Positions 1 through 64,000 of a DNA stretch of 64,000 nt are shown here, one piece after another. The translations under genes were made by a program, and so were the position numbers. Within the stretch, counting starts at the first letter, position 1. The number at the start of each line of letters is the position of its first letter. The notes beneath the pieces are model-generated. The model was not told where the DNA came from and ran no database searches. It worked only from the letters and a program-made list of their open reading frames with translations. The stretch comes from Somniosus microcephalus (lineage: Eukaryota): contig CM126215.1 in NCBI GenBank assembly GCA_052327205.1, forward strand, positions 20,584,001 through 20,648,000. Reading direction: 5' to 3'.

Positions 1-483
1 GTTATTCTTCTAGTTGCAAGTTGGTGGTAACTTCTGATGTCTTCAGATTGGACATTTCATCATTTTGCTGACAGCCTAAGATCAACAGGTTGCTGGCAAA
101 GTTTAGGAAACTCTTGGTTTGCAGATGACTCTCTCCAGATCAATACCTTTATTCCACACTTGTATTTCTGCATTCTAAAGGAATACTGCAAACCCAGAGG
201 AAATGGGACCAGACATCAAAACCTGCAAACACAGTAAAAAAAAAACAACTGTCTCAAACAGTCATGGTGCAAGGGAACATCATGAGACCCAACCCACCAG
301 AAGGCACTTAATCTCCTGGGGCAGGCATAACAAAAAGCACACAAAAAAAGCCCAGCCCAAGTCGGGGAATAAAAGGTCCGGGAATTTCTCATCTGTTCCT
401 GAAGGCAATAAAGACAAGTTCCAGGAGACCACTCTGACCATGAAACACCTCGCCCAATACCTCACTTACTCTTTGTATGCTGC

Positions 484-768
484 ATAGAAGATAGGAGCAG
501 GAGTAGGCCATTCGGCCCCTCGAGCCTGCTCCGCCATTCAATGAGATCATGGCTGATCATCCAAACGCAGTACCCTATCCCTGCTTTCTCCCCATATCCC
601 TTGATCCCTTTAGCCTTAAGAAATATATCTAACTCCTTCTTGAATATATTTAATGAATTGGCCTCAACTGCTTTGTGTGGTAGAGAATTCCACAGATTCA
701 CCACTCTCTGGGTGAAGAAATTCCTCCTCATCTCAGTCCTAAATGGCTTACCCCTTATCTTTAGACTG
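484..768 (-). mobile_element. CR1 LINE 3' end fragment (shark HER1-like family)
   Basis: Minus ORF 462..731 reads RRNFFTQRVVNLWNSLP...KKELDIFLKAKGIKGYG, the CR1 ORF2 C-terminus. The same 3' UTR/tail recurs at ~27150, ~32100 and ~49170. Confidence 0.9.
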
Positions 769-789
769 CAATATCAGACACAGCCATAA

Positions 790-1420
790 AATCTCATCCA
801 TCTCCCTTTTGAATACTTGTAGCAAATCCGCACTCACTGCCCAACACATCTTGTTTTCAAGATCAATGATCCCCCTGAAAAGAAAAATGTGATATCTAAC
901 ATATTTAACTTCTACACATGTCCCCGGTTCACCCTAATCCATCCAATTCAAAGAGTCTATCCACATGGACACAGTTCATTCCCTTCATTATTTTATAAAC
1001 CTCAATTAAATATCTCGAGTCTATGCTTTTCTAGCGTGAAAGGACCCAGGTCTCTAAGCCTACAGTGATAACTAAGGACTTTTAAGCTAGGTGTCAATCA
1101 AGTGGCCCTCTTTTTGTTTAGGGCCTCTCACCCATCAAATGAAGGGACTAAAACTGAACACTGTATTCTAATCAAGGTCTTGTACAAGGACAGTATAGTG
1201 CTTTCTGTTTCATATTGGATCATCTTAGCAATATATCCTAATACTGTGTTTGCTATAGCTTCACAGCACTAGTCATGAATCTTTAAAAATTCAGGTACTA
1301 TAACAGCTAGGTCTCATTCTCACTCAACAGACCTTGGTTCATAACCCTGCATTGTATACACATGGTTAGCATTAGCACTACCTACATCCATACTACATTT
1401 ATCTATATTAAATAGCATCC
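790..1420 (-). mobile_element. Old, degenerate CR1-like LINE fragment
   Basis: Patchy nucleotide similarity to the younger CR1 copies (e.g. aaactgaacactgtattc...aaggtcttgtacaa vs 27681-27730); no ORF. Confidence 0.5.
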
Positions 1421-1474
1421 AATTGTAAACCAAAGCATCTCTAGCAATATTTTCCCTTCCCACCCCTGCACGGT

Positions 1475-1830
1475 TGCCCTGGAGTCTCCCAAGGATCTAT
1501 TCTTGGCCTCCTCCTATTCCTCATTGGTGACATCCGAGGTCCGCTTCAGAACACCCCACCCTCCCTCACCACCACCTCTCTCGACCCCTCCACTGCCTCT
1601 TTATTGCCAGATTGGTTGTCTGACATCCAGTCTTGGATGAGTCGTAATTTCCTCCAGTTAAACATCCATAAGACCAAAGCTGTCCTCTTCAGCCCCTGCC
1701 ACAAACACTTGCCACAGACACTCTTTCCCCCTCCATGGTCACAGTCTCAGTTTGAACTAGACTGTTCGCAACCTTGGTGTCCTGTTTGACCTGAAGCTGG
1801 GCTTTCGACCCCATATCGTCTCCGTCACCA
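1475..1830 (+). mobile_element. L2-type LINE RT fragment
   Basis: ORF 1604..1789 reads LSDIQSWMSRNFLQLN.KT, a typical L2 RT motif; a degenerate PQGSILG motif lies near 1482-1510. Confidence 0.7.
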
Positions 1831-1831
1831 T

Positions 1832-2590
1832 TGCATTTATATCGTGCCTTTCACAACCTCAGGATCACCGCTAATGAAGTACAGGTAGACTACCCTTTAT
1901 CCGAACTTCTGAAAACCGAAACCCTCTAAAAACCGAAGGTTTTTTCGTTCAGCGTAAGTCGTGCGCACGACCCCCCGCCGACCCCGACCCTCGCCGACCC
2001 CCCCCCCGCGGACCGACCCCGACCCCCACCGACTTACGCCGTGCGCACGACCCCCCGTGGACCCCCCCCGCCGACCCCCGACCCCCCCCCCCCCCCGCGG
2101 ACCCCCCCGCCGGCCCCGACCCCCCCCCCCGCCGACCCACCTTCCGAAATCCGAAATTCTCCGAAAACCGAAACACGGCTGGTCACGAGGTTTTCGGATA
2201 AAGGATAGTCTACCTGTACTTCGAAGTGTACTGTTGTAACGTAAGAAACGTGGCAACCAATTTGTGCAGCGCAAATTCCCAGAAATAGCAATGAGATAAA
2301 TGACCAGATAATCTGTTTTGGGCAGTGTTGGGCGAGAGATAAATATTGCCCAGGGCACTTTGCCCTCCTTCGAGCCATGCCATGGGATCTATTGGGCCCA
2401 CCTGAGAGGGCAGATAGGGCCTCGGTTTAACATCTCATCTGAAAGAAGGCACTTGTGACAGTACCTCACTCCCTCGCTACTGCACTAGGGTGTCCGCCTA
2501 GATTATGTGCTCCAGTTTCTGGACTGGGGCTTGAACCCACGACCTTTTGACCGCGATGCATGAGTGCTACTTCTGAGTCAATGCTGACAC
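1832..2590 (-). mobile_element. tRNA-derived DeuSINE (SacSINE1/AmnSINE1-like), interrupted by a MITE
   Basis: Reverse complement of the SINE at 55518-55970, split by the insertion at 1882-2216. Confidence 0.8.
1882..2216. mobile_element. Tc1/mariner (pogo/Tigger-like) MITE
   Basis: ~24-bp TIRs CAGGTAGACTA(C/T)CCTTTATCCGAA; TA duplication at 1880-1881 and 2217-2218; C-run-rich interior. Confidence 0.85.
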
Positions 2591-3696
2591 GCAAGGCCTT
2601 CCTTACAGCTCCTCTCTTTAACCTACCCCTCCTAATGGCTCCTTTTTACATAGACCCAGATTCTGTGTAATCTCTAATCTTCTAAGTGTAAAATGCTAAA
2701 TTTACTGCTTCAGATTTAGTGAAAGAAAAATAATATTGGAAAAAATACTAGCGTAATTAACAGTTTTTTCACCTCTCTTGTTTAGGAACTGTGGTGATGT
2801 TTTTGAAATTGCCATCTGAGTTTGTAATTACAACTGTTAATTGTTTTGTTGTAAACATTCACTTGAAAGCAGGTACAGAAGAAATTAGTTCAGAACTCTA
2901 GGTTTAAAAAAATTAGGAATATTGTAGAGATTAAGCTTTAGAGTGAAACAAAATGACATTGAATGTGGATGTTAAAAAGGTAGTAAATTAATTGTCATTT
3001 GTATTAGAACTCCAATCCTTGTGAATTTCCCCCCCCCCCCCCCTGTTTTCCTGTGAATCAAATTTGAAATGGTTTTGTGGGGAACAGATTGCTCCTCTCC
3101 CTGTATTTGTGTTCTATTGTAATTACCTGGGTTGGGGGGGGGGGGGGGGAATAATTCAGCCAAAGCCTGTGAAACTTGGAGGATTGCAGTACTGTTCATT
3201 GGTTTGTAAGAGGAGTTAACAATTGGAAAACAAGTACATTCTTGATGTGCGATGAAGAAACTGCTAATGTGCATTGATGCATTTTTAGATTTGGTACTTA
3301 AGTGATACTGCAAAGTGTGCTTTTATATACAGATAGATACCAGCTGATTTTCCAAGGTTGTGGGTTCAAGTCCCACTTTAGAGACTTGGGCGCGCAGTCT
3401 GGGCTGATGATCAGTACAGCGCTGGGGGAGCGGTCTATTGCTGGAGGTGCTGTGTTTTTGATGAGACGTTAAACGTCTGCCTGTTTGGGTGGATGTGGGG
3501 GATCCCATGATGCTGTTGGTGAAGAGCAATGCCAACACCATCAATATCTTGGGGTTCACCATTGACCAGAAGCTGAACTAGAACAGACATATCGACACTG
3601 TGACTACTAGAGTAGGGCAGAGGCAGGGTACTCTGACCAGTGGCTTACCTCTTGACCCCTCAAAGCCTCTATTCACTACAAGGCTTGTCAGTAAGT

Positions 3697-5495
3697 AAAA
3701 TCAAGGAAAACCCAAAGGTGTTTTATAAAGAGCAAGAGGATTACTAAGGAAAGAGTAAGGCCTATTAGAGACCAAAAAGGTAACCAGTGTGTGGAGGCGG
3801 AAGATGTGGGTATGGTTCTTAATGAATACTTTGCTCATTGTGTCTGTCTTCACAGAAGAGAGGGACGATGCAGACATTGTAGTTAAGGAGGAGGAATGTG
3901 AAATATTAGATAAGATAAACATAGTGAGAGGGAACATTAAGGGGTTTAGCATCTTTGAAAGTAGATAAATCGCCAGGCCCGGATGAATTGTATCCCAGGC
4001 TGTTGAGCAAAGCAAGGGGCAAAATAGCGGAGACTCTGGCCATCATTTTCCAATCCTCTCTGGCTACAGGTGCGGTGCTGAAGGACTGGAGAACTGCTAA
4101 CATTGTACTGTTCAAAAAGGGCGAAAGGGATAGACCAAGTAATTATAGGCCAGTCAGCCTAACCTTGGTGGGCAAATTATTGGAAAAAATTCTGAGGGAC
4201 TGTAATCGTTATTTAGAAAGGCACAAATTAATCAAGGACAGTCAGCATGGATTTTTTAAGGGAAGGTCGTGTCTGACTAACTTGATTTTTTTTTGAGGAG
4301 GGTTGATGAGGGTAGTGCATTTGATGTAGTCTATATGGATTTTAGCAAGGCTTTTGACAAGGTCCCACATGGCAGACTGGTCAGAAAAGTAAAAGCCCAT
4401 GGGATCCAAGGGAAAGTGGCAAGTTGGATCCAAAATTGGCTCAGTGGCAGGAAGCAAAGGGTAATGGTCGATGGGTGTTTTTGTGACTGGAAAGCTGTTT
4501 CCAGTGGGGTTCCGCAGGTCTCGGTACTGGTCCCTTGCTTTTTGTGGAATATATCAATGATTTTAGACTTCAAAGTAGGGGGCATGATTAAGAAGTTTGC
4601 AGATGATACAAAAATTGGCCGTGTGGTTGATGGTGAGGAAGGTAGCTGTAGACTGCAGGAAGATATCAATGGACTGGTCAGGTGGGCAGAAAAGTGGCAA
4701 ATGGAATTCAATCTGGAGATGTGTGAGGTAATGCATTTGGGGAGGGCTAACAAGGCAAGGGAATACACAATAAATGGTAGAATACTGAAGTGTAGAGGAA
4801 CAGAGACACCTTGGAGTTCATGTCCACAGATCCCTGAAGGTAACAGGACAGGTAGATAAGGTGGTTAAGAAGGCATATGGGATACTTTCCTTTATTAGCT
4901 GAGGCACAGATAATAAGAGCAGGGAGTTTATGCTAAAACTGTATAAAACACTAGTAAGGCCACAGCTAGAGCACTGCGTACAGTTCTGGTCAGCACATTA
5001 CAGGAAAGATGTGATTGCATTAGAGAGGGTACAGAGGAGATTTATGAGGATGTTGCCAGGACTGGAGAATTCTAGCTGAGGAAAGATTCTATATGCTGGG
5101 GTTGTTTTCTTTGGAGCAGAGGAGACTGAGGGGACACTTGATTGAGGTATATAAAATTATGAGGGGCCTAGATAGAGTGGATAGGAAGGACCTATTTCCC
5201 TTAGCAGAGCGGTCAATAACCAGGGCCATAGTTTTAAAGTAATTGGTAGAAGGATTAGAGGGGAGTTGGAGAACATGGTGGGTGTCTGGAACTCACTGCC
5301 TGAAAAGGTGGTAGAGACAGAAACCCTCATCACATTTAAAAAGTACTTGACTATGCAGTTGAAGTGCCGTAACCTACAAGGCTACGGACCAAGAGCAGGA
5401 AAGTGGGATTAGGCCGGGTGGCTCTTTTTTGGCCGGCACAGACACGATGGGCCGAATGGCCTCCTTCTGTGCCGTAAATGTCTGATTCTATGATT
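3697..5495 (+). mobile_element. 5'-truncated CR1 LINE with frameshifted RT
   Basis: ORFs 3955..4296 and 4293..4859 carry KSPGPD, NYRPVSLT, QHGF, DFSKAFDKVPH, GVPQ and FADDTK; ends in a ttctatgat-type tail. Confidence 0.92.
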
Positions 5496-5744
5496 TGCTG
5501 ACTAATGTGGGATTCAACAGGCTTTGGCCAAATTAAGTCAACGGACCAGGATTGGCAAATGGATTTTAATATGCGTTCTACTTAATTTGATCCACCTAGT
5601 TTAAAATATTTTCTTTAAACCATGGTGATTTCTATTTTCAAATAGTGTCAAATTTTGTTTGATAACGCTCCTGTGAAGCACCTTGGGATGTTTTACTATG
5701 TTAAATGTGATCTATAAATGCAGATTGTTGCATTGCTAAATAAT

Positions 5745-6509
5745 GGGCCGTATTTTCCGATGCCTACGGGTGGGTACGCGCTGTGTACACACCCGTAGGG
5801 ACATCGGAAATGCCGGTTTCAGGCATGCACTAAAAACCGGTATTTCCGATCTGTCAAGAATGCTCTTGACAGATCGGACACCTGCCCTGGAGAAGGGCCT
5901 CTGCGGGGGGAGAGTTCCGCTTTCTGGAGAACCTCCGCCTACAGAAAACCCTTAGAAATCTTACACCTGGTAAAAGCAGGCGTAAGGCCTGCTTTTACCA
6001 GCATAAGAGTTTGGGGGGAAAAAAAAATTTTTTAAATTTTTTTTTTCCCACTCATTATAATTTAAAAATACTTTTTTAAAAAAGGTAAGTTTATTTTTAG
6101 CCCTGTAAAAAAAACTTAAATTTTTTCAAAATTAAATTTTTGTTTAAAATATTTAATTTATTGTAATTTTAACTCATTTTTAAAAATGTGATGGTTTTTT
6201 AGAAATTTATTTAATGTTTTACTGTGTTTTTGGGGTGTTCTCCTTCATATATTTGACAGATCTATCTGTCAAGTGTATGAAGGAAGATTTCCTTCTGCTA
6301 TTGGCTCCCCATGGCCCACGTGATCCCAGGGACGCTTGCGAACTGCCTGCACCTCTGGGATACCTGGACCCTGCCGATTTTCGAGTTTGGAGAGGCCCAG
6401 GAGCGAATCTGTCTGGACCTCGGGAGCCCTCAGGTAAGTTCGTAGATTTTTTTTTTTCCAGATCGGAGGCCTCTGCATGCAGGAAGCCTCCGATCGGAAA
6501 ATACGGCCC
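5745..6509. mobile_element. PIF/Harbinger-like MITE
   Basis: Perfect 17-bp TIRs GGGCCGTATTTTCCGAT (5745-5761 / 6493-6509), flanked by AAT/ATT; internal TGACAG-containing palindromes. Superfamily inferred from the GGGC ends and 3-bp target duplication. Confidence 0.75.
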
Positions 6510-7739
6510 ATTATGAACCACAAGAACAAAAGTCCAATGCTTCTAACATCTTACAAATATGTCATGTATTTAAGGAAAATGGAAGGAGCAAATCATAATT
6601 ATAAGATCATGTACTTGTCCAAAGAGTTGCACAGTGAGCATTTTGACGCTTGACTCAAACAAATGGAACATTTTCAGCTTTCTGTGTGCATGTTTATTTT
6701 AAAAATAATAGTTACTAGGGGAAACTAAGTTCATATTCTAACACACTACTTGTTAAACAGCAGTGTGAAAGATGGTGGTATAGATGTAGCTTTGAGAGTA
6801 ATTGGTTTTTGACTGTTCTAGTGCTGTTATGACTATGCAAACTTTTGTGCTTTAAGAATTTATATTCGGTGTATCTTTTCTCTGTAGCATCCTGATACTT
6901 TGAGTGAGATTGCAAATTTTTTTGGGCACGTTCAGTGCTACCACTAACACGGTTTTGGATGCTGAATGATACTACTACTGATGTAGCTTAGACCAAGGCT
7001 TGGTGATTCCGTTCGGGTGCTGTGCCACTCAATGTGCAGCTTTCAAAGAGCAAACCTTTCAAAAACTGAGTCCTGTCCCGAAAGAGACCAGAGTCCAACA
7101 ACAGGACACATCTTTGAAACAATAAAGAGGTGGACTGTTCCTTGTAGCAACTTGGCACATGCAGTGGCCATTTCTTCGTGGCACTCAAAAGAAAAAGTCA
7201 GTATTAAATTGTGGATAAAGGAAAAACTTTAACATTTCAGATATAACCTTCTTCAGAACTGGAACATTTTACAAATGAACAGCTTATATGAAGGAGTAGA
7301 ACAAGGGGAAAGAGGGTAGCGGAACAAAAACACACACACACACTTAGTTGGAGAATAGAAGATGGGTAATGACAAGTGTTAATAGTGTAAGATAAAAGGA
7401 GACTTGATGAGAGGAATTGGAGAAATAAAAGACATATGAGACCCAGAGAATGCGTGACTAGTTAAAGCAGGATTGCTAATCAAGAGGGGAGCAGGAAAAC
7501 CTGGCAAATTAAAGCAGGTTCCAGCAGCCCAGGAGTCCGTCAAAAGAAAAAATGCAGTTTGATACCAGGGGTGCAGACCACCCGGCCGGCAGTGTACCGA
7601 TGGGAATCTCCAACCCACGCACCAACCTGCTCCCACCCCATCTCCAGAAGCACTAGTACATCCATCCATATTACCAGCACCTCCTGTCGGAGAAAATGGA
7701 AACCGTGGTTAAGGTCTGAAGTTTAAAAAAAAAAAAAAA

Positions 7740-8127
7740 TCATTCTCGGGGTGTGGGCATCGCTGGCAAAGCCGGCATTTATTGCCCATCCCTAGTTGTC
7801 CTTGAGAAGGTGCTGGTGGGCCTTCTTGAACCGTTGCAGTCCTTGTGGTGAAGGTACTCCTACAATGCTGTTGGGTGGGGAGTTCCAGGATTTTAACCCA
7901 GTGATGATGAAGGAACGGTGATGCATGTCCAAGTTGGAATGGTTTGTGAATGAGGGAAACTTGGAGGTGATGGTGTTCCCCTGCACTTGCTGCCCTTGTC
8001 CTTCTAGTCAGTGGAGGTTGCAGGTTTGGGAGGGGTTGCCAAAGAAGCCTTGGCAACTTGCTGCAATGCATCTTGTAGAGAGTGTACACTACAGCCACAG
8101 CACACTAGTGGTGGAGTGAGTGGATGT
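7740..8127 (-). mobile_element. 3' end of a second CR1/L2-group LINE family
   Basis: Minus-strand peptide YKMHCSKLPRLL; the same sequence occurs at ~13120, ~35080, ~59630 and ~60940. Confidence 0.8.
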
Positions 8128-9235
8128 TAGAATCATAGAATGGTTACAGCATAGAAAAACCATTTGGCCCGTCGAACCCTTGCTGGCCCTCTGCAAGAGC
8201 ACGTCAGCTAGTCCCACTCCATCACCCTTTCCCCGTAGCCCTGCAAATATTTTTCCTTCAGGTACTTATCCAATGCCCTTTTGAAAGCCACGATTTAATC
8301 TGCCTCCACTACGCTTTCAGGCAGTACATTCCAGATAATAACCACTCGCTGTAGAAAAAAAGTTTTCCCTCATGTTGCCTTTGGTTCGTCTGCCAATCAC
8401 CTTAAATTTGTATCCTCTGCTTCTTGACCCTTCCACCAATGGGAGCAGTTTCCCTCTATCTACCCTGTCTAGACCCCTCATGATTTTGAGCACCTCTATC
8501 AAATCTCCTCTCAACCTTCTCGGCTCTAAGGAGAAAAACCCCAGCTTCTCTAGTCTAGCCACGTAACTAAAGTCCCTCGTCACTGGAACCATTCTTGTAA
8601 ATCTTTTCTACATCCTCTCTAAGGCCTTCACAGCCTTCCTAAAGTGCGGTGCCCAGAATTGGACACAATACTCCAGTTGCGGCCGAATCAGTGTTTTATA
8701 AAGGTTCATCATAACTTCCTTGCTTTTGTACTCTATGCCTCTACTTATGAAGCCCAGGATCCCGTATGCTTTTTTAACTGCTTTCACAATCTGCCCTGCC
8801 ACCTTCAACGATTTGTGCACATATACCCCCAGGTCTCTGTTCCTGCACCTCTCCTTTAGAATTGTACCCTTTAGTTTATATTGCCTCTCCTCGTTCTTCC
8901 TACTGACATGTATCACTCAATTTTGCCCCAGATTATCGTTTCTAAAAGCTTCCCCACCACCAAGGTTAAACTGACTAGCCTGTAGTTGATGGGTTTATCC
9001 TTGCACCCTTTTTTTGAACAAGCATGTAACACTTGCAATTTTCCAGTCCACGAAGGAGGATTGGAAGATCATGGTCAGTACCTCTGCAATTTCCACCTTC
9101 ACTTCCCTTGGCATCCTTGAATGCATCCCATCTGGTCCTGGTGACTTCTCTACTTTAAGTACAGCCAGCCTTTTTAGCACTTCCTCTATCAATTTTTAGC
9201 CCATCCCATATCTCCACTACCTCCCCTTTCACTAT
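8128..9235 (-). mobile_element. CR1 LINE fragment with internal deletion
   Basis: Minus ORFs 8317..8592, 8608..8916 (RPQLEYCVQFWAPH) and 8995..9192 (KSPGPDG); tagaatcatagaat tail. Confidence 0.88.
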
Positions 9236-9239
9236 ATTT

Positions 9240-9990
9240 AAGTCTGAAGTTGCTGAAATCAGTGTTCAGGCCAGAGGGTCACAATGTGCTTAATAGAAAG
9301 ATGAGAAGCTGCTCCTTGAGCTTCCGTTGAGTTTTATTGGAACAGCGAGGAAGGCCAAGGACAGAGAGGTCAAAGTGGGAGTAGGATGGAGAATTAAATT
9401 GAACTAGTGACAGTAGCTCAGGCTCGCACATGTAGACAGAATGGAGGTATCCAGCAAAGTGATCACCTAATCAACGTTTGGCCTCCCTGATCTAGAGGAG
9501 GCCACATGAGCAGTGTACAATGTTCCCTGTAATTTTTTGGGGGGCCCTTTAATGGGCTGCACGGCCCATTTAAAACACTGCACATCCGTGGTTTTCCCAT
9601 TTAGAAGCCAGCTGCGCGGGACCTTCAGAGCGCTGTGTGGCCACGTAGCTTAAGGGAACATTAGCAGCGTATACTCGGCTTGAGGACGTACAAGTAAATT
9701 GCCGTCTCATCCAGAAGGACTGTTTGGAGCTCTGGATGATGCTGCTCTCACATGGGAAGGTCTTGGGGAAGGAGAGCAGGTGTTGGGGGTGAGGAAGAGT
9801 GGAGAAGGTGCCATGGTGGGAATGGTCCCATTGGAATAATGAAAGGAGAGGGAGGGACAGATATGTTTGGTAGAGGGATCATGTTGGAGGGGGCAGAAAT
9901 AGTGGAAGATGATCTGTCAAATGCGGAGACTGGTGAGGACAGGGGAGGTTATCGCACTTCTGGGAGGGGTTAGAGAGCTGGGGGTGAGGG
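9240..9990 (-). mobile_element. Penelope-like element remnant (GIY-YIG C-terminal region)
   Basis: Minus strand of ~9250-9330 reads QRKLKEQLLIFLLSTL*PSGLNTDFS, resembling the conserved PLE endonuclease C-terminus; degenerate. Confidence 0.6.
9518..9663. mobile_element. Small hAT-type MITE inserted in the Penelope remnant
   Basis: TIRs AATGTTCCCT / AGGGAACATT; 8-bp target duplication gcagtgta / gcagcgta (1 mismatch). Confidence 0.7.
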
Positions 9991-11361
9991 CAGAGGTGTG
10001 GGGAAATGGGATGGAATTTGCACCAGCCATTTGGTATTTAGCCATTCTTCACCTGAGCCAAGGCACTATTCTCCCATGGAGAGCATCACAGCTGACCTTG
10101 ATTCTGACTTTGCCTGACATTTGCGTACATGCAGTTTCCAACACAAGCGAGTGGTTGGTGATCTGGAGTGAAAGCCTTAGCTGGCATGTTTTTCTCCCTC
10201 CCTCGCTCAAGGGTGTCGAGGCCAATCGCAGTGCCACTACTGCTGCTGCTCCCTCTGTGATAAACTACTTGGTACAAATTGGGGAATTGAACCTTTCACC
10301 TTGTAGTTTGCACAGCTCAGTCTCGCACCGAGTAGTACATTACTCACTGAGCTATTAGGCGAGTTACTTTAAAAAACTTTTTTGTTTTGTTTTGTGCATT
10401 CACCTGAAGTTGGTGTGGTTGAAAGAATGCCAAGTATTGTTTGGGCGTTTTCCACTCTGGTCACCTCTGTTGAGTGCAGAGATCAGCAATTGGAAAGCAA
10501 AGTCAAAATGGATTAAATTTTTTAGTAAGAGTTGAATTAAATAAACTTTTTTGTGATGATGGACCAAAACACATTTGGGAAAAGTTAAATGTTGCCACTT
10601 CTGATTGCATGTCAACAAGTTTATGAAAATTAAATTATTTTGAAATCCATTAACTTGACATAGACCTTGGGGTAGAACCTGGAACCCTCTGACCTAGAGG
10701 GTTCAGTACAATATGGCATCGTGCATTTACTCCATTTGTGTTGCTTTAATATACAGCTGAGTGGTGATCTTTGCTGGAAAGTGTTTTGATGACACACAAT
10801 AGACATAGTTTGCAAATATAATTTACCACCAATTAGAATTTGATACTGCTCAAAGTAAACTCCTATTTTAGCAATTCTTTAATCGGATTTAAAACTGTTA
10901 AAGGTCAAGAAAATGTTTTAACCTCGGAAACTATCCAGTAAACTGTAGGGTAAATGGCTAAACTTGTTGTTTGGAGACCAGTAACTCAAATAATTGCATG
11001 TGTGCTGATAATGGTATAATATACAAACAGTCTGTATTGGAAGGCCTTCGGAATGAGCCACTGACCTGAGAGAGACAGAACAAGTTGATCATACCAGAAG
11101 TGGAAAATTTGAGAGGCAATAGCTTAACTTGTGGCCTGAAAATTGCACACTGTATTTATTTTAAGTTCAGGCATGTAAATAAACTTTTTAAAAACTTGAG
11201 GAATCTTTGCAGCTGTTGGTTGTTTAGTGATGTCAATGGGCAAAAAAAAAATGAAGGAGTTGCCTCAGTGGCTTGTTAGAGCTGTGAGCAGCTAAGCCAA
11301 TCTCATCAAAAAATCCCAGGTTATGTTGTGTTAGCTGGTTTGAGCCAAGGCAGCAGTTATA

Positions 11362-12552
11362 GGAACAGCAGTAGGCCATTCAGCACCTTGAGCCTTTTTC
11401 TACCATTGAATTAGATCATGGCTGATCTGTACCTCAACCCCACTTATCCGCCTTTGAACCATATCCCTTGATACCCTTACCTAACAATAATCTGCCTATC
11501 TCCGTCTTGAAAGCTTCAATTGACCCAGCATCCACAGCCTTTTGGGGGAGTGAATTTCAGATTTCCACTACCTTTCTTGTGGAAAAAGTGCTTCCTGATT
11601 TCACTCCTGAACGGCCTCGCTCTAATTTTAAGATTGTGCCCCCTTGTTCTGGATTCCCCACTAGAGGAAAACGTTTCTCTGTACCTACTCTATTGAATCC
11701 TTTTATCATTTTAAGCACCTCACAACCGTCTAAACTCAAGGGAATACAAGCCAAGCTTATGCAACCTGTCCTCATAATTTAACCCTTTTAGCCCTGGTAT
11801 CGTTCTGGTGAATCTGCACTGTTAACCCTTCAAGACCAGTATATCCTTTTGAGGTGTGGTATGCAAAACTGAACGCAGTACTCCAGATGGGATCTGAACA
11901 ACGCTCTGTACAACAGAAGCATAACTTCCTCTCCTCTGTTTCCCAATCCCTTGAGATAAAGACCAACATACCATTAGCATTTTTGATTACTTTTTGTACC
12001 TGTGCACTAGTTTTTAGTGATTTGTTTACCTGGACAATTAAATCCTTTTTGCTCCTCCACAACTCTTGGTCAACCACATTAAGTAAGTATTCTGATTTTG
12101 TTTTTCTTGGATCCAAAGTGATTACCTCACACTTTGGGGGGAAAAAGGCAGATGGAGTTCACTCACTTAATTTGTCTGTCTCTTTGTAACTTCCTGCTCC
12201 CATCTACACAACTTATTGTGCCTCCTAACTTCGTGTCATCTGCAAACTTTGATAAACCACTCTATAATCCTTCACCCAAGTTATTGGTCTATATGGTGAA
12301 AAGCTGAGGCTCCAGTACAGATCTCTAGGGAACACCACATGTCGCGTCCTGCCAATCAGAGTACATTCCCTTTATCCTTATTCTCTGTCTCTTGCCTCCC
12401 AACCAATTAACAACCCATGTCACAAGCTTACCTCCAATTCCGTGCGCCCTCATTTTTGTTTATAATCTCTTGCGTGGAACTTTATCAAATGCCTTTTGGA
12501 AGTCCATATCGACAACAGCCATAGACACTCCCCTATCCATGATGTTAGTGAC
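11362..12552 (-). mobile_element. Degenerate CR1 LINE fragment
   Basis: Minus-strand CR1 motifs: DFQKAFDKVP near 12475-12505, FADD near 12230-12250, ORFs 11557..11775 and 11772..12116. Confidence 0.85.
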
Positions 12553-13116
12553 ATGTTGTGACAGTACAATTGGCTTTTGGGTTAGGGCGACAAATATCTG
12601 GCAAGGTTTTCACTCCTGATTGTTTTCTAGTGACAATTGTGGGAAGCACGTATCTACGTATGTTGGCTGAGTACAGGGTGGGGCTTGTGATTTGAATAAT
12701 CTGGCAGTACTCGCTGTATTGGGTTACGTATGGGGCATGGTCAGCTGGGCAAGGAATGAGAAGGAGCCTGTGAAACCCTAACCCAGCAAGGAATTATTGG
12801 CTTTGTGGAAGGCAGAAAGAGGATATCACTGATGTTAGGATCCCTGCTTCAATGGAGGGTACTTTTGCCAAATGTGGATTGCCTGAATTATTAGGGGCCT
12901 GAACCCATTTGCAGCTCTGGCAAGCTGCCCAGCCAGCTGGTGAAAATAGCATCATAGATGTAATGTACAACTATATCCAGGGGCGGCCACCACTAGGCTG
13001 AATGGTACTCACGTTGGATCTGCCTCAAACTCACTCTCCAGTATACAAGTGACTGCCCCTTATCCATGCTCTTTTTATTCTCTTGACACAATGAACAATG
13101 TCCAAGTTTTTAAAAA

Positions 13117-13530
13117 TTAGTTCATGGAATGTGGTGTCGCTGGCAAGCATTTATTGCCCATCCCTAATTGCCCTTGAGAAGGTGGTGGTGCGCCACCTTC
13201 TTGAACTGCTACAGTCTGTGTGGTGAAGGTACTCCCACAGTGCTGTTCGGGAGGGAGTTCCAGGATTTTGACCCAGCAACTATGAAGGAACGGTGATATA
13301 CTTCCAAGTCAGGATGGTGTGTGACTCGGAGGGGAACTTGGAGGTGGTGGTGTTCCCATGCACCTGCTGCCCTTGTCCTTCTAGGTGGAAGAGGTCGCGG
13401 GTTTGGGAGGTGCCACCGAAGAAGCCTTGGCGAGTTGCTGCAGTGCATCTTGTAGATGGTACACACTGCAGCCATGGTACGCTGGTGGTGGAGGGAGTGA
13501 ATGTTTAAGGTGGTGGATGGGGTGCCAATC
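13117..13530 (-). mobile_element. 3' fragment of the second CR1/L2-group LINE family
   Basis: ORF 13209..13532 reads HSLHHQRTMAAVCTIYKMHCSNSPRLL. Confidence 0.8.
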
Positions 13531-13769
13531 AACTGTACAACTTAAAGATTCACAATCTACCTGGGATTGCGATGCCCAAAACCATACCCACTGTATCTGC
13601 TGTTCCCTATTCTCACATTATCCCTTCCTCTTCCTCAACCATCTACATTTTCTCCATTTCTATCTCTCCTCTCACCCATATATTTTGTTTCTCACTGAAA
13701 TAGAAGTTTTGCCTCTTCCTGGCTCTTCCCTTTTCTGCGTTCCATTCCAGCTTCCAATCTAGTGGTGTA

Positions 13770-14005
13770 TGTGGTGTATGTAACCTGTTCCACCTTAAGA
13801 GAACTACTTTAAGAGATGTACTACTTTCTCTTGGCTGCTGTATACTGTAATACCGGTGGTGACCACACCGGTATATAAACGTTGTGTAGTGATTTGCTGG
13901 GCAGTTCAGCCCTGACCTCCGAATAGTAAAGACCTGTTAAAGTTATTCTTGTTGTCTGTGTCCAGTGATTTATAATAAGCATAACTGGGACACACACACT
14001 CAACA
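13770..14005 (+). repeat. 5' LTR of Gypsy A
   Basis: TGTGGTGTATG...CAACA; direct repeat of 23237-23472; TATA-like tatataa at ~13872. Confidence 0.95.
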
Positions 14006-14743
14006 GTGGCGACGAGTCCGATCTTACCCTGCGGCAGTTTTACATCCAAGGCAGCTTCGTCCTCAGAACGGGCGTCGAGAAGAGGCATCCGCCCTCATCA
14101 TCCTGCTGAGCACCACATCGCATGGGAGGCATCGAGAACCCGGGTTAAAAAGAAAAATTCTGAACACGAAGCCCTCCATCAGCGACAGGCAGTGATCATC
14201 CCTTCTACCACGGTGGTGGGTAAGCCGATCAGCGACACGAGCAGAAAGTCGGCCGCGTTGGCTGTGGAGTAGGGGAGGGAAAACGGAGGAAAAAGGGCGG
14301 AGAACTCGACCGCGGCCGGTGAAAAGGGCCGGGCTGCAATCGGGGCTGAGAGGCGCAGCGACTGGGGCAGCGTTAAGGCCACGAGAACCGTGGAGAACTC
14401 AACCGCAGCCGGTGTAAAGGACCGGCCTGCAAGCGGGGCTGAGAGGCGCAACAGCAGGGGAAGCGTGAATGCCCATGGGAACCGCGGGGGAGCAAAAAGC
14501 AGCGTCGGGGAATTGAGAACCGCTGGGGAGGCGAGAACGGCAGCAGCACGGCAATCGCCATTGCAGCCAGCGGGGGGGAAGAAGGCAAACGCGGGAAGCC
14601 ACCATTGTAGTCGGCGGGGGAAGAAGACGAGCGCGGGAAAAACCGCCAAGCGCGGGAAGCCGCCATTTTAGTAGGCGGGGGAAGAAGACAAGCGCGGGAG
14701 GCCGCCATTTTGGGAAAAAGAAAATTTAAAGAAACTTGCAAGG

Positions 14744-16291
14744 ATGCCTAAACATGATAACATCAATGCTTTTGATAGCGATGTCGAAGATTGGGCCACG
14801 TATGTAGAACGCATGGAAGTTTATTGTAAAGCAAATGAGGTACCAGATGATAAGAAAGCACTAACCTTATTAAACTCAATGGGTGCGAAGACGTACGGGC
14901 TATTGAAGCACCTTGTATCACCAGATAAACCGGCGGATCAGACTTTCGCGAATATTGTTACTGTCCTGAAAAATCATTTAAACCCCACGCCGCTGCTGAT
15001 AGCGGAACGATTTAAATTTTACAGAAGAACGCAGCTGAAAGAAGAAAGCAACGCTGAATTCTTAATTGAACTGCGTAAGCTATCAAAGTACTGTCAGTTT
15101 GGAACAGGACTAGCAGATGCGCTGAGAGATAAACTTGTGTGTGGATTGTTAAAAGAAGGAACACAAAAGCGACTGCTAGAGGAGAATCCTCTATTGCAGC
15201 ATCGCACGAAGCCGCAGCGAGAGGCACTGCGGAAATGCAGCTAAGGTCATCGGAACTCGGCACCAATCAAATGGCCTTGGGTGCAGTAAAGTGTTATCGT
15301 TGTGGAAAGACAACGCACGATCAGAACCAGTGCTGGTTCAAAAATCAGGAATGCAGAAAATGTGGCAGGCTTGGTCACATAGCTAAAGTATGCTGGTCAG
15401 GAAAGAAGACCAGCAACAAAAAGTCACCGCAGGAAAAGTGCAGAAAGGTACACAAGGTGACAGAGAACAGTTCGGATGAACAGAAGTCAGATTCAGACTC
15501 CAGCAGTAAGGAACTGGGTTGTCTAAGAGTACACAATGTGGGTAATGAAGCAGACCTCCAAACTATCTGGGTCACACTTCAGATAGCAGGAGTCCAAGTG
15601 AAGATGGAATTGGACACTGGATCGGCATGGACGGTCATGAATAAGCAAGATTACAAAAGGTTATTCCCACATATTCCCCTACGGGATACGGAGATTGTAT
15701 TGAAAACATACACGGGGCAAAGAGTATACCCCATCGGAAAGATAAAGGTAAAGGTGGTCCACAAGGGCAAAGAAAGCCGAGGAATGGACTTATATGTGCT
15801 ACCTGAGGGAGGTCCACCACTACTGGGACAGGAGTGGATCAGGAGAATAAATATGGACTGGCATTCCTTAAAAGCACTAACGGTAGATTCCGGTGAAAAA
15901 GATGTCAAACCTAAACGATTGTCCAGAATATTGGACGATGCTAAAGAGGTGTTCCAACAGGGACTGGGAACACTGAGAGGAATTACGGCAACCATCAAGG
16001 TTGAAGAACATGCAAACCTGAAATTTTTCAAAGCCAGACCGGTACCTTATGCGATACGACCTGCTGTGGAAGCTGAGCTGGAAGGGCTAGAACGTTCAGG
16101 AGTACTGTCAAAGGTGGACTGGAGTGAATGGGCCACGCTCATTGTTCCCGTCATGAAGCGTTCATCGAGCAACAAGCCGGGGGAACCGGGGAAGGTTCGC
16201 ATTTGTGGAGATTTCAAGATCACTGTTAATCCGGTGCTTCACACGGTGCAATATCCGCTTCCGCGGATTGAGGATATCTTCGCTTCATTGT
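14744..16291 (+). pseudogene. Gypsy A gag (two CCHC knuckles), aspartic protease and RT N-terminus; frameshifted
   Basis: ORFs 14744..15244 and 15139..16296 carry CYRCGKTTHDQNQC, CRKCGRLGHIAKVC, LDTGS, RICGDF and YPLPRIEDIFASL. A ~20-nt deletion near 15187 relative to element B shifts the frame. Confidence 0.92.
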
Positions 16292-17555
16292 TGTAGTGTA
16301 TGTAACCGTCCACCTTTAAGAGAACTATTTTAGGTGTTGCACTACTTTATCTTGGCTGCTGTATACTGTAATACCGGGAGTGACCACACTGGTATATAAG
16401 TGCTGTGTAAGGATTTATTGGGCAGATTCGCCCTGACCTTCGAATAGTAAAGTCCTGTTAAAGTTACTCTTGTAGTCTGTGCATTAATTCACCATATAAC
16501 CCACAGACTTTACAGTGGCGACGAGTTCGATCTTACCCTGCGGCAGCGATACATCCGAAGCAGTTAACGAGCGTCGAGAAGAGGCACCCGCCCTCGTCGT
16601 TCTGCTGAGAGAAGACTCGAGTCTGCAGAGCAAGGAAGAAGGAAGGATTCAGACACGAAGCCTTCCATCAGCAACAGGCTGTTATTGTCCCTTCTGCCAC
16701 GGCGGTGAGTGAGCCGATCAGCCACGAGAAGCAAGTCGGCCACGTTGACTGTGAGTAGGGGGAAAATAAAAAGAAACGGAGGATAAGGGCGGTGAACTCG
16801 ACCACGGTCGGGGGAAAGGAGCCGGACAGAAGTCGGGCCCAGAGGCGCTGAGACTGGGGCAGCGTAGGGCACGGAAGCCGCGGTACAAGCGGGAACGCAG
16901 CCGGTGTGAGAGACCGGGCTACAAGCGGGAATGCAGCCGGTGTGAGAGACCGGGCTACAAGCGGGCTGGGAGACGCCACAGCGTCGTGAGACAGCTAGAC
17001 CGCGACCGGCGAAAAAGGCCGGGCAGCTACCGAGGCCACGAGGCGCTGCGACCGGGATCGTAAGGCGCGGGAAGATATAAAAATAAATAAAACCGCGGAG
17101 AACTCGGCCGCAGCCGGGGGAGGAAAGGACCGGACTGCGAGAGGGCTGGGAGGTGCGATTGGAAGCCGCTGAGGGAGAGACGGGGCCCGAGTGAAGGGGG
17201 AACGGGACCGAGCGAGGGAGACCGAGCGAGATTCCGCCCAGCGGCTGGAACTGTTCGCCGCCAACGGGTTGTCCTCCGCGCCGGTTGCCGGCCGAGAAAA
17301 GGGAACAAGGAACGCACTGAAGCCGGCGCGCAGGCTGCGAACTCCGAAAGCCAGCGGTCGTCGCCCGAAGGAAAGCTTACCCCTCCCGCCAGGGGAAGAA
17401 ACGCGGGAAGCCGCCAGTAGGCGGGGAAGAAGACAGAAGCGGGAAACCGCCATTTTGAAAGTGGGCGGGGAAGAAGACAAGCGCGGGAAACCGCCATTTT
17501 TGGAAAAAAAAAGTAACGAACAAATTCGTTGTGGTTTCTCAAAAAGATAGTGAAG

Positions 17556-20027
17556 ATGCCTAAGCATGGTAACATCAACAACTTCGATTCCGAGGTGGAA
17601 GATTGGGCCATGTACGTAGAACGCATCGAGATATATTGTGAGGCCAATAAAATAGCAGATGATGATGATAAAGCTCTCACCTTATTAAACGCAATGGGGG
17701 CGAAGACATACGGGCTATTGAAGGATCTTCTATCACCAGCTAAACCGGCGGATCAGACTTTCGCTGATATTGTTGCTGCCCTGAAGGATCATTTGAACCC
17801 CACACTGCTGATGTTGGCGGAACGATTCAAATTTTATGCGAGAACGCAACGGAAAGAGGAAAGCAACGCGGAATACTTGGTCGAACTGCGTAGACTAGCG
17901 AAATACTGCCAGTTTGGGGAAAATCTGACAGAGGCATGGAGAGACAAGTTCGTGTGCGGGTTGTCGAAGGAAGGAACACAAAAGCGACTGCTCGAAGAGA
18001 ACGATCTTACACTTGGCAAGGCTGTCCTTATTGCAGCATCACACGAAGCAGCCGCGAGAGGCACTGCGGAAATGCAGCTGAAGGCAGCGGTACTCAGCGT
18101 GGATCAAATGACTTCGGGTACAACAAAATGTTATCGTTGTGGGAAGACAACACACGACCAGAACCAATGCTGGTTTAAAAACCAGGAATGTAGAAAATGT
18201 GGCAAGCTTGGTCACATAGCTAAAGTATGCCGGTCAGGAAAGAAGACCAACAACAGAAAAAAGTCACCGCAGGAAAAGTACAGCAAGGTACACAAGGTGG
18301 CTGAGAAGAGTTCAGATGAACAGAATTCGGATTCAGACCCGAACGGCCAGGAACTGGGTAGTCTGAGAATTCACAATGCGAGTAAGGAAGCTGACCTACA
18401 AACTATCTGGGTCACACTAAAAGTAGCCGGAGTCCAAGTGAAAATGGAATTGGACACAGGATCAGCCCTATCAGTCATAAATCGAAGGGATTACAACCGG
18501 CTATTCTCACATATACCCTTGAGAGATACCAAGATCGTATTGCAGACATACACGGGGCATAAAGTATACCCCATGGGAAAGATACAAGTCAAGGTGAGAG
18601 ACAGGGGCAAAGAACACCAAGGAATGGACTTATATGTACTACCTGAGGGAGGTCCACCACTTCTGGGACGGGAGTGGATCAGGGAGATAAACATGGAATG
18701 GCACTACCTAAAAGCAATAACGAGTGAGAACTCGGTGAAGACAATCAGCTCACACTCTGGAACGGATGATGACAAGACCAGCCCAAGTGCGAAAGACAAG
18801 TCTAAAATGGACTTGCTGACTAAGGTTGGAAAAACGAAGGAGTGCATAAATACTAATGCTTCAAAGGAGAACAAAGTTTCAGAACAGAATTCCACTGAAC
18901 AACAACAACATAGTTTGGCAGAGAATTCTGAGTCTGTCCAGTTTACAGACATGCACAAGTCTGAGGAACACCGGGCTCGAACTCGACTCCATTTCAAATT
19001 ACAACAGCAATTAGAACAATTGAGTTGCCGTCTCGAGCAAGAGATAAAAGCAATGAAAACGTTCTTTGACACAGAGTGGGAGAATCTGGAAAGACAACAG
19101 GAACAGCTGAGGGAGAAAAGGGAGCAGGAGTACACAAACCGTCTGCGCAAGGAGGTCAAACGAATCAAAGCTGATTCGGTTTCTGAAGGTGCGGGCTCTA
19201 ATCTGGTGGAGCAAGATGTTCAGCAACTGAAGGCGCTTGTTAGCAGATTGCAGGCAGAAAAGGCTGAGTTGGTCGCCATGAATTCCGAGCTCCTACTGAA
19301 GTTGGGTGCAGCATCACCGGACGATTCATTTGTGGAAATTCGAATGGTGGAGGCTGCGGATGATGGCGAAGTAGAAACAGCAAAGGAGCCCCAGGGCAAG
19401 GTTATAAACAGCCCTGCAGCTACTGGGAAACGGATGAGGTCAGAAGAGTCAATGGTCAGCCAACTCCTTCATATGCTGAGGGACAAGACTCTGAAATGGA
19501 AACAATTTGGACATGAGTCTAAATCTTCAAAGGAGAGGGGTTGGGAGCTCCCAAAAGTTATTGGAATAGCTGAGGTTGCAACACAGACTGAGAAGATGGC
19601 AGCAGAGCAAACCTTGGATGCCAAAAGTACGCTGATTCACGTCAATGTTGAACAACAGAATGCTGAAACAGCTGCTCCAGTAGAGGGATTGAATAATACA
19701 ATCAATCAATCTCCCAATGAAGTTGAAGTATTGAAATCACGAATGAGGTCAGTAGTAAAAGACTTGCAGGAAGCCCAGAAAAAGCTGGATGAAACTGAAC
19801 GCATGAAGAAGTCTCTTCAGGAAAGATGTCTGGATTTGGAACAAAAGCTGGCTAACGTCCAGCTGGGTATGGAGGAAATAGAAGACCCTCTCGCTGGCCT
19901 AGCTCAGGACGACACCGAATATTACCATGACCTGTTGGACGACACCGAATATTACGATGACCTGCTCTGCCCAGCTTGTGATAAACTCCCAAAGTGCAGA
20001 AACCATGAAGAATCACCTAAAGTCTAA
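17556..20027 (+). CDS. Chimeric ORF (~823 aa): Gag (2x CCHC), aspartic protease, unassigned linker, STK10/SLK coiled coil, optineurin segment with LIR, DNAJC21 zinc-finger start
   Basis: Uninterrupted ORF from ATG 17556 (MPKHGNINN, homologous to A's MPKHDNINA). LDTGS at 18450-18464. Homology to A ends ~18722, after which come FFDTEWENLERQQ, RLQAEKAEL...DSFVEIRM and YDDLLCPACDK. Confidence 0.9.
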   Translation: MPKHGNINNFDSEVEDWAMYVERIEIYCEANKIADDDDKALTLLNAMGAKTYGLLKDLLSPAKPADQTFADIVAALKDHLNPTLLMLAERFKFYARTQRKEESNAEYLVELRRLAKYCQFGENLTEAWRDKFVCGLSKEGTQKRLLEENDLTLGKAVLIAASHEAAARGTAEMQLKAAVLSVDQMTSGTTKCYRCGKTTHDQNQCWFKNQECRKCGKLGHIAKVCRSGKKTNNRKKSPQEKYSKVHKVAEKSSDEQNSDSDPNGQELGSLRIHNASKEADLQTIWVTLKVAGVQVKMELDTGSALSVINRRDYNRLFSHIPLRDTKIVLQTYTGHKVYPMGKIQVKVRDRGKEHQGMDLYVLPEGGPPLLGREWIREINMEWHYLKAITSENSVKTISSHSGTDDDKTSPSAKDKSKMDLLTKVGKTKECINTNASKENKVSEQNSTEQQQHSLAENSESVQFTDMHKSEEHRARTRLHFKLQQQLEQLSCRLEQEIKAMKTFFDTEWENLERQQEQLREKREQEYTNRLRKEVKRIKADSVSEGAGSNLVEQDVQQLKALVSRLQAEKAELVAMNSELLLKLGAASPDDSFVEIRMVEAADDGEVETAKEPQGKVINSPAATGKRMRSEESMVSQLLHMLRDKTLKWKQFGHESKSSKERGWELPKVIGIAEVATQTEKMAAEQTLDAKSTLIHVNVEQQNAETAAPVEGLNNTINQSPNEVEVLKSRMRSVVKDLQEAQKKLDETERMKKSLQERCLDLEQKLANVQLGMEEIEDPLAGLAQDDTEYYHDLLDDTEYYDDLLCPACDKLPKCRNHEESPKV

Positions 20028-20373
20028 GGAACATCGGGAGATGGTGGCGCTACTACGGAAAAAGGAGGACGAGAAGGAGGAACGGCGCATGCAGCTGGCA
20101 GCTGACCGTGGAGCCCAGAGAGTCTCCAAGAAGCAGAAAAGGAAAAGACGAAGCAGAAGATGATGACCATCTGAACCATTATCACCTCTACCAGGTCACG
20201 CACGTGGTCTCTCCGTATGGAGCCAAATCAGTTTGGAAGTAGAAAAACTTCCCAAGGTACTCAAGCTTTTAAAAGTCAACAATGCTGGTTCAGAAGTGAC
20301 GGAAGTTCAAGCTGTTAAGTCCAGTGAAGGACTATTGGATGAGTCACTCCAGCAACATGAACCGACTACACCA

Positions 20374-20483
20374 AGACTGAATCTGTGAACTGTTTTCCGC
20401 AGAGACTGAATCTGTGAACTGTTTCCCGCAGAGACTGAATCTGTGAACTGTTTCCGCAGAGACTACATCTGTGAACTGTTTTT
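20374..20483 (+). repeat. ~29-bp tandem repeat (about 3.8 copies) of the pol stop-codon region
   Basis: Unit agactgaatctgtgaactgttttccgcag starts at 20374, 20403, 20432 and 20460; element A has a single copy at ~23146. Confidence 0.9.
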
Positions 20484-20772
20484 ACATGAAGTTGGATATA
20501 TGTTATGTTTAATGGGGAATAAGTATGTTGTAAGCTAAAAAGGGAGGATTGTAGTGTATGTAACCGTCCACCTTTAAGAGAACTGTTTTAGGTGTTGCAC
20601 TACTTTATCTTGGCTGCTGTATACTGTAATACCGGGAGTGACCACACCGGTATATAAGTGCTGTGTAAGGATTTATTGGGCAGATTCGCCCTGACCTTCG
20701 AATAGTAAAGTCCTGTTAAAGTTACTCTTGTAGTCTGTGCATTAATTCACCATATAACCCACAGACTTTACA

Positions 20773-23160
20773 GTTGTCTGGCGGGAAACACTTCACCAAG
20801 ATAGACCTGGCGCAGGCGTACTTACAGATGGAAGTTGAGGAAGAGTCACGCCAGTATCTCACGATTAACACGCATAGAGGCTTGTATCGGTATAATACTG
20901 GTTTTTGGAGTGGCATCGGCTCCAGCAATTTGGCAGAGGGCCATGGAGCAGGTATTACAGGGAATTCCAGGCACACAATGTTACCTGGACGATATTCTGA
21001 TTACAGGAGATGATGATGAGGAACATCTTGCAAATTTGGAACTGGTGCTCACCAGATTGAAAGAATATGGACTTCGAGTTAACCGCCAGAAATGTGAGTT
21101 CTTTCAGAAGCGGATCTCGTACTGTGGTCAAGTCATTGACCAGGAGGGGCTTCATAAGTCTCCTGACAAGATCGAAGCTGTTGTGAAGGCTCCCGCTCCG
21201 GATAATGTATCCCAGTTGAGGTCGTTCCTAGGGTTGATTAACTATTACCATAAGTTTCTGCCAAATTTATCCACGGTGCTGCACCCGCTGAACGCTCTTT
21301 TGCAGAAGGGAGTACCATGGAAGTGGAGCGAGGACTGTAAGAGGGCCTTTCGCAAAAGCAAGGCATTGATCACCTCCGAGGAAGTGTTGGCTCACTTCAA
21401 CCCAACGCTGCCTATTCGTTTGGCTTGTGATGCTTCTCCATATGGTATTGGGGCAGTACTCTCACACAAGTTGCCAAATGGCCTGGAGAGGCCAGTCGCA
21501 TTCGCATCCAGATCATTGACCTCCGCTGAGCGCAACTATGCTCAGATAGATAGGGAGGCTCTCAGCCTTGTGTGGGGAGTAAAGAAGTTTAATCATTACC
21601 TGCAGGGCCAAAAGTTTACGCTACTGATAGACCACCAGCCGTCGGTATCCATTTTTAACCCTAAGAAGGGTGTTTCGGTGATGACAGCACAGAGGCTCCA
21701 GAGATGGTCCCTTTTCCTAGGGGCACATCAATATCAGATCAAATTCAAAGGTACAAAGCAGCATGGTAATGCTGATGGGCTGTCGCGCCTGCCACTACCT
21801 ACAGAGGAGGAGGCACCGACGGTTGACCCTGTTGAGTTATTTCACTCGACCATCATCGAATGTTTACCAGTCACCAATGCAAGTATTGAAAGAGAAACCA
21901 GGAACGACCCGACACTGTCCCGGGTCTACGAATTGACAGCGAAGGGATGGCCAGCACATGGTGATCCACTGTTACCGGCATTCTCAGCAAGACGAGAACA
22001 GCTGTCCGTCTGTCAAGGAACATTGATGTATGGAACAAGGGTGATTATTCCTCCTAAGTTAAGAGAGAGAGTTCTAAAGGAACTGCATGAAGGTCATCTG
22101 GGGGGAGTCAAGATGAAAAGCCTTGCTAGGGCTTATGTGTGGTGGCCGGGCATCGACCAACAGATAGAGGATCTGACGAAAAGCTGCTCAGGGTGCCAAA
22201 AAGTTCAAAATGCACCTCCGATTGCACCGCTGCATCCATGGGAATGGCGTTCAACCCCATGGCAACGTGTACATATTGACTTTGCTGGTCCATTCATGGA
22301 CTCCATGTTTTTAATTGCGGTGGACGCACATTCTAAATGGCCAGAAGTGATTAAGATGACTACCACTACCTCGGAAAAGACGATCGCGGTGCTAAGAACG
22401 ATATTCGCAAGAAATGGATTGCCAGAACAAATATGTTCAGACAACGGACCGCAGTTCGTGTCAGAAGAATTCCAGAAATTCATGAAGAATGGGGTGAAAC
22501 ATTATACCTCTGCCCCATATCATCCGGCTACAAACGGGTTGGCCGAGAGATTTGTACAAACGTGCAAAAAAGCAATAAAGGCCATGAGCGAAGATCAGAT
22601 TCCACTACAACACAAGGTGGACAATTTCCTACTGGCATATCGAAACGCCACTCATGCAGTGACAAACCAAAGTCCTGCCATGATGTTCTATAACAGGAGG
22701 TTGCGGTCCAGGTTGGACTTGTTAAAACCAAATGTGCGGAGGGAAGTCGAAAACAAACAGTTCCAGCATATAAATAACAAGACCACTCGGAGTTTCGAAA
22801 TAGGACAACCAGTGTTAGCCCGGGACTATAAAAATGAGAAATGGCAATCTGGAACAATTCGGGCCAGACAAGGACCCCTGATGTACAGGGTAGATATTGG
22901 TGAAAATGTAATACGACGTCATGCTGACCAACTGGTAGAATCAAGAACAAGGGCCGAACCCATGGTTACGGCAGAGACAACCGTGGAAGAAGTTAGTGAA
23001 CCTGAAGCATCTACCTCAGAAGTGAATGTACCTGATGATGATGATGTCCAATCCATAAGAGATCAACTAGATGAGTCACCCCAGCAACGAGAATCAGAGA
23101 CCCCCTGAAAGGCGTTATCCAACTCGGATCAGGAGGCCTCCTCAGAGACTGAATCTTTGA
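20773..23160 (+). pseudogene. Gypsy A pol remainder: RT, RNase H, integrase
   Basis: ORFs 20774..21013 and 20835..23108 carry IDLAQAYLQ, YLDD, CDASPYGIGAVL, HHCC (HEGH...CSGC) and DDE (HIDF, SDNGPQF, NGLAER). Frameshifts near 20896 and 23103; native end RLNL* at ~23160. Confidence 0.93.
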
Positions 23161-23236
23161 ACTGTTTTGCATGAAGTTGTATATATATATGTTATGTTAA
23201 ATGGGGATATACACTGTTAAGCTAAAAAGGGAGGAT

Positions 23237-23472
23237 TGTGGTGTATGTAACCTGTTCCACCTTAGGAGAACTACCTTAAGAGATGTACTACTTTCTCTTG
23301 GCTGCTGTATACTGTAATACCGGTGGTGACCACACCGGTATATAAACGTTGTGTAGTGATTTGCTGGGCAGTTCAGCCCTAACCTCTGAATAGTAAAGAC
23401 ATGTTAAAGTTATTCTTGTTGTCTGTGTCCAGTGATTTATAATAAGCATAACTGGGACACACAGACTCAACA
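23237..23472 (+). repeat. 3' LTR of Gypsy A
   Basis: Follows the PPT; direct repeat of 13770-14005. Confidence 0.95.
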
Positions 23473-25359
23473 GAGGTGTATGTCCTTGTGTTATTTCTCA
23501 TGCTTCTGTTGCTTGCCTTCGCTCTCCTGAATCAACTAATTTGAATCAGTCAGCTTAAAATTTCAATTATTGTAGGAAACCTGTAACTTCATTACAGGCC
23601 TGAGCTAATAATACGAAGGGTGATCACAGCTTCAATAATTCGGAGGGTGCTTTTCCAGCATCACTTCAGCAACAAGATTTGGTCTTTTGTGACATGATTG
23701 GCTTAGTAATCATGCTTGCTGTATAGAGTGGTAATGCGGGTGCATTTCTTGTTATTTTGATTGGAAACGTAACGCGATTTTTTTTACATGGTTCCATTCA
23801 TATTTATCTCTGAGGAGGAGCTTGTTTAAAACTTTTGAGTCTCGTCCTTGAAAGATGGGCAGCACCTCCTCTGACTCTTCAGATTCTGGGAGGTATGCCC
23901 TCTATTTTCCTCCAAAATCTAACCGTAATTTTCATAACTCTTGTAATCGTTTCAATATTTAATTGTCTTGGAAATCATTGGTAACTTTCTACATGCATTA
24001 TCATTTACTGTGGACGAAGTAAATTAAGTCGTTCTTTCTCTTGTGGAAAGACTTGCTGCAATAACCTCTTCAACTGGTGCACTGCCCAAAGTTAATTAAC
24101 AAAAGGCAAGGTTTCCATTCCTGATGGTTGTCCAGTGACAATTGCTGGAAGCACATGTTGGCTGAGTATAGGATAATCTTGCGATTTGATTAATCTGCCA
24201 GTACTCACTGTATTGGGGCACACTTGGAATGGTCAGTTGGGCAAGCAACTAGTGTCATAATTCCACAGATGATTCTTCACATCCAAGTCAACATTAAAGA
24301 CTAGTCATTATTTTGAAGGATAAGGAAGGAGAAGTTTACAATGATACAATTGAAGCTTCTTCAAATACCAAGGATCTGAGGTTCACTCCTATTGTGCTGA
24401 GAGGAATTTGTACCTTTTTTGGGACAGGGACCTCGCCAGGACTATCGCTGGATTTTGTCATACAAGTCAGTGAGTCCTGTTTTTTTTTAAAAAAAAGAAA
24501 CAAACCAATCACAGGTTGAAGATCAATTGTCCACTTTTAGGCCATTTAGCAAGTTTATGAAACTGTGGCCTGGTTTTACCCATATTATGTAGTTTGGCTG
24601 GGTGAGGTTGGTGTTTACGAAGTAGTCTTTGTTTCACACCAGTCAAAAGTTAGAAACTTTACTCCCCACAGCTCCAGGGCGTTGCCAAGCAGATCTCAAT
24701 TCTCCACTGCTTGCCAACATCCGGGTATTGTGGATTGCATGCCTTATCTTGTACAGTATGATCTTTATGGGGAGACACTACTAAGTTCTAAAGCTCAGCA
24801 GATAGTCTTTAAATTGACCTGCAGGTGCATTTGGGAAAAGCTTTACTTTTGAACTGTATTCAGTGTGAAACGGAAACAGCATTTTACAGAAATTCATGTA
24901 TTGGTCTACTTTTGTATTAATTTAAAAATGTATTGGTGAATTGTCTCAAAGCAATTTGAAATACAAGAAATTATCTCTTGAGTTTCATACGAATAATTTT
25001 GGTCAGATGCTTGTCTATTTCCTCCATGGTTTCTGGCTGTTGGATTTAAAGCACGCTGCCTCTTGACTTTCTTTTGTGAAGTTCTTACACATTCAATCAC
25101 TGGATAGAAACAGGCCATTCTGCCTATCGAATCTAATCACGTGTAGTGTTTTTACCTTTTTGGCTTCTGCTTTCATTGTTACATTCATATAGAAAGTGTA
25201 TCTGTTTGTGCTGGCTGAAACATAATTATTTTTCACCCACGAAAATGTTGCTCACTTTTTTCTATTGTGTGTAGCTATAAAATGCAGTATGAGCTGTCCT
25301 CACTGAACTATGCAGTAGTATCCGAAAACAACACTTGTGGTGTCATGATTGAACATATT

Positions 25360-26210
25360 GGGCTGGATTTTGATACTGGAGGTGTGTAGGAGGCGGGACT
25401 ACAACTTTCAGGGTTGTAGTCCCGCCTCCATCGAGTTGTGGCCAACCCACGCGATTTTCACTTGATTGACCTTGTTGAGCCCACCCAGCGGGCTCAGCAG
25501 GCCAATTAAGGGCCATCCGGCAACTGGTGACATCACAGACTGAAATTTCATCTGTCAAGAGCTTTTGACAGATGAAATATCAGCGTTTGACAGCTCTTTG
25601 AAGCTGTCAAACACTGACAATCTGTACACTAAGTTAATTCCTTCCTCTCAGGCTGATTTTAGAGATCTCTCCAGAACAGAAAACTGAATGCTGCAGATTT
25701 TGACAGCTCGCGGCCATTCTGCTTTCTGTGCTGGTGAGATGAGCGACTCCCGAGACCTGAAGGAAGGAAGGCTGTAAAGGTATGTAAGACTTCTTTAAAC
25801 ACTTTACACACACCAAACACACTTACCTCTGCACTCATGTACCCATCACTCACCTGAACACCGGACATCTCGAACCCTCCAAGCCCTTCAGCCCGACGGT
25901 CCGCCTTGCTAACTTGACGTGGTTTGGAGCCGTCGGGAATCCCACACTTCAGGAATAAAAATAGGAATTAGGCTAAAAACTGCCTGTTAACTACCTGTTA
26001 ATAGGCACTAACCTGTTAATAGGCACTAATCCCCTTCCCGCCTCGGGGAGGCGGCTCCCACCACAGGTTGGGTATCCGCCTCCTTTGAAACTGGCATAGA
26101 GGCGGGTCGGGGGCGGGATGGGTTCGTGCCCCCCCCCCCCCCAGATTTCGTGATTTTAACCCCCCACATGCCTCCAATCCCGCCTCCACGGCCCAATGAA
26201 AATCCTGCCC
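25360..26210. mobile_element. PIF/Harbinger-like MITE
   Basis: TIRs GGGCTGGATTTT / AAAATCCTGCCC with exact ATT duplication (25357-25359 and 26211-26213); internal TGACAG hairpins at ~25545-25612. Confidence 0.75.
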
Positions 26211-27148
26211 ATTGTGTTGTAAACTGGGCCAAAATTCAGAAAACCTATTTCTAGCTTAGTGCTGTGGTTGCTAACGTAACCTGACTGGATTGTAAATTAG
26301 TATAAAGATAGTGAGGCATTAACTTTTCAAAATGTCAGTAAATGTAGGACAAACTGAAGTTAATGAGATCTGCTCCATAATAATCGGATAAAGTGCTATT
26401 TTTTAATTATCAAAGTATTCATGGCTGTTACTAGACCTCAACTTGTAAGAGTGAAGTTGCAATAATACCACCCTTGCCTTGCTGCCCAAAGTGTTATTTT
26501 TCTGAAGTGTTAAATGGGTGGTAAAAATATCAGTTTAAAAATCTTACACTCTGCCACTCACTCTAATCTTGAGGGTGATAGTTCGACGAACTGAAATCTT
26601 TACCCATGTACTGCTGCCATTTTAGAAATAGTCCTCCAATTTGTTCATGCAGTATAAACAAATTTAGCCCTAAAGGTAGCAATTTAGAGATCAAATATAA
26701 ATAGCGAAGACCTTTTGTGGAATGCACCAGTATTTTGTGCATCACACCACATCATATCGTTTCTTGTGTATATTGCAAACAGAGACTGGTTTATAGTTGC
26801 TTCCAGTGGTAACCTTGTTTTTAATACCTGGTGGTAGCAATCAATGTGATCCGGGGTTGAAGATAATGTAGATGGGTGTATCAGGCCTCTTGCAGTCTCC
26901 TACCTAATCACCATCAGTGACAGGAGCAAGGTCAGTTGAAAGCTGGACTCAACCCATCCATTGTAGCTGTATGCAATGTTCTACAACTTGCTGCAAGGTG
27001 AATCAAGACCCGTCCATTGTGTAGTTCTCATTGTATTTTTATCAACACTCATTCCAGGAATGTCAAATTTTAAAATGCAAATTGAATGTAAGTTTGTGCT
27101 GGGAAAGGTATTTGCCCATAAATCGGGTTGCCTACCCTCCAGGATTAA

Positions 27149-29050
27149 CATAGAAACATAGAAGATAGGAGTAGGCCATTCGGCCCCTCGAGCCTGCTCT
27201 GCCATTCAATGTGATCATGGCTGATCATCCAAATTCAGTACCCGGTCCCTGCTTTCTCCCCATACCCCTTGATCCCTTTAGCCTTGAGAAATATATCCAA
27301 CTCCTTCTTGAATATATTTAATGAATTGGCCTCTACTGCCTTCTGTGGTGGAGAATTCCACAGGTTCACCACTCTCTGGGTGAAGAAATTCCTCCTCATT
27401 TCTGTCCTAAATGGCTTACCCCTTATCCTTAGACTGTGACCCCTGGTTCAGGACTCCCCGACCATCGGGAACATTCTTCCTGCATCTAGTCTGTCCAGTC
27501 CTGTCAGAATTTTATAAGTTTCAATGAGATCCCCTCTCATTCTTCTAAACTCCAGTGAGTACAAGCCCAATCGACCCAATCTCTCCTCATACGTCATTCC
27601 TGCCATCCCAGGTATCAGCCTGGTGAATCTTCGCTGAACTCCTTCCATGGCAAGAACGTCCTTCCTCAGATAAGGTGACCAAAACTGCACACAATACTCA
27701 AGATGTGGTCTCACCAAGGCCCTGTACAACTGCAGCAAGACATCCTTGTTCCTGTACTCCAACCCTCTCACTACGAAGGCCAACATACCATTTGCCTTCT
27801 TAACCGCCTGCTGCACCTGCATGCTTACCTTCAGCGACTGGTGCACAAGGACATCCAGGTCTCGTTGCACTTCCCCTTCTCCCAATCTATTGCCATTTAG
27901 ATAATCTGCCTTCCTGTTTTTGCTACCAAAGTGGATAACCTCACATTTATCCACGTTATATTGCATCTGCCATGCTTCTGCCCAATCACCCAACCTGTCC
28001 AAATCATCCTGGAGTTTCTCGGCATCCTCCTCCCAGCACACACGCCCACCCAGCTTTGTGTCGTCTGCAAATTTGGAGATATTATATCTAGTTTCCTTGT
28101 CTAGATCATTAATATATATTGTGAATAGTGGTGGTCCAAGGACCGATCCCTGCGGTACCCCACTAGTCACTGCCTGCCACTTGGAAAAAGACCCGTTTAT
28201 TCCAACTCTTTGCTTTCTGTCTGCCAACCAGTTCTCTATCCAAGTCAGTACCTTGCCCCCAATCCCATGTGCCTTAACTTTACACGCTAATTTCTTATGC
28301 GGGACCTTATCGAAAGCCTTCTGAAAGTCCAAATACACCACATCCACTGGTTCTCCCTTATCTATTTTACCAGTTACATCCTCAAAAAATTCCAGTAGAT
28401 TAGTCAAGCACGATTTACCCTTTGTAAATCCATGTTGACTTTGCCCGATCCTGTCACTGTTTTCCAAGTGCTCCGCTATTACATCTTTTATGATGGACTC
28501 TAGCATTTTCCCCACTACCGATGTCAGGCTTACCGGTCTGTAATTCCCCGTTTTCTCTCTACCACCTTTTTTGAATAGTGGGGTAACATTAGCTACCTTC
28601 CAATCCATGGGTACTGTTCCAGATTCCATCGAATGTTGGAAGATGATCAGCAATGCATCTACTATTTCTAGGGCCACTTCCTTAAGTACCCTAGCATGTA
28701 GATTATCAGGCCCTGGGGATTTATCGGCCTTCAATCCCGTCAACTTCCCCAACACCATTTCCCTACAAATACTGATTTCTTTCAGTTCCTCCCCCTCATT
28801 AGTCCCTATGTTCCCCGACATCTCTGGGAGGTTATTTGTGTCCTCCTTTGTGAAGACAGAACCAAAATATGTATTTAATTGGTCTGCCATTTCTTTGTTC
28901 CCCCATTATAAATTCCCCTGATTCTGACTGCAAGGGACCTACGCTTGACTTCACCAATCTTTTTCTCTTCACATATCTATAAAAGCTTTTACAATCAGTT
29001 TTTATGTTCCCTGCAAGCTTACACTCATATTCTATTTTCCCCTTCTTAAT
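27149..29050 (-). mobile_element. Young 5'-truncated CR1 LINE
   Basis: 480-aa minus ORF plus 3' UTR and catagaaacatagaa tail. Confidence 0.95.
27448..28890 (-). pseudogene. CR1 ORF2 reverse transcriptase domain (5'-truncated)
   Basis: NYRPVSLTS, QHGF, DFQKAFDKVPH, GVPQGSVLGP, FADDTKL, RPHLEYCVQFWSP. Confidence 0.93.
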
Positions 29051-29511
29051 TATTGTCCTGGAGTCTCCAGGAATTGAAGATTCATCTCCAGGACACTGCT
29101 GTGATCAACCCCAGGAGAAAAATCATAGGGCCTTTAAAATAAATTGTATGATTTTTGTTTTCTTTTGAACACTTCTGTTTATTAGTTATAAAATTATTGC
29201 AGATTCGGGGGGAGGGGGGAAGGCTGCTTGACTTAGTCAAGAATCATCCAATTGGGCAACGAAGAGACTTTTCGCTTTCCAATTGACATGGGAAGGCGAT
29301 GCGCCGTGACGATGGACATGTTGGGTGACCAATGGCGGGAGCGTGGGGGCGGGGCAGCTGGAGGCAGGAAGACATGTGATGAAACTTCCAGGAATACATT
29401 CAGCCAGAGTTGGCAATCCGAGTCCAAAAGCCCGGAGCAAAATAGTTCCTGTTAACTGTAATGACGCCATATAAGTAGACGAAGAACATTTAGAAGAAAC
29501 GAATGTTACTT

Positions 29512-30945
29512 AACCACTTATCAGCCCAAGCCTGAATGTCATCCAGGTCTTGCTGCATTTGGGCATGGACTGCTTCATTATTTGTGGAGTTGTGAATGGA
29601 ACTGAACACTGTGCAATCATCAGCGAACAGCCCCATTTCCACCTTTTATGTTGGAGGGAAGGTCATTGATGAAGAAGCAGCTGAAAATGGTTGGGCCTAG
29701 GACACTGCCCTGAGGAACTCCTGCAGTGATGTCCTGCGGCTGAGATGATTGACCTCCAACAACCAGAGCCATCTGCCTTTTGTGCTAGGTATGACTCCAG
29801 CCAGTGGAGTGGTTTCCCCCCCCCCCCCCCAATTCCCATTGACTTCAGTTTTACTAGGGCTCCTTGATGCCACAATCGGTCAAATGCTTCCTTGATGTCC
29901 AGGGTGATGACTCTCGCCTCACCCCTGGAATTCAGCTCTTTTGTCCATGTTTGGACCAAGGCTGTAATGAGGTTTGGAGCTGAGTGGTCCTGGCGGAACC
30001 CAAACTGGGCATCAGTGAGCAGGTTATTGGTGAGTAAGTGCTGCTTGATAGCACTGTCGATGACACCTTGTATCACTTTGCTGCTGATTGAGAGTAGACT
30101 GATGAGGCAGTAATTGGCTGGATTGGATTTATTCTGCTTTTTGTGGACAGGATATACTTGGGCAATTTTCCACATTGTCGGATAGATGCCAGTGTTGTCG
30201 CTGTACTGGAACAGCTTGGCTAGAGGCACGGCTAGTTCTGAGCACAAGTCTTCATCGTGACAACCGGGATGTTGTCTGGGCCCACAGCCTCTGCTGTATC
30301 CAGTGCGCTCAGCTGTTTCTTGATAACCTGTGGTGTGAATCGAATTGGCTGAAGACTGGCTTCTGTGATGGTGGGGCCCTCGGGTTGAGGCCGATATGGA
30401 TCATCCACTTGGCACGTCTGGCTGAAGATGGTTGCAAACACTTCAGCCTTGTCTTTTGCACTCGCGTGCTGCGCTTCGCCATCATTAAGGATGGGGATAT
30501 TCATGGAGCCTCCTCTTCCCGTTAATTGTTTAATTGTCCACCATCATTTACGACTGGATGTGACAGGACTGCAGCGCTTTGATCTGATCCGTTGGTTGTG
30601 GGATCGCTTAGCTCTGTCTATAGCATGTTACTTCCGCTGTTTAGCATGCATGTCATCCTCTGTTGCAGCTTCACCAGGTTGGCACCTCATTTTTAGGTAT
30701 GCCTGGTGCTGCTCCTGGCATGCTGTTCTACACTCACTCAACCAAGACAGGGTTGGTCTCCTGGCTTGATAGTAATGGTAGTGAGGGGTATGCCGGGCCA
30801 GGAGGTTACAGATTGTGGTGGAATACAATTTTGCTGCTGCTGATGGCCCACAGCGCCTCCTGGATGCCCAATTTGGAGCTGCTAGATCTGTTCTGAATCG
30901 ATCCCATTAGTACCACACAACATGATGGAGGGTGTCCTCAGTGAC
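29512..30945 (-). mobile_element. Second CR1/L2-group LINE family, RT region fragment
   Basis: ORFs 29663..30247 (QFGFRQDHS, LDIKEAFDRLWH) and 30232..30504; frameshifted. Confidence 0.88.
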
Positions 30946-31440
30946 ACAAGGATATGCATCTTTTTAAGCTATTATTCTGCAATACAGTAGTTCCTATGAT
31001 GGCCTTTAACCATCCCCCAGCCCCCCACAAAAAAAGTCCAGGGAAACTTCTGAATTGGGCAACTTAGCAGGGCGAGGCTGAAGGAATCTGTGACCAGGAT
31101 GTTTCATGAAATTGACCTGGGTGAGTGTTGAGAGTTCAAAGACCTGGAGAACTTGTTCTGCTTGTGAACGGGCAGATCTTTGATCAAGTACATGCTTCAT
31201 TTCAGTGAGTGCTAGTCTGCATTCGAACTTCATCGTTTGACATGATAACACTATCCAGAGGGGAATTCCACAGGCAGGAGAACCAGTCTGTAAAACGTTG
31301 CCACTGGCTTCCATGTTGATCTTGGGTTGATTGTAGAATGTTGAGGTGCGGTTCTTGCAGGTCTTGTGTTCAGCACAGAAAGTCTGGTTTAAATCTTAAC
31401 AACTGGTTTTGTGCCTGTGACAAATTTGATGGTCTGATAA

Positions 31441-32360
31441 AAGACTTGCATTTCTATAGCGCCCTTCACGACCACCGGATGTCCCAAAGCACTTTACAGC
31501 CAATGAAGCACTTTTTTGAAGTGTCGTCACTGTTGTAATGTATGAAACGCGACAGCCAATTTGCGCACAGCAAGTTCCCACCAACAGCAATGTGATAATG
31601 ACCAGATAATCTGTTTGTGATGTTGATTTGAAGGATAAATATTAGCCAGGACACAAGGGATAACTTGCCATGGAGAGAGTGCAGCGAAGATTCACCAGAC
31701 TGATACCTGGGACGGCAGGAATGACGTATGAGGAGAGATTGGATCGATTAGGCTTATATTTGCTAGAGTTTAGAAGAATGAGAGGGGATCTCATTGAAAC
31801 TTATAAAATTCTGACAGGACTAGACAGACTAGATGCAGGAAGGATGTTCCTGATGGCGGGGAGTCCAGAACCAGGGGTCACAGTCTAAGGATAAGGGGTA
31901 AGCCATTTAGGACAGAGATGAGGAGGAATTTCTTCACCCAGAGAGTGGTGAACCTGTGGAATTCTCTACCACACAAGGCAGTTGAGGCCAATTCATTAAA
32001 TATATTCAAGAAGGAGTTAGATATATTTCTTAAGGCTAAAGGGATATGGGGAGAAGGCAGGGACAGGGTACTGAATTTGGATGATCAGCCATGATCTCAT
32101 TAAATGGCGGAGCAGGCTCGAGTGGCCGAATGGCCTACTCCTGCTCCTATCTTCTATGTTTCTATGTAACTCCCCTGCTCTTCTTTGAAATAGTGTCACG
32201 AGATCTTTTATGTCCACCTGAGGGAGCAGACGGGGCCTCGGTTTAACATCTCATCCGAAAGACGGCGCCTCCGACAGTGCAGCACTCCCTCCGCACTGCA
32301 CTGGAGCGTTAGCTTAGATTTTTGTGCTCAAGTCTCTGGTGAAACTGGACCCTACAACCT
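31441..32360 (-). mobile_element. DeuSINE (SacSINE1-like) split by a + strand CR1 3' fragment (31666-32166)
   Basis: The two SINE halves match the reverse complement of 55518-55970; the insert encodes VQRRFTRLIPG...RGDLIETYKIL and is flanked by taact/taact. Confidence 0.85.
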
Positions 32361-34172
32361 TCTGATCCCATTTCTGATGCAGTAGTAGATGAACTCTGGC
32401 ATGGAATTCAGCCATGCTACAATCTGCAGGTTTGAATGTTTCTGGATTGTACAAAATCATGAGCGAGATTTTGTTTGCAGCTTACCCCACAACACAACAC
32501 AATACAATATTGCTGTGCATTTATAAGCTTTGACGGTTTGCAATGTGTCACAAGTGTAGTTGAGCTTTTTTGAATTGCATTCTTTAAATTTTTCCAACCA
32601 TTTCTGCCACTAAGATGATTATTCGGATGTGATTAACGGAGCGTTTCTACGAAGCTTTATGTTCTATTTCCTCGATTATTTGTTCATTTTATTATTATGT
32701 CGCCGTTAAATCTATTTTAATCAATTATCTGTCTTGAGTATCGAGATGATTATGGTCATAAGGCTTTTCCTGTGTTCATTTTTGGGATGCCAAATGATGC
32801 AGGATTTTCTTGTGTTTTTTAGAATATAATTTCTTTCTCCTGGTTTTTGTTGGTGGTGGTGACATCTGCCATCTAAATTCCATAACCAGATTCTGCATGG
32901 AATAAGGGCGTCTGGGTGGGTCAGTGGAATCATTCGCTTGATATTTCAGGAAACACCCAGACTAAGGTTTTTTTCTACAAAATAAAATATTCTCCTTCCG
33001 CATGCCAGGAGTCATGTCTTCAACAGGGCAGGCCTCCAGTTAATGTGTTTACAGGGCATGGCTAGCGGCAGGAAAGGGAGCTAGAAACTTATTGGAACTT
33101 TTACCATTGCACAAGGTGGCCCTTGCTTTTTCGGTGTTGGTAATCCCATATATAGTGTACAAAATGGCAAATAGCTGTGGTGCTCAACTTAACTGTGCCC
33201 TTAGATGCAACCAAATCCAGAGCATGGTTTCCTTTTAAAACAGGTGTCTGGCAGAAGTTGGATTTGTTTGTCAAACCTGTTTTCATTCACTGTATCTTGT
33301 CTAAATGCCCAATCTTGTCCCAGTTAACATTCGGCCACAGGTAGGTTTTCTGGTTCTGCAAGTTTTATTTGTATCTTGACAAAGCTCCGTGCAACTAGGT
33401 CAGAGCCTGACAATCCAAATTTGGGCGTGAATGATTGATTCATCTGTCACTGGTTTGAACAAATTGAAACTGCAACCCAGTGTGACTCTCTCAAAATATT
33501 AATGAGATGAGTGACCTCAATGCACCTGAAAAGATATCACGGCCAATAAAATGAAGTGCTCCAGTCATCGGATTAAAGTACCCATTTTATTTAGGTGAAT
33601 CAATGTAGCAATTCACTCCCAGCTGAATGCCATTCAAAGGCAATTGAATGATAGAATGAATTGGTCGTTTGTGCTACTTTTGAAGTTTGGACATACAATA
33701 CACTTTTTTTTAAATGAGTGGTTTAGTGAATGTTTAAGTAGACAGTTTTTTTCATTGGTCTGTGTTACTTGTATTTTAAATCTACTAGAAATAGCTTAAT
33801 CCTTTCAAATAATGACTTGAAATGAATAATTCAACCTTCCGCTTTTAAAGATCTGAGTTCCAAGTTACATGTTTTGTCTCGACATCTGCAAAAATCATAA
33901 AGTATATACAACTAAGTACTGAATGTTTCTTATTAATCTAATGCTGAGAATATTGAAAATTATGATTATTTTTGTTTAAGTGTAAAAATGTTAGTCGTCA
34001 TCGGAGTTTAATATTGCAACTTTAAAACCATCAAGGCAGCCCAGCCCAGTCGATTGTGCGACTTGCTGACCATCTGCATGTGGTGGGCACAGTCAGCGCT
34101 GTTTGTGAAGCAGCTGCTAAAACTGCCCTGTTTGACTCTCTGCCCATAAAGCGTGGAAAAGAGCCTCTCCTG

Positions 34173-34380
34173 TGTTAGATCCGTGTATCTTGATGTGTCC
34201 TTCAATAATTAGACAAGAGACTGCAGGGAACGATCAACAGGTGTTTACTGAATGAGGGTTACTCTAGAACTAACTGTACAGATCACTGCTCAGGGTTTAT
34301 ATACAGGTGTGGTCACTGCCGGTACTACAGTATACAGGAGCTGTAAAAGTAGTTCTCCCCTTAAAGGTACATACATTACA
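34173..34380 (-). mobile_element. Solo LTR related to Gypsy C
   Basis: TGT...ACA ends, 208 bp, high similarity to 39050-39262, exact 5-bp TSD TCCTG on both sides. Confidence 0.93.
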
Positions 34381-35078
34381 TCCTGCACGTGCATTGACAT
34401 CACGCAAGTGCAGAAGAGGCTGTGTGCTAAGGGGGCCCAGAGGTAGATGAGCTGCTTTCAGGGCATGTGAACAGGGATTGGCAGGTATCATTGTCGCTTT
34501 CACATTGGTTATTTTATCTCCCTTTTAAAAGAACTGCCATAACTCATTGTCATCTATTATACATCCATGGACTTCAAATCATTTATATATTTTGAGCATG
34601 TTTGTAATCTAGGCATAGAAACACAAGGTGTGAAATCACTTTCTATTAACTTCAATGACATAGAAATAATAATCCCTAATCTGACCTCGTGTTAAATGGT
34701 TTATCATTTATTTAATCAGTACACATCAGTCATCTTTTACTCTAACTTTTTGTACACTTTATACTTTACGTTAAATTTAGCTTCTGTTTCAACAAGAATG
34801 TTGAAATATTTTGAGGTACAAACTGCAAGCTTGTTCCAATTTGTCCCTCCTTTTGCAACTCAAAACTTCAGCATCCTTTGTAGGCATCTTGACTTTATTT
34901 CAACATAAATTGAAGCAACCTCTTGAACAACAACAAAAAGCACCTTTTTAAAGTAGTAAAACATCACAAGGCGTTTGAGCTTAATTTATTGAAGGCTCGT
35001 GTAATGGGATACATTACAGCTTCTAAAACTCCAACTATAGGCCTATATTCTGTAGAGTTTAGAAGTTTAAAAAAAAAA

Positions 35079-36184
35079 AATCATTTATGGGATCTGGGCA
35101 TCACTGGCAAGGCCAGCATTTATTGCCCATCCCTAGTTGCCCTTGAGAAGCTGGTGGTGAGCTGCCTTCTTGAACCACTGCAGTCCGTGTGGTGATGGTA
35201 CTCCCACAGTGCTGTTAGGTAGGGAGTTCCAGGATTTTGACCCAGCGACGATGAAGGATTGGCGATATACTTCTAAGTCAGATGGCGTGTGACTTGGAGG
35301 GGAACTTGGAGGTGGTGGTGATCCCCTGCGCCTGCTGCCCTTGTCCTTCTAGGTGGAAGAGGTCGCGGGTTTGGGGGGAGGTGCTGCCGAAGAAGCCTTG
35401 GCGAGTTGCTGCAGTGCATCTTGTAGATGGTACACACTGCAGCCACGGTACGCCGGTGGTGGAGGGAGTGAATGTCTAAGGTGGTGGATGGGGTGCCAAT
35501 CAAGCGGGCTGCTTTGTCCTGGATGGTGTCGAGCTTCTTGTGTTGTTGGAGCTGCACTCATCCAGGTAAGTGGAGAGTATTCCATCACACTCCTTACTTG
35601 TGCCTTGTAGATGGTGGAAAGGCTTTGGGGAGTCAGGAGGTGAGACACTCGCCGCAGAATACCTAGCCTCTGACCTGCTCTTGTTGCCACAGTATTTATG
35701 TAGCTGGTCCAGTTAAGTTTCTGGTCAATGGTGATCCCCCAGGATGTTGATGGTGGGGGATTCGGTGATGGTAATGCCGTTGAATGTCAAGGGGAGGTGG
35801 TTAGACTCTCGCTTGTTGGAGATAGTCATTGCCTGGCACTTCTGTGGCGTGAATGTTACCTGCCACTTATCAGCCCAAGCCTGAACGTCGTCTAGATCTT
35901 GTTGCATATGGGCATGGACTGCTTCATTATCTGAGGAGTTGTGAATGGCGCTGAACACTGTGCAGTCATCAGCGAACATCCCCATTTCTGACCTTATGTT
36001 GGAGGGAAAGTCATTGATGAAGCAGCTGAAGATGGTTGGGCCTAGGACAGTGCCCTGAGGAACTCCTGCAGCGATGTCCTGGGGCTGTGATGATTGACCT
36101 TCAACCACCACAACCATCTTCCTTTGTGCTAGGTATGACTCCAGCCAGTGGAGCATTTTCCCCCCGATTCCCATTGACTTCAGT
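35079..36184 (-). mobile_element. Second CR1/L2-group LINE, 5'-truncated, inserted into a + strand CR1 fragment
   Basis: ORFs 35725..36174 (GVPQGTVLGP, FADDCT), 35349..35690 and 35273..35557; the CR1 sequence at ~35040-35066 resumes at ~36185. Confidence 0.88.
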
Positions 36185-36580
36185 TAATGAGGTGATCTAA
36201 TTGAAACCTATAAAATTCTTAAGGGGTGTGACCGGGTTAATGCTGGGAAAATGTTTCCCCTGGCTGGGGAATCTAGAACACGGGGTCACAGTCTCAGAAT
36301 AAGGGGTCACCCATTTAGGGCTGAGATGAAGAGCAATTTCTTCACTCAGAGGGTGGTGAATCTCTGGAGTTCTCTCCGCCAGAGAGCTGTGGATGCTCAG
36401 TCGTTCATTATATTCAAGACCGAGGTCGATAAATTTTTGGAAACGAAGGGAATTAAGGGATATGGGGATAGTGCGGGAAGGTGGAGTTGAGATAGAAAAT
36501 CAGCCATGATCTTGTTGAATGGTGGAGCAGGCTTGAAGGGCCAAGTGGCTGACTCCAGCTCCTATTTCTTATGTTCTTAT
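36185..36580 (+). mobile_element. CR1 LINE 3' end
   Basis: ORF 36251..36490 reads NFFTQRVVNLWSSL; ttcttatgttcttatg tail. Confidence 0.88.
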
Positions 36581-38335
36581 GTAACTTCATCTTGCATGCA
36601 AATAAAGCAACCTTGTAATTAATTGGGATCACCAAAAAGAGTGGCATAGAAAAGATGTTTCACTGTGTTCATGTCCAAACCCCTGTTTCCTTTTTAATGT
36701 GGAAATGACCCAAGATCTTGGGAAATGCTCCTATCTTTTTCTATCTTATGCCATCAAATTACTAGATTCTCCAATCTCTGAGCCATAGTTTTGTCCACAC
36801 ACTTGTTGGTATGTCAAGTCCTTGTTAACAGCAAACCATTCCACTCAATGGTGCAGTGTGTTGGCACAGGACACGGATGGGAGACTGTGATCCTCCACAC
36901 ACATTCAGTGCCCGAGGAAGCATTGAGTGGAAACCCGACTCCTCCCTGCTGGCTACAAGTGGTTAAATTTCAGAGCGCCGTCGGAACCAGCAGCTCATTC
37001 TTGGATGGGGTTAATGTGTGAATACAGGCAAAAGTTAGAAATGTGAAAGGGATTTTACAGAGTCTTGCCTTTATTTTTTATATAGAACATTTCACTAGTG
37101 CAATAACTACTTCAGAGACTAACTTTTGTCACTTTGATGAATTGCCCATTATCTGCAAAGTAGCATGGTGCAGCAGTTCTTTCACATCCATCAACTCAGT
37201 GCCGTCACCTTGCTGCAAGAAAGTGGTTCCATTTGTCAGAGCTGTGCATTAGTTCTCAATTAAAAATAGGTTTTTGTTGTCATTATGTCATGTACTATAA
37301 TATAAAAATCACATCTAAAGTATGTTGCAGATAACCGATGAAGAAAAGTAGCTTCTTCATTGTTTCGCACCCTGCATTTATCATGGGTGTATAACCTAGG
37401 TGCTGGGGAAACTGTGCTGAGCGCACACCCATTGTCTGTCCTCGTAGAGTAAAAAAATAGCTCTGGATCTGTAGCATATGATCCAAGCTTGGAGGACGGG
37501 ATGTGTCACTATGCCCACATGACTGGAAATATATTGTGTGTATGTTTCGAAGTATTAGGGAAACCTCCTGTGACATTGCTCACTGAGTTGGAGGAGTTGT
37601 TTTTTGCAATGCGAGCCTGCTAAGATTGGACAGCAATTGTCCCTCTTGCTCCTAGCGGGATCAGAGGTTCTTCTGTGTCCCTCCCTAAAACAGGATTTCT
37701 GTTTTATTTTCCCTGCAATTCTTTCTCCCCCACCCCCCACCAAAATTTTGACTCAACAGGATGCTTCTCCAGTCCTCCCCATGATCAGATAGTTGAAATG
37801 ATGCATTTTTACTACCTTCACTAGAAATGAACCACTTGAGCATTGTTAAATCTGGTAAATCTCGCGTAAAGTAAAACTTGTAAGGATGCCACGCTTCCCA
37901 TAGAGGGCACGAGGTTAAAAAAAATGGAAAACTTCTTGAATGCAAGGGCATTCTAGGGTCTCCATCAAAACTGGGCACATTGTGCATGTGTGTTAACCAC
38001 AGCTGTGCCTTAGCAGCACAATAATACATTGTGTTGCATGGTATCACAGCGTTGTCATAGTAAGTAAGATAGCAAGCTATTTTACAATGAGGTGTGCCCA
38101 AGAGATCTGCTATTTTTAAAAATGTCATGCTGAGAGATTGCCAACTTCATTTTATTTCTTTTCCCATTCCCAGTACTTTCAGTTTCTGCAGTGTTCTGGC
38201 ACATGTGTCCTTTTTCTATCTCATTTCTCATTTCCTTCATGTAGTCAATATGTTTTTAGTGTTCCAGTAGTTATTTCTTTTGTGCCCTTATTATTTATGA
38301 ACCAGAATGTGACTTTGTATCTGGTAAGGTACATA

Positions 38336-39045
38336 GGCCTAGAAATTCAGTGGGCCTTGCGCCCACTTAGCGCCTAAAGAGGTCTTTTGCGCTGGCGGGG
38401 TGGTAGCGCGGAAATTGAGTGCAGCGGTATTGGCGGCGGTAGCAGTTAGCGCTGCGCCGGGACCGATGACGTCATCGGTGCGCGCGGTGGCCCATAACGC
38501 CCCGAAACCGCGCCGATCCCCATATTTATTTGCGCCCGCCTCCTCCGAAGCGGGCGCAAACAGCGAACAGAAAACGGGGCCGTCCTGCTGCCATAGTGGG
38601 GCGCTTTAAAGCTGAAGGTGCGGCCGGCCGCTTTTTCGGCGGCCGCCTGCCCACACCTCCTTCCCCGGCCTCCTCCACCCCCCCCCCCCCCCCGCGGCAT
38701 TGCCAGCTGGTTTCCGTGGAGCCCGGCACTTCTCCGTTGTGCCGGGCTCTTTTGCCGGCACTCGCGATCGGGGCTCCGGCCGTTGCAGGCACCTCCCCCT
38801 TAAGAGAAGGAGGAGGCCTGCAGTACCGCAGCCTGCCGCACCGCATCGGGTGGCGCTGCGGCAACTAGTGCGCCGATATTCAGTTGCAGCGCCCCAAACG
38901 GAGGCGGGCACACCCTGGTATAGCGCCCGCTTCCGAATTGGGGCGCAGAAGACGAATATACGGCATGCGCTAATGCCTCCCCGCCCAGCGCTAACTTTTG
39001 GGCGCGCGCGAGCGAGCTGCCCGCGCCCAAGTGAATTTGTAGGCC
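38336..39045. mobile_element. GC-rich PIF/Harbinger-like MITE
   Basis: TIRs GGCCTAGAAATTCA / TGAATTTGTAGGCC (1 mismatch); ATA duplication at 38333-38335 and 39046-39048. Confidence 0.72.
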
Positions 39046-39348
39046 ATAGTGTTAGATCCGTGATTCTTAAAATAGGATGTTTTCCAATAACTACACGGAT
39101 GCTGTAATTTAACAATCAACAGGTGTTTACTGGAGTAGGGTAGTCTCAAGACTGGGAGTACAGAGGCATGCTCAAGGCTTATATATAAGTGTGGTCACTG
39201 CCGGTACTACAGTATACAGGAGCTGTAAAAGTAGTTCTCTCTTAAAAGGTACATACACTACAATTCCCCCCCTTTTAGATTAGCAGTACCCATAATATGC
39301 AAATAACAATTAACACTTTAACATGCACATTAAACAGAAATAGTCCAT

Positions 39349-40536
39349 TTATAGATTCAGTCTTTGGGGCGGCTTCCTGATCCTTTCTGGATAGCGCCTT
39401 TCCTGAGGTTCTTGTTCTTGGTGCGGAGGCGATTCTGGCCCCCTTTCATCGGTTTCCACTGCTACTGTTTCTGAGGTAGATGCTACCGATATGTCGGGTT
39501 CATCCCCAGGTACGCGACACATGGGGTTGACTCGTTCCTGTGACGCTAAGATCTGGTCGACGTGGCGTCTCACAATGTTCTCCCCGACATCCACTGTGTA
39601 CATTAATGGCCCCTGCCGTGTGCATATCGTTTCGGGTTGCCATTTCTCTGTTTGGTAGTCACGGGCCAAGACTGGTTGTCCTACATTGAAGCTCCTTGTC
39701 GGCTTCTCATTGATGTGCTGGAATTGTTTATCCTCAACATTTCTTCGCACATTTGGTCTGAGCAAATCCAGACGAGATCTCAACCTTCGGTTAAAGAACA
39801 TCATGGCCAGGGTCTGGTTGGTAACTGCATGTGTCGCATTTCTGTAGGCTAACAGGAAATTGTCCACCTTATGCTGTAGTGGAATTTCATCATCGCACAT
39901 GGCCTTTATCGCCTTTTTTAAAGGTTTGTACGAACCTCTCAGCCAATCCATTTGTGGCTGGATGATACGGGGCGGATGTGTAATGCCTTACCCCATTCCT
40001 TCTCATAAATTTCCGAAACTCTTCGGACACAAACTGTGGTCCATTATCAGAGCAAATCTGCTCTGGCAAGCCGTTCCTGGCAAATATGGTCCGTAGGACT
40101 GCAATCGTTTTCTCTGTAGTGGTTGAGGACATTTTTATCACCTCAGGCCATTTCGAGTGCGCATCCACTGCTATTAAGAACATTGAGTCCATGAATGGAC
40201 CAGCAAAATCAATATGCACCCGTTGCCATGGAGAGGAGGGCCAATCCCATGGGTGTAGAGGGGCATGTGGTGGTGCATTTTGGACTTTCTGGCATCCTGA
40301 GCAGCTCTTGGTTAGGTCCTCGATTTGTTGATCAATCCCCGGCCACCACACAAGCCCTAGCAAGGCTTTTAATTTTCACCCCTCCCAGATGACCTTCGTG
40401 AAGCTCATTTAGCACTCTCTCCCTTAACTTCAGTGGAATTACCACTCGGGATCCACACATCACTGTCCCCTGGCATACTGACAGCTGTTCTCTTCTGGAT
40501 GAGAATGCTGGCAACAGTGAGTCGCCATGTGTTGGC
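39349..40536 (-). pseudogene. Gypsy C integrase, frameshifted
   Basis: ORFs 40332..40658 (ELHEGHLGG), 39890..40363 (HIDFAGP, SDNGPQF) and 39349..39951 (ends RKPPQRLNL). Confidence 0.92.
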
Positions 40537-43500
40537 TGTAATGATATCAGCAAATAAAGATGGTATTTGCCTGTTCGATTATGATGCCTTACCAGCATGA
40601 TTGCATGTATTGATTGCTTGTGCCTGACCAGCAGAGGGTATGTGACCGAGACAAGCAAGGCAGTTGAGTTTAGTTTCAGTTTCGTTCTAGCTGCATCACG
40701 AGCAGGATGTCTCCTGTAAATGCTGTATAAAGAGTTGAACAGACTTTAGATTAAAAGACATTCTCTTTCATAAATGTCTCGTCATTGAACCCACAAAGAA
40801 ATCAATACATGGTGTCAGAAGTGATTGAAAGAGATGAAGAGGAAAAATCTGAAGTTAAATCAGCTCTCCACAGATTAGCAAGCCAAAAGAGAACATCGTT
40901 ACTTACCATTAGAGAATAGCTAACGAAGTGAAAAATGGAAGGTTTACTCCCACCGGCGACGCTTCAGTTGACAGGTAATGTGGCTGAAAATTGGAGGAGA
41001 TTCAAACAACGTGTAGAGTTGTATTTAGCGGCAATCGGAGCTGACGAGAAAAGTGATGATAAGAAATCGTCAGTGTTCTTCCATGTTGTGGGTGATGAAG
41101 CGCTGGAGGTGTATAATAATTTCACATTCGCTGCTGATGGAGACAAAATGAAGCTAGATAAAATAATGGAACAGTTTGAGGCCTACTGCATACCTTAACG
41201 TGACGTTTGAGAGGCACAGATTTTTCACGTGTACAGAAAACGGGTGAGACTATTGATCAGTATGTGACTGAACTGAGAAACCGAAGCAAATCGTGTGAAT
41301 TTGGGGGACTGACAGACTCGCTGATAAAAGACAGACTGGTGTGTGGTATTCCAGATAATGGTCTAAGGGAAAGACTGCTAAGAAAGCAAAATCTAGACCT
41401 GGGAAAAGCCATAGCACTGTGTAGGGCTACAGAGACTGTGAAGTTGCAGGCAAAGGAGCTGTTCAGTGACAATAGCTGCAACGTGGATGCAGTGAGAAAG
41501 AACGGACACAAACAGTTTAACAAAAAGCGCCAATGTGAAAAAAGAGGCATGGCCAGCGAACGAAAATGAAAGGGGCAATCGAAAGTCATGTAGTCAATGC
41601 GGTACACAGCATCCACCAAGAAAGTGCCCAGCATATGGTAAAACATGCAATAGTTGCAACAAGAACAACCATTATGCCCGTTGCTGTAAGAACCAAGCGC
41701 AACAAAGCAAGGTCCATACAGTAGATGAAAGCGAGATAGAGGAGTTCAATGTAGATGTTGTGTCTGAAAACAAAAAAGAAGAAAGTGACTGGATGTTGAC
41801 ACTAAAAGTGAATGACATACACATTCCATTTAAATTGGATACTGGAGCACAAGTTAATGTGATATCAGAGACTGATTTTAAGAAAATTAGACCCAGACCA
41901 AAGATACATGGAATAAAAGTGAAAGTGACAGGATACTCAGGTACTGATATACCAGTGAAAGGAAGATGCATTGTCAAAGTAACACACAAGGACAGAGAGC
42001 ACACGCTAGCATTAATCGTGGTACCAAAGGATGTGCAAGCCATACTAGGTTTAAAAGCCTGTGAGACACTGAACCTGGTAAAGAGAGTCCTCGTTGTGGA
42101 AAGCGAAGGAGAGACAGTCTATGATGAACTCATGAAAGAGTACAACGACCTATTTAAGGGTCTAGGCTGCATTCTAGGAGAACACACGATCAGAGTAGAT
42201 AAAAGTATGACACCGGTCATACATCCATGCAGAAAAGTCCCGTTTGCTCTTCAAAAGCAACTGCAGGCAGAGTTGGACAGGATGGAAAGCCTGAACGTGA
42301 TTCGGAAGATAGATGAGCCAACTGAGTGGGTGAGTTCCCTCGTCGTAGTGGACAAAAAGAATGGAAAGCTCGGAATTTGCCTGGATCCAAGAAATCTAAA
42401 CAGAGCAACAAAGAGAGAGCACTTCAAGCTTCCTACACGTGAGGAAATCATGGCACAGTTTGCAAATGCAAAGTATTTCAGCAAGTTAGATGCATCATCA
42501 GGATTTTGGCAGATGAAATTGGACGAAGCAAGTTCAAGACTGCACGTTCAACAGTCCATTTGGCAGATACAGATTCCTAAGGTTACCATTTGGCATTGCC
42601 TCAGCTCCTGAAGTGTATCACAAAACTATCCATATGATCTATGAGCACCTGGAGGGAGTTGATACATCAATGGATGACATCATAGTATGGGGAACCACGA
42701 GAACTGAGCATGACGAGAGACTGAAAAAAGTGCTGGAAGCAACAAGGAAAACAAACCTGAAGCTGAATAGAGAGAAATGCCAGCTCGGGGTGACAGAACT
42801 GACATTCGTGGGAGATATCCTTAGCAGTGAGGGCATCAGACCAGATCCCAGAAAGGTGTCCGCCATTGAGAATATGCCAAAGCCACAATGCAAAAAGGAC
42901 GTGCAGAGGTTTAATGGAATGATCAACTACATGGGTAAATTCATATCCAACCTCTCAGAAAAGATGGCGCCACTGAGACGACTAACTGAAAAGAACATAG
43001 AATGGGAATGGAATCATGAGCATGAGAAGTCATGGAGCGATCTAAAGAAACTGCTCACAGAGGAACCAGTTCTGAGGTTTTATGACCCAGCGAGACCCAT
43101 CAAGATATCATCAGATGCATCACAGAGTGGGCTCGGTGCCGTTCTTCTGCAACAATATGACTGACTACTGGCAACCTATTGCATATGCATCGCACTCAAT
43201 GACAGACGCGGAGACGCGATATGCTCAAATAGAAAAGGAGCTGCTCAGCATCACATACGCCTGTGAAAGATTTCACCAGTTTGTGGCAGGACAAGCAATC
43301 AGTGTAGAGACTGACCATAAGCCCTTGATTGCATTGTTCCAAAAGCCACTAAATAGCTGTCCGCTTAGAATACAAAGAATGATGATCAGGCTGCAACGCT
43401 ATACACTGAATGTTGCGTACACACCGGGTAAACTGATGTATACAGCAGACACGTTGTCCAGAGCTGTTGACCCAAGTGAGCCCGCAAACACCAAGATGGA

Positions 43501-45309
43501 TGAAAAAGTGAACGCCTACGTGGACATGATCACAAGTGCACTGCCCATAGCAGATGCAAAAATGGAGCTCATAAAGACTGAGACAAACAAAGATGAAACA
43601 ATGAGACGACTGAGGAAAAGCATCTTGGATGGATGGCCCAACATGAAGCAAGACTGCTCACCTGACATGGCAGAGTACTGGAACTGCAGGGTGGAACTAT
43701 CAGTGGTCGAAGACATCACCTACAAAGGAAGTAAAATACTTATCCCAAAGAGTCTGAGAAAAGAGATGTTAAAAAAGATCCATGGAGGACATCTGGGAAT
43801 CAAAGTGTAAGAAAAGAGCACGAGAGGTGATGTACTGGCCACGAATCAACCAAGATGTGACAAATGAGGTGTCAAACTGCACAATATGCCTGAAATATCG
43901 AGCAAGCAATCCGGTAGAACCACTAAAGCCACACCCAGCGCCAGACAGACCTTACCAGAAGGTAGGCGCTGACCTATTCGTATGTCAAGGGAAGGACTAT
44001 CTTGTAGTCACAGACTATTACTCCCTGTATCCAGAGGTTTGTAGACTGTACACCACCACTGCAGATGCTGTGATAACATGTATGAAAGCCATATTCTCCA
44101 GACATGGCGTGGCAAGCGAGGTCTTCACAGACAACGGACCCCAGTTTTACAATGCAAGTTTCCAACACTTTGCCAAAGAGTGGGACTTTGTCCACACAAC
44201 GTCAAGTCCTCACTTTCCACAGTCCAATGGACTAGTGGAAAAATCGGTCCAGACAGTGAAAAGACTGATGTACAAGGCAAAAGACAGTGGAACTGACTTC
44301 TACCAGAGCATGCTTGTATACCGCACAACGCCGCCCGAGTGTGGTATGTCACCAGCCCAACTCCTTATGGGACGTCGGCTAAGGTCAAACCTACCCATCC
44401 CGGAGAACCACCTGAAAACAAAAGAGGGGGAGAAAGTGAGGAAGTTCAAAGAACAACAGAAAGAAAAGCAAAAGTACTACTATGATAGAGGAACACAAAA
44501 CCTACCTGAACGCCACACTGGTGACCAAGTAAGGTTCAAAGACAAAACAAACATATGGACTCAGAAGGGAACTGTCCTGAGTGAAGTTCAACCAAGATCA
44601 TACACCATTCAGACAGATGAGGGTGCTGTTCTGAGAAGAAATCGTCGAGATCTTCTCATGGGACCAGCCACAGCAGGTCAAGAGACTGATACTGTTGAAC
44701 AACCTGATCACACAGCTGAGAAACCATCATCTGAGGCAACAACTCAGATTCAAGGACAATCAATCAGAAAATCCTCAAGACGCGTGAAGCCTCCTGAGAG
44801 ACTCATTGAGCAAATTTAAGGACTATTGTTATAGAAGGAAGTAATGTTATCTTATTCTTTCTTCAAGTTCTAGTGTATTGACATATTTCATGTGAACACA
44901 CAAAGCAGAGTTAAAAAACCTTGATCATGATAATGATAATGCAAGTTCATTAAGTGTTACAGTTAAAATGCAGATTAATACAAAGAAAACATGTTGTTAG
45001 TTAAAAGTAAAATACTTTTGTTTTAAGAAAGGGAGATGTAATGATATCAGCAAATAGAGATGGTATTTGCCTGTTCGATTATGATGCCTTAATAACATGT
45101 TTGCATGTATTGATTGCTTGTGCCTGACCAGCAGAGGGCATGTGACCGAGACAAGCAAGGCAGTTGAGTTTAGTTTCAGTTTCGTTCTAGATGCATCACT
45201 AGCAGGATGTCTCCTGTAAATGCTGTATAAAGAGTTGAACAGACTTTAGATTAAAAGACATTCTCTTTCATAAATGTCTCGTCATTGAACCCACAAAGAA
45301 ATCAATACA
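40537..45309 (+). mobile_element. Ty3/Gypsy LTR retrotransposon 'D' (different family), nested in C
   Basis: 273-bp LTRs at 40537-40809 and 45037-45309 (~8 differences); exact TSD TTGGC; PBS TGGTGTCAGAAGTG (tRNA-Leu(CAA)-like); PPT AAGAAAGGGAGA. Confidence 0.96.
40935..44819 (+). pseudogene. Gypsy D gag-pol with multiple frameshifts
   Basis: ORFs 40935..41198, 41207..41569, 41535..42611 (LDTGA, LDASSGFWQ), 42613..43164 (SMDD, SDAS), 43082..43810 and 43782..44819 (TDNGPQF, NGLVEK). Confidence 0.92.
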
Positions 45310-48059
45310 TTGGCCATCCCCTCACCGTCAAATCATATACCCGAGACCGTGTCAGATCATTGCGGGTCTCCTCTATATCCGCGTTAGTTACTGGCAATCG
45401 TTCAATTATTGACGAATAAAATATCTCGATAGGGTCCACTGCTGGTGCTTCCTCCACAGTAGGCAGTGGCAAGCGTGATAGCCCATCAGCGTTTCCATGC
45501 TGTTTCGTGCCTTTATATTCTATTTCATATTGGTTCACCCCTAGAAAAAGGGACCATCTTTGTAACTGTTGTGCAGTCATCACCGGAACACCCTTCTTTG
45601 AATTAAAGATGGAGACAAGTGGTTGGTGGTCAGTCAGCAAGGTGAACTTCTGCCCATGCAGATAGTGGTTGAAGTTTTTTACTCCCCATACTAGGCTGAG
45701 GGCCTCCCTGTCGATGTGGGCGTAGTTACTCTCGGCTGAGGTTAGTGACCGAGACGCAAAGGCTACTGGCCTCTCCAACCTGTCTGGGAATTTGTGCGAC
45801 AGCACCGCTCCAATACCATAGGGTGATGCATCACATGCCAACCGAATTGGTAGTGCTGGGTTGAAATGGGCCAACACCTCTTTTGATGTGATCAATTCTT
45901 TGCAGTTCTGGAAAGCTCGTTTGCATTAGTCATTCCACTTCCTTAGTACCCCCGTTTGCAGTAGGGTGTTCAGTGGGTGTAATACTGTAGACAAATTTGG
46001 TAAGAACTTATGGTAGTAGTTCGTCAGCCTGAGGAACGACCTCAGTTGTGACACATTTTCCGGTGCTGGAGCCTTGACTACTGCCTCAATCTTTTCAGGG
46101 GACTTATGTAACCCCTCTTTATCAATAGCGTGGCCACAATACGAGATCTGCTTCTGGAAAAACTCGCACTTGTGGCGATTAGCTCGTAGCCCATATTCCT
46201 TTAATCTAGTGAGCACCTTCTCCAGGTTGGCGAGGTGATCACTGTCATTTTCGCCTGTGACCAGGATGTCGTCCAAATAACACTGGGTCCCTGGAATCCC
46301 TTGCAGGACTTGATCCATTGCCCTTTGCCAAGTAGCCGGAGCCGATGCTACCCCGAACACCAGCCGGTTGTATTGGTAGAGACCTTTGAGTGTTGATCGT
46401 GAGGTATTGTTTCGAGGCTTCTTCTACCTCCATTTGCAAGTACGCCTGGGCCAGATCAATTATGGTGAAGCGTTTACCTCCAGATAGCGAGGCGAAAATA
46501 TCCTCAATCCATGGAAGCGGATATTGTACCGTGTGAAGGACTGGGTTCACCGTCACCTTAAAATCCCCACAGATGCGGACCTTCTTTGTTTCCCCAGGCG
46601 TATTACTCAACGACCTCTTCATTACAGGAACGATGGGTGTAGCCCACTCGCTCCAGTCTACTTTGGACAGTACTCCTGAACGTTCCAACCCTTCCAGCTC
46701 TGCTTTGACAGCCGGTCGGATCGCATAAGGCACCGGTCTGGCCTTAAAAAAAACTTTGGGCTTGCATTTTCCTCTATTTTAATCGTTGCTGTTATGCCTT
46801 TTAGTGTTCCGAGTCCCTCCTGGAACACTTCTTATGCGTCAGTTAGCATTTTTGACAGTCGTCCAGGTGTGACGTCGTCATCATTTTTGGCCTCAACCTT
46901 CAGTGCCTGTATGGAATGCCAATCTAATTGTATCTTCCGGATCCATTCACGTCCTAGTAGTGGTGGTCCTCCATCTGGCAATACATATAGGTCCATTTTA
47001 GGTATTTCCTGGCCTTTGTATATCACTTTCACCCTTATTTTTCCTTTGGGGTAGACTTTTTGCCCTGTGTACGTCTTCAAGACAATCTCTGTAGCTTTCA
47101 AGGGTATATGTGAGAATAGCCGCTTGTAGTCCCTTTTGGTTTATGACTGTTAGGGCTGATCCAGTGTCCAATTCCATTTTCACTTGGACTCCGTCTATCT
47201 TGAGTGTGACCCAGATAGTCTGGTGATCCTCCATTTTGGTCACCTTATGTAGTTTCAGAGAACCCAGCTCCTTGCTTCCGGAGTCTGTATCACTTTCCTG
47301 TTCGTCTGAACTACTGTCCATCACCTTGTGTACCTTTTTGTACTTCTCCTGTGGAGATTTCTTGCTGTTGGCTTTCTTCCCTGACCTGCAGACTCTTGCT
47401 ATGTGTCCTGTTTTTCCACACTGTCTGCACACTTGGTCCTTGAACCAACAATCCTTCTGGTCGTGTGTTGTTCTGCCGCAGCGATAACACTTCCCTGCTC
47501 CATATGACATTTCATTGGTGCCATATTCTTGCGGTCTCCGTTGTATCTCAGCAGCGCCCCGTGCGGCTGCTTCATGTGATACTGCCATGCTGAAAGCCTT
47601 GTCCAGCATAAGATCCTTTTCTGATAGAAGCCGTTCCTGGGTTCCTTCACTTTGAAGCCCACACACAAACTTGTCCCTTAATGTATCTGATAGTCCCACT
47701 GCAAACTGGCAGTGTTTCGATAGCTTGCGCAGTTCCGTTAAGTACTCCGCATTACTTTCGTCTTTATGTTGGTTCCTTTTGTGGAACTTAAATCTTCCTG
47801 CTATCAGCAGCGGTGTGGGGTTTAAGTGGTCCTGTAGGATTTCTACTATGTTTTTGAAATTCTTATCCACGGGCTTCTCTGGGGTTATTAGGTTTCGCAG
47901 TAACCCATAAGTTTTTGCACCCATGGAATTTAACAAAACCAGTGCTTTCCTAGCATCTGGCACTTCATTCGCCCTGCAGTGCACCTCAATGCGTTCCACA
48001 TATGTCGCCCAATCTTTGACGTCATTGTCGAACGCAGTGATACTGCCACTCTTCGACAT
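45310..48059 (-). pseudogene. Gypsy C gag, protease, RT and RNase H; frameshifted
   Basis: ORFs 46998..48059 (two CCHC knuckles, LDTGS), 46832..47101, 46245..46733, 45926..46360 (YLDD) and 45302..45895 (CDASPYGIG). Confidence 0.92.
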
Positions 48060-48915
48060 CCCTGGGTGTGATTTAACTGTCTAAAATGGCGTCTCCCGCG
48101 CTCTCCCTTCTTCTCCGCTGGCACAAAATGGCGTCTCCCGCGCTCTCCTTTCTTCCCGTGCTCGCCCTTCTCCGCTGCGGCTTCTAAAAATGGCGTCTCC
48201 CGCGCTCTCCCTTCTCCCCACGGACGCGGTTCAGCCGTTGAGCCCTGGCTGTGCTCTGCGCGTTCTCCTGTGCGCCTTTCCCGTTGCCGTCGCTCGGTCC
48301 TGAACCCGGCTGCTGCTTTACTCTGTCTCTGTCTCTGTCTCTGTTTTTCCTCAACGCCGCTCGGTTTTCAACCCCCGGCTGCGCCCTGTGCGCTTCACCC
48401 TCTCTCTTACCCCGTCGACGCTGCTCGGCTTTTTCTATGCCGTCGGTCGGCTCCAGCCGTTGCTGTCCGGGAAGGGTCTGCGCTGTACCTGTTGCCAGTC
48501 TGTTGCTGGATCGTCGTGGCTGGGGAACCAAGCTCGGCTCTCAACAGCCTCCCCTGCGATGTTTACTCTCTGCCAGATGACTGGGTGGTTGCTCGTGGTC
48601 GACGCCTGTGCTGCTGGCCTCGACTTTCTTCCACCGTCCTCCCGGAGTGAATCCTTGAAGGGAAATGCAGAGTTGCAGGCAGATTCGAATCGACCTCGTC
48701 GCCACTGTTAGATCCATGATTCTTAAAGTAGGATGTTTTCCAATAACTACACGGAGGCTGTAACTTAACAATCAACAGGTGTTTACTGGAGTAGGGTAGT
48801 CTCAAGACGGAGTACAGAGGGATGCTCAAGGCTTATATACAGGTGTGGTCACTGCCGGTACTACAGTATACAGGAGCTGTAAAAGTAGTTCTCTCTTCAA
48901 GGTACATACACTACA

Positions 48916-50110
48916 CATAGGATTACACAGGATATACGGCACAGAAACAGGCCATTCGGCCCAACCAGTCCATGCCGGCGTTTATGCTCCACTCGCCCCT
49001 CCTCCCGTCTTTCCTCTATTCTATCAGCATAACCCTCTATTCCCTTCTCCCTTGTATGTTTGTCCAGCCTCCCCTCAAATGCACCCATACTATTTGCTTC
49101 AACCACTCCCTGTGGTAGCGAGTTCCACATTCTCACCATTCTCTGGGTAAAGAAGTTTCTTCTAGAAACATAGAAGATAGGAGCAGGAGTCGGCCATTTC
49201 GGCCTCTCGAGCCTGCTCCACCATTTAATGAGATCATGGCTGATCATCCAAACTCAGTACCCTGTCCCTGCTTTCTCCCAATATCCCTTGATCCCTTTGG
49301 CCGTAAGAAATATATCCAACTCCTTCTTGAATATATTTAATGAATTGGCCTCAACTGCCTTCTGTGGTAGAGAATTCCACAGGTTCACCACACTCTGGGT
49401 GAAGAAATTCCTCCTCATCTCTGTCCTAAATGGCTTACCCCTTATCCTTAGACTGTGACCCCTGGTTCCGGACTCCCCCGTCATCAGGAACATCCTTCCT
49501 GCATCTAGTCTGTCTAGTCCTGTAAGAATTTTATAAGTTTCAATGAGATCCCCTCTCATTCTTCTAAACTCCAGCGAGTATAAGCCCAATCGACCCAATC
49601 TCTCCTCATACGTCATTCCTGCCATCCCAGGTATCAGTCTGGTGAATCTTTGCTGCACTCCCTCCATGGCAAGAACATCCTTCCTCAGATAAGGAATCCC
49701 CTATTGGATTTCTTGGTGACTATCTTATATTGATGGCCTCTAGTTTTGCTCTTCCCCACAAGTGGAAACATTCTCTCTCTATCCACTCTATCAAAACCTT
49801 TTCATAATTTTAAAGACCTCCTATTAGGTCAGCCCTCCGCCTTCTCTCCAAGAGAAGAGAGACCCAGTTTGTTCATCCTTTCCTGATATGTCTCCCCTCG
49901 CATTTCTGGTATCATCCTTGTAAATCTTTTTTTTGCACCCTCTCCAGTGCCTCTATATCCTTTTTATAATATGGCGACCAGAACTGCACGTAAACTCCAA
50001 GTGTGGTCTAACCAAGGTTCGATGCAGGTTTAGCATAGCTTCACTACTTTTCAATTCAATCCCTCTGGAAATAAACCCTAGTGCTTGGTTTGCTTTTTTA
50101 ATGGCCTTGT
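48916..50110 (-). mobile_element. CR1 3' fragment with a second CR1 (49163-49694) nested inside
   Basis: ORFs 48897..49247 and 49254..49667 carry CR1 C-terminal motifs; the outer copy resumes at ~49695. Confidence 0.85.
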
Positions 50111-52483
50111 CAGTTAATGTTGCACAAGCATCAAATAGAAATCCTTATTGCTATAGTTAGCTCACTTATTTGACACTACTCCTCTCGTATTCTCCGAGTC
50201 TTCGGATATTAGAAGAATGAACACACGACAAGACCACATCACCGGTTATATGCTAGAAACACGCAGCAGGTCGGGCAGCATCTGTGGAGAGAGAAACAGA
50301 GTTCATGTTTCAGGTTGATGGCCTTTCAGGGATGACTGTAGAGCTGTCCATCAAGTGATTTTTTTTTTTTAAATAAAGGACCCTGCCCTCAAAAACCTGT
50401 CTCAAATCTTTCCGATTCTAGGGCAAACCAAAGCTGATGGCAGTTTTGAACGGAAGGCGGACAGTACATGAGGAAAGGGAACCATTTGCAGTGGGAGCGA
50501 GGGACATTGGGTGGTCAGCATTTTAGAGGAAATGGGGTTAAATATGCAGGAGGTGGGTCTCGTGGACAAGATGAGGTTGGAGAGGGAATCATCGAATCTT
50601 ACAGCTCAGAACTGCCTTTGCGCTCTTTGCAAGAGCTATCCAATTAGTCTCACTCCCCTGCTGTTTCTCCATAACCCTGCAATTTTCTCTCCAAGTATTT
50701 ATCAAAATCCCTTTGGAAAGTTACTATTGCATTTACTTCCACCACCCTTTCAGGCAGTGCATTCCAGATCATAACCACTCGCTGCATTTAAAAAAAAAAA
50801 AAAAAAAAAAAAAAATTCTCCTCATCTCATCTCTGGGCCTTTTGCCAATTACCTTAAATCTGTGTCCTCTGGTCACCAACCCTTTTGCCGGTGGAAACTG
50901 TGAGGGGAGTTGGGAGAGAAAGACACCGGTTCAGTCCTCGAATCATGGGCACCTCTTTTGGGGGAGGAACAACAGAAAAGGATTTTGGGTATGAAACAAA
51001 GATGATTCTGGCATCTTTTGAATTGAAATACGTAGAAGTTACAACATGGGAACAGGCCATTCGGCCCAACCAGCCAGTGCTGGCATTTGCCCTCCGCATG
51101 AGCAAATAGTCCCAATCCCATTTACTCACCCTGTTTCCTTCACCACTTTTTCTATCCTATCCAATCTTGAATGTTGATACAGTTTCTGCCTCAGCCATTA
51201 ACTGTGGAAGTCAATTCTATAGCCTTACAACTCTGGGGATTCGCAATTGAAATATCATTTTTTCTTTGTAGTATTTTCGTGCAGCAGCAAGAATTCATAG
51301 CTGAATGAAAACACACCAGGTCTATTTAATCCACTAATGGTAGATTGACAAAGAAATGATTGAATTTCTATTGCGCGATGCTATGCAAAGACGGTGATCG
51401 TGTCAGCAGCTGGCCTAATACGTCTCGAGAGCTTACTACAAAACTGGGACCATAACTAAGTATATAATATAAAGATATTGCCAGTCAGCTTTCCATCTAG
51501 AGTATTTAACTTTTGCTGTAACTCAAGGCAGGCTTTCTGCTGATTATTACAAACATGTAACCAGGTAAAATACAGTTAAAATTAAGCATATTTTGGTGTT
51601 CGACACAGTTGAATGAATATGGAATACAAATTTTCTGTCTTGTTGTAAAATTACATTTTCAATTAATAACTTTAATATGTGTGTTGTTTATGCTTGGGTT
51701 ATATCTGCATTGGAACTTTTCCATTAGTGCCGGTGACAAATGATGTAGCCACGAAATGTGTCACAAACAATAATCCAAACTTCATTTGTGCTGTGCACAT
51801 TCGTGCTGCATTTGTTTGCAACACACCAGTCAAAGCACCTTGTTAAATATGAATGTGATCGAGTAAAAGGGAATTTTAAACTACACAGTCTGAAAGTAGT
51901 TGCCATCTTTATTTCGAATCTCCGAGGCATTCAGTCACACTCTTCAGTGAATGTTGACCGGCTCCTCTGAAATTAAATGGCCAAGAAAGGTTTACTGTGC
52001 TTGTTACATTACCAAAGTCATGCTGCCTTCATTTTCCCCAACTTGCTCTGGACCTCACTCCAAGCCCCAGCTTAAAACTGGCTATCAAGACCCTTGAACA
52101 GGATGGAAGTCTGCACCATGTGAGGTTCTCTGCATTGCTCTGCAGCAAGAACCAGTGTGCCTGAAAATAAAATGCTTCTATTTATAAAACAAAAGCCTGT
52201 AATACACTATATATGCACCCTGTAAACAGATACCACAACGAATTTACAAAAAATGTAAATCGTTTGAATCTCAGCTTACACAGTACTCCTATACCTGTGA
52301 TACTCTAGCTGTTCAGACTAGCTTGCACCAGGACAAGCAATGTGATGAGGTTGGCCAAAGAGCTGCTGCACTTAGCAAGCGAGATGGAAAGAGAAGTGAT
52401 ACTGGAGGCAAGATGGACAGTCAGGTAGTTGAAAAGAGAAAAAGCCTCGGGCTTGTGTGGAATTACTACTGAAGTACTTAAAA

Positions 52484-52596
52484 ATAGGGGTTGAGCTGGT
52501 GAAAGGGCATCATTGCGTCACCTATAGGGGTTGAGCTGGTGAAAGGGCATCATTGCGTCACCTATAGGGGTTGAGCTGGTGAAAGGGCATCATTGC
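52484..52596. repeat. 40-bp tandem repeat, about 2.8 identical copies
   Basis: ataggggttgagctggtgaaagggcatcattgcgtcacct starts at 52484, 52524 and 52564 (last copy partial). Confidence 0.95.
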
Positions 52597-55517
52597 ACCT
52601 CCTAAACAGTCTGGGGGATAAAGAACGTATGGGTTTACAAAGTGGGTACAAATAAATAAGTAAGTAGTTGTGGGAATGTCTGTGGGTCCAGGAGATGTGG
52701 ATTTGCTGACCAAATCTTGTTGCTCAGACAGACGATTGGAAAGTGCTGGGAATATGAAAAAGATCTGAATATATTTCATAGACTTTATGTAGGCGCATGA
52801 TGCAAGTGTGGAGCGAGTAGTGTCAGGGACTCGGTGGAATAATTACCAGTTGGCTAGAGGCGGTGCATGAAAGAACAAAGGCTTCTGTGAGGATTGGAGG
52901 AGGATCGGAGTCTTGGAGCTGAATCTCGTTGGGTCTTGCTGAATACAATCATGGACAATTTTGTGAGTCAAGCATTGGGAAGAAGAGATGTTGAAGGTGA
53001 TGAGAAATAGGTGTCGGGGTTGCTGAAAACCCAGCAAAGGATCTGGAATAGGGAAAGATGTTCCCCTTCTATTGAACGATGACAGCTGATGGCGGTTGGG
53101 GGAAACAGGGTCTAAGCATCCGCTTGCCGAAAAGACCATTCCTTTGTAGGAGCAGGAGCCCAAGAGAATGAAAGGAAGGGGTGGCCTGGTTAATTTGACC
53201 CTGGGAGTTGTATGCCTAATGAAGGAGGATGCAATAAAGAGGTGACTAGGTGCAGTGCTCTGGCTTGAAATGTTATTTGATGAACTGCAAAGAAAAATGT
53301 ATGAGATTAGTGTCTAGTTGACCCTTCTATTTGGTGCTGAGAGCTGGACCCTGACAAAAGCAGGGGCCTTCCCTCCGTTAGGTTATCCGGTGAGTAACTG
53401 AGCCGTACAGACTAATTGCAGAAGCTGCTTGCAAAATCTTACATTTTCAGAATATAGTAGTACAAAAATAAATCTAATATGGAAGATGAGAAAACGAAAT
53501 TGAGGTCAAGTACTGTAATTTATTAATACTAAAACAAGCTCGATGGGAAGCCTTCCGTCACATCTGCTATTTGCCTTTAGTATTGCCACAATTAAGGCTC
53601 GTCAGGGTATGAGCTCCAGTAAATACAAGCTCTAGTTATAATCGGATAACATTTCCCTGTCCCTGGGGGATCTACGGTTGTTTGTGGCTGCACGCCTAGA
53701 CTCCGTGGAATGTTTTCCTTGCTGGTTTTAAGGGGAGTTCCAGCTTGTACTGCTCAATATAAAGTTGTTTAGGGTAGCAGTCCAGGAAAGTATATTTTTC
53801 TTTCCCGATTTGGGGGAATTAGCTGCTGGCAATATGGACGGGGTCAGTTAGATGTACAAAGCTGGGCCCAGTGTCCCTCACTATGTGGATGGCACGTAGC
53901 TGCATAAAAATGGCTGTCACATGAAAAATCATGTATGGGAATGAAACATTCTGCCTGGATGTACTTGAAAGTTCTATGCAGCACCTTTAACCTATTCAGA
54001 TAGGTCTGGGGTACTGAATTTGGATGATCAGCCATGATCTCATTGAATGGCGGAGCAGGCTCGAGGGGCCGAATGGCCTACTCCTCCTATCTTCTATGAA
54101 AGTTACTCGGCTGAGGTTTGGATTTGGAACATTTATTGCCTAAGAAAATTGTGTGGTCGTCTGATTCCAAAGCCTGCATTTGTAACATCCGTCATTTTCT
54201 GGGTGCCAGCTATCTCTGGATATTCCTAGACTGGAGTGTCTAGCTTTGGGAGGGCAGGTTATGGCAGGCATGAAAATCTTGCCCCTTGCCATCGGGGACA
54301 GTTTTATTATTCAGAGTGATCAGTGAAGCCTTCCAAGGCAGTGATGGTGAGATAGAAATGCTGGCTTACATCATCAAGGGTGTCTGTATGGGGACATCCT
54401 CATCGTGGGGATAAACCCTTGTGCTTCAAGAACGGGGAGAGTTTGACCTCGGTCGTGATTTCTTTCAATATTTGCACATGCGATATGCCGAACGAGACAC
54501 ATTCAGCTCCATGTGATGGTGCATTTATACTACAGTTACCTGTTTCAGACCACTGGCTGCAGTGTGGTTTGCAGCACGGTAGGATTGTGTTGATACCACC
54601 TGGCTAAAACTGCAACACTCCTGGCCAAGAATACTTGGATAATTGCACGGGGCTCCTCTGCTAGCAGTTAAAATTAAATGTTAGCGCGTATGACCAAGAG
54701 TGTTCCCACTCGATGTTTAGTTTGACTTTGGATGTTTAAGAGGTTCAAGGGACCGTCTGGGTACTTAAACCGGATTTGACCCCACACTACAGTTCTACTC
54801 AATGTAGTGTCAAACCTATGTTAGTTCAGGATCTGATTTGAGTTATACTGCAACTTTAGCATTGCAAAGCACAATTTACTAAGCTAATGTTTAAACACAT
54901 CCTGAAAGTTACTGATGCAAAGAAATGATGCACTGGTTCCAAGTAAAATTCAAATTGGCAGGGTTTTCTGTTTAACATACAGTTTGGAATAAAAGGCTAC
55001 AAGGGACTTGTCTGTGGAAGTTACGAGGTAGCTGAGTGACAGGTTGCTGTTAACCTGTTTGGGGAATGTTTGTGCGACAGTTGCCCCTCTGCTTTTAGCA
55101 TTATTTCCGATTGCCAAATAGATGGTAGTCAGGTGTTGGCATTTTCCTGCCTCACCTGAATTAAAAGAATGATTTGTCTGCGAGATCCATAGTGTGATTG
55201 AGGGGGCAGGTCTCCTCGCTTTAGTCAGCATGTGGACTGTTGTCTGATTTTTTTACGGAAAGCCTCCAATTTGAATACATTTAAGTGGCAGGGTCAACAC
55301 CCTTACTTTGTTCCCAGTTTCATGTGGCTGTTTCTCTTGTCCAAACTATATTGGCTCTGCAGGAGATTGGTGATTGCGTGGGCTTATAAAATATTAAAAA
55401 TTGTGGTTATGCTGAACACTGAATGCGAGCTGCTAAATGACTGTTTTTAATTGGGTTCTCTTGTTTTCAAACTGTATTATCCTTCTGATCTTTGTAAAGT
55501 AACACAACTTGGAATAA

Positions 55518-55970
55518 GTGTCAGCTGTGGCTCAGTGGGTAGTACACTCGCCTCTGAGTCAGAAGGTTGTGGGTTCAAGTCCCACTCCAGGGACTTGAGC
55601 ACATAAAGCTAGGCTGACACTCCAGTGTAGTGCTGAGGGTGTGCTGCACTGTCAGAGGTGCCATCTTTTGGATGAGAAGTTAAACTGAGGCCCCGTCTGC
55701 TCTCTCAGGTGGACGTAAACGATCCCATGCCACTATTTCGAAGAAGAGCAGGGGAGTTATCCCTGGTGTCCTGGCCAATATTTATCCCTCAATCAACAGA
55801 TTATCTGGTCATTATCACATTGCTGTTTGTAGGAGCTTGCTGTGTGCAAATTGGCTGCTGCGTTTCCCACATTACAACAGTGACTTCACTTCAAAAGTAC
55901 TTTGTTGGCTGTAAAGTGCTTTGAGATGTCCCGTGGTCATGAAAGGTGCTATATAAATGCAAGTCGTTCT
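55518..55970 (+). mobile_element. Full-length tRNA-derived DeuSINE (SacSINE1/AmnSINE1-like)
   Basis: Pol III A box TGGCTCAGTGG and B box GGTTCAAGTCC; Deu-domain-like core (ctctcaggtggacgtaaa...gatcccatg...ttatctggtcattatcacattgctgtttgt); tail ending gctatataaatgcaag. Confidence 0.85.
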
Positions 55971-56208
55971 TTTTATAAGAAAAAATTGGACTTCAAAGCA
56001 AGCAAAAATTGAATATGAATGACATTTTTACTTCAGTTTTCTAATGCTTTTTATGACCTCTAATCCATAAACATATTTCCCTTCCTTCGGTGTTGCTGTT
56101 CATCATTAGTAATGTGAACCAAAGTGTCATTATGAATAATTTGGAAATGATTTTTGAGAAGAGTTCTTTACCATGGCATTAACCGATGATATTCTTTGCT
56201 CCTCTTAG

Positions 56209-56332
56209 ATCATGAACCTATGTGGTGCAAAGCAACTGGGTTATTTTGGTCGTGGTCAGTTTTACATTGCCCTGAAACTAATAGCTGCAGCCCAGTCTGG
56301 TCTTCCAGTACAGCTGGAAAGCATTAACAGTG
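56209..56332 (+). CDS. REPS2: Internal coding exon (probably exon 2) of a RalBP1-associated Eps-domain protein, N-terminal EH domain
   Basis: Polypyrimidine tract + AG (56207-56208) and GTAAGT donor (56333). The 124 nt encode [41 protein letters not shown]. As recalled, human REPS2 has [29 protein letters not shown] and REPS1 is similar, so the paralog call is less certain than the family call. Confidence 0.85.
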
Positions 56333-59300
56333 GTAAGTCGTAATACTGCTTTTAATACTGGGTCATATAGCTGTTGTTGAGGTTTTGATGGAAGCATTGC
56401 AGGTTAGATTTGCTACCTAATGGGTCTGTTGGGATGAAGTGAACAGTCGTGCCTGGCAAATAAGTAAGCCATTAGTTGTTAACATGATGGCAAATTGGAC
56501 AATGATCACTCCTCTTCATGAGCCTGCATAGAAATGTTCATGCCTATTTTTAATTTGAAAATTAAAATACGATGCTGAAAGATGCAGGTTAAAAGCTGCT
56601 TGGGAGAATTTCAGCACGTTTTTTGAATTGACGAAAATGCTCCTGTACAAGTGAAACTGGATGATCAATGTCTAAAGTATAATCTAAATAAATGTCATAT
56701 TTTCTAGGATTATTGAATTAAAAATTTCATTTGAATTATAGAGCTTGGAGATATCTATATTTTTCCTGGCCTTTTTAAGGTCTTATTGCACTTTTTATTA
56801 TCCTTAGTAGAGAGGAGTCGCAGGTTACCTGCAGTGTCCCTGAAATTGCTGTGTTAACACTGCGGCCGGTTCTCACCATATCGATTTCACACTTAAATAT
56901 AAACCAGAGCAGCAGGAAACCTACAGCCATATGTAGCTGTGCTTTTTAGACTTTAGCTTTCCATCATGTATAATGGAAACGAGCACCCATCACTGAATGT
57001 ATAAAAGGTGGTGAACAGTGCCTGAAATGAAGTCTTGGCAGACAGGAAGAAGAGAGCCAGTGGTATAAAAGTACTTTACTGCTGGCTACTAGGAGGAGGT
57101 ACATGAGAGCAGCCCTCCAGTGTTTCTTCTTCCTCCCTGGAGGGAAACGGCTCCTTTTGATTTCGTCTTTGCCCCAATGACTTGGGAAGCTTGGAGACTA
57201 GCTGTGTGGTGTTATACAGATATCGGCCTATGCTATGGAACACTCCGTCTGTGTGCCCTTTTGTCAGGCAAGATTTTTAAGAGGTGAGATTGGGCTATGT
57301 CCTGTTGTCCTTTGTCATTGACCATCCATGCCCATTGGACCTAGTGGGTGATGTGGTCCCAATCTAAGATACTTTGTAACTGGCTGCTACATGGTGTGCA
57401 AAAGCAGGTTGGGATAAACTATGTCTAGATTTTTCTTAAATATTTTAACCCCCTCCCCTGTGGATAAGTGCTTAGTCTCTGTTTAACTGTTTGCCATGGT
57501 AACCCAACTGAGATTGGGAATTCAGAGTCTGGGGTTCGTGGGCAGTAGTGTTGCATCCCAGGTATGGTGACCACCTGTCCAATTTGGGTCTCGATAATCC
57601 ATGTGACAAGAATGGTGCACATTTATCCAAGATTATTTGTTTGGTTCCTGTCGTGACACATCGGGTTTAAAAACCCAGGTTCACCGACAACAATTTAATC
57701 TGCAAGAGTTCATAACATTGATGGGTTACCTGCATGTGCTCCAACGGGATATGTGCGTGCAGTTAGTAATTCTGTGGTGGACGGCCTGTCCATGTGTTCT
57801 TGAAATACAGTTGCCGACAGGCGACAACTGGATTGTTACAGCAGCAATCATGGGGAGTCGGTCTAAGGACCAGTATTGTGTGTGTCTTTTTAGAATATTG
57901 TTTGAATGGCTGTTGCTCTAATGTAGTTATGAGAGCTACATCTGTTGCTGTCTTTTTTTTTTGTTTTGACATACATTCACCGGGATCTTGAACAGGTCGT
58001 TCAGGTTATCTGGCACAGATTGGTGAATCCGGCCACTGTGGTGTAGGGGGTTCTTGATTGACAGCTCTGCCTGGGGTGAAGACATGGGTCAAGCTAGTGA
58101 GAATGAGAGGGGCCAATGGTCACTTTTGATAGAAAATTCTGTGGCCCAGAGCTTCTGAATGTGGGCTTATCTGGGGCTGTTTGCACCCAGTTCATCAGTC
58201 AGCCTGTAGCCATCAGACAGACTAAACTGAATTTGTGACTCTGGTAATGTTTCACCTTGCTAAATCTAAGCATCCCTATTTTGAGGATCAATCCTCTGTG
58301 AAGAAATGGCTTGGGAGAAGTGTCTTTATTGTTTTGACATTTTGAGAAGGACAGCTTTGTACATTTATCTGTTTAATGTTAAACAGGTTGTCAGTTGCTT
58401 TATAGCCTGAGTTTTGGTGTAATAGTGTATATTCAATCCACCTATTGAAGAATGTGTGGCTGTGGGGAATAAAATGAATTCCATTTACAAATAACTCATT
58501 CCAGTTAAATGATGACCAAACTCTCTTTTTAAAGCTTCAAGCTCTCTGATGGTCTTTGAGATGTATAAAAACTATTCTTTTTATCTTTGAGTCTCCTTGT
58601 TATAAATGCACATATTTTACAGAAGTACTTAATTTTCATGTAATTCATGGATAATTTAACACCCCCATGATCTTCAAACAATCTAATTATGCTGAATTTC
58701 TCTGGATACATGCACGAGTTAGATGAACCATTTATCTTTATGACTGACTTTTTTCTGAACTCATGACGTAGGACTGGGAACGCGGAACAAACTTGTGAAA
58801 AGGTTGCAGTTACTCTGTGCAGTATTTGTACCACTTCTGCAACATTCAGGGTTTCAGTAAAGATCTGCATGTGTATCGTATCTTATTATTTATGTAATCA
58901 GTGTACTTGCGCATGACCAGTCGGACAGGAATTCCAAAGAAGTACTGTAATTCAACACTACAGACAGACACTGAAAATATTCGGCTTCCAGGTTCTTGTT
59001 TGTGTCATGTAGGGTTACCTTATTGGCAGCCTTGTTAAAACATTTTGAAGAGTGTGAAATTCTCATTTAGTTTGTTTTATTTATATATTCTCCCATTCAC
59101 CTTTCACTTAGATTCTATGTATCACACTCCAATTTCCAAGATATTTAATTCCTAATCCTTAAACATGTGATTTGTAATCAATCTTCAGCATAAGTTGATA
59201 TTCTATTGAGTACGTGTTTGATAAATGGTATTGCATCTATTTTGAAGGTTGCATAAAACCATAGATGTTTACAGCACAGAAAGACCATTTGGCCCAATGT

Positions 59301-59624
59301 GTCTGCCCGGACACACTCTTTAACTAGAGCAATCCAAAACTAATCCCCTTACTCTGTTATCTTCCCATAGATAGCAGACTACAATTACAAAGGACCCCCA
59401 CCCTATGGTCGACATAGGATGTTACAAAGTCCATTGCCATTTACAGTACCTTGTTTCAATATCAATCAGTCTCATCTTCAGTGTCACAAGTTTAATTACA
59501 AGTGAAGTTTGGATCCTATCAGTATGTTATTTTCAACATCTGAAAGGCTTGCCATACCTTTGGCAACAGAATATGACTGGTTAAAGTCTGCCGCTATAAT
59601 ATCTAACATTTACATTTTTTAAAT

Positions 59625-60005
59625 ATTCATTCACAGGATGTGGGCATTGCTGGCAAGGCCAGCATTTATTGCCCACCTGAATTGTCCTTTAACTTGGTGG
59701 CGTGCCACCTCCTTGAACCACTGCACTGTGTGTGTGGTAAAGCTATTCCCACAGTGTTGTTAGGGAGGGCATTCCAGCACTTTGACCCAGTGATGATGAA
59801 GGAACAGAGATATATTTCCAAGTCCGGATGGTGCGTGACTTGGAGGGAAACTTGGAGGTGGTGATGTTCCCATGCGTTTGCTGCCCTTGTTCTTTTAGGT
59901 GGTAGAGGTTGAGGGTTTGGGAGGTGCTGTCGAAGTCTTGACGAGTTGCTGCAGACAATCTTGTAGATGGTACACACTGCAGTCACAGTGCGCCGGTGGT
60001 GGATT
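59625..60005 (-). mobile_element. 3' fragment of the second CR1/L2-group LINE family
   Basis: ORF 59666..60013 reads HHRRTVTAVCTIYKI; a shorter copy lies at ~60935-61112. Confidence 0.8.
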
Positions 60006-61691
60006 GGGTACAACCGAGGAAATCAGAGACCTGAAGAAGATAATTTAAGTGTTACTTGTCAAAGTAATAATACAGCAAGTGGCAAAATCCCTTTTATAAG
60101 CTATGTAACTACAAAGCCTACACACACGAGTTCATAATACAAACTTGTAATTATGGAGGTAGAATTATAATAAGTACCACTTTTGTTTAGTGTGTTCCCA
60201 TGGCAACTTTTTTCTCTTTAGGTAGCAAACCACTCAAAGAGGCAAAGGCTACTGTGTACCCTGCATTTAGGGAACAAAAGTATTTGTTTCACCGATACGC
60301 TTACGCGCACTGAAAGGCAATGGAACAGTCAGGCTTAAAATGTCTATTGTCTCCTTTCAGCTCCAAGTTATTCATGCATGAAAGTAATCTTGTGATTCAG
60401 TGAAAGGAAGGTGAGGTCTGTTTTTAATGTATTGAAAGCTATCCAAGCATTAACTGTTCTTCCAGAGTAGGCTTGCTTGTCAGGTTCTTGCATTATGTCC
60501 AATTATAAAGAAGCAGGGTTCATTTTCTCTCCACGGATGCTGCCTGGCCTGCTGAGTGTTTCCAGCACTTTCTGCTGGTTATTTCAGATTTCCAGCATCT
60601 GCAGTATTTTGCTATTGTATTAGGGTTCATTTTTAGTTGGGTTACTTCAGGAATGGTTTATTACCTCTTGTACTACCATGGGTAACCAAGCCAATGTACA
60701 GACTGTGAAAAATATGACAAAGTAAATTGGGGAAATAGCGATTAGGTAACCACGTTTGGGTTTTAAAAACCTGAATATTGTAGCAGGAAGGAAAGAATGA
60801 GGGAAGTTTAAGGGTTCCACTGTTCTGAGGTTCTAAGGAAGAATGAATAAGAGACCGTCAACTCTGCCTTCAACTCGACTTCAATCCACCACTGGACCTC
60901 GGACTTTAACTTTGGACTTGAAAGAAATATATTTATTAATTCACAGGACGTGGGCGTCACTGGCAAGGCCATCATTTATCAGTAGTTGTCCTTGAGAAGG
61001 TGGTGGTGAGCCGCCGCCTTGAACCACTGCAGTCTGTGTGATGAAGGTACTACCACAGTGCTGTTAGGGAGGGAGTTCCAGGATTTTGATCCAGCGACAA
61101 TGAAGAAACGGCGATATATTTGCAAGTCAGGATCTTTTTCCTCTGCATTTAAAAACACAGAGGATAAAGGGACAGAATATAAGTGAAGGGACTACTATTT
61201 AAAGAGAAGTGGGGGGAGACAAGATATGTTTTAGGACCATTTATCCCGCTTCCACCTTCCCCCAGATCACCTACAAGAAAGTCTCCCCATAGTATCTATT
61301 GGTGTTCCCGGTAATTTTTTTGGGTGCACGGCCCCTTCACACTGCCACGTATGCGCGAACTTTAGCATTGTAAAAGCCAGACCTGGGCTGTGCAGGACCA
61401 GCAGAGAGCTGTATTAAACTATATGGTACAAAATGGAAATTGTTACAATTCAAGCTTCTTCAAACACACTCTTCATACTCATCAATGCAGTTTCTATGGA
61501 CAAACCCACACTTCCTATGGTCTGAAACTTGTGATCTTGCGCATGGAGCCCATTTATTGTAATTATTTCTGTCACCCAAATGGATGGAGATGTGGATAAC
61601 GGGTCCATCAGTGTCTGGAGAGATGTTTGCCAAGTTGGTCCTGAAACAAAATATATTGGAATATTTGCCGAGCATGACATTCCTTTTTAAT

Positions 61692-62020
61692 GGCATTCCC
61701 TATCTCTGTAACCTCCTCCAGCTCTACAACCCTCCAAGATCTCCACACTCCTCCAATTCTGGCCTCTTGCGCAGCCCGAATTTTCATCGCTTCACCATTG
61801 GCGGCTGTGCCTTCAGCTGCCAAGGCACTAAGCTCGGAAATTCCCTCCCTAAACCTCTCCGCGCCTCTACCGCTCTCTCTCCTTTTTAAAACGTTCCTTT
61901 AAAAACCAAGCTTTTGGTCACCTGTACTGATATCTCCTTGGTGTCGAACTTTCTTAGCTAACGCTCCTGTGAAGTGCCTTTGGACGTTTTACCATGTTAA
62001 AGGCACTATATAAATGTAGG
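61692..62020 (+). mobile_element. L2-type LINE 3' end
   Basis: Peptide PYLCNLLQLYNPPR...GG.AFS...NSLP; tail cctgtgaagtgcctttggacgttttaccatgttaaaggcactatataaatg, with a similar tail at ~5660-5725. Confidence 0.7.
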
Positions 62021-63169
62021 TTAATGGTCAAGCAATCACCAACAACTTGCTGTGCCTATTGCCACAATGACCAACCTGTACGCATTGCAACAACCTGAGA
62101 TATTGTCCAAACAAGTTTGATTTGATTGTTTTATTTCCAGGCAGTGATGCAAACCAAGGTGGGTTACCACCATCCCTTGAAATGTTATTGCTAGCTTCAA
62201 CCAGTTTCGTATGTTGCTTAAACTCTCAACTAAAGGATTCCCTTCAGAGAGAAGTAGGAAGTATTTTGTTTTACATTTGTAATATTTGTGTTCTTGATCA
62301 ATAAGATGTTCACAATGTGGTGATGTGCCAATATTGGAACGGCGCCATTTGAAAGTGTTTATGTAGTGGGGGAAGTGAGAAAATATCACTGTTAAATATC
62401 AAGAGAAGTTATTGGGACAAAGTTTCAAATTTTATGTGTAGAAATCTACTGAGTGCCCTAAGTCTGTCCATAAGAATCCATGAGATCACCAGAAGGGGAA
62501 GAGAAACTGAAGCTCCATTTGATTCTTCAATGGAAACAACTGACCAGTCATGAAAAATATGAGTGGATATAATGTTCTTAAAATGTTTAGATTCTTACTG
62601 GGATTCCCCCCCCCCCCCACCCCACACACACACTTTTTTTTCTTCTCGAATATATAATTGTAACTGTACAGTATCCCCACCATACCTGCTCAAGAAATGA
62701 CTTCATGTTCTTTGTTTGTAAAGACATGATCCTCATTTAGTATTCATGTGTAGGATGATTGAATTGCGGGCTGTAATTATGTAGGTCATTTCTCAGGATA
62801 TCGCTACATCAGGCGGACTGTGTAAACACCCATAGTAATTAACATCTGCCTTCCATTTTAGAACTTTAAAAATAACTAGACCGTAAACGAGCCAGGATTT
62901 CTGAGTAGACATTGCTTTGTGGAGATGACATTTAAGTCTTGATCCAATGATAAAGGCAAGCATTTTGGGTGGATTACCTCCCCTTCATTTGTGAATGCGA
63001 GAAAATAATTGTGACTTGTTAAATGTGTTGATGAATAGCAAGTTACCTTTTAAACAAAAAGCTGAAATTCCTTATCTCTCCACTTTTTTTCTTCAGTTAA
63101 ATATTGCTGCACTTGAGCAATATGAACTTGGTGGTAGTCACAAATAGCACCAGGCTGCTTGTTCCTGAT

Positions 63170-64000
63170 ATCTTCTTCTAAGGCAGTCCCTCGTAACCGA
63201 GGATGACTTGCTTCCACATTAAAAATGAGTTCTCTGGTGACTGATGAGTCCAATGCGGGACCTACAGTCTCTGTCACAGGTGGGGCAGACGGTGGTTGAA
63301 GGGGCGGGTGGGTGGGACGCTTGGGTTGACGTGCGCTCCTTCTGTTTGCGATTGGCTTCCGGTTGCTCCCGGCGAAGAGACTCGAGGTGTTCGGCGCCTT
63401 CCCGGATGCTTCTCCTCCACTTTGTGCGGTCTTGGGCCAGGGATTCCCAGGTGTCGGTGGGGATGTTACACTCTTTCAAGGAGGCTTTGAGGGTGTCCTT
63501 GAAGCGTTTCCTCTGCCCACCTGGGGCTCTCCTGCCGTGTCGGAGCTCCGAGTAGAGCGCTTGTTTTGGGAGTCTCGTATCAGGCATGCGGACAATGTGA
63601 CCCGTCCATTGGAGCTGATCGAGCGTGGTCAAAGCTTCGATGCTGGGGATGTTGGCTTGAGCGAGAACACTGACGTTGGTGCGCCTATCCTGCCAATGGA
63701 TTTGCAGGATCTTGTGGAGGCAGCGTTGGTGATACCTCTCCAGTGCTTTGAGGTGCCTGCTGTACATGGTCCATGTCTCTGAGGCATACAGGAGAGTGGG
63801 TATCACTACTCTGTAGACCATGATCTTGGTGCCGGGTTTGAGGTCCTGGTCTTCAAACACTCTCTCCCTCAGGCGACTGAAGGCTGCACTGGCACACTGA
63901 AGGCGGTGTTGGACTACGTCATCGATGTCTGCCCTTGTTGACAGTAGGCTCCCGAGGTATGGAAAGTGGTTCACGTTGTCCAAGGCCTTGTCGTGGATTT
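63170..64000 (-). mobile_element. RTE-clade LINE 3' portion; ORF 63219..63983 continues beyond the window
   Basis: FPYLGS, LLYASETWT, GHIVRMPDTRLPKQALYSEL..G.R..GGQRKRFKD and C-terminal CPTC...HQRTH; short 3' UTR with a gaagaag tail. Confidence 0.9.

Follow-up and report, generated by a model that had tools for sequence, protein, structure and literature searches.

The window, a 64,000-nucleotide stretch of the Somniosus microcephalus genome, contains at 16292..20772 a Gag-protease-only Gypsy copy in which spliced fragments of STK10, OPTN, and DNAJC21 stand in place of pol (Table 1). The near-identical LTRs, primer-binding site (PBS), polypurine tract (PPT), Gag with two CCHC knuckles, and protease of a preliminary description of this DNA were all borne out, by the sequence itself and by Pfam matches (zf-CCHC, aspartyl protease, and PKK) in the open reading frame (ORF) at 17556-20027. 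The LTR ends are TG...CA, the PBS presumably matches the 3' end of tRNA-Ser (no tRNA genes were found in the window with ARAGORN), and four of the five positions of a 5-bp target-site duplication (TSD) match. The RT, RH, and IN core is absent. An LTR-plus-PBS probe gave 98-100% identity in 40 of the 40 genome matches scored. The element is inserted into the RT of an older Gypsy element, an autonomous-type relative with the order PR-RT-RH-IN, whose LTRs have 6/236 differences and whose gag-pro is 79% identical. By its LTRs, PBS, PPT, short TSD, gag with CCHC knuckles, and protease, the inserted element is a non-autonomous Ty3/Gypsy LTR retrotransposon. No env-like Pfam match was found in its ORF and its relatives are Gypsy-type, which sets it apart from an env-dependent retroviral lineage.

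Table 1. Features of the element and its insertion site, in window coordinates
Feature	Position	Strand	Description
Older related Gypsy element, broken	13770..23472	+	Domain order gag-PR-RT-RH-IN
5' LTR	16292..16514	+	223 bp; 2/223 differences from 3' LTR
Primer-binding site	16516..16525	+	Directly 3' of LTR; PBS-like
gag + aspartyl protease	17556..18721	+	Pfam; two CCHC knuckles
STK10 piece 1	18722..18966	+	~aa 400-478, 3' part of long exon; 90.6% to C8 parent exon
STK10 piece 2	18963..19174	+	~aa 614-686, PKK coiled coil (PF12474); 87.7% to precursor copies
OPTN piece	19166..19879	+	~aa 131-384; six exons fused intronless; exon-by-exon match to C17 parent
STK10 remnant	19869..19886	+	From exon following back-splice acceptor; 18/18 identical to parent exon
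DNAJC21 piece	19887..20145	+	259 nt within STK10 exon; acidic stretch, C2H2 finger, basic tail
STK10 piece 3	20146..20343	+	~aa 322-388, from upstream exons and now part of the 3' UTR; 91-95% to parent exons
Integrase-tail remnant, short tandem repeats, 3' UTR	20335..20536	+	Alignment to precursor and host element
Polypurine tract	20537..20549	+	From sequence
3' LTR	20550..20772	+	Pairs with 5' LTR, 2/223 differences

The cargo had been traced in the preliminary description to STK10/SLK, OPTN, and DNAJC21, and matches to all three genes were obtained, with the kinase narrowed to STK10 (best E value, 4e-39). The OPTN piece is optineurin (best E value, 1.5e-78). The DNAJC21 piece matched by phmmer (E values, 3e-7 to 3e-4), with 53% over 57 amino acids to shark DNAJC21; a homologue search with this piece found no homologue among 58 candidates. 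PF21884 matched a locus on C17; the N-terminal DNAJC21 exons were located on C1 instead. The parent genes carry introns at places where the cargo is intronless, and a DNAJC21-type exon has a splice acceptor at the predicted position (one intron position). The first OPTN exon of the cargo comprises the zipper helix and a LIR-like motif and matches optineurin peptides in the PDB (9ikq/9m0o). The mosaic of three fragments proposed earlier stands as to the number of genes but not of pieces: STK10 gives two 5' pieces, between which sequence present in the precursor family (F1) has been deleted in frame, and also an upstream piece (19869-19886/20146-20343). STK10 order is permuted in the element because this fourth piece, from upstream exons, lies after the stop codon; it ends at the site of the cargo start in the precursor. 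An F1 copy served as a proxy for the parent of STK10 piece 2, that is, for two downstream STK10 exons.

The precursor family F1, in which STK10 is the sole cargo, has 75 near-full matches in the genome. Its cargo is exactly one 1,245-nt turn of STK10 (amino acids 290-704), arranged as amino acids 385-704 followed by 290-388 and joined directly to the integrase tail. In 10 of 10 F1 loci a downstream STK10 splice donor is joined to an upstream acceptor at the same two ends, which in the parent gene are a GT donor and an AG acceptor lying 6.5 kb apart in the reversed order. One genomic match was obtained for the donor and one for the acceptor, against 0 for the control. Identity of F1 to the STK10 parent exons is 99-100%, its cargo begins and stops at parent positions 393-406 of one exon, and the frame is open from Gag to the integrase-tail stop in 6 of 10 loci. 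As in circRNA-derived pseudogenes, the cargo is confined to the exons of the circle and has no poly(A). Judged from its sequence, the F1 STK10 junction is a circRNA back-splice junction. This reversed junction at exact splice sites is found in F1; in the window copy it has been overwritten by OPTN, and only the permuted order is left. On the F1 evidence, the earlier view that spliced mRNAs had been captured missed a back-spliced circle as the apparent first capture.

An intermediate family, F2, lacks DNAJC21 and has 47 genomic matches; its OPTN-STK10 join is in frame in the one locus read, and RNA reads were found that skip exactly the 259-nt DNAJC21 insert. The window family, F3, is far larger, with 3,991 matches to the STK10-OPTN junction (0 control) on many contigs, and subtraction of F2 leaves roughly 3,900 F3 copies. 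The 3' flanks are distinct in 26 of 26 readable F3 copies, and F3 sequences are present in runs from 4 studies. Identity to the parent drops by stage, from 99% in F1 to 94-97% in F2 and 91-95% in F3. Switch-point microhomology was 4-14 nt, as read at both element-STK10 ends, the STK10-OPTN (9 nt) and OPTN-STK10 (8 nt) joins, and the in-frame deletion (4 nt). As in retrocopies, intronless sense partial mRNA stands in place of the internal ORFs, and secondary retroposition is marked by shared switch points. These features support serial capture of spliced sense host RNAs, putatively by template switching, and then amplification. The serial template-switch capture of the preliminary description is thus upheld by the lost introns, the microhomology, and the surviving F1 and F2 families, and the thousands of dispersed copies represent neither a single copy nor an assembly chimera.

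RNA reads covered 30 of 30 bins of the window element in two raw runs chosen by their species label, which was coded; the reads were mostly sense in one run and strand-mixed in the second. They may be read-through of intronic copies. With RT and integrase missing, it follows that the element would be mobilised in trans. A genome probe for an F3-type protease end with a different continuation found no helper element, and its sole match, another truncated cargo copy, was rejected as a helper.

The ORF of the family has 868 codons and is open in 18 of the 29 other copies fetched. That of the window copy is only 823 amino acids long because of a private frameshift near 19,980, within the DNAJC21 piece, so the ~823-aa frame earlier taken for that of the element is a copy-specific accident. 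Nor do all junctions preserve the frame, as had been claimed: the DNAJC21-to-STK10 join is out of frame and closes the ORF, after which F3 carries ~0.5 kb of 3' UTR. Single-sequence AlphaFold modelling of an 868-aa copy was uninformative, at a mean pLDDT of 44.7 and with only long helices at ~480-570 and ~720-770 reaching 70-83.

Gag-protease is under purifying selection, with a dN/dS of 0.20-0.23 versus the precursor family and 53 synonymous to 48 nonsynonymous changes against an expectation of ~27:72. Among 18 open copies the piN/piS of gag-pro was 0.98; F3 copies decay neutrally after insertion. In the cargo, 98 substitutions included 0 stops where 3.3-4.3 were expected (P, 0.009-0.03), and across the whole cargo the synonymous fraction did not exceed the neutral level (P, 0.09-0.53). 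Drift in the cargo residues is almost neutral, yet the frame is kept open beyond chance. A raw NG86 dN/dS of 0.46-0.73 for the cargo was dropped as evidence of constraint after simulation with transition bias, under which it is near neutral. Having been part of the coding frame in F1 and F2, the 3' STK10 piece is a poor neutral control for the cargo tests. Constraint is suggested for the first OPTN exon alone, with 6 synonymous and 2 nonsynonymous changes versus 22:58 elsewhere in the cargo. The two replacements compare with ~10 expected at a normal synonymous count (uncorrected P, 0.0003-0.003), a post hoc signal that is marginal after scan correction (P, 0.024-0.056; permutation scan, P = 0.056). 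The previous suggestion of selection for a Gag-PR-cargo protein thus has partial support: the open frame is kept, and of the cargo residues only those of the first OPTN exon may be constrained.

We consider it likely that this non-autonomous Gypsy lineage was built via three successive RNA captures during reverse transcription. In the first step (F1), one turn of an STK10 circular RNA would have taken the place of pol. A short STK10 site resembles both the pol start and the integrase tail, and RT would have switched to the circle there, traversed the back-splice junction in one round of copying, and exited where it had entered, giving a 14-nt direct repeat; RNase H may have destroyed the template behind RT, forcing its exit after one turn. 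In the second step (F2), an OPTN mRNA piece replaced the back-splice region via the 9- and 8-nt microhomologies, and the lineage also underwent two deletions that kept the frame and probably gained a new gag-pro, whatever their order. In the third (F3), a DNAJC21 mRNA piece, now the ORF end, was inserted in the STK10 remnant. The element would make its own Gag and protease, co-package its RNA, and rely on an autonomous relative for RT and integrase. Gag-PR and the open frame through the cargo would be kept by selection on the replicating lineage, while most cargo residues would be filler. On a tentative reading, slightly less likely than not, the OPTN zipper-LIR exon is a retained module that would tether the Gag polyprotein to ATG8/Rab8 membranes or blunt OPTN autophagy. 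Somewhat more doubtful is the broader proposal that the retrotransposon takes up host RNAs, circular as well as linear, to extend Gag in frame and has retained the OPTN zipper and LIR as an accessory domain, which might help to explain the rise from ~100 to ~4,000 copies.

There is a substantial possibility, only slightly on the improbable side, that the whole cargo is inert filler and its frame is open since transcripts with an early stop and long 3' UTR would be degraded or poorly packaged, the OPTN-exon signal being chance. Near-neutral changes across the cargo with no stops, its repeated swapping and deletion, and the permutation-scan value are consistent with this, and in Tan et al. 14 of 17 young Drosophila LTR retrocopies are in frame with their parents (PMC5131818). 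However, the low replacement count of the first OPTN exon argues against filler throughout, and F3 tolerates its long 3' UTR. Co-option of copies by the host, for instance to supply small RNAs or to regulate OPTN/STK10 in a dominant-negative manner, would fit the existence of transcripts with 91-95% identical host sequence, but the neutral decay of gag-pro after insertion and the lack of a single conserved locus among those seen make it very unlikely.

The permuted STK10 order could also come from a linear template, whether an mRNA with repeated exons, one formed by trans-splicing, or a tandem duplication of these exons in the genome, any of which yields the identical donor-to-acceptor junction; Dong et al. 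warn of other origins for non-colinear junctions (PMC4897178). This is unlikely given the single donor and single acceptor in the assembly and a cargo that measures exactly one unit, has a direct repeat at its ends, and contains no sequence from beyond those exons. An assembly chimera or DNA-level segmental duplication, for which no support was found, is already refuted by the dispersal of thousands of copies over many contigs, with differing flanks; the family is also present in runs from 4 studies, and introns are absent.

Under the stepwise RNA capture that we favor, the separate families preserve three stages of capture, and such a fossil record of exon shuffling by an LTR element is rare. 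If most F3 copies are full length, ~4,000 copies of ~4.5 kb amount to ~18 Mb. Fragments of STK10, OPTN, and DNAJC21 have been seeded genome-wide and will be a source of error for annotation, estimates of expression, and the calling of circRNAs in Somniosus microcephalus. If the OPTN exon is truly selected, a transposon took over a host autophagy adaptor module.

Acutely transforming retroviruses are replication-defective and helper-dependent, and their gag continues in frame into host coding sequence. The shark element is likewise defective and would need a helper, with a predicted gag fusion to host coding sequence, but no env was seen, the amplification is that of a Gypsy element in the germ line, and most cargo residues are unconstrained. 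The parts are each known from LTR retrocopies, Bs1, and circRNA pseudogenes; neither their combination, scale, and preserved intermediates nor a shark element of comparable kind was found in the literature searched, most subscription journals and Repbase/Dfam lying outside its coverage.

In animal LTR retrocopies, as described by Tan et al. 2016, the internal ORFs between the LTRs have given way to partial mRNAs in sense orientation, with microsimilarity at the switch points, multigene chimeras, and secondary retroposition (PMC5131818). The shark element shares all of these features but differs in its ~4,000 copies, three surviving stages, predicted Gag-PR fusion, and frame preservation at the level of the lineage; 'circRNA' and 'circular RNA' have 0 occurrences in that text. 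Maize Bs1 is also an LTR element, whose hybrid ORF combines three host genes that are unlinked (PMC5131818, PMC13317346). It is a plant element with 1-5 copies and, in the passages on it in these papers, no circRNA origin, in contrast to a shark family of ~4,000 copies with a probable circRNA step.

The closest parallel to F1 is found in circRNA-derived pseudogenes, such as mouse circRFWD2 beside MMERVK10C, which have a non-colinear back-splice junction, LTR association, and dozens of copies (PMC4897178). Dong et al. 2016 call their mechanism 'mysterious' and leave open how circRNAs enter the genome (PMC4897178). The shark family likewise has a genomic back-splice junction and LTR association, but its circle lies within a complete LTR element, makes exactly one turn, continues the Gag reading frame, and has since been overwritten by further captures. 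That a unit-length circle sits in an intact LTR element whose two switch points can both be read points to template switching inside the particle, a route that is testable.

The LTRs of the element differ at 2 of 223 sites, its 5-bp target site duplication (TSD) agrees at 4 of 5 positions, and it lies within the reverse transcriptase (RT) of an older Gypsy relative, itself ordered PR-RT-RH-IN. The LTRs, primer-binding site (PBS), purine tract, and single open reading frame of the preliminary description were recovered, as was the three-gene identity of the cargo, which matches shark STK10, optineurin, and DNAJC21; the closest named proteins for the STK10 and OPTN pieces are shark proteins. The element is a member of a large family. 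Positions 18700 to 20350 had full-span matches at 98 to 100% identity in 40 of 40 scored cases (3,831 candidates) in the 6.45-Gb genome. The suggested copy count, made with a pattern of 29 nt spanning the STK10-OPTN junction (≤2 mismatches), gave 3,991 matches versus 0 for the control, a tally of junctions rather than of full-length copies, and the 3′ flanks were distinct in 26/26 readable copies. An 868-codon frame was open in 18 of 29 other copies fetched, a sample biased toward the best matches to the window. A frameshift near 19,980 is private to the window copy and was absent from most RNA reads (74/79 and 28/31). Same-strand junction matches spaced 4.3 to 4.4 kb apart (G000:C1:10173481/10177876 and C19:73917133/73921400, on two contigs of the shark genome) are probably tandem elements with a common LTR.

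Features of the window and gene order of the precursor family
Feature	Window position	Description
Element	16292-20772	LTRs, PBS, purine tract, 5-bp TSD
Element ORF	17556-20027	Gag, CCHC knuckles, protease, and cargo in one frame
Acidic tandem duplication	19900-19960	27 nt, in DNAJC21 piece
Variable region	20053-20110	RNA reads skip 56 or 39 nt of DNAJC21 piece
Tandem repeats	20365-20480	~30-nt units, derived from integrase tail
Host Gypsy	13770-23472	gag and pol broken; LTRs differ at 6/236
Further nested Gypsy-type elements	39000-48900	Both strands; gag, RT, RNase H, and integrase ORFs
Other ORFs	4281-4859, 27448-28905, 29663-30400, 35725-36183	Presumably non-LTR (CR1/L2-type) reverse transcriptase fragments, by look
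Precursor family (F1)		Gag-PR, pol start, STK10 aa 385-704, STK10 aa 290-388, integrase tail (10/10 fetched loci)

Transcripts, for which the preliminary description had proposed a search, were present in two RNA runs chosen by species label, with 5,956 and 4,313 reads placed and 30 of 30 bins covered. In one run most first mates of each bin mapped to the minus strand, which indicates sense RNA if the library was stranded in the usual way, and in the other the strands were mixed. These reads are evidence of transcripts, not of translation or LTR-driven transcription. Contigs under two other organism labels (runs X1 and X4) also filled 30/30 bins, so the family may be common to related species.

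An STK10 piece from an upstream part of the gene (about aa 313 to 388) sits 3′ of the stop codon of the element, and the cargo starts at aa 400. Of 209 genome candidates for the STK10 region missing from the window, 150 were scored; they gave 98 matches, of which 75 are intronless and cover at least 127 of 135 residues. Related elements, designated F1, were present at all 10 loci fetched, with a frame that runs uninterrupted from Gag as far as the integrase stop in 6, and aa 704 of STK10 is joined to aa 290 at an identical position in each. In the parent gene, on C8, a GT donor stands just after the first side of this join and an AG acceptor just before the second, 6.5 kb upstream. Donor and acceptor patterns each matched the genome once, and a pattern search of the assembly revealed no tandem duplication of these exons. 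Judged from the sequences, the join is an exact back-splice junction. Identity of F1 to the parent was 99 to 100% over the three STK10 exons read, which do not include two further exons inside the circle.

Both ends of the F1 cargo lie on one 14-nt stretch of the long STK10 exon (parent 393 to 406), 1,245 nt (415 codons) apart, and this site resembles the pol start and integrase tail of the neighboring relative. Copying once round a circle is expected to yield a product of one unit length that carries a direct repeat at its termini, as in the F1 cargo. RT thus probably copied one turn of an STK10 circle, entering and leaving at the 14-nt site, with RNase H presumably forcing its exit. The product would be identical if the circle had integrated at a single site of an element deleted for pol. 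By either route, a circular first template is very probable.

The OPTN piece consists of six exons joined without introns and the STK10 matches are likewise intronless, as had been proposed for the cargo. The boundaries of the OPTN piece fall inside exons, where it shares microhomologies of 9 and 8 nt with STK10; the piece takes the place of the back-splice region. The pattern of an intermediate family (F2), in which OPTN runs directly into STK10, had 47 genome matches; at the one locus read, this join was in frame with 94 to 97% identity to the parent, and the sequence beyond was broken and truncated. RNA reads also cross this site with the DNAJC21 insert (259 nt) missing to the nucleotide, and in one run their shorter side reaches 42 nt. 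Because F2 copies and these reads lack exactly this insert, DNAJC21 was captured last. Serial capture of spliced host RNAs therefore stood, but the preliminary description had missed the STK10 piece past the stop and the back-spliced first template; the full order of STK10 circle, OPTN, and DNAJC21 is likely, slightly less so than the circle itself. The preliminary claim that junctions keep frame held for OPTN-STK10 and not for DNAJC21-STK10, which is out of frame and closes the ORF with a basic tail. Variable 5′ UTR repeats and the skipped 56 or 39 nt represent more sub-variants. A single exon of the DNAJC21 type occurs in the genome with its splice acceptor where predicted. The zinc-finger exon match (G000:C1:4792892-4792926) is 2.1 Mb from the N-terminal exons (C1:2653208-2667876), on the wrong side and out of order, through either mis-scaffolding or a second copy.

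The gag-pro region of the host Gypsy is 87.6% identical to F1 versus 79% to the window family (F3), which places this element closer to the F1 donor. Between F3 and F1, dS was higher in gag-pro (0.28 to 0.30) than in the common STK10 pieces (0.14 to 0.17), which suggests that recombination with another lineage supplied F3 with its gag-pro and LTR. Lacking RT and integrase, the element would depend on a helper, in line with the proposed mobilization in trans, but a genome search with a helper probe found no helper for F3. Gag-pro divergence among copies was 0.84% (F3) and 1.44% (F1; 10 copies each). At 7e-10 per generation (PMC10587355), 0.45% would correspond to millions of generations, so the element is young, as first described, only in sequence terms. 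The F3 lineage changed by ~9% from its parents over the same span, which would imply many rounds of reverse transcription.

Selection for a Gag-PR-cargo protein had been proposed. For Gag-PR it was evident between F3 and F1 (dN/dS, 0.20 to 0.23; 53 synonymous and 48 replacement codons versus a neutral expectation of ~27:72). Gag-pro of inserted copies decays neutrally (piN/piS, 0.98), which places selection on the replicating lineage rather than on host loci. The cargo as a whole did not depart from neutrality relative to the parents (26 synonymous and 62 replacement changes in 381 codons, DNAJC21 left out and one piece's parent replaced by an F1 copy; P = 0.09 to 0.53 across transition and CpG settings), but it had 0 stops versus 3.3 to 4.3 expected (P = 0.009 to 0.03). 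Indels were multiples of three apart from two 1-nt gaps; at both of these it is the assembled parent that leaves the orthologous frame, rather than the copies. In parent OPTN (locus L046, C17), two surplus bases, within or next to A-runs (~780 to 795 and 1360 to 1372), break the frame relative to orthologues, and element copies hold it at both; the bases are either an assembly error or a real allele. In the cargo, between parent and one copy (L010), T>G was the commonest change (21/98), followed by G>A (20), which is odd for neutral drift.

The first OPTN exon (60 codons, 18 copies), which by analogy with human OPTN would hold the Rab8-binding zipper and the LC3-interacting motif, had 6 synonymous and 2 replacement changes versus 22:58 elsewhere (Fisher P = 0.012), with ~10 replacements expected (P = 0.024 to 0.056 after scan correction). 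It matches optineurin peptides of PDB 9ikq and 9m0o. That the cargo is filler whose open frame serves RNA stability or packaging is close to an even proposition, consistent with missing stops and near-neutral replacements; that it holds a selected OPTN module, to which the first exon points, is plausible but somewhat less probable, and any other function is unlikely.

Microsimilarity, multi-gene chimeras, and in-frame ORFs have already been described for LTR-mediated retrocopies (PMC5131818), whose supplements could hold cases comparable to the shark family. Maize Bs1 carries three genes in 1 to 5 copies, and mouse circRNA-derived pseudogenes lie near an ERV, with the mechanism left open in PMC4897178. 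The literature searched, as distinct from repeat databases, contained no shark case, in agreement with the preliminary description, nor any LTR element in which a circle of unit length is joined to gag. The observation is real, its kinds are already known, and the combination appears to be new; it provides unusually direct evidence for how circRNA is retroposed, and the possible captured autophagy module is a testable lead.

Follow-up and report, generated by a model that had tools for sequence, protein, structure and literature searches.

An optineurin segment as probable passenger cargo of an abundant, non-autonomous Ty3/gypsy-type LTR retrotransposon lineage in a shark genome

Acutely transforming retroviruses are defective, helper-dependent genomes that carry host coding sequence in frame to gag (gag-onc). 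LTR-mediated retrocopies, including maize Bs1, are described in the excerpts of Tan et al. (2016, PMC5131818) as partial spliced mRNAs that replace internal ORFs between LTRs, with short shared words at the switch points, several parent genes per element and often the parent's reading frame; they pass through more rounds as non-autonomous elements, and template switching is the known capture route. In its main text, as far as excerpted, the word 'circular' does not occur. Pseudogenes derived from circular RNA (circRNA), e.g., of mouse circRFWD2, show reversed exons at a back-splice join, have no poly(A) and are associated with LTR sequence; the excerpts of Dong et al. (2016, PMC4897178) give 33 high-confidence copies and call the mechanism mysterious.

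An LTR retrotransposon family of the shark Somniosus microcephalus shares all these features of LTR retrocopies and circRNA pseudogenes. It differs from the cases excerpted from PMC5131818, where Bs1 has 1-5 copies, by its thousands of copies, its ladder of captures, an intact Gag under purifying selection and an open frame that is itself selected. Unlike the circRNA pseudogenes in the excerpts of PMC4897178, the shark capture of STK10 has preserved its entry and exit points in the Gag-Pol frame, comprises a whole turn, is translatable and has its join kept in 1,140 copies. Our searches of the open-access literature turned up no description of this family and none of a Gag frame that has taken up a circRNA. 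Multi-gene LTR capture (Bs1) and circRNA pseudogenes are already known, and the interest here lies in the capture of a circRNA, the scale and the separable layers of selection.

We analyzed a 64-kb stretch (the window; C14:20584001-20648000 of a 6.45-Gb assembly), to which all window coordinates refer. It contains a 4.5-kb non-autonomous Ty3/gypsy-type LTR element (element B, 16292-20772, plus strand) inserted in the reverse transcriptase (RT) of an older, full-type Ty3/gypsy element (element A). The 5' part of element A (13770-16291, plus strand) consists of its 5' LTR (13770-14009), a gag broken near 15200, protease and the start of RT; the remainder (20778-23476, plus strand) holds RT, RNase H, integrase and a 3' LTR (23237-23476) with 97% identity to its own 5' LTR. 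Element B has the hallmarks of an LTR retrotransposon, i.e., a TG...CA LTR pair (16292-16514 and 20550-20772, both plus strand; 99.1% identity), a target-site duplication (TSD; ATTGT at 16287-16291, plus strand, and GTTGT at 20773-20777, a 4/5 match), a primer-binding-like TGGCGACGAG just past the 5' LTR (16516-16525) and a polypurine tract (20537-20548). The latter lies in a segment with an integrase-tail remnant and short local repeats (20344-20549, plus strand). Five-bp TSDs were also found around sister copies, e.g., L047, L048, L070, L075 and L085.

The single ORF of element B (17556-20027, plus strand, 823 aa) begins with Gag and aspartic protease (17556-18721, plus strand; Pfam zf-CCHC and Asp_protease_2), including two zinc knuckles (18129-18170 and 18189-18230) and the protease motif LDTGSA (18450-18467), and continues into non-retroelement sequence. 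Gag-protease is 79% identical between the two elements. The CCHC-knuckle Gag, the aspartic protease and relatives in PR-RT-RH-IN order place element B in Ty3/gypsy, where it presumably resembles the clade Mag. No RT, RNase H or integrase was found between its LTRs, so the element is not autonomous. The family of element A has young members, with several open frames of 1,320-1,361 aa among 73 scored, and these are candidate helpers for element B. As in gag-onc retroviruses, host sequence is fused in frame to gag; in contrast to them, no env was seen in the family of element B, which is of Ty3/gypsy type and whose cargo amino acids are mostly neutral. The nearest relatives of the window proteins are from sharks, e.g., Pristiophorus and Heptranchias.

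Other repeats were present in and around the window. In a second nest (39173-48650), another LTR element, whose LTRs (40537-40810 and 45037-45310) share 97% identity, interrupts a minus-strand relative of element A. Fragments of LINE-type reverse transcriptases, which we take to be CR1/L2-like, lie at 4281-4859, 27448-28905, 29663-30400 and 35725-36183. Outside the window, sister copy L053 adjoins a 445-aa ORF (L053:354-1688) that resembles a Harbinger-type transposase. The 64-kb window contained no tRNA and no Rfam family.

The initial annotation had placed a captured optineurin (OPTN) segment, fused to a Gag and spanning several OPTN exons without introns, at 19176-19885. OPTN sequence is indeed present, but starts at 19166. 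By host exon alignment and protein matches, 19166-19879 (plus strand) corresponds to six consecutive exons of the genome's own OPTN gene (C17, about 85.872-85.906 Mb), joined at the host splice sites without any intron sequence and with identities of 95.1, 91.7, 86.6, 80.6 (gapped), 92.4 and 92.9%. The segment matched shark optineurins best (69% identical, with 99% of the query covered, E 1e-78), and each of its 63 protein matches contained OPTN-type Pfam domains, which upholds the proposed identity. The piece is in frame behind Gag and protease as annotated, but it is not directly fused to them, as STK10 sequence (18722-19174) sits in between. A Gag-OPTN fusion was not found among database proteins, which counts for little as repeats are rarely annotated.

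The LC3-interacting region (LIR) DDSFVEIRM (19320-19346, plus strand) is protein-identical to host OPTN. Its core FVEI conforms to [FWY]xx[LIV] and is preceded, as in the host, by acidic residues and an intact serine. A TQT motif, which we take to fit the LC8 anchor consensus, was read from the sequence at 19581-19589 (plus strand); both motifs are found where they had been annotated. What the cargo shares with host optineurin is the zipper, the LIR including its serine, and some of the coiled coil that comes next. In contrast, domain and protein comparison found neither the N-terminal NEMO/TBK1-binding part nor the C-terminal UBAN and zinc finger, a loss that had likewise been predicted. Since UBAN and zinc finger are absent, the cargo cannot act as a ubiquitin receptor, i.e., it is not a selective autophagy receptor of the OPTN type. 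We also noted that, in the assembled host OPTN (L043:4654-4793 and 5346-5539), one exon join is accompanied by two surplus single bases, and that the gene reads TPTAK instead of the TQTEK seen in other sharks and in almost every element copy; this is either a local assembly error or a broken allele. Moreover, loose read ends were abundant at window positions 19802, 19831 and 19935-19937 in RNA and contig runs, and suggest that there are further subfamilies which differ in sequence there.

Between protease and OPTN, 18722-19174 (plus strand) contains part of the large STK10 exon, an in-frame deletion and the PKK coiled-coil exons (PF12474, E 6e-10), with 87-91% nucleotide identity to the host STK10 exons on C8. 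A remnant of upstream STK10 exons (20146-20343, plus strand; 91-95% nucleotide identity to the host) is located downstream of the later exons, and we read it as the trace of a back-spliced circle. The least changed sister copies (L053 and L059 were mapped) are 97-100% identical per exon to host STK10. Their STK10 sequence starts midway in the large exon, continues through three more exons, returns to the exon upstream and finishes within the large exon again, all in frame between the RT start and the integrase tail. This exon order was obtained from tblastn matches, and we speak of a 'back-splice' on the strength of the observed splice signals. In the window copy the join has been replaced by OPTN; it is kept at 1,140 places in the genome (control 0).

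Very probably, then, to judge from these sequences, the lineage was founded when a back-spliced STK10 RNA was copied through one full turn. A permuted STK10 could also have come from trans-splicing, from exon repetition in a linear RNA or from rearrangement inside the element, with no circle involved. Such origins are improbable: the non-colinear join connects exactly the last base before a host GT donor with the base that directly follows an upstream AG acceptor, an identical 14-nt host word stands at entry and exit, which amounts to one full turn plus overlap, and each of the five exons is present once in 110 kb of the host locus, so that the join does not reflect a genomic exon duplication. 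It speaks for them that the host circle was not seen directly, as join-spanning reads are indistinguishable from element copies, and that our literature search found no publication naming a circular STK10 RNA. Both switch points between Gag-Pol and the back-spliced RNA are kept, at 98-99% identity to host exons, which points to template switching in LTR particles. A separate STK10 retrocopy was found on C3, where L046:4272-4946 is an intronless 97% match to the last 225 aa of STK10 and has no match to element B.

The third cargo, at about 19887-20145 (plus strand), is a zinc finger and basic stretch of DNAJC21, assigned by protein match to shark DNAJC21 (64% to the Carcharodon protein); in sister copies this piece contains zf-C2H2_jaz. 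The window copy has a private frameshift near 19982 and ends at a stop at 20027. The initial annotation mentioned neither this piece nor the STK10 sequence on both sides of OPTN. Of host DNAJC21, only the first four exons were located (C1:2.653-2.675 Mb), and no host exon for the captured part was found in the next 70 kb past exons 1-4 (L127-L133, C1:2.585-2.655 Mb); the exons after residue 147 are missing owing to either a long intron or an assembly gap. A search with PF21884 for the host gene led to a different locus on C17. Element B thus resembles LTR-mediated retrocopies in that intronless OPTN and STK10 exons, together with DNAJC21 as judged by protein only, replace internal ORFs. Shared words at the switch points are CAAAGCTGA (STK10/OPTN, the entry point of OPTN), ATGGAGGA (OPTN/STK10) and the STK10 entry/exit word, all taken as observed.

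Twenty loci from the PKK search and 20 from the optineurin search gave the order of captures. The STK10 turn was followed by the in-frame STK10 deletion and then by branches with either obscurin or OPTN. On the OPTN branch, OPTN replaced the back-splice join at CAAAGCTGA, a deletion occurred at ATGGAGGA, and DNAJC21 was added. In the sister branch (L047-L052, L055-L057, L062 and L065), Ig domains of obscurin lie, in frame, within the STK10 cargo. Divergence from the host climbs along this ladder from about 1% over 2-4% to 8-10% in element B. As LTR pairs were 96.5-100% identical in the 33 loci, out of 39, that contained both LTRs, cargo divergence most likely accrued through replication cycles. 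Five copies (L047, L055, L057, L064 and L082) have an insert of ~150 aa after the protease that starts with a CxxC motif (RCPTCNK); a source was not found (Atlas scores 0.75). Its occurrence alongside different cargos indicates recombination between subfamilies.

Allowing up to two mismatches, we counted 3,995 matches to the STK10|OPTN join and 8,281 to the OPTN|DNAJC21 join (control 0 for both). Copies with either the back-splice or the OPTN|DNAJC21 join together exceed 9,400, an estimated 40 Mb or so if full length. The family is transcribed, as seen at the RNA level. In two RNA runs (X7 and X8), which were chosen by species label and may stem from another species than the genome, 8,363 of 16.7 M and 6,344 of 14.4 M records fell on the internal region of element B, with RNA over 30/30 bins. 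First mates in X7 were mostly on the minus strand (173 vs 13 in the LIR bin), i.e., the RNA is sense given the usual stranded library; X8 had no clear strand. Most reads are 95-99% alike, and the signal is therefore that of the family, not of the window copy; host OPTN transcripts may contribute to the LIR bin. The element-only join of 19886 to 20146 was covered by 11 and 41 RNA reads. Contig runs of two other organism labels cover all bins, and since the family occurs in runs of three organism labels from four studies, it may predate a species split.

To analyze selection, we mapped the codons of natural copies onto copy L008. Of the 120 loci with OPTN, 117 entered the analysis after removal of one duplicate and two short loci, and they formed nine clusters of three or more. 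Copies were sampled by similarity or exact pattern match, not randomly, and several regions were tested, which makes all P values soft; branch counts are blurred by recombination between subfamilies. Purifying selection acts on Gag and on the open frame, but largely not on the amino acids of the cargo. On shared branches, dN/dS was 0.14-0.21 for Gag (P<1e-6), with a weaker constraint on the nucleocapsid (0.42-0.44); all Gag estimates taken together spanned 0.14-0.26. The protease, which according to the annotation could release the cargo, had 0.45 against the oldest copies and 1.2 since the DNAJC21 stage, and its DTG was intact in 85 of 86 copies. Private changes among 30 copies of element B were neutral (0.97), as were the cargo without the LIR exon (1.01-1.14, or 1.07 with a further lineage, E) and the whole OPTN piece (1.00), which has many changes in its middle coil.

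For the reading frame, no fixed stop occurred in any cluster compared with 6.6-7.7 expected (P 0.0013), 26 stops were found in single copies, and cluster-fixed indels upstream of the DNAJC21 finger were all multiples of three. The commonest C-terminus was Lys/Arg-rich in 12 of the 14 groups examined; of the remaining two, one (a single locus) has no basic tail and the other no end in the DNA covered. Three different sequences provide these basic tails, i.e., the integrase tail, its poly-Arg variant and the DNAJC21 basic stretch. The window copy lacks one because of its own frameshift.

The family can do without the LIR. Two in-frame, non-nested deletions of the LIR exon (19146-19427 and 19209-19438) were found in other lineages, which are sisters of each other and have a gag-protease about 74% identical to that of element B; the larger of these lineages is young (99% between two copies). 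Junction counts gave 4,273 and 1,744 copies with the deletion joins and 1,940 with LIR codons, so about three quarters of the classifiable copies (6,017 vs 1,940) do without it. Likewise, when OPTN|DNAJC21 matches were sampled in list order, 18 of 20 loci had no LIR exon; these were 20 of the first 21, and the skipped L099 keeps it. Together with the neutral OPTN piece, the two deletions and these counts give no support to the idea that the LIR is what the element needs.

In lineages that keep the LIR exon (zipper and LIR), it had six amino-acid changes compared with 18.1 expected (P 0.002) and seven synonymous changes compared with 7.6 expected (N:S vs the rest, Fisher 0.06). When we added lineage E, i.e., two sampled LIR-keeping copies with two residues changed just upstream of the core, there were 9 vs 20.3 expected changes (P 0.007), and, with unpolarised sites dropped, a dN/dS of 0.61 (N:S vs the rest, Fisher 0.26). 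The annotation had suggested checking whether LIR codons are more conserved than their flanks, and the outcome is mixed: the LIR exon does show a shortage of amino-acid changes, albeit a weak one, but no difference in N:S from the rest was found. A run of 28 unchanged codons over the LIR (permutation P 0.008) predates the addition of lineage E, and our earlier conclusion that the exon is selectively kept (P 0.001-0.02) was downgraded once the deletion lineages and lineage E had been sampled. The FVEI core is intact in 113 of 117 copies and TQT in 128 of 135, the latter being a very short motif for a selection test. A role of the LIR in the lineages that keep it is possible from the sequence comparison.

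We propose, with a probability of roughly 0.68, that the OPTN segment travels as passenger cargo in a highly successful LTR lineage, non-autonomous and of Ty3/gypsy type. This is supported by LTR structure and nesting, the host exon junctions, the stepwise sister series and junction counts without control matches, and also by the dN/dS values, the lack of fixed stops and out-of-frame indels, the LIR deletions, the open-frame relatives of element A, the basic tails and the family RNA; the shortage of amino-acid changes in the LIR exon counts against it, as a pure passenger should not show it. Host RNA has replaced RT, RNase H and integrase at short shared words, presumably by RT template switching inside particles. 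The first cargo was very probably the full back-spliced STK10 turn; OPTN mRNA, DNAJC21 and, on the other branch, obscurin came later, and in-frame deletions recurred. The element would make its own Gag, the long tail of which would be disposable, and rely on the young full-length family of element A for RT and integrase. Its frame may be kept open either because this shields the RNA from nonsense-mediated decay or because translation has to extend to the Lys/Arg-rich C-terminal tail.

It is unlikely, but would account for the shortage at normal synonymous change, that zipper and LIR are useful where kept, the window lineage included, by linking Gag particles to ATG8 membranes or to Rab8 traffic, or by acting as a decoy. 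Lineages with a different Gag would then no longer need the LIR, and both deletions do lie in a lineage with only about 74% gag-protease identity to element B. The FVEI core kept in 113 of 117 copies fits such a use, as does the overlap of the matched stretch with the solved OPTN fragments 9IKQ and 9M0O; the zipper is named a Rab8 platform in the excerpts of a review (PMC12651866). The 6,017 copies without LIR, the exon values of 0.61 and Fisher 0.26, the two residues changed just before the core in lineage E and the spread of obscurin-bearing and STK10-only branches without OPTN all speak against it. Less likely still is a LIR that is a liability, an LC3-binding tag that would send Gag particles to autophagy so that deleters out-replicate keepers. 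Autophagy restricts L1/Alu and Ty1 particles according to the excerpts of PMC4982230, and two independent non-nested deletions in sister lineages, both abundant and the larger one young, would agree with this. Yet a point mutation of the core would suffice and is fixed in no cluster, in-frame shortening at short shared words is common throughout the family, and the deleted lineages differ in Gag too, which confounds their success. We give hardly any credence to a domesticated host gene, i.e., a Gag-OPTN fusion kept for the shark. Its long ORF and the transcription of the family would be in line with it, but the locus is one among thousands of dispersed copies, has 99% LTRs, neutral private changes (0.97) and a frameshift of its own. 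A single fixed locus under purifying selection after insertion, as for a domesticated Gag, was not found, and we rejected this reading and also that of an assembly artefact.

For the biology of the family, the main interest of passenger capture lies in the circRNA and the scale rather than in the LIR. It concerns a route of circRNA copying into genomes that the excerpts of PMC4897178 leave open, and presents gene capture as a repeated process on a scale far above known cases. The many dated copies allow the selection acting on Gag to be told apart from that on the open frame and that on cargo residues, and the copy set can be used to address whether a retrotransposon gains or suffers from an LC3-binding tag. 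A wider reading, which we consider rather doubtful, is that a lineage of more than 9,000 copies arose from a circRNA turn, that its Gag tail is a platform for sampling exons, and that the LIR exon was selected on one Gag background and twice deleted on another. If true, it would be a natural experiment in which autophagy or Rab8 traffic shapes retrotransposon fitness in the vertebrate germ line.
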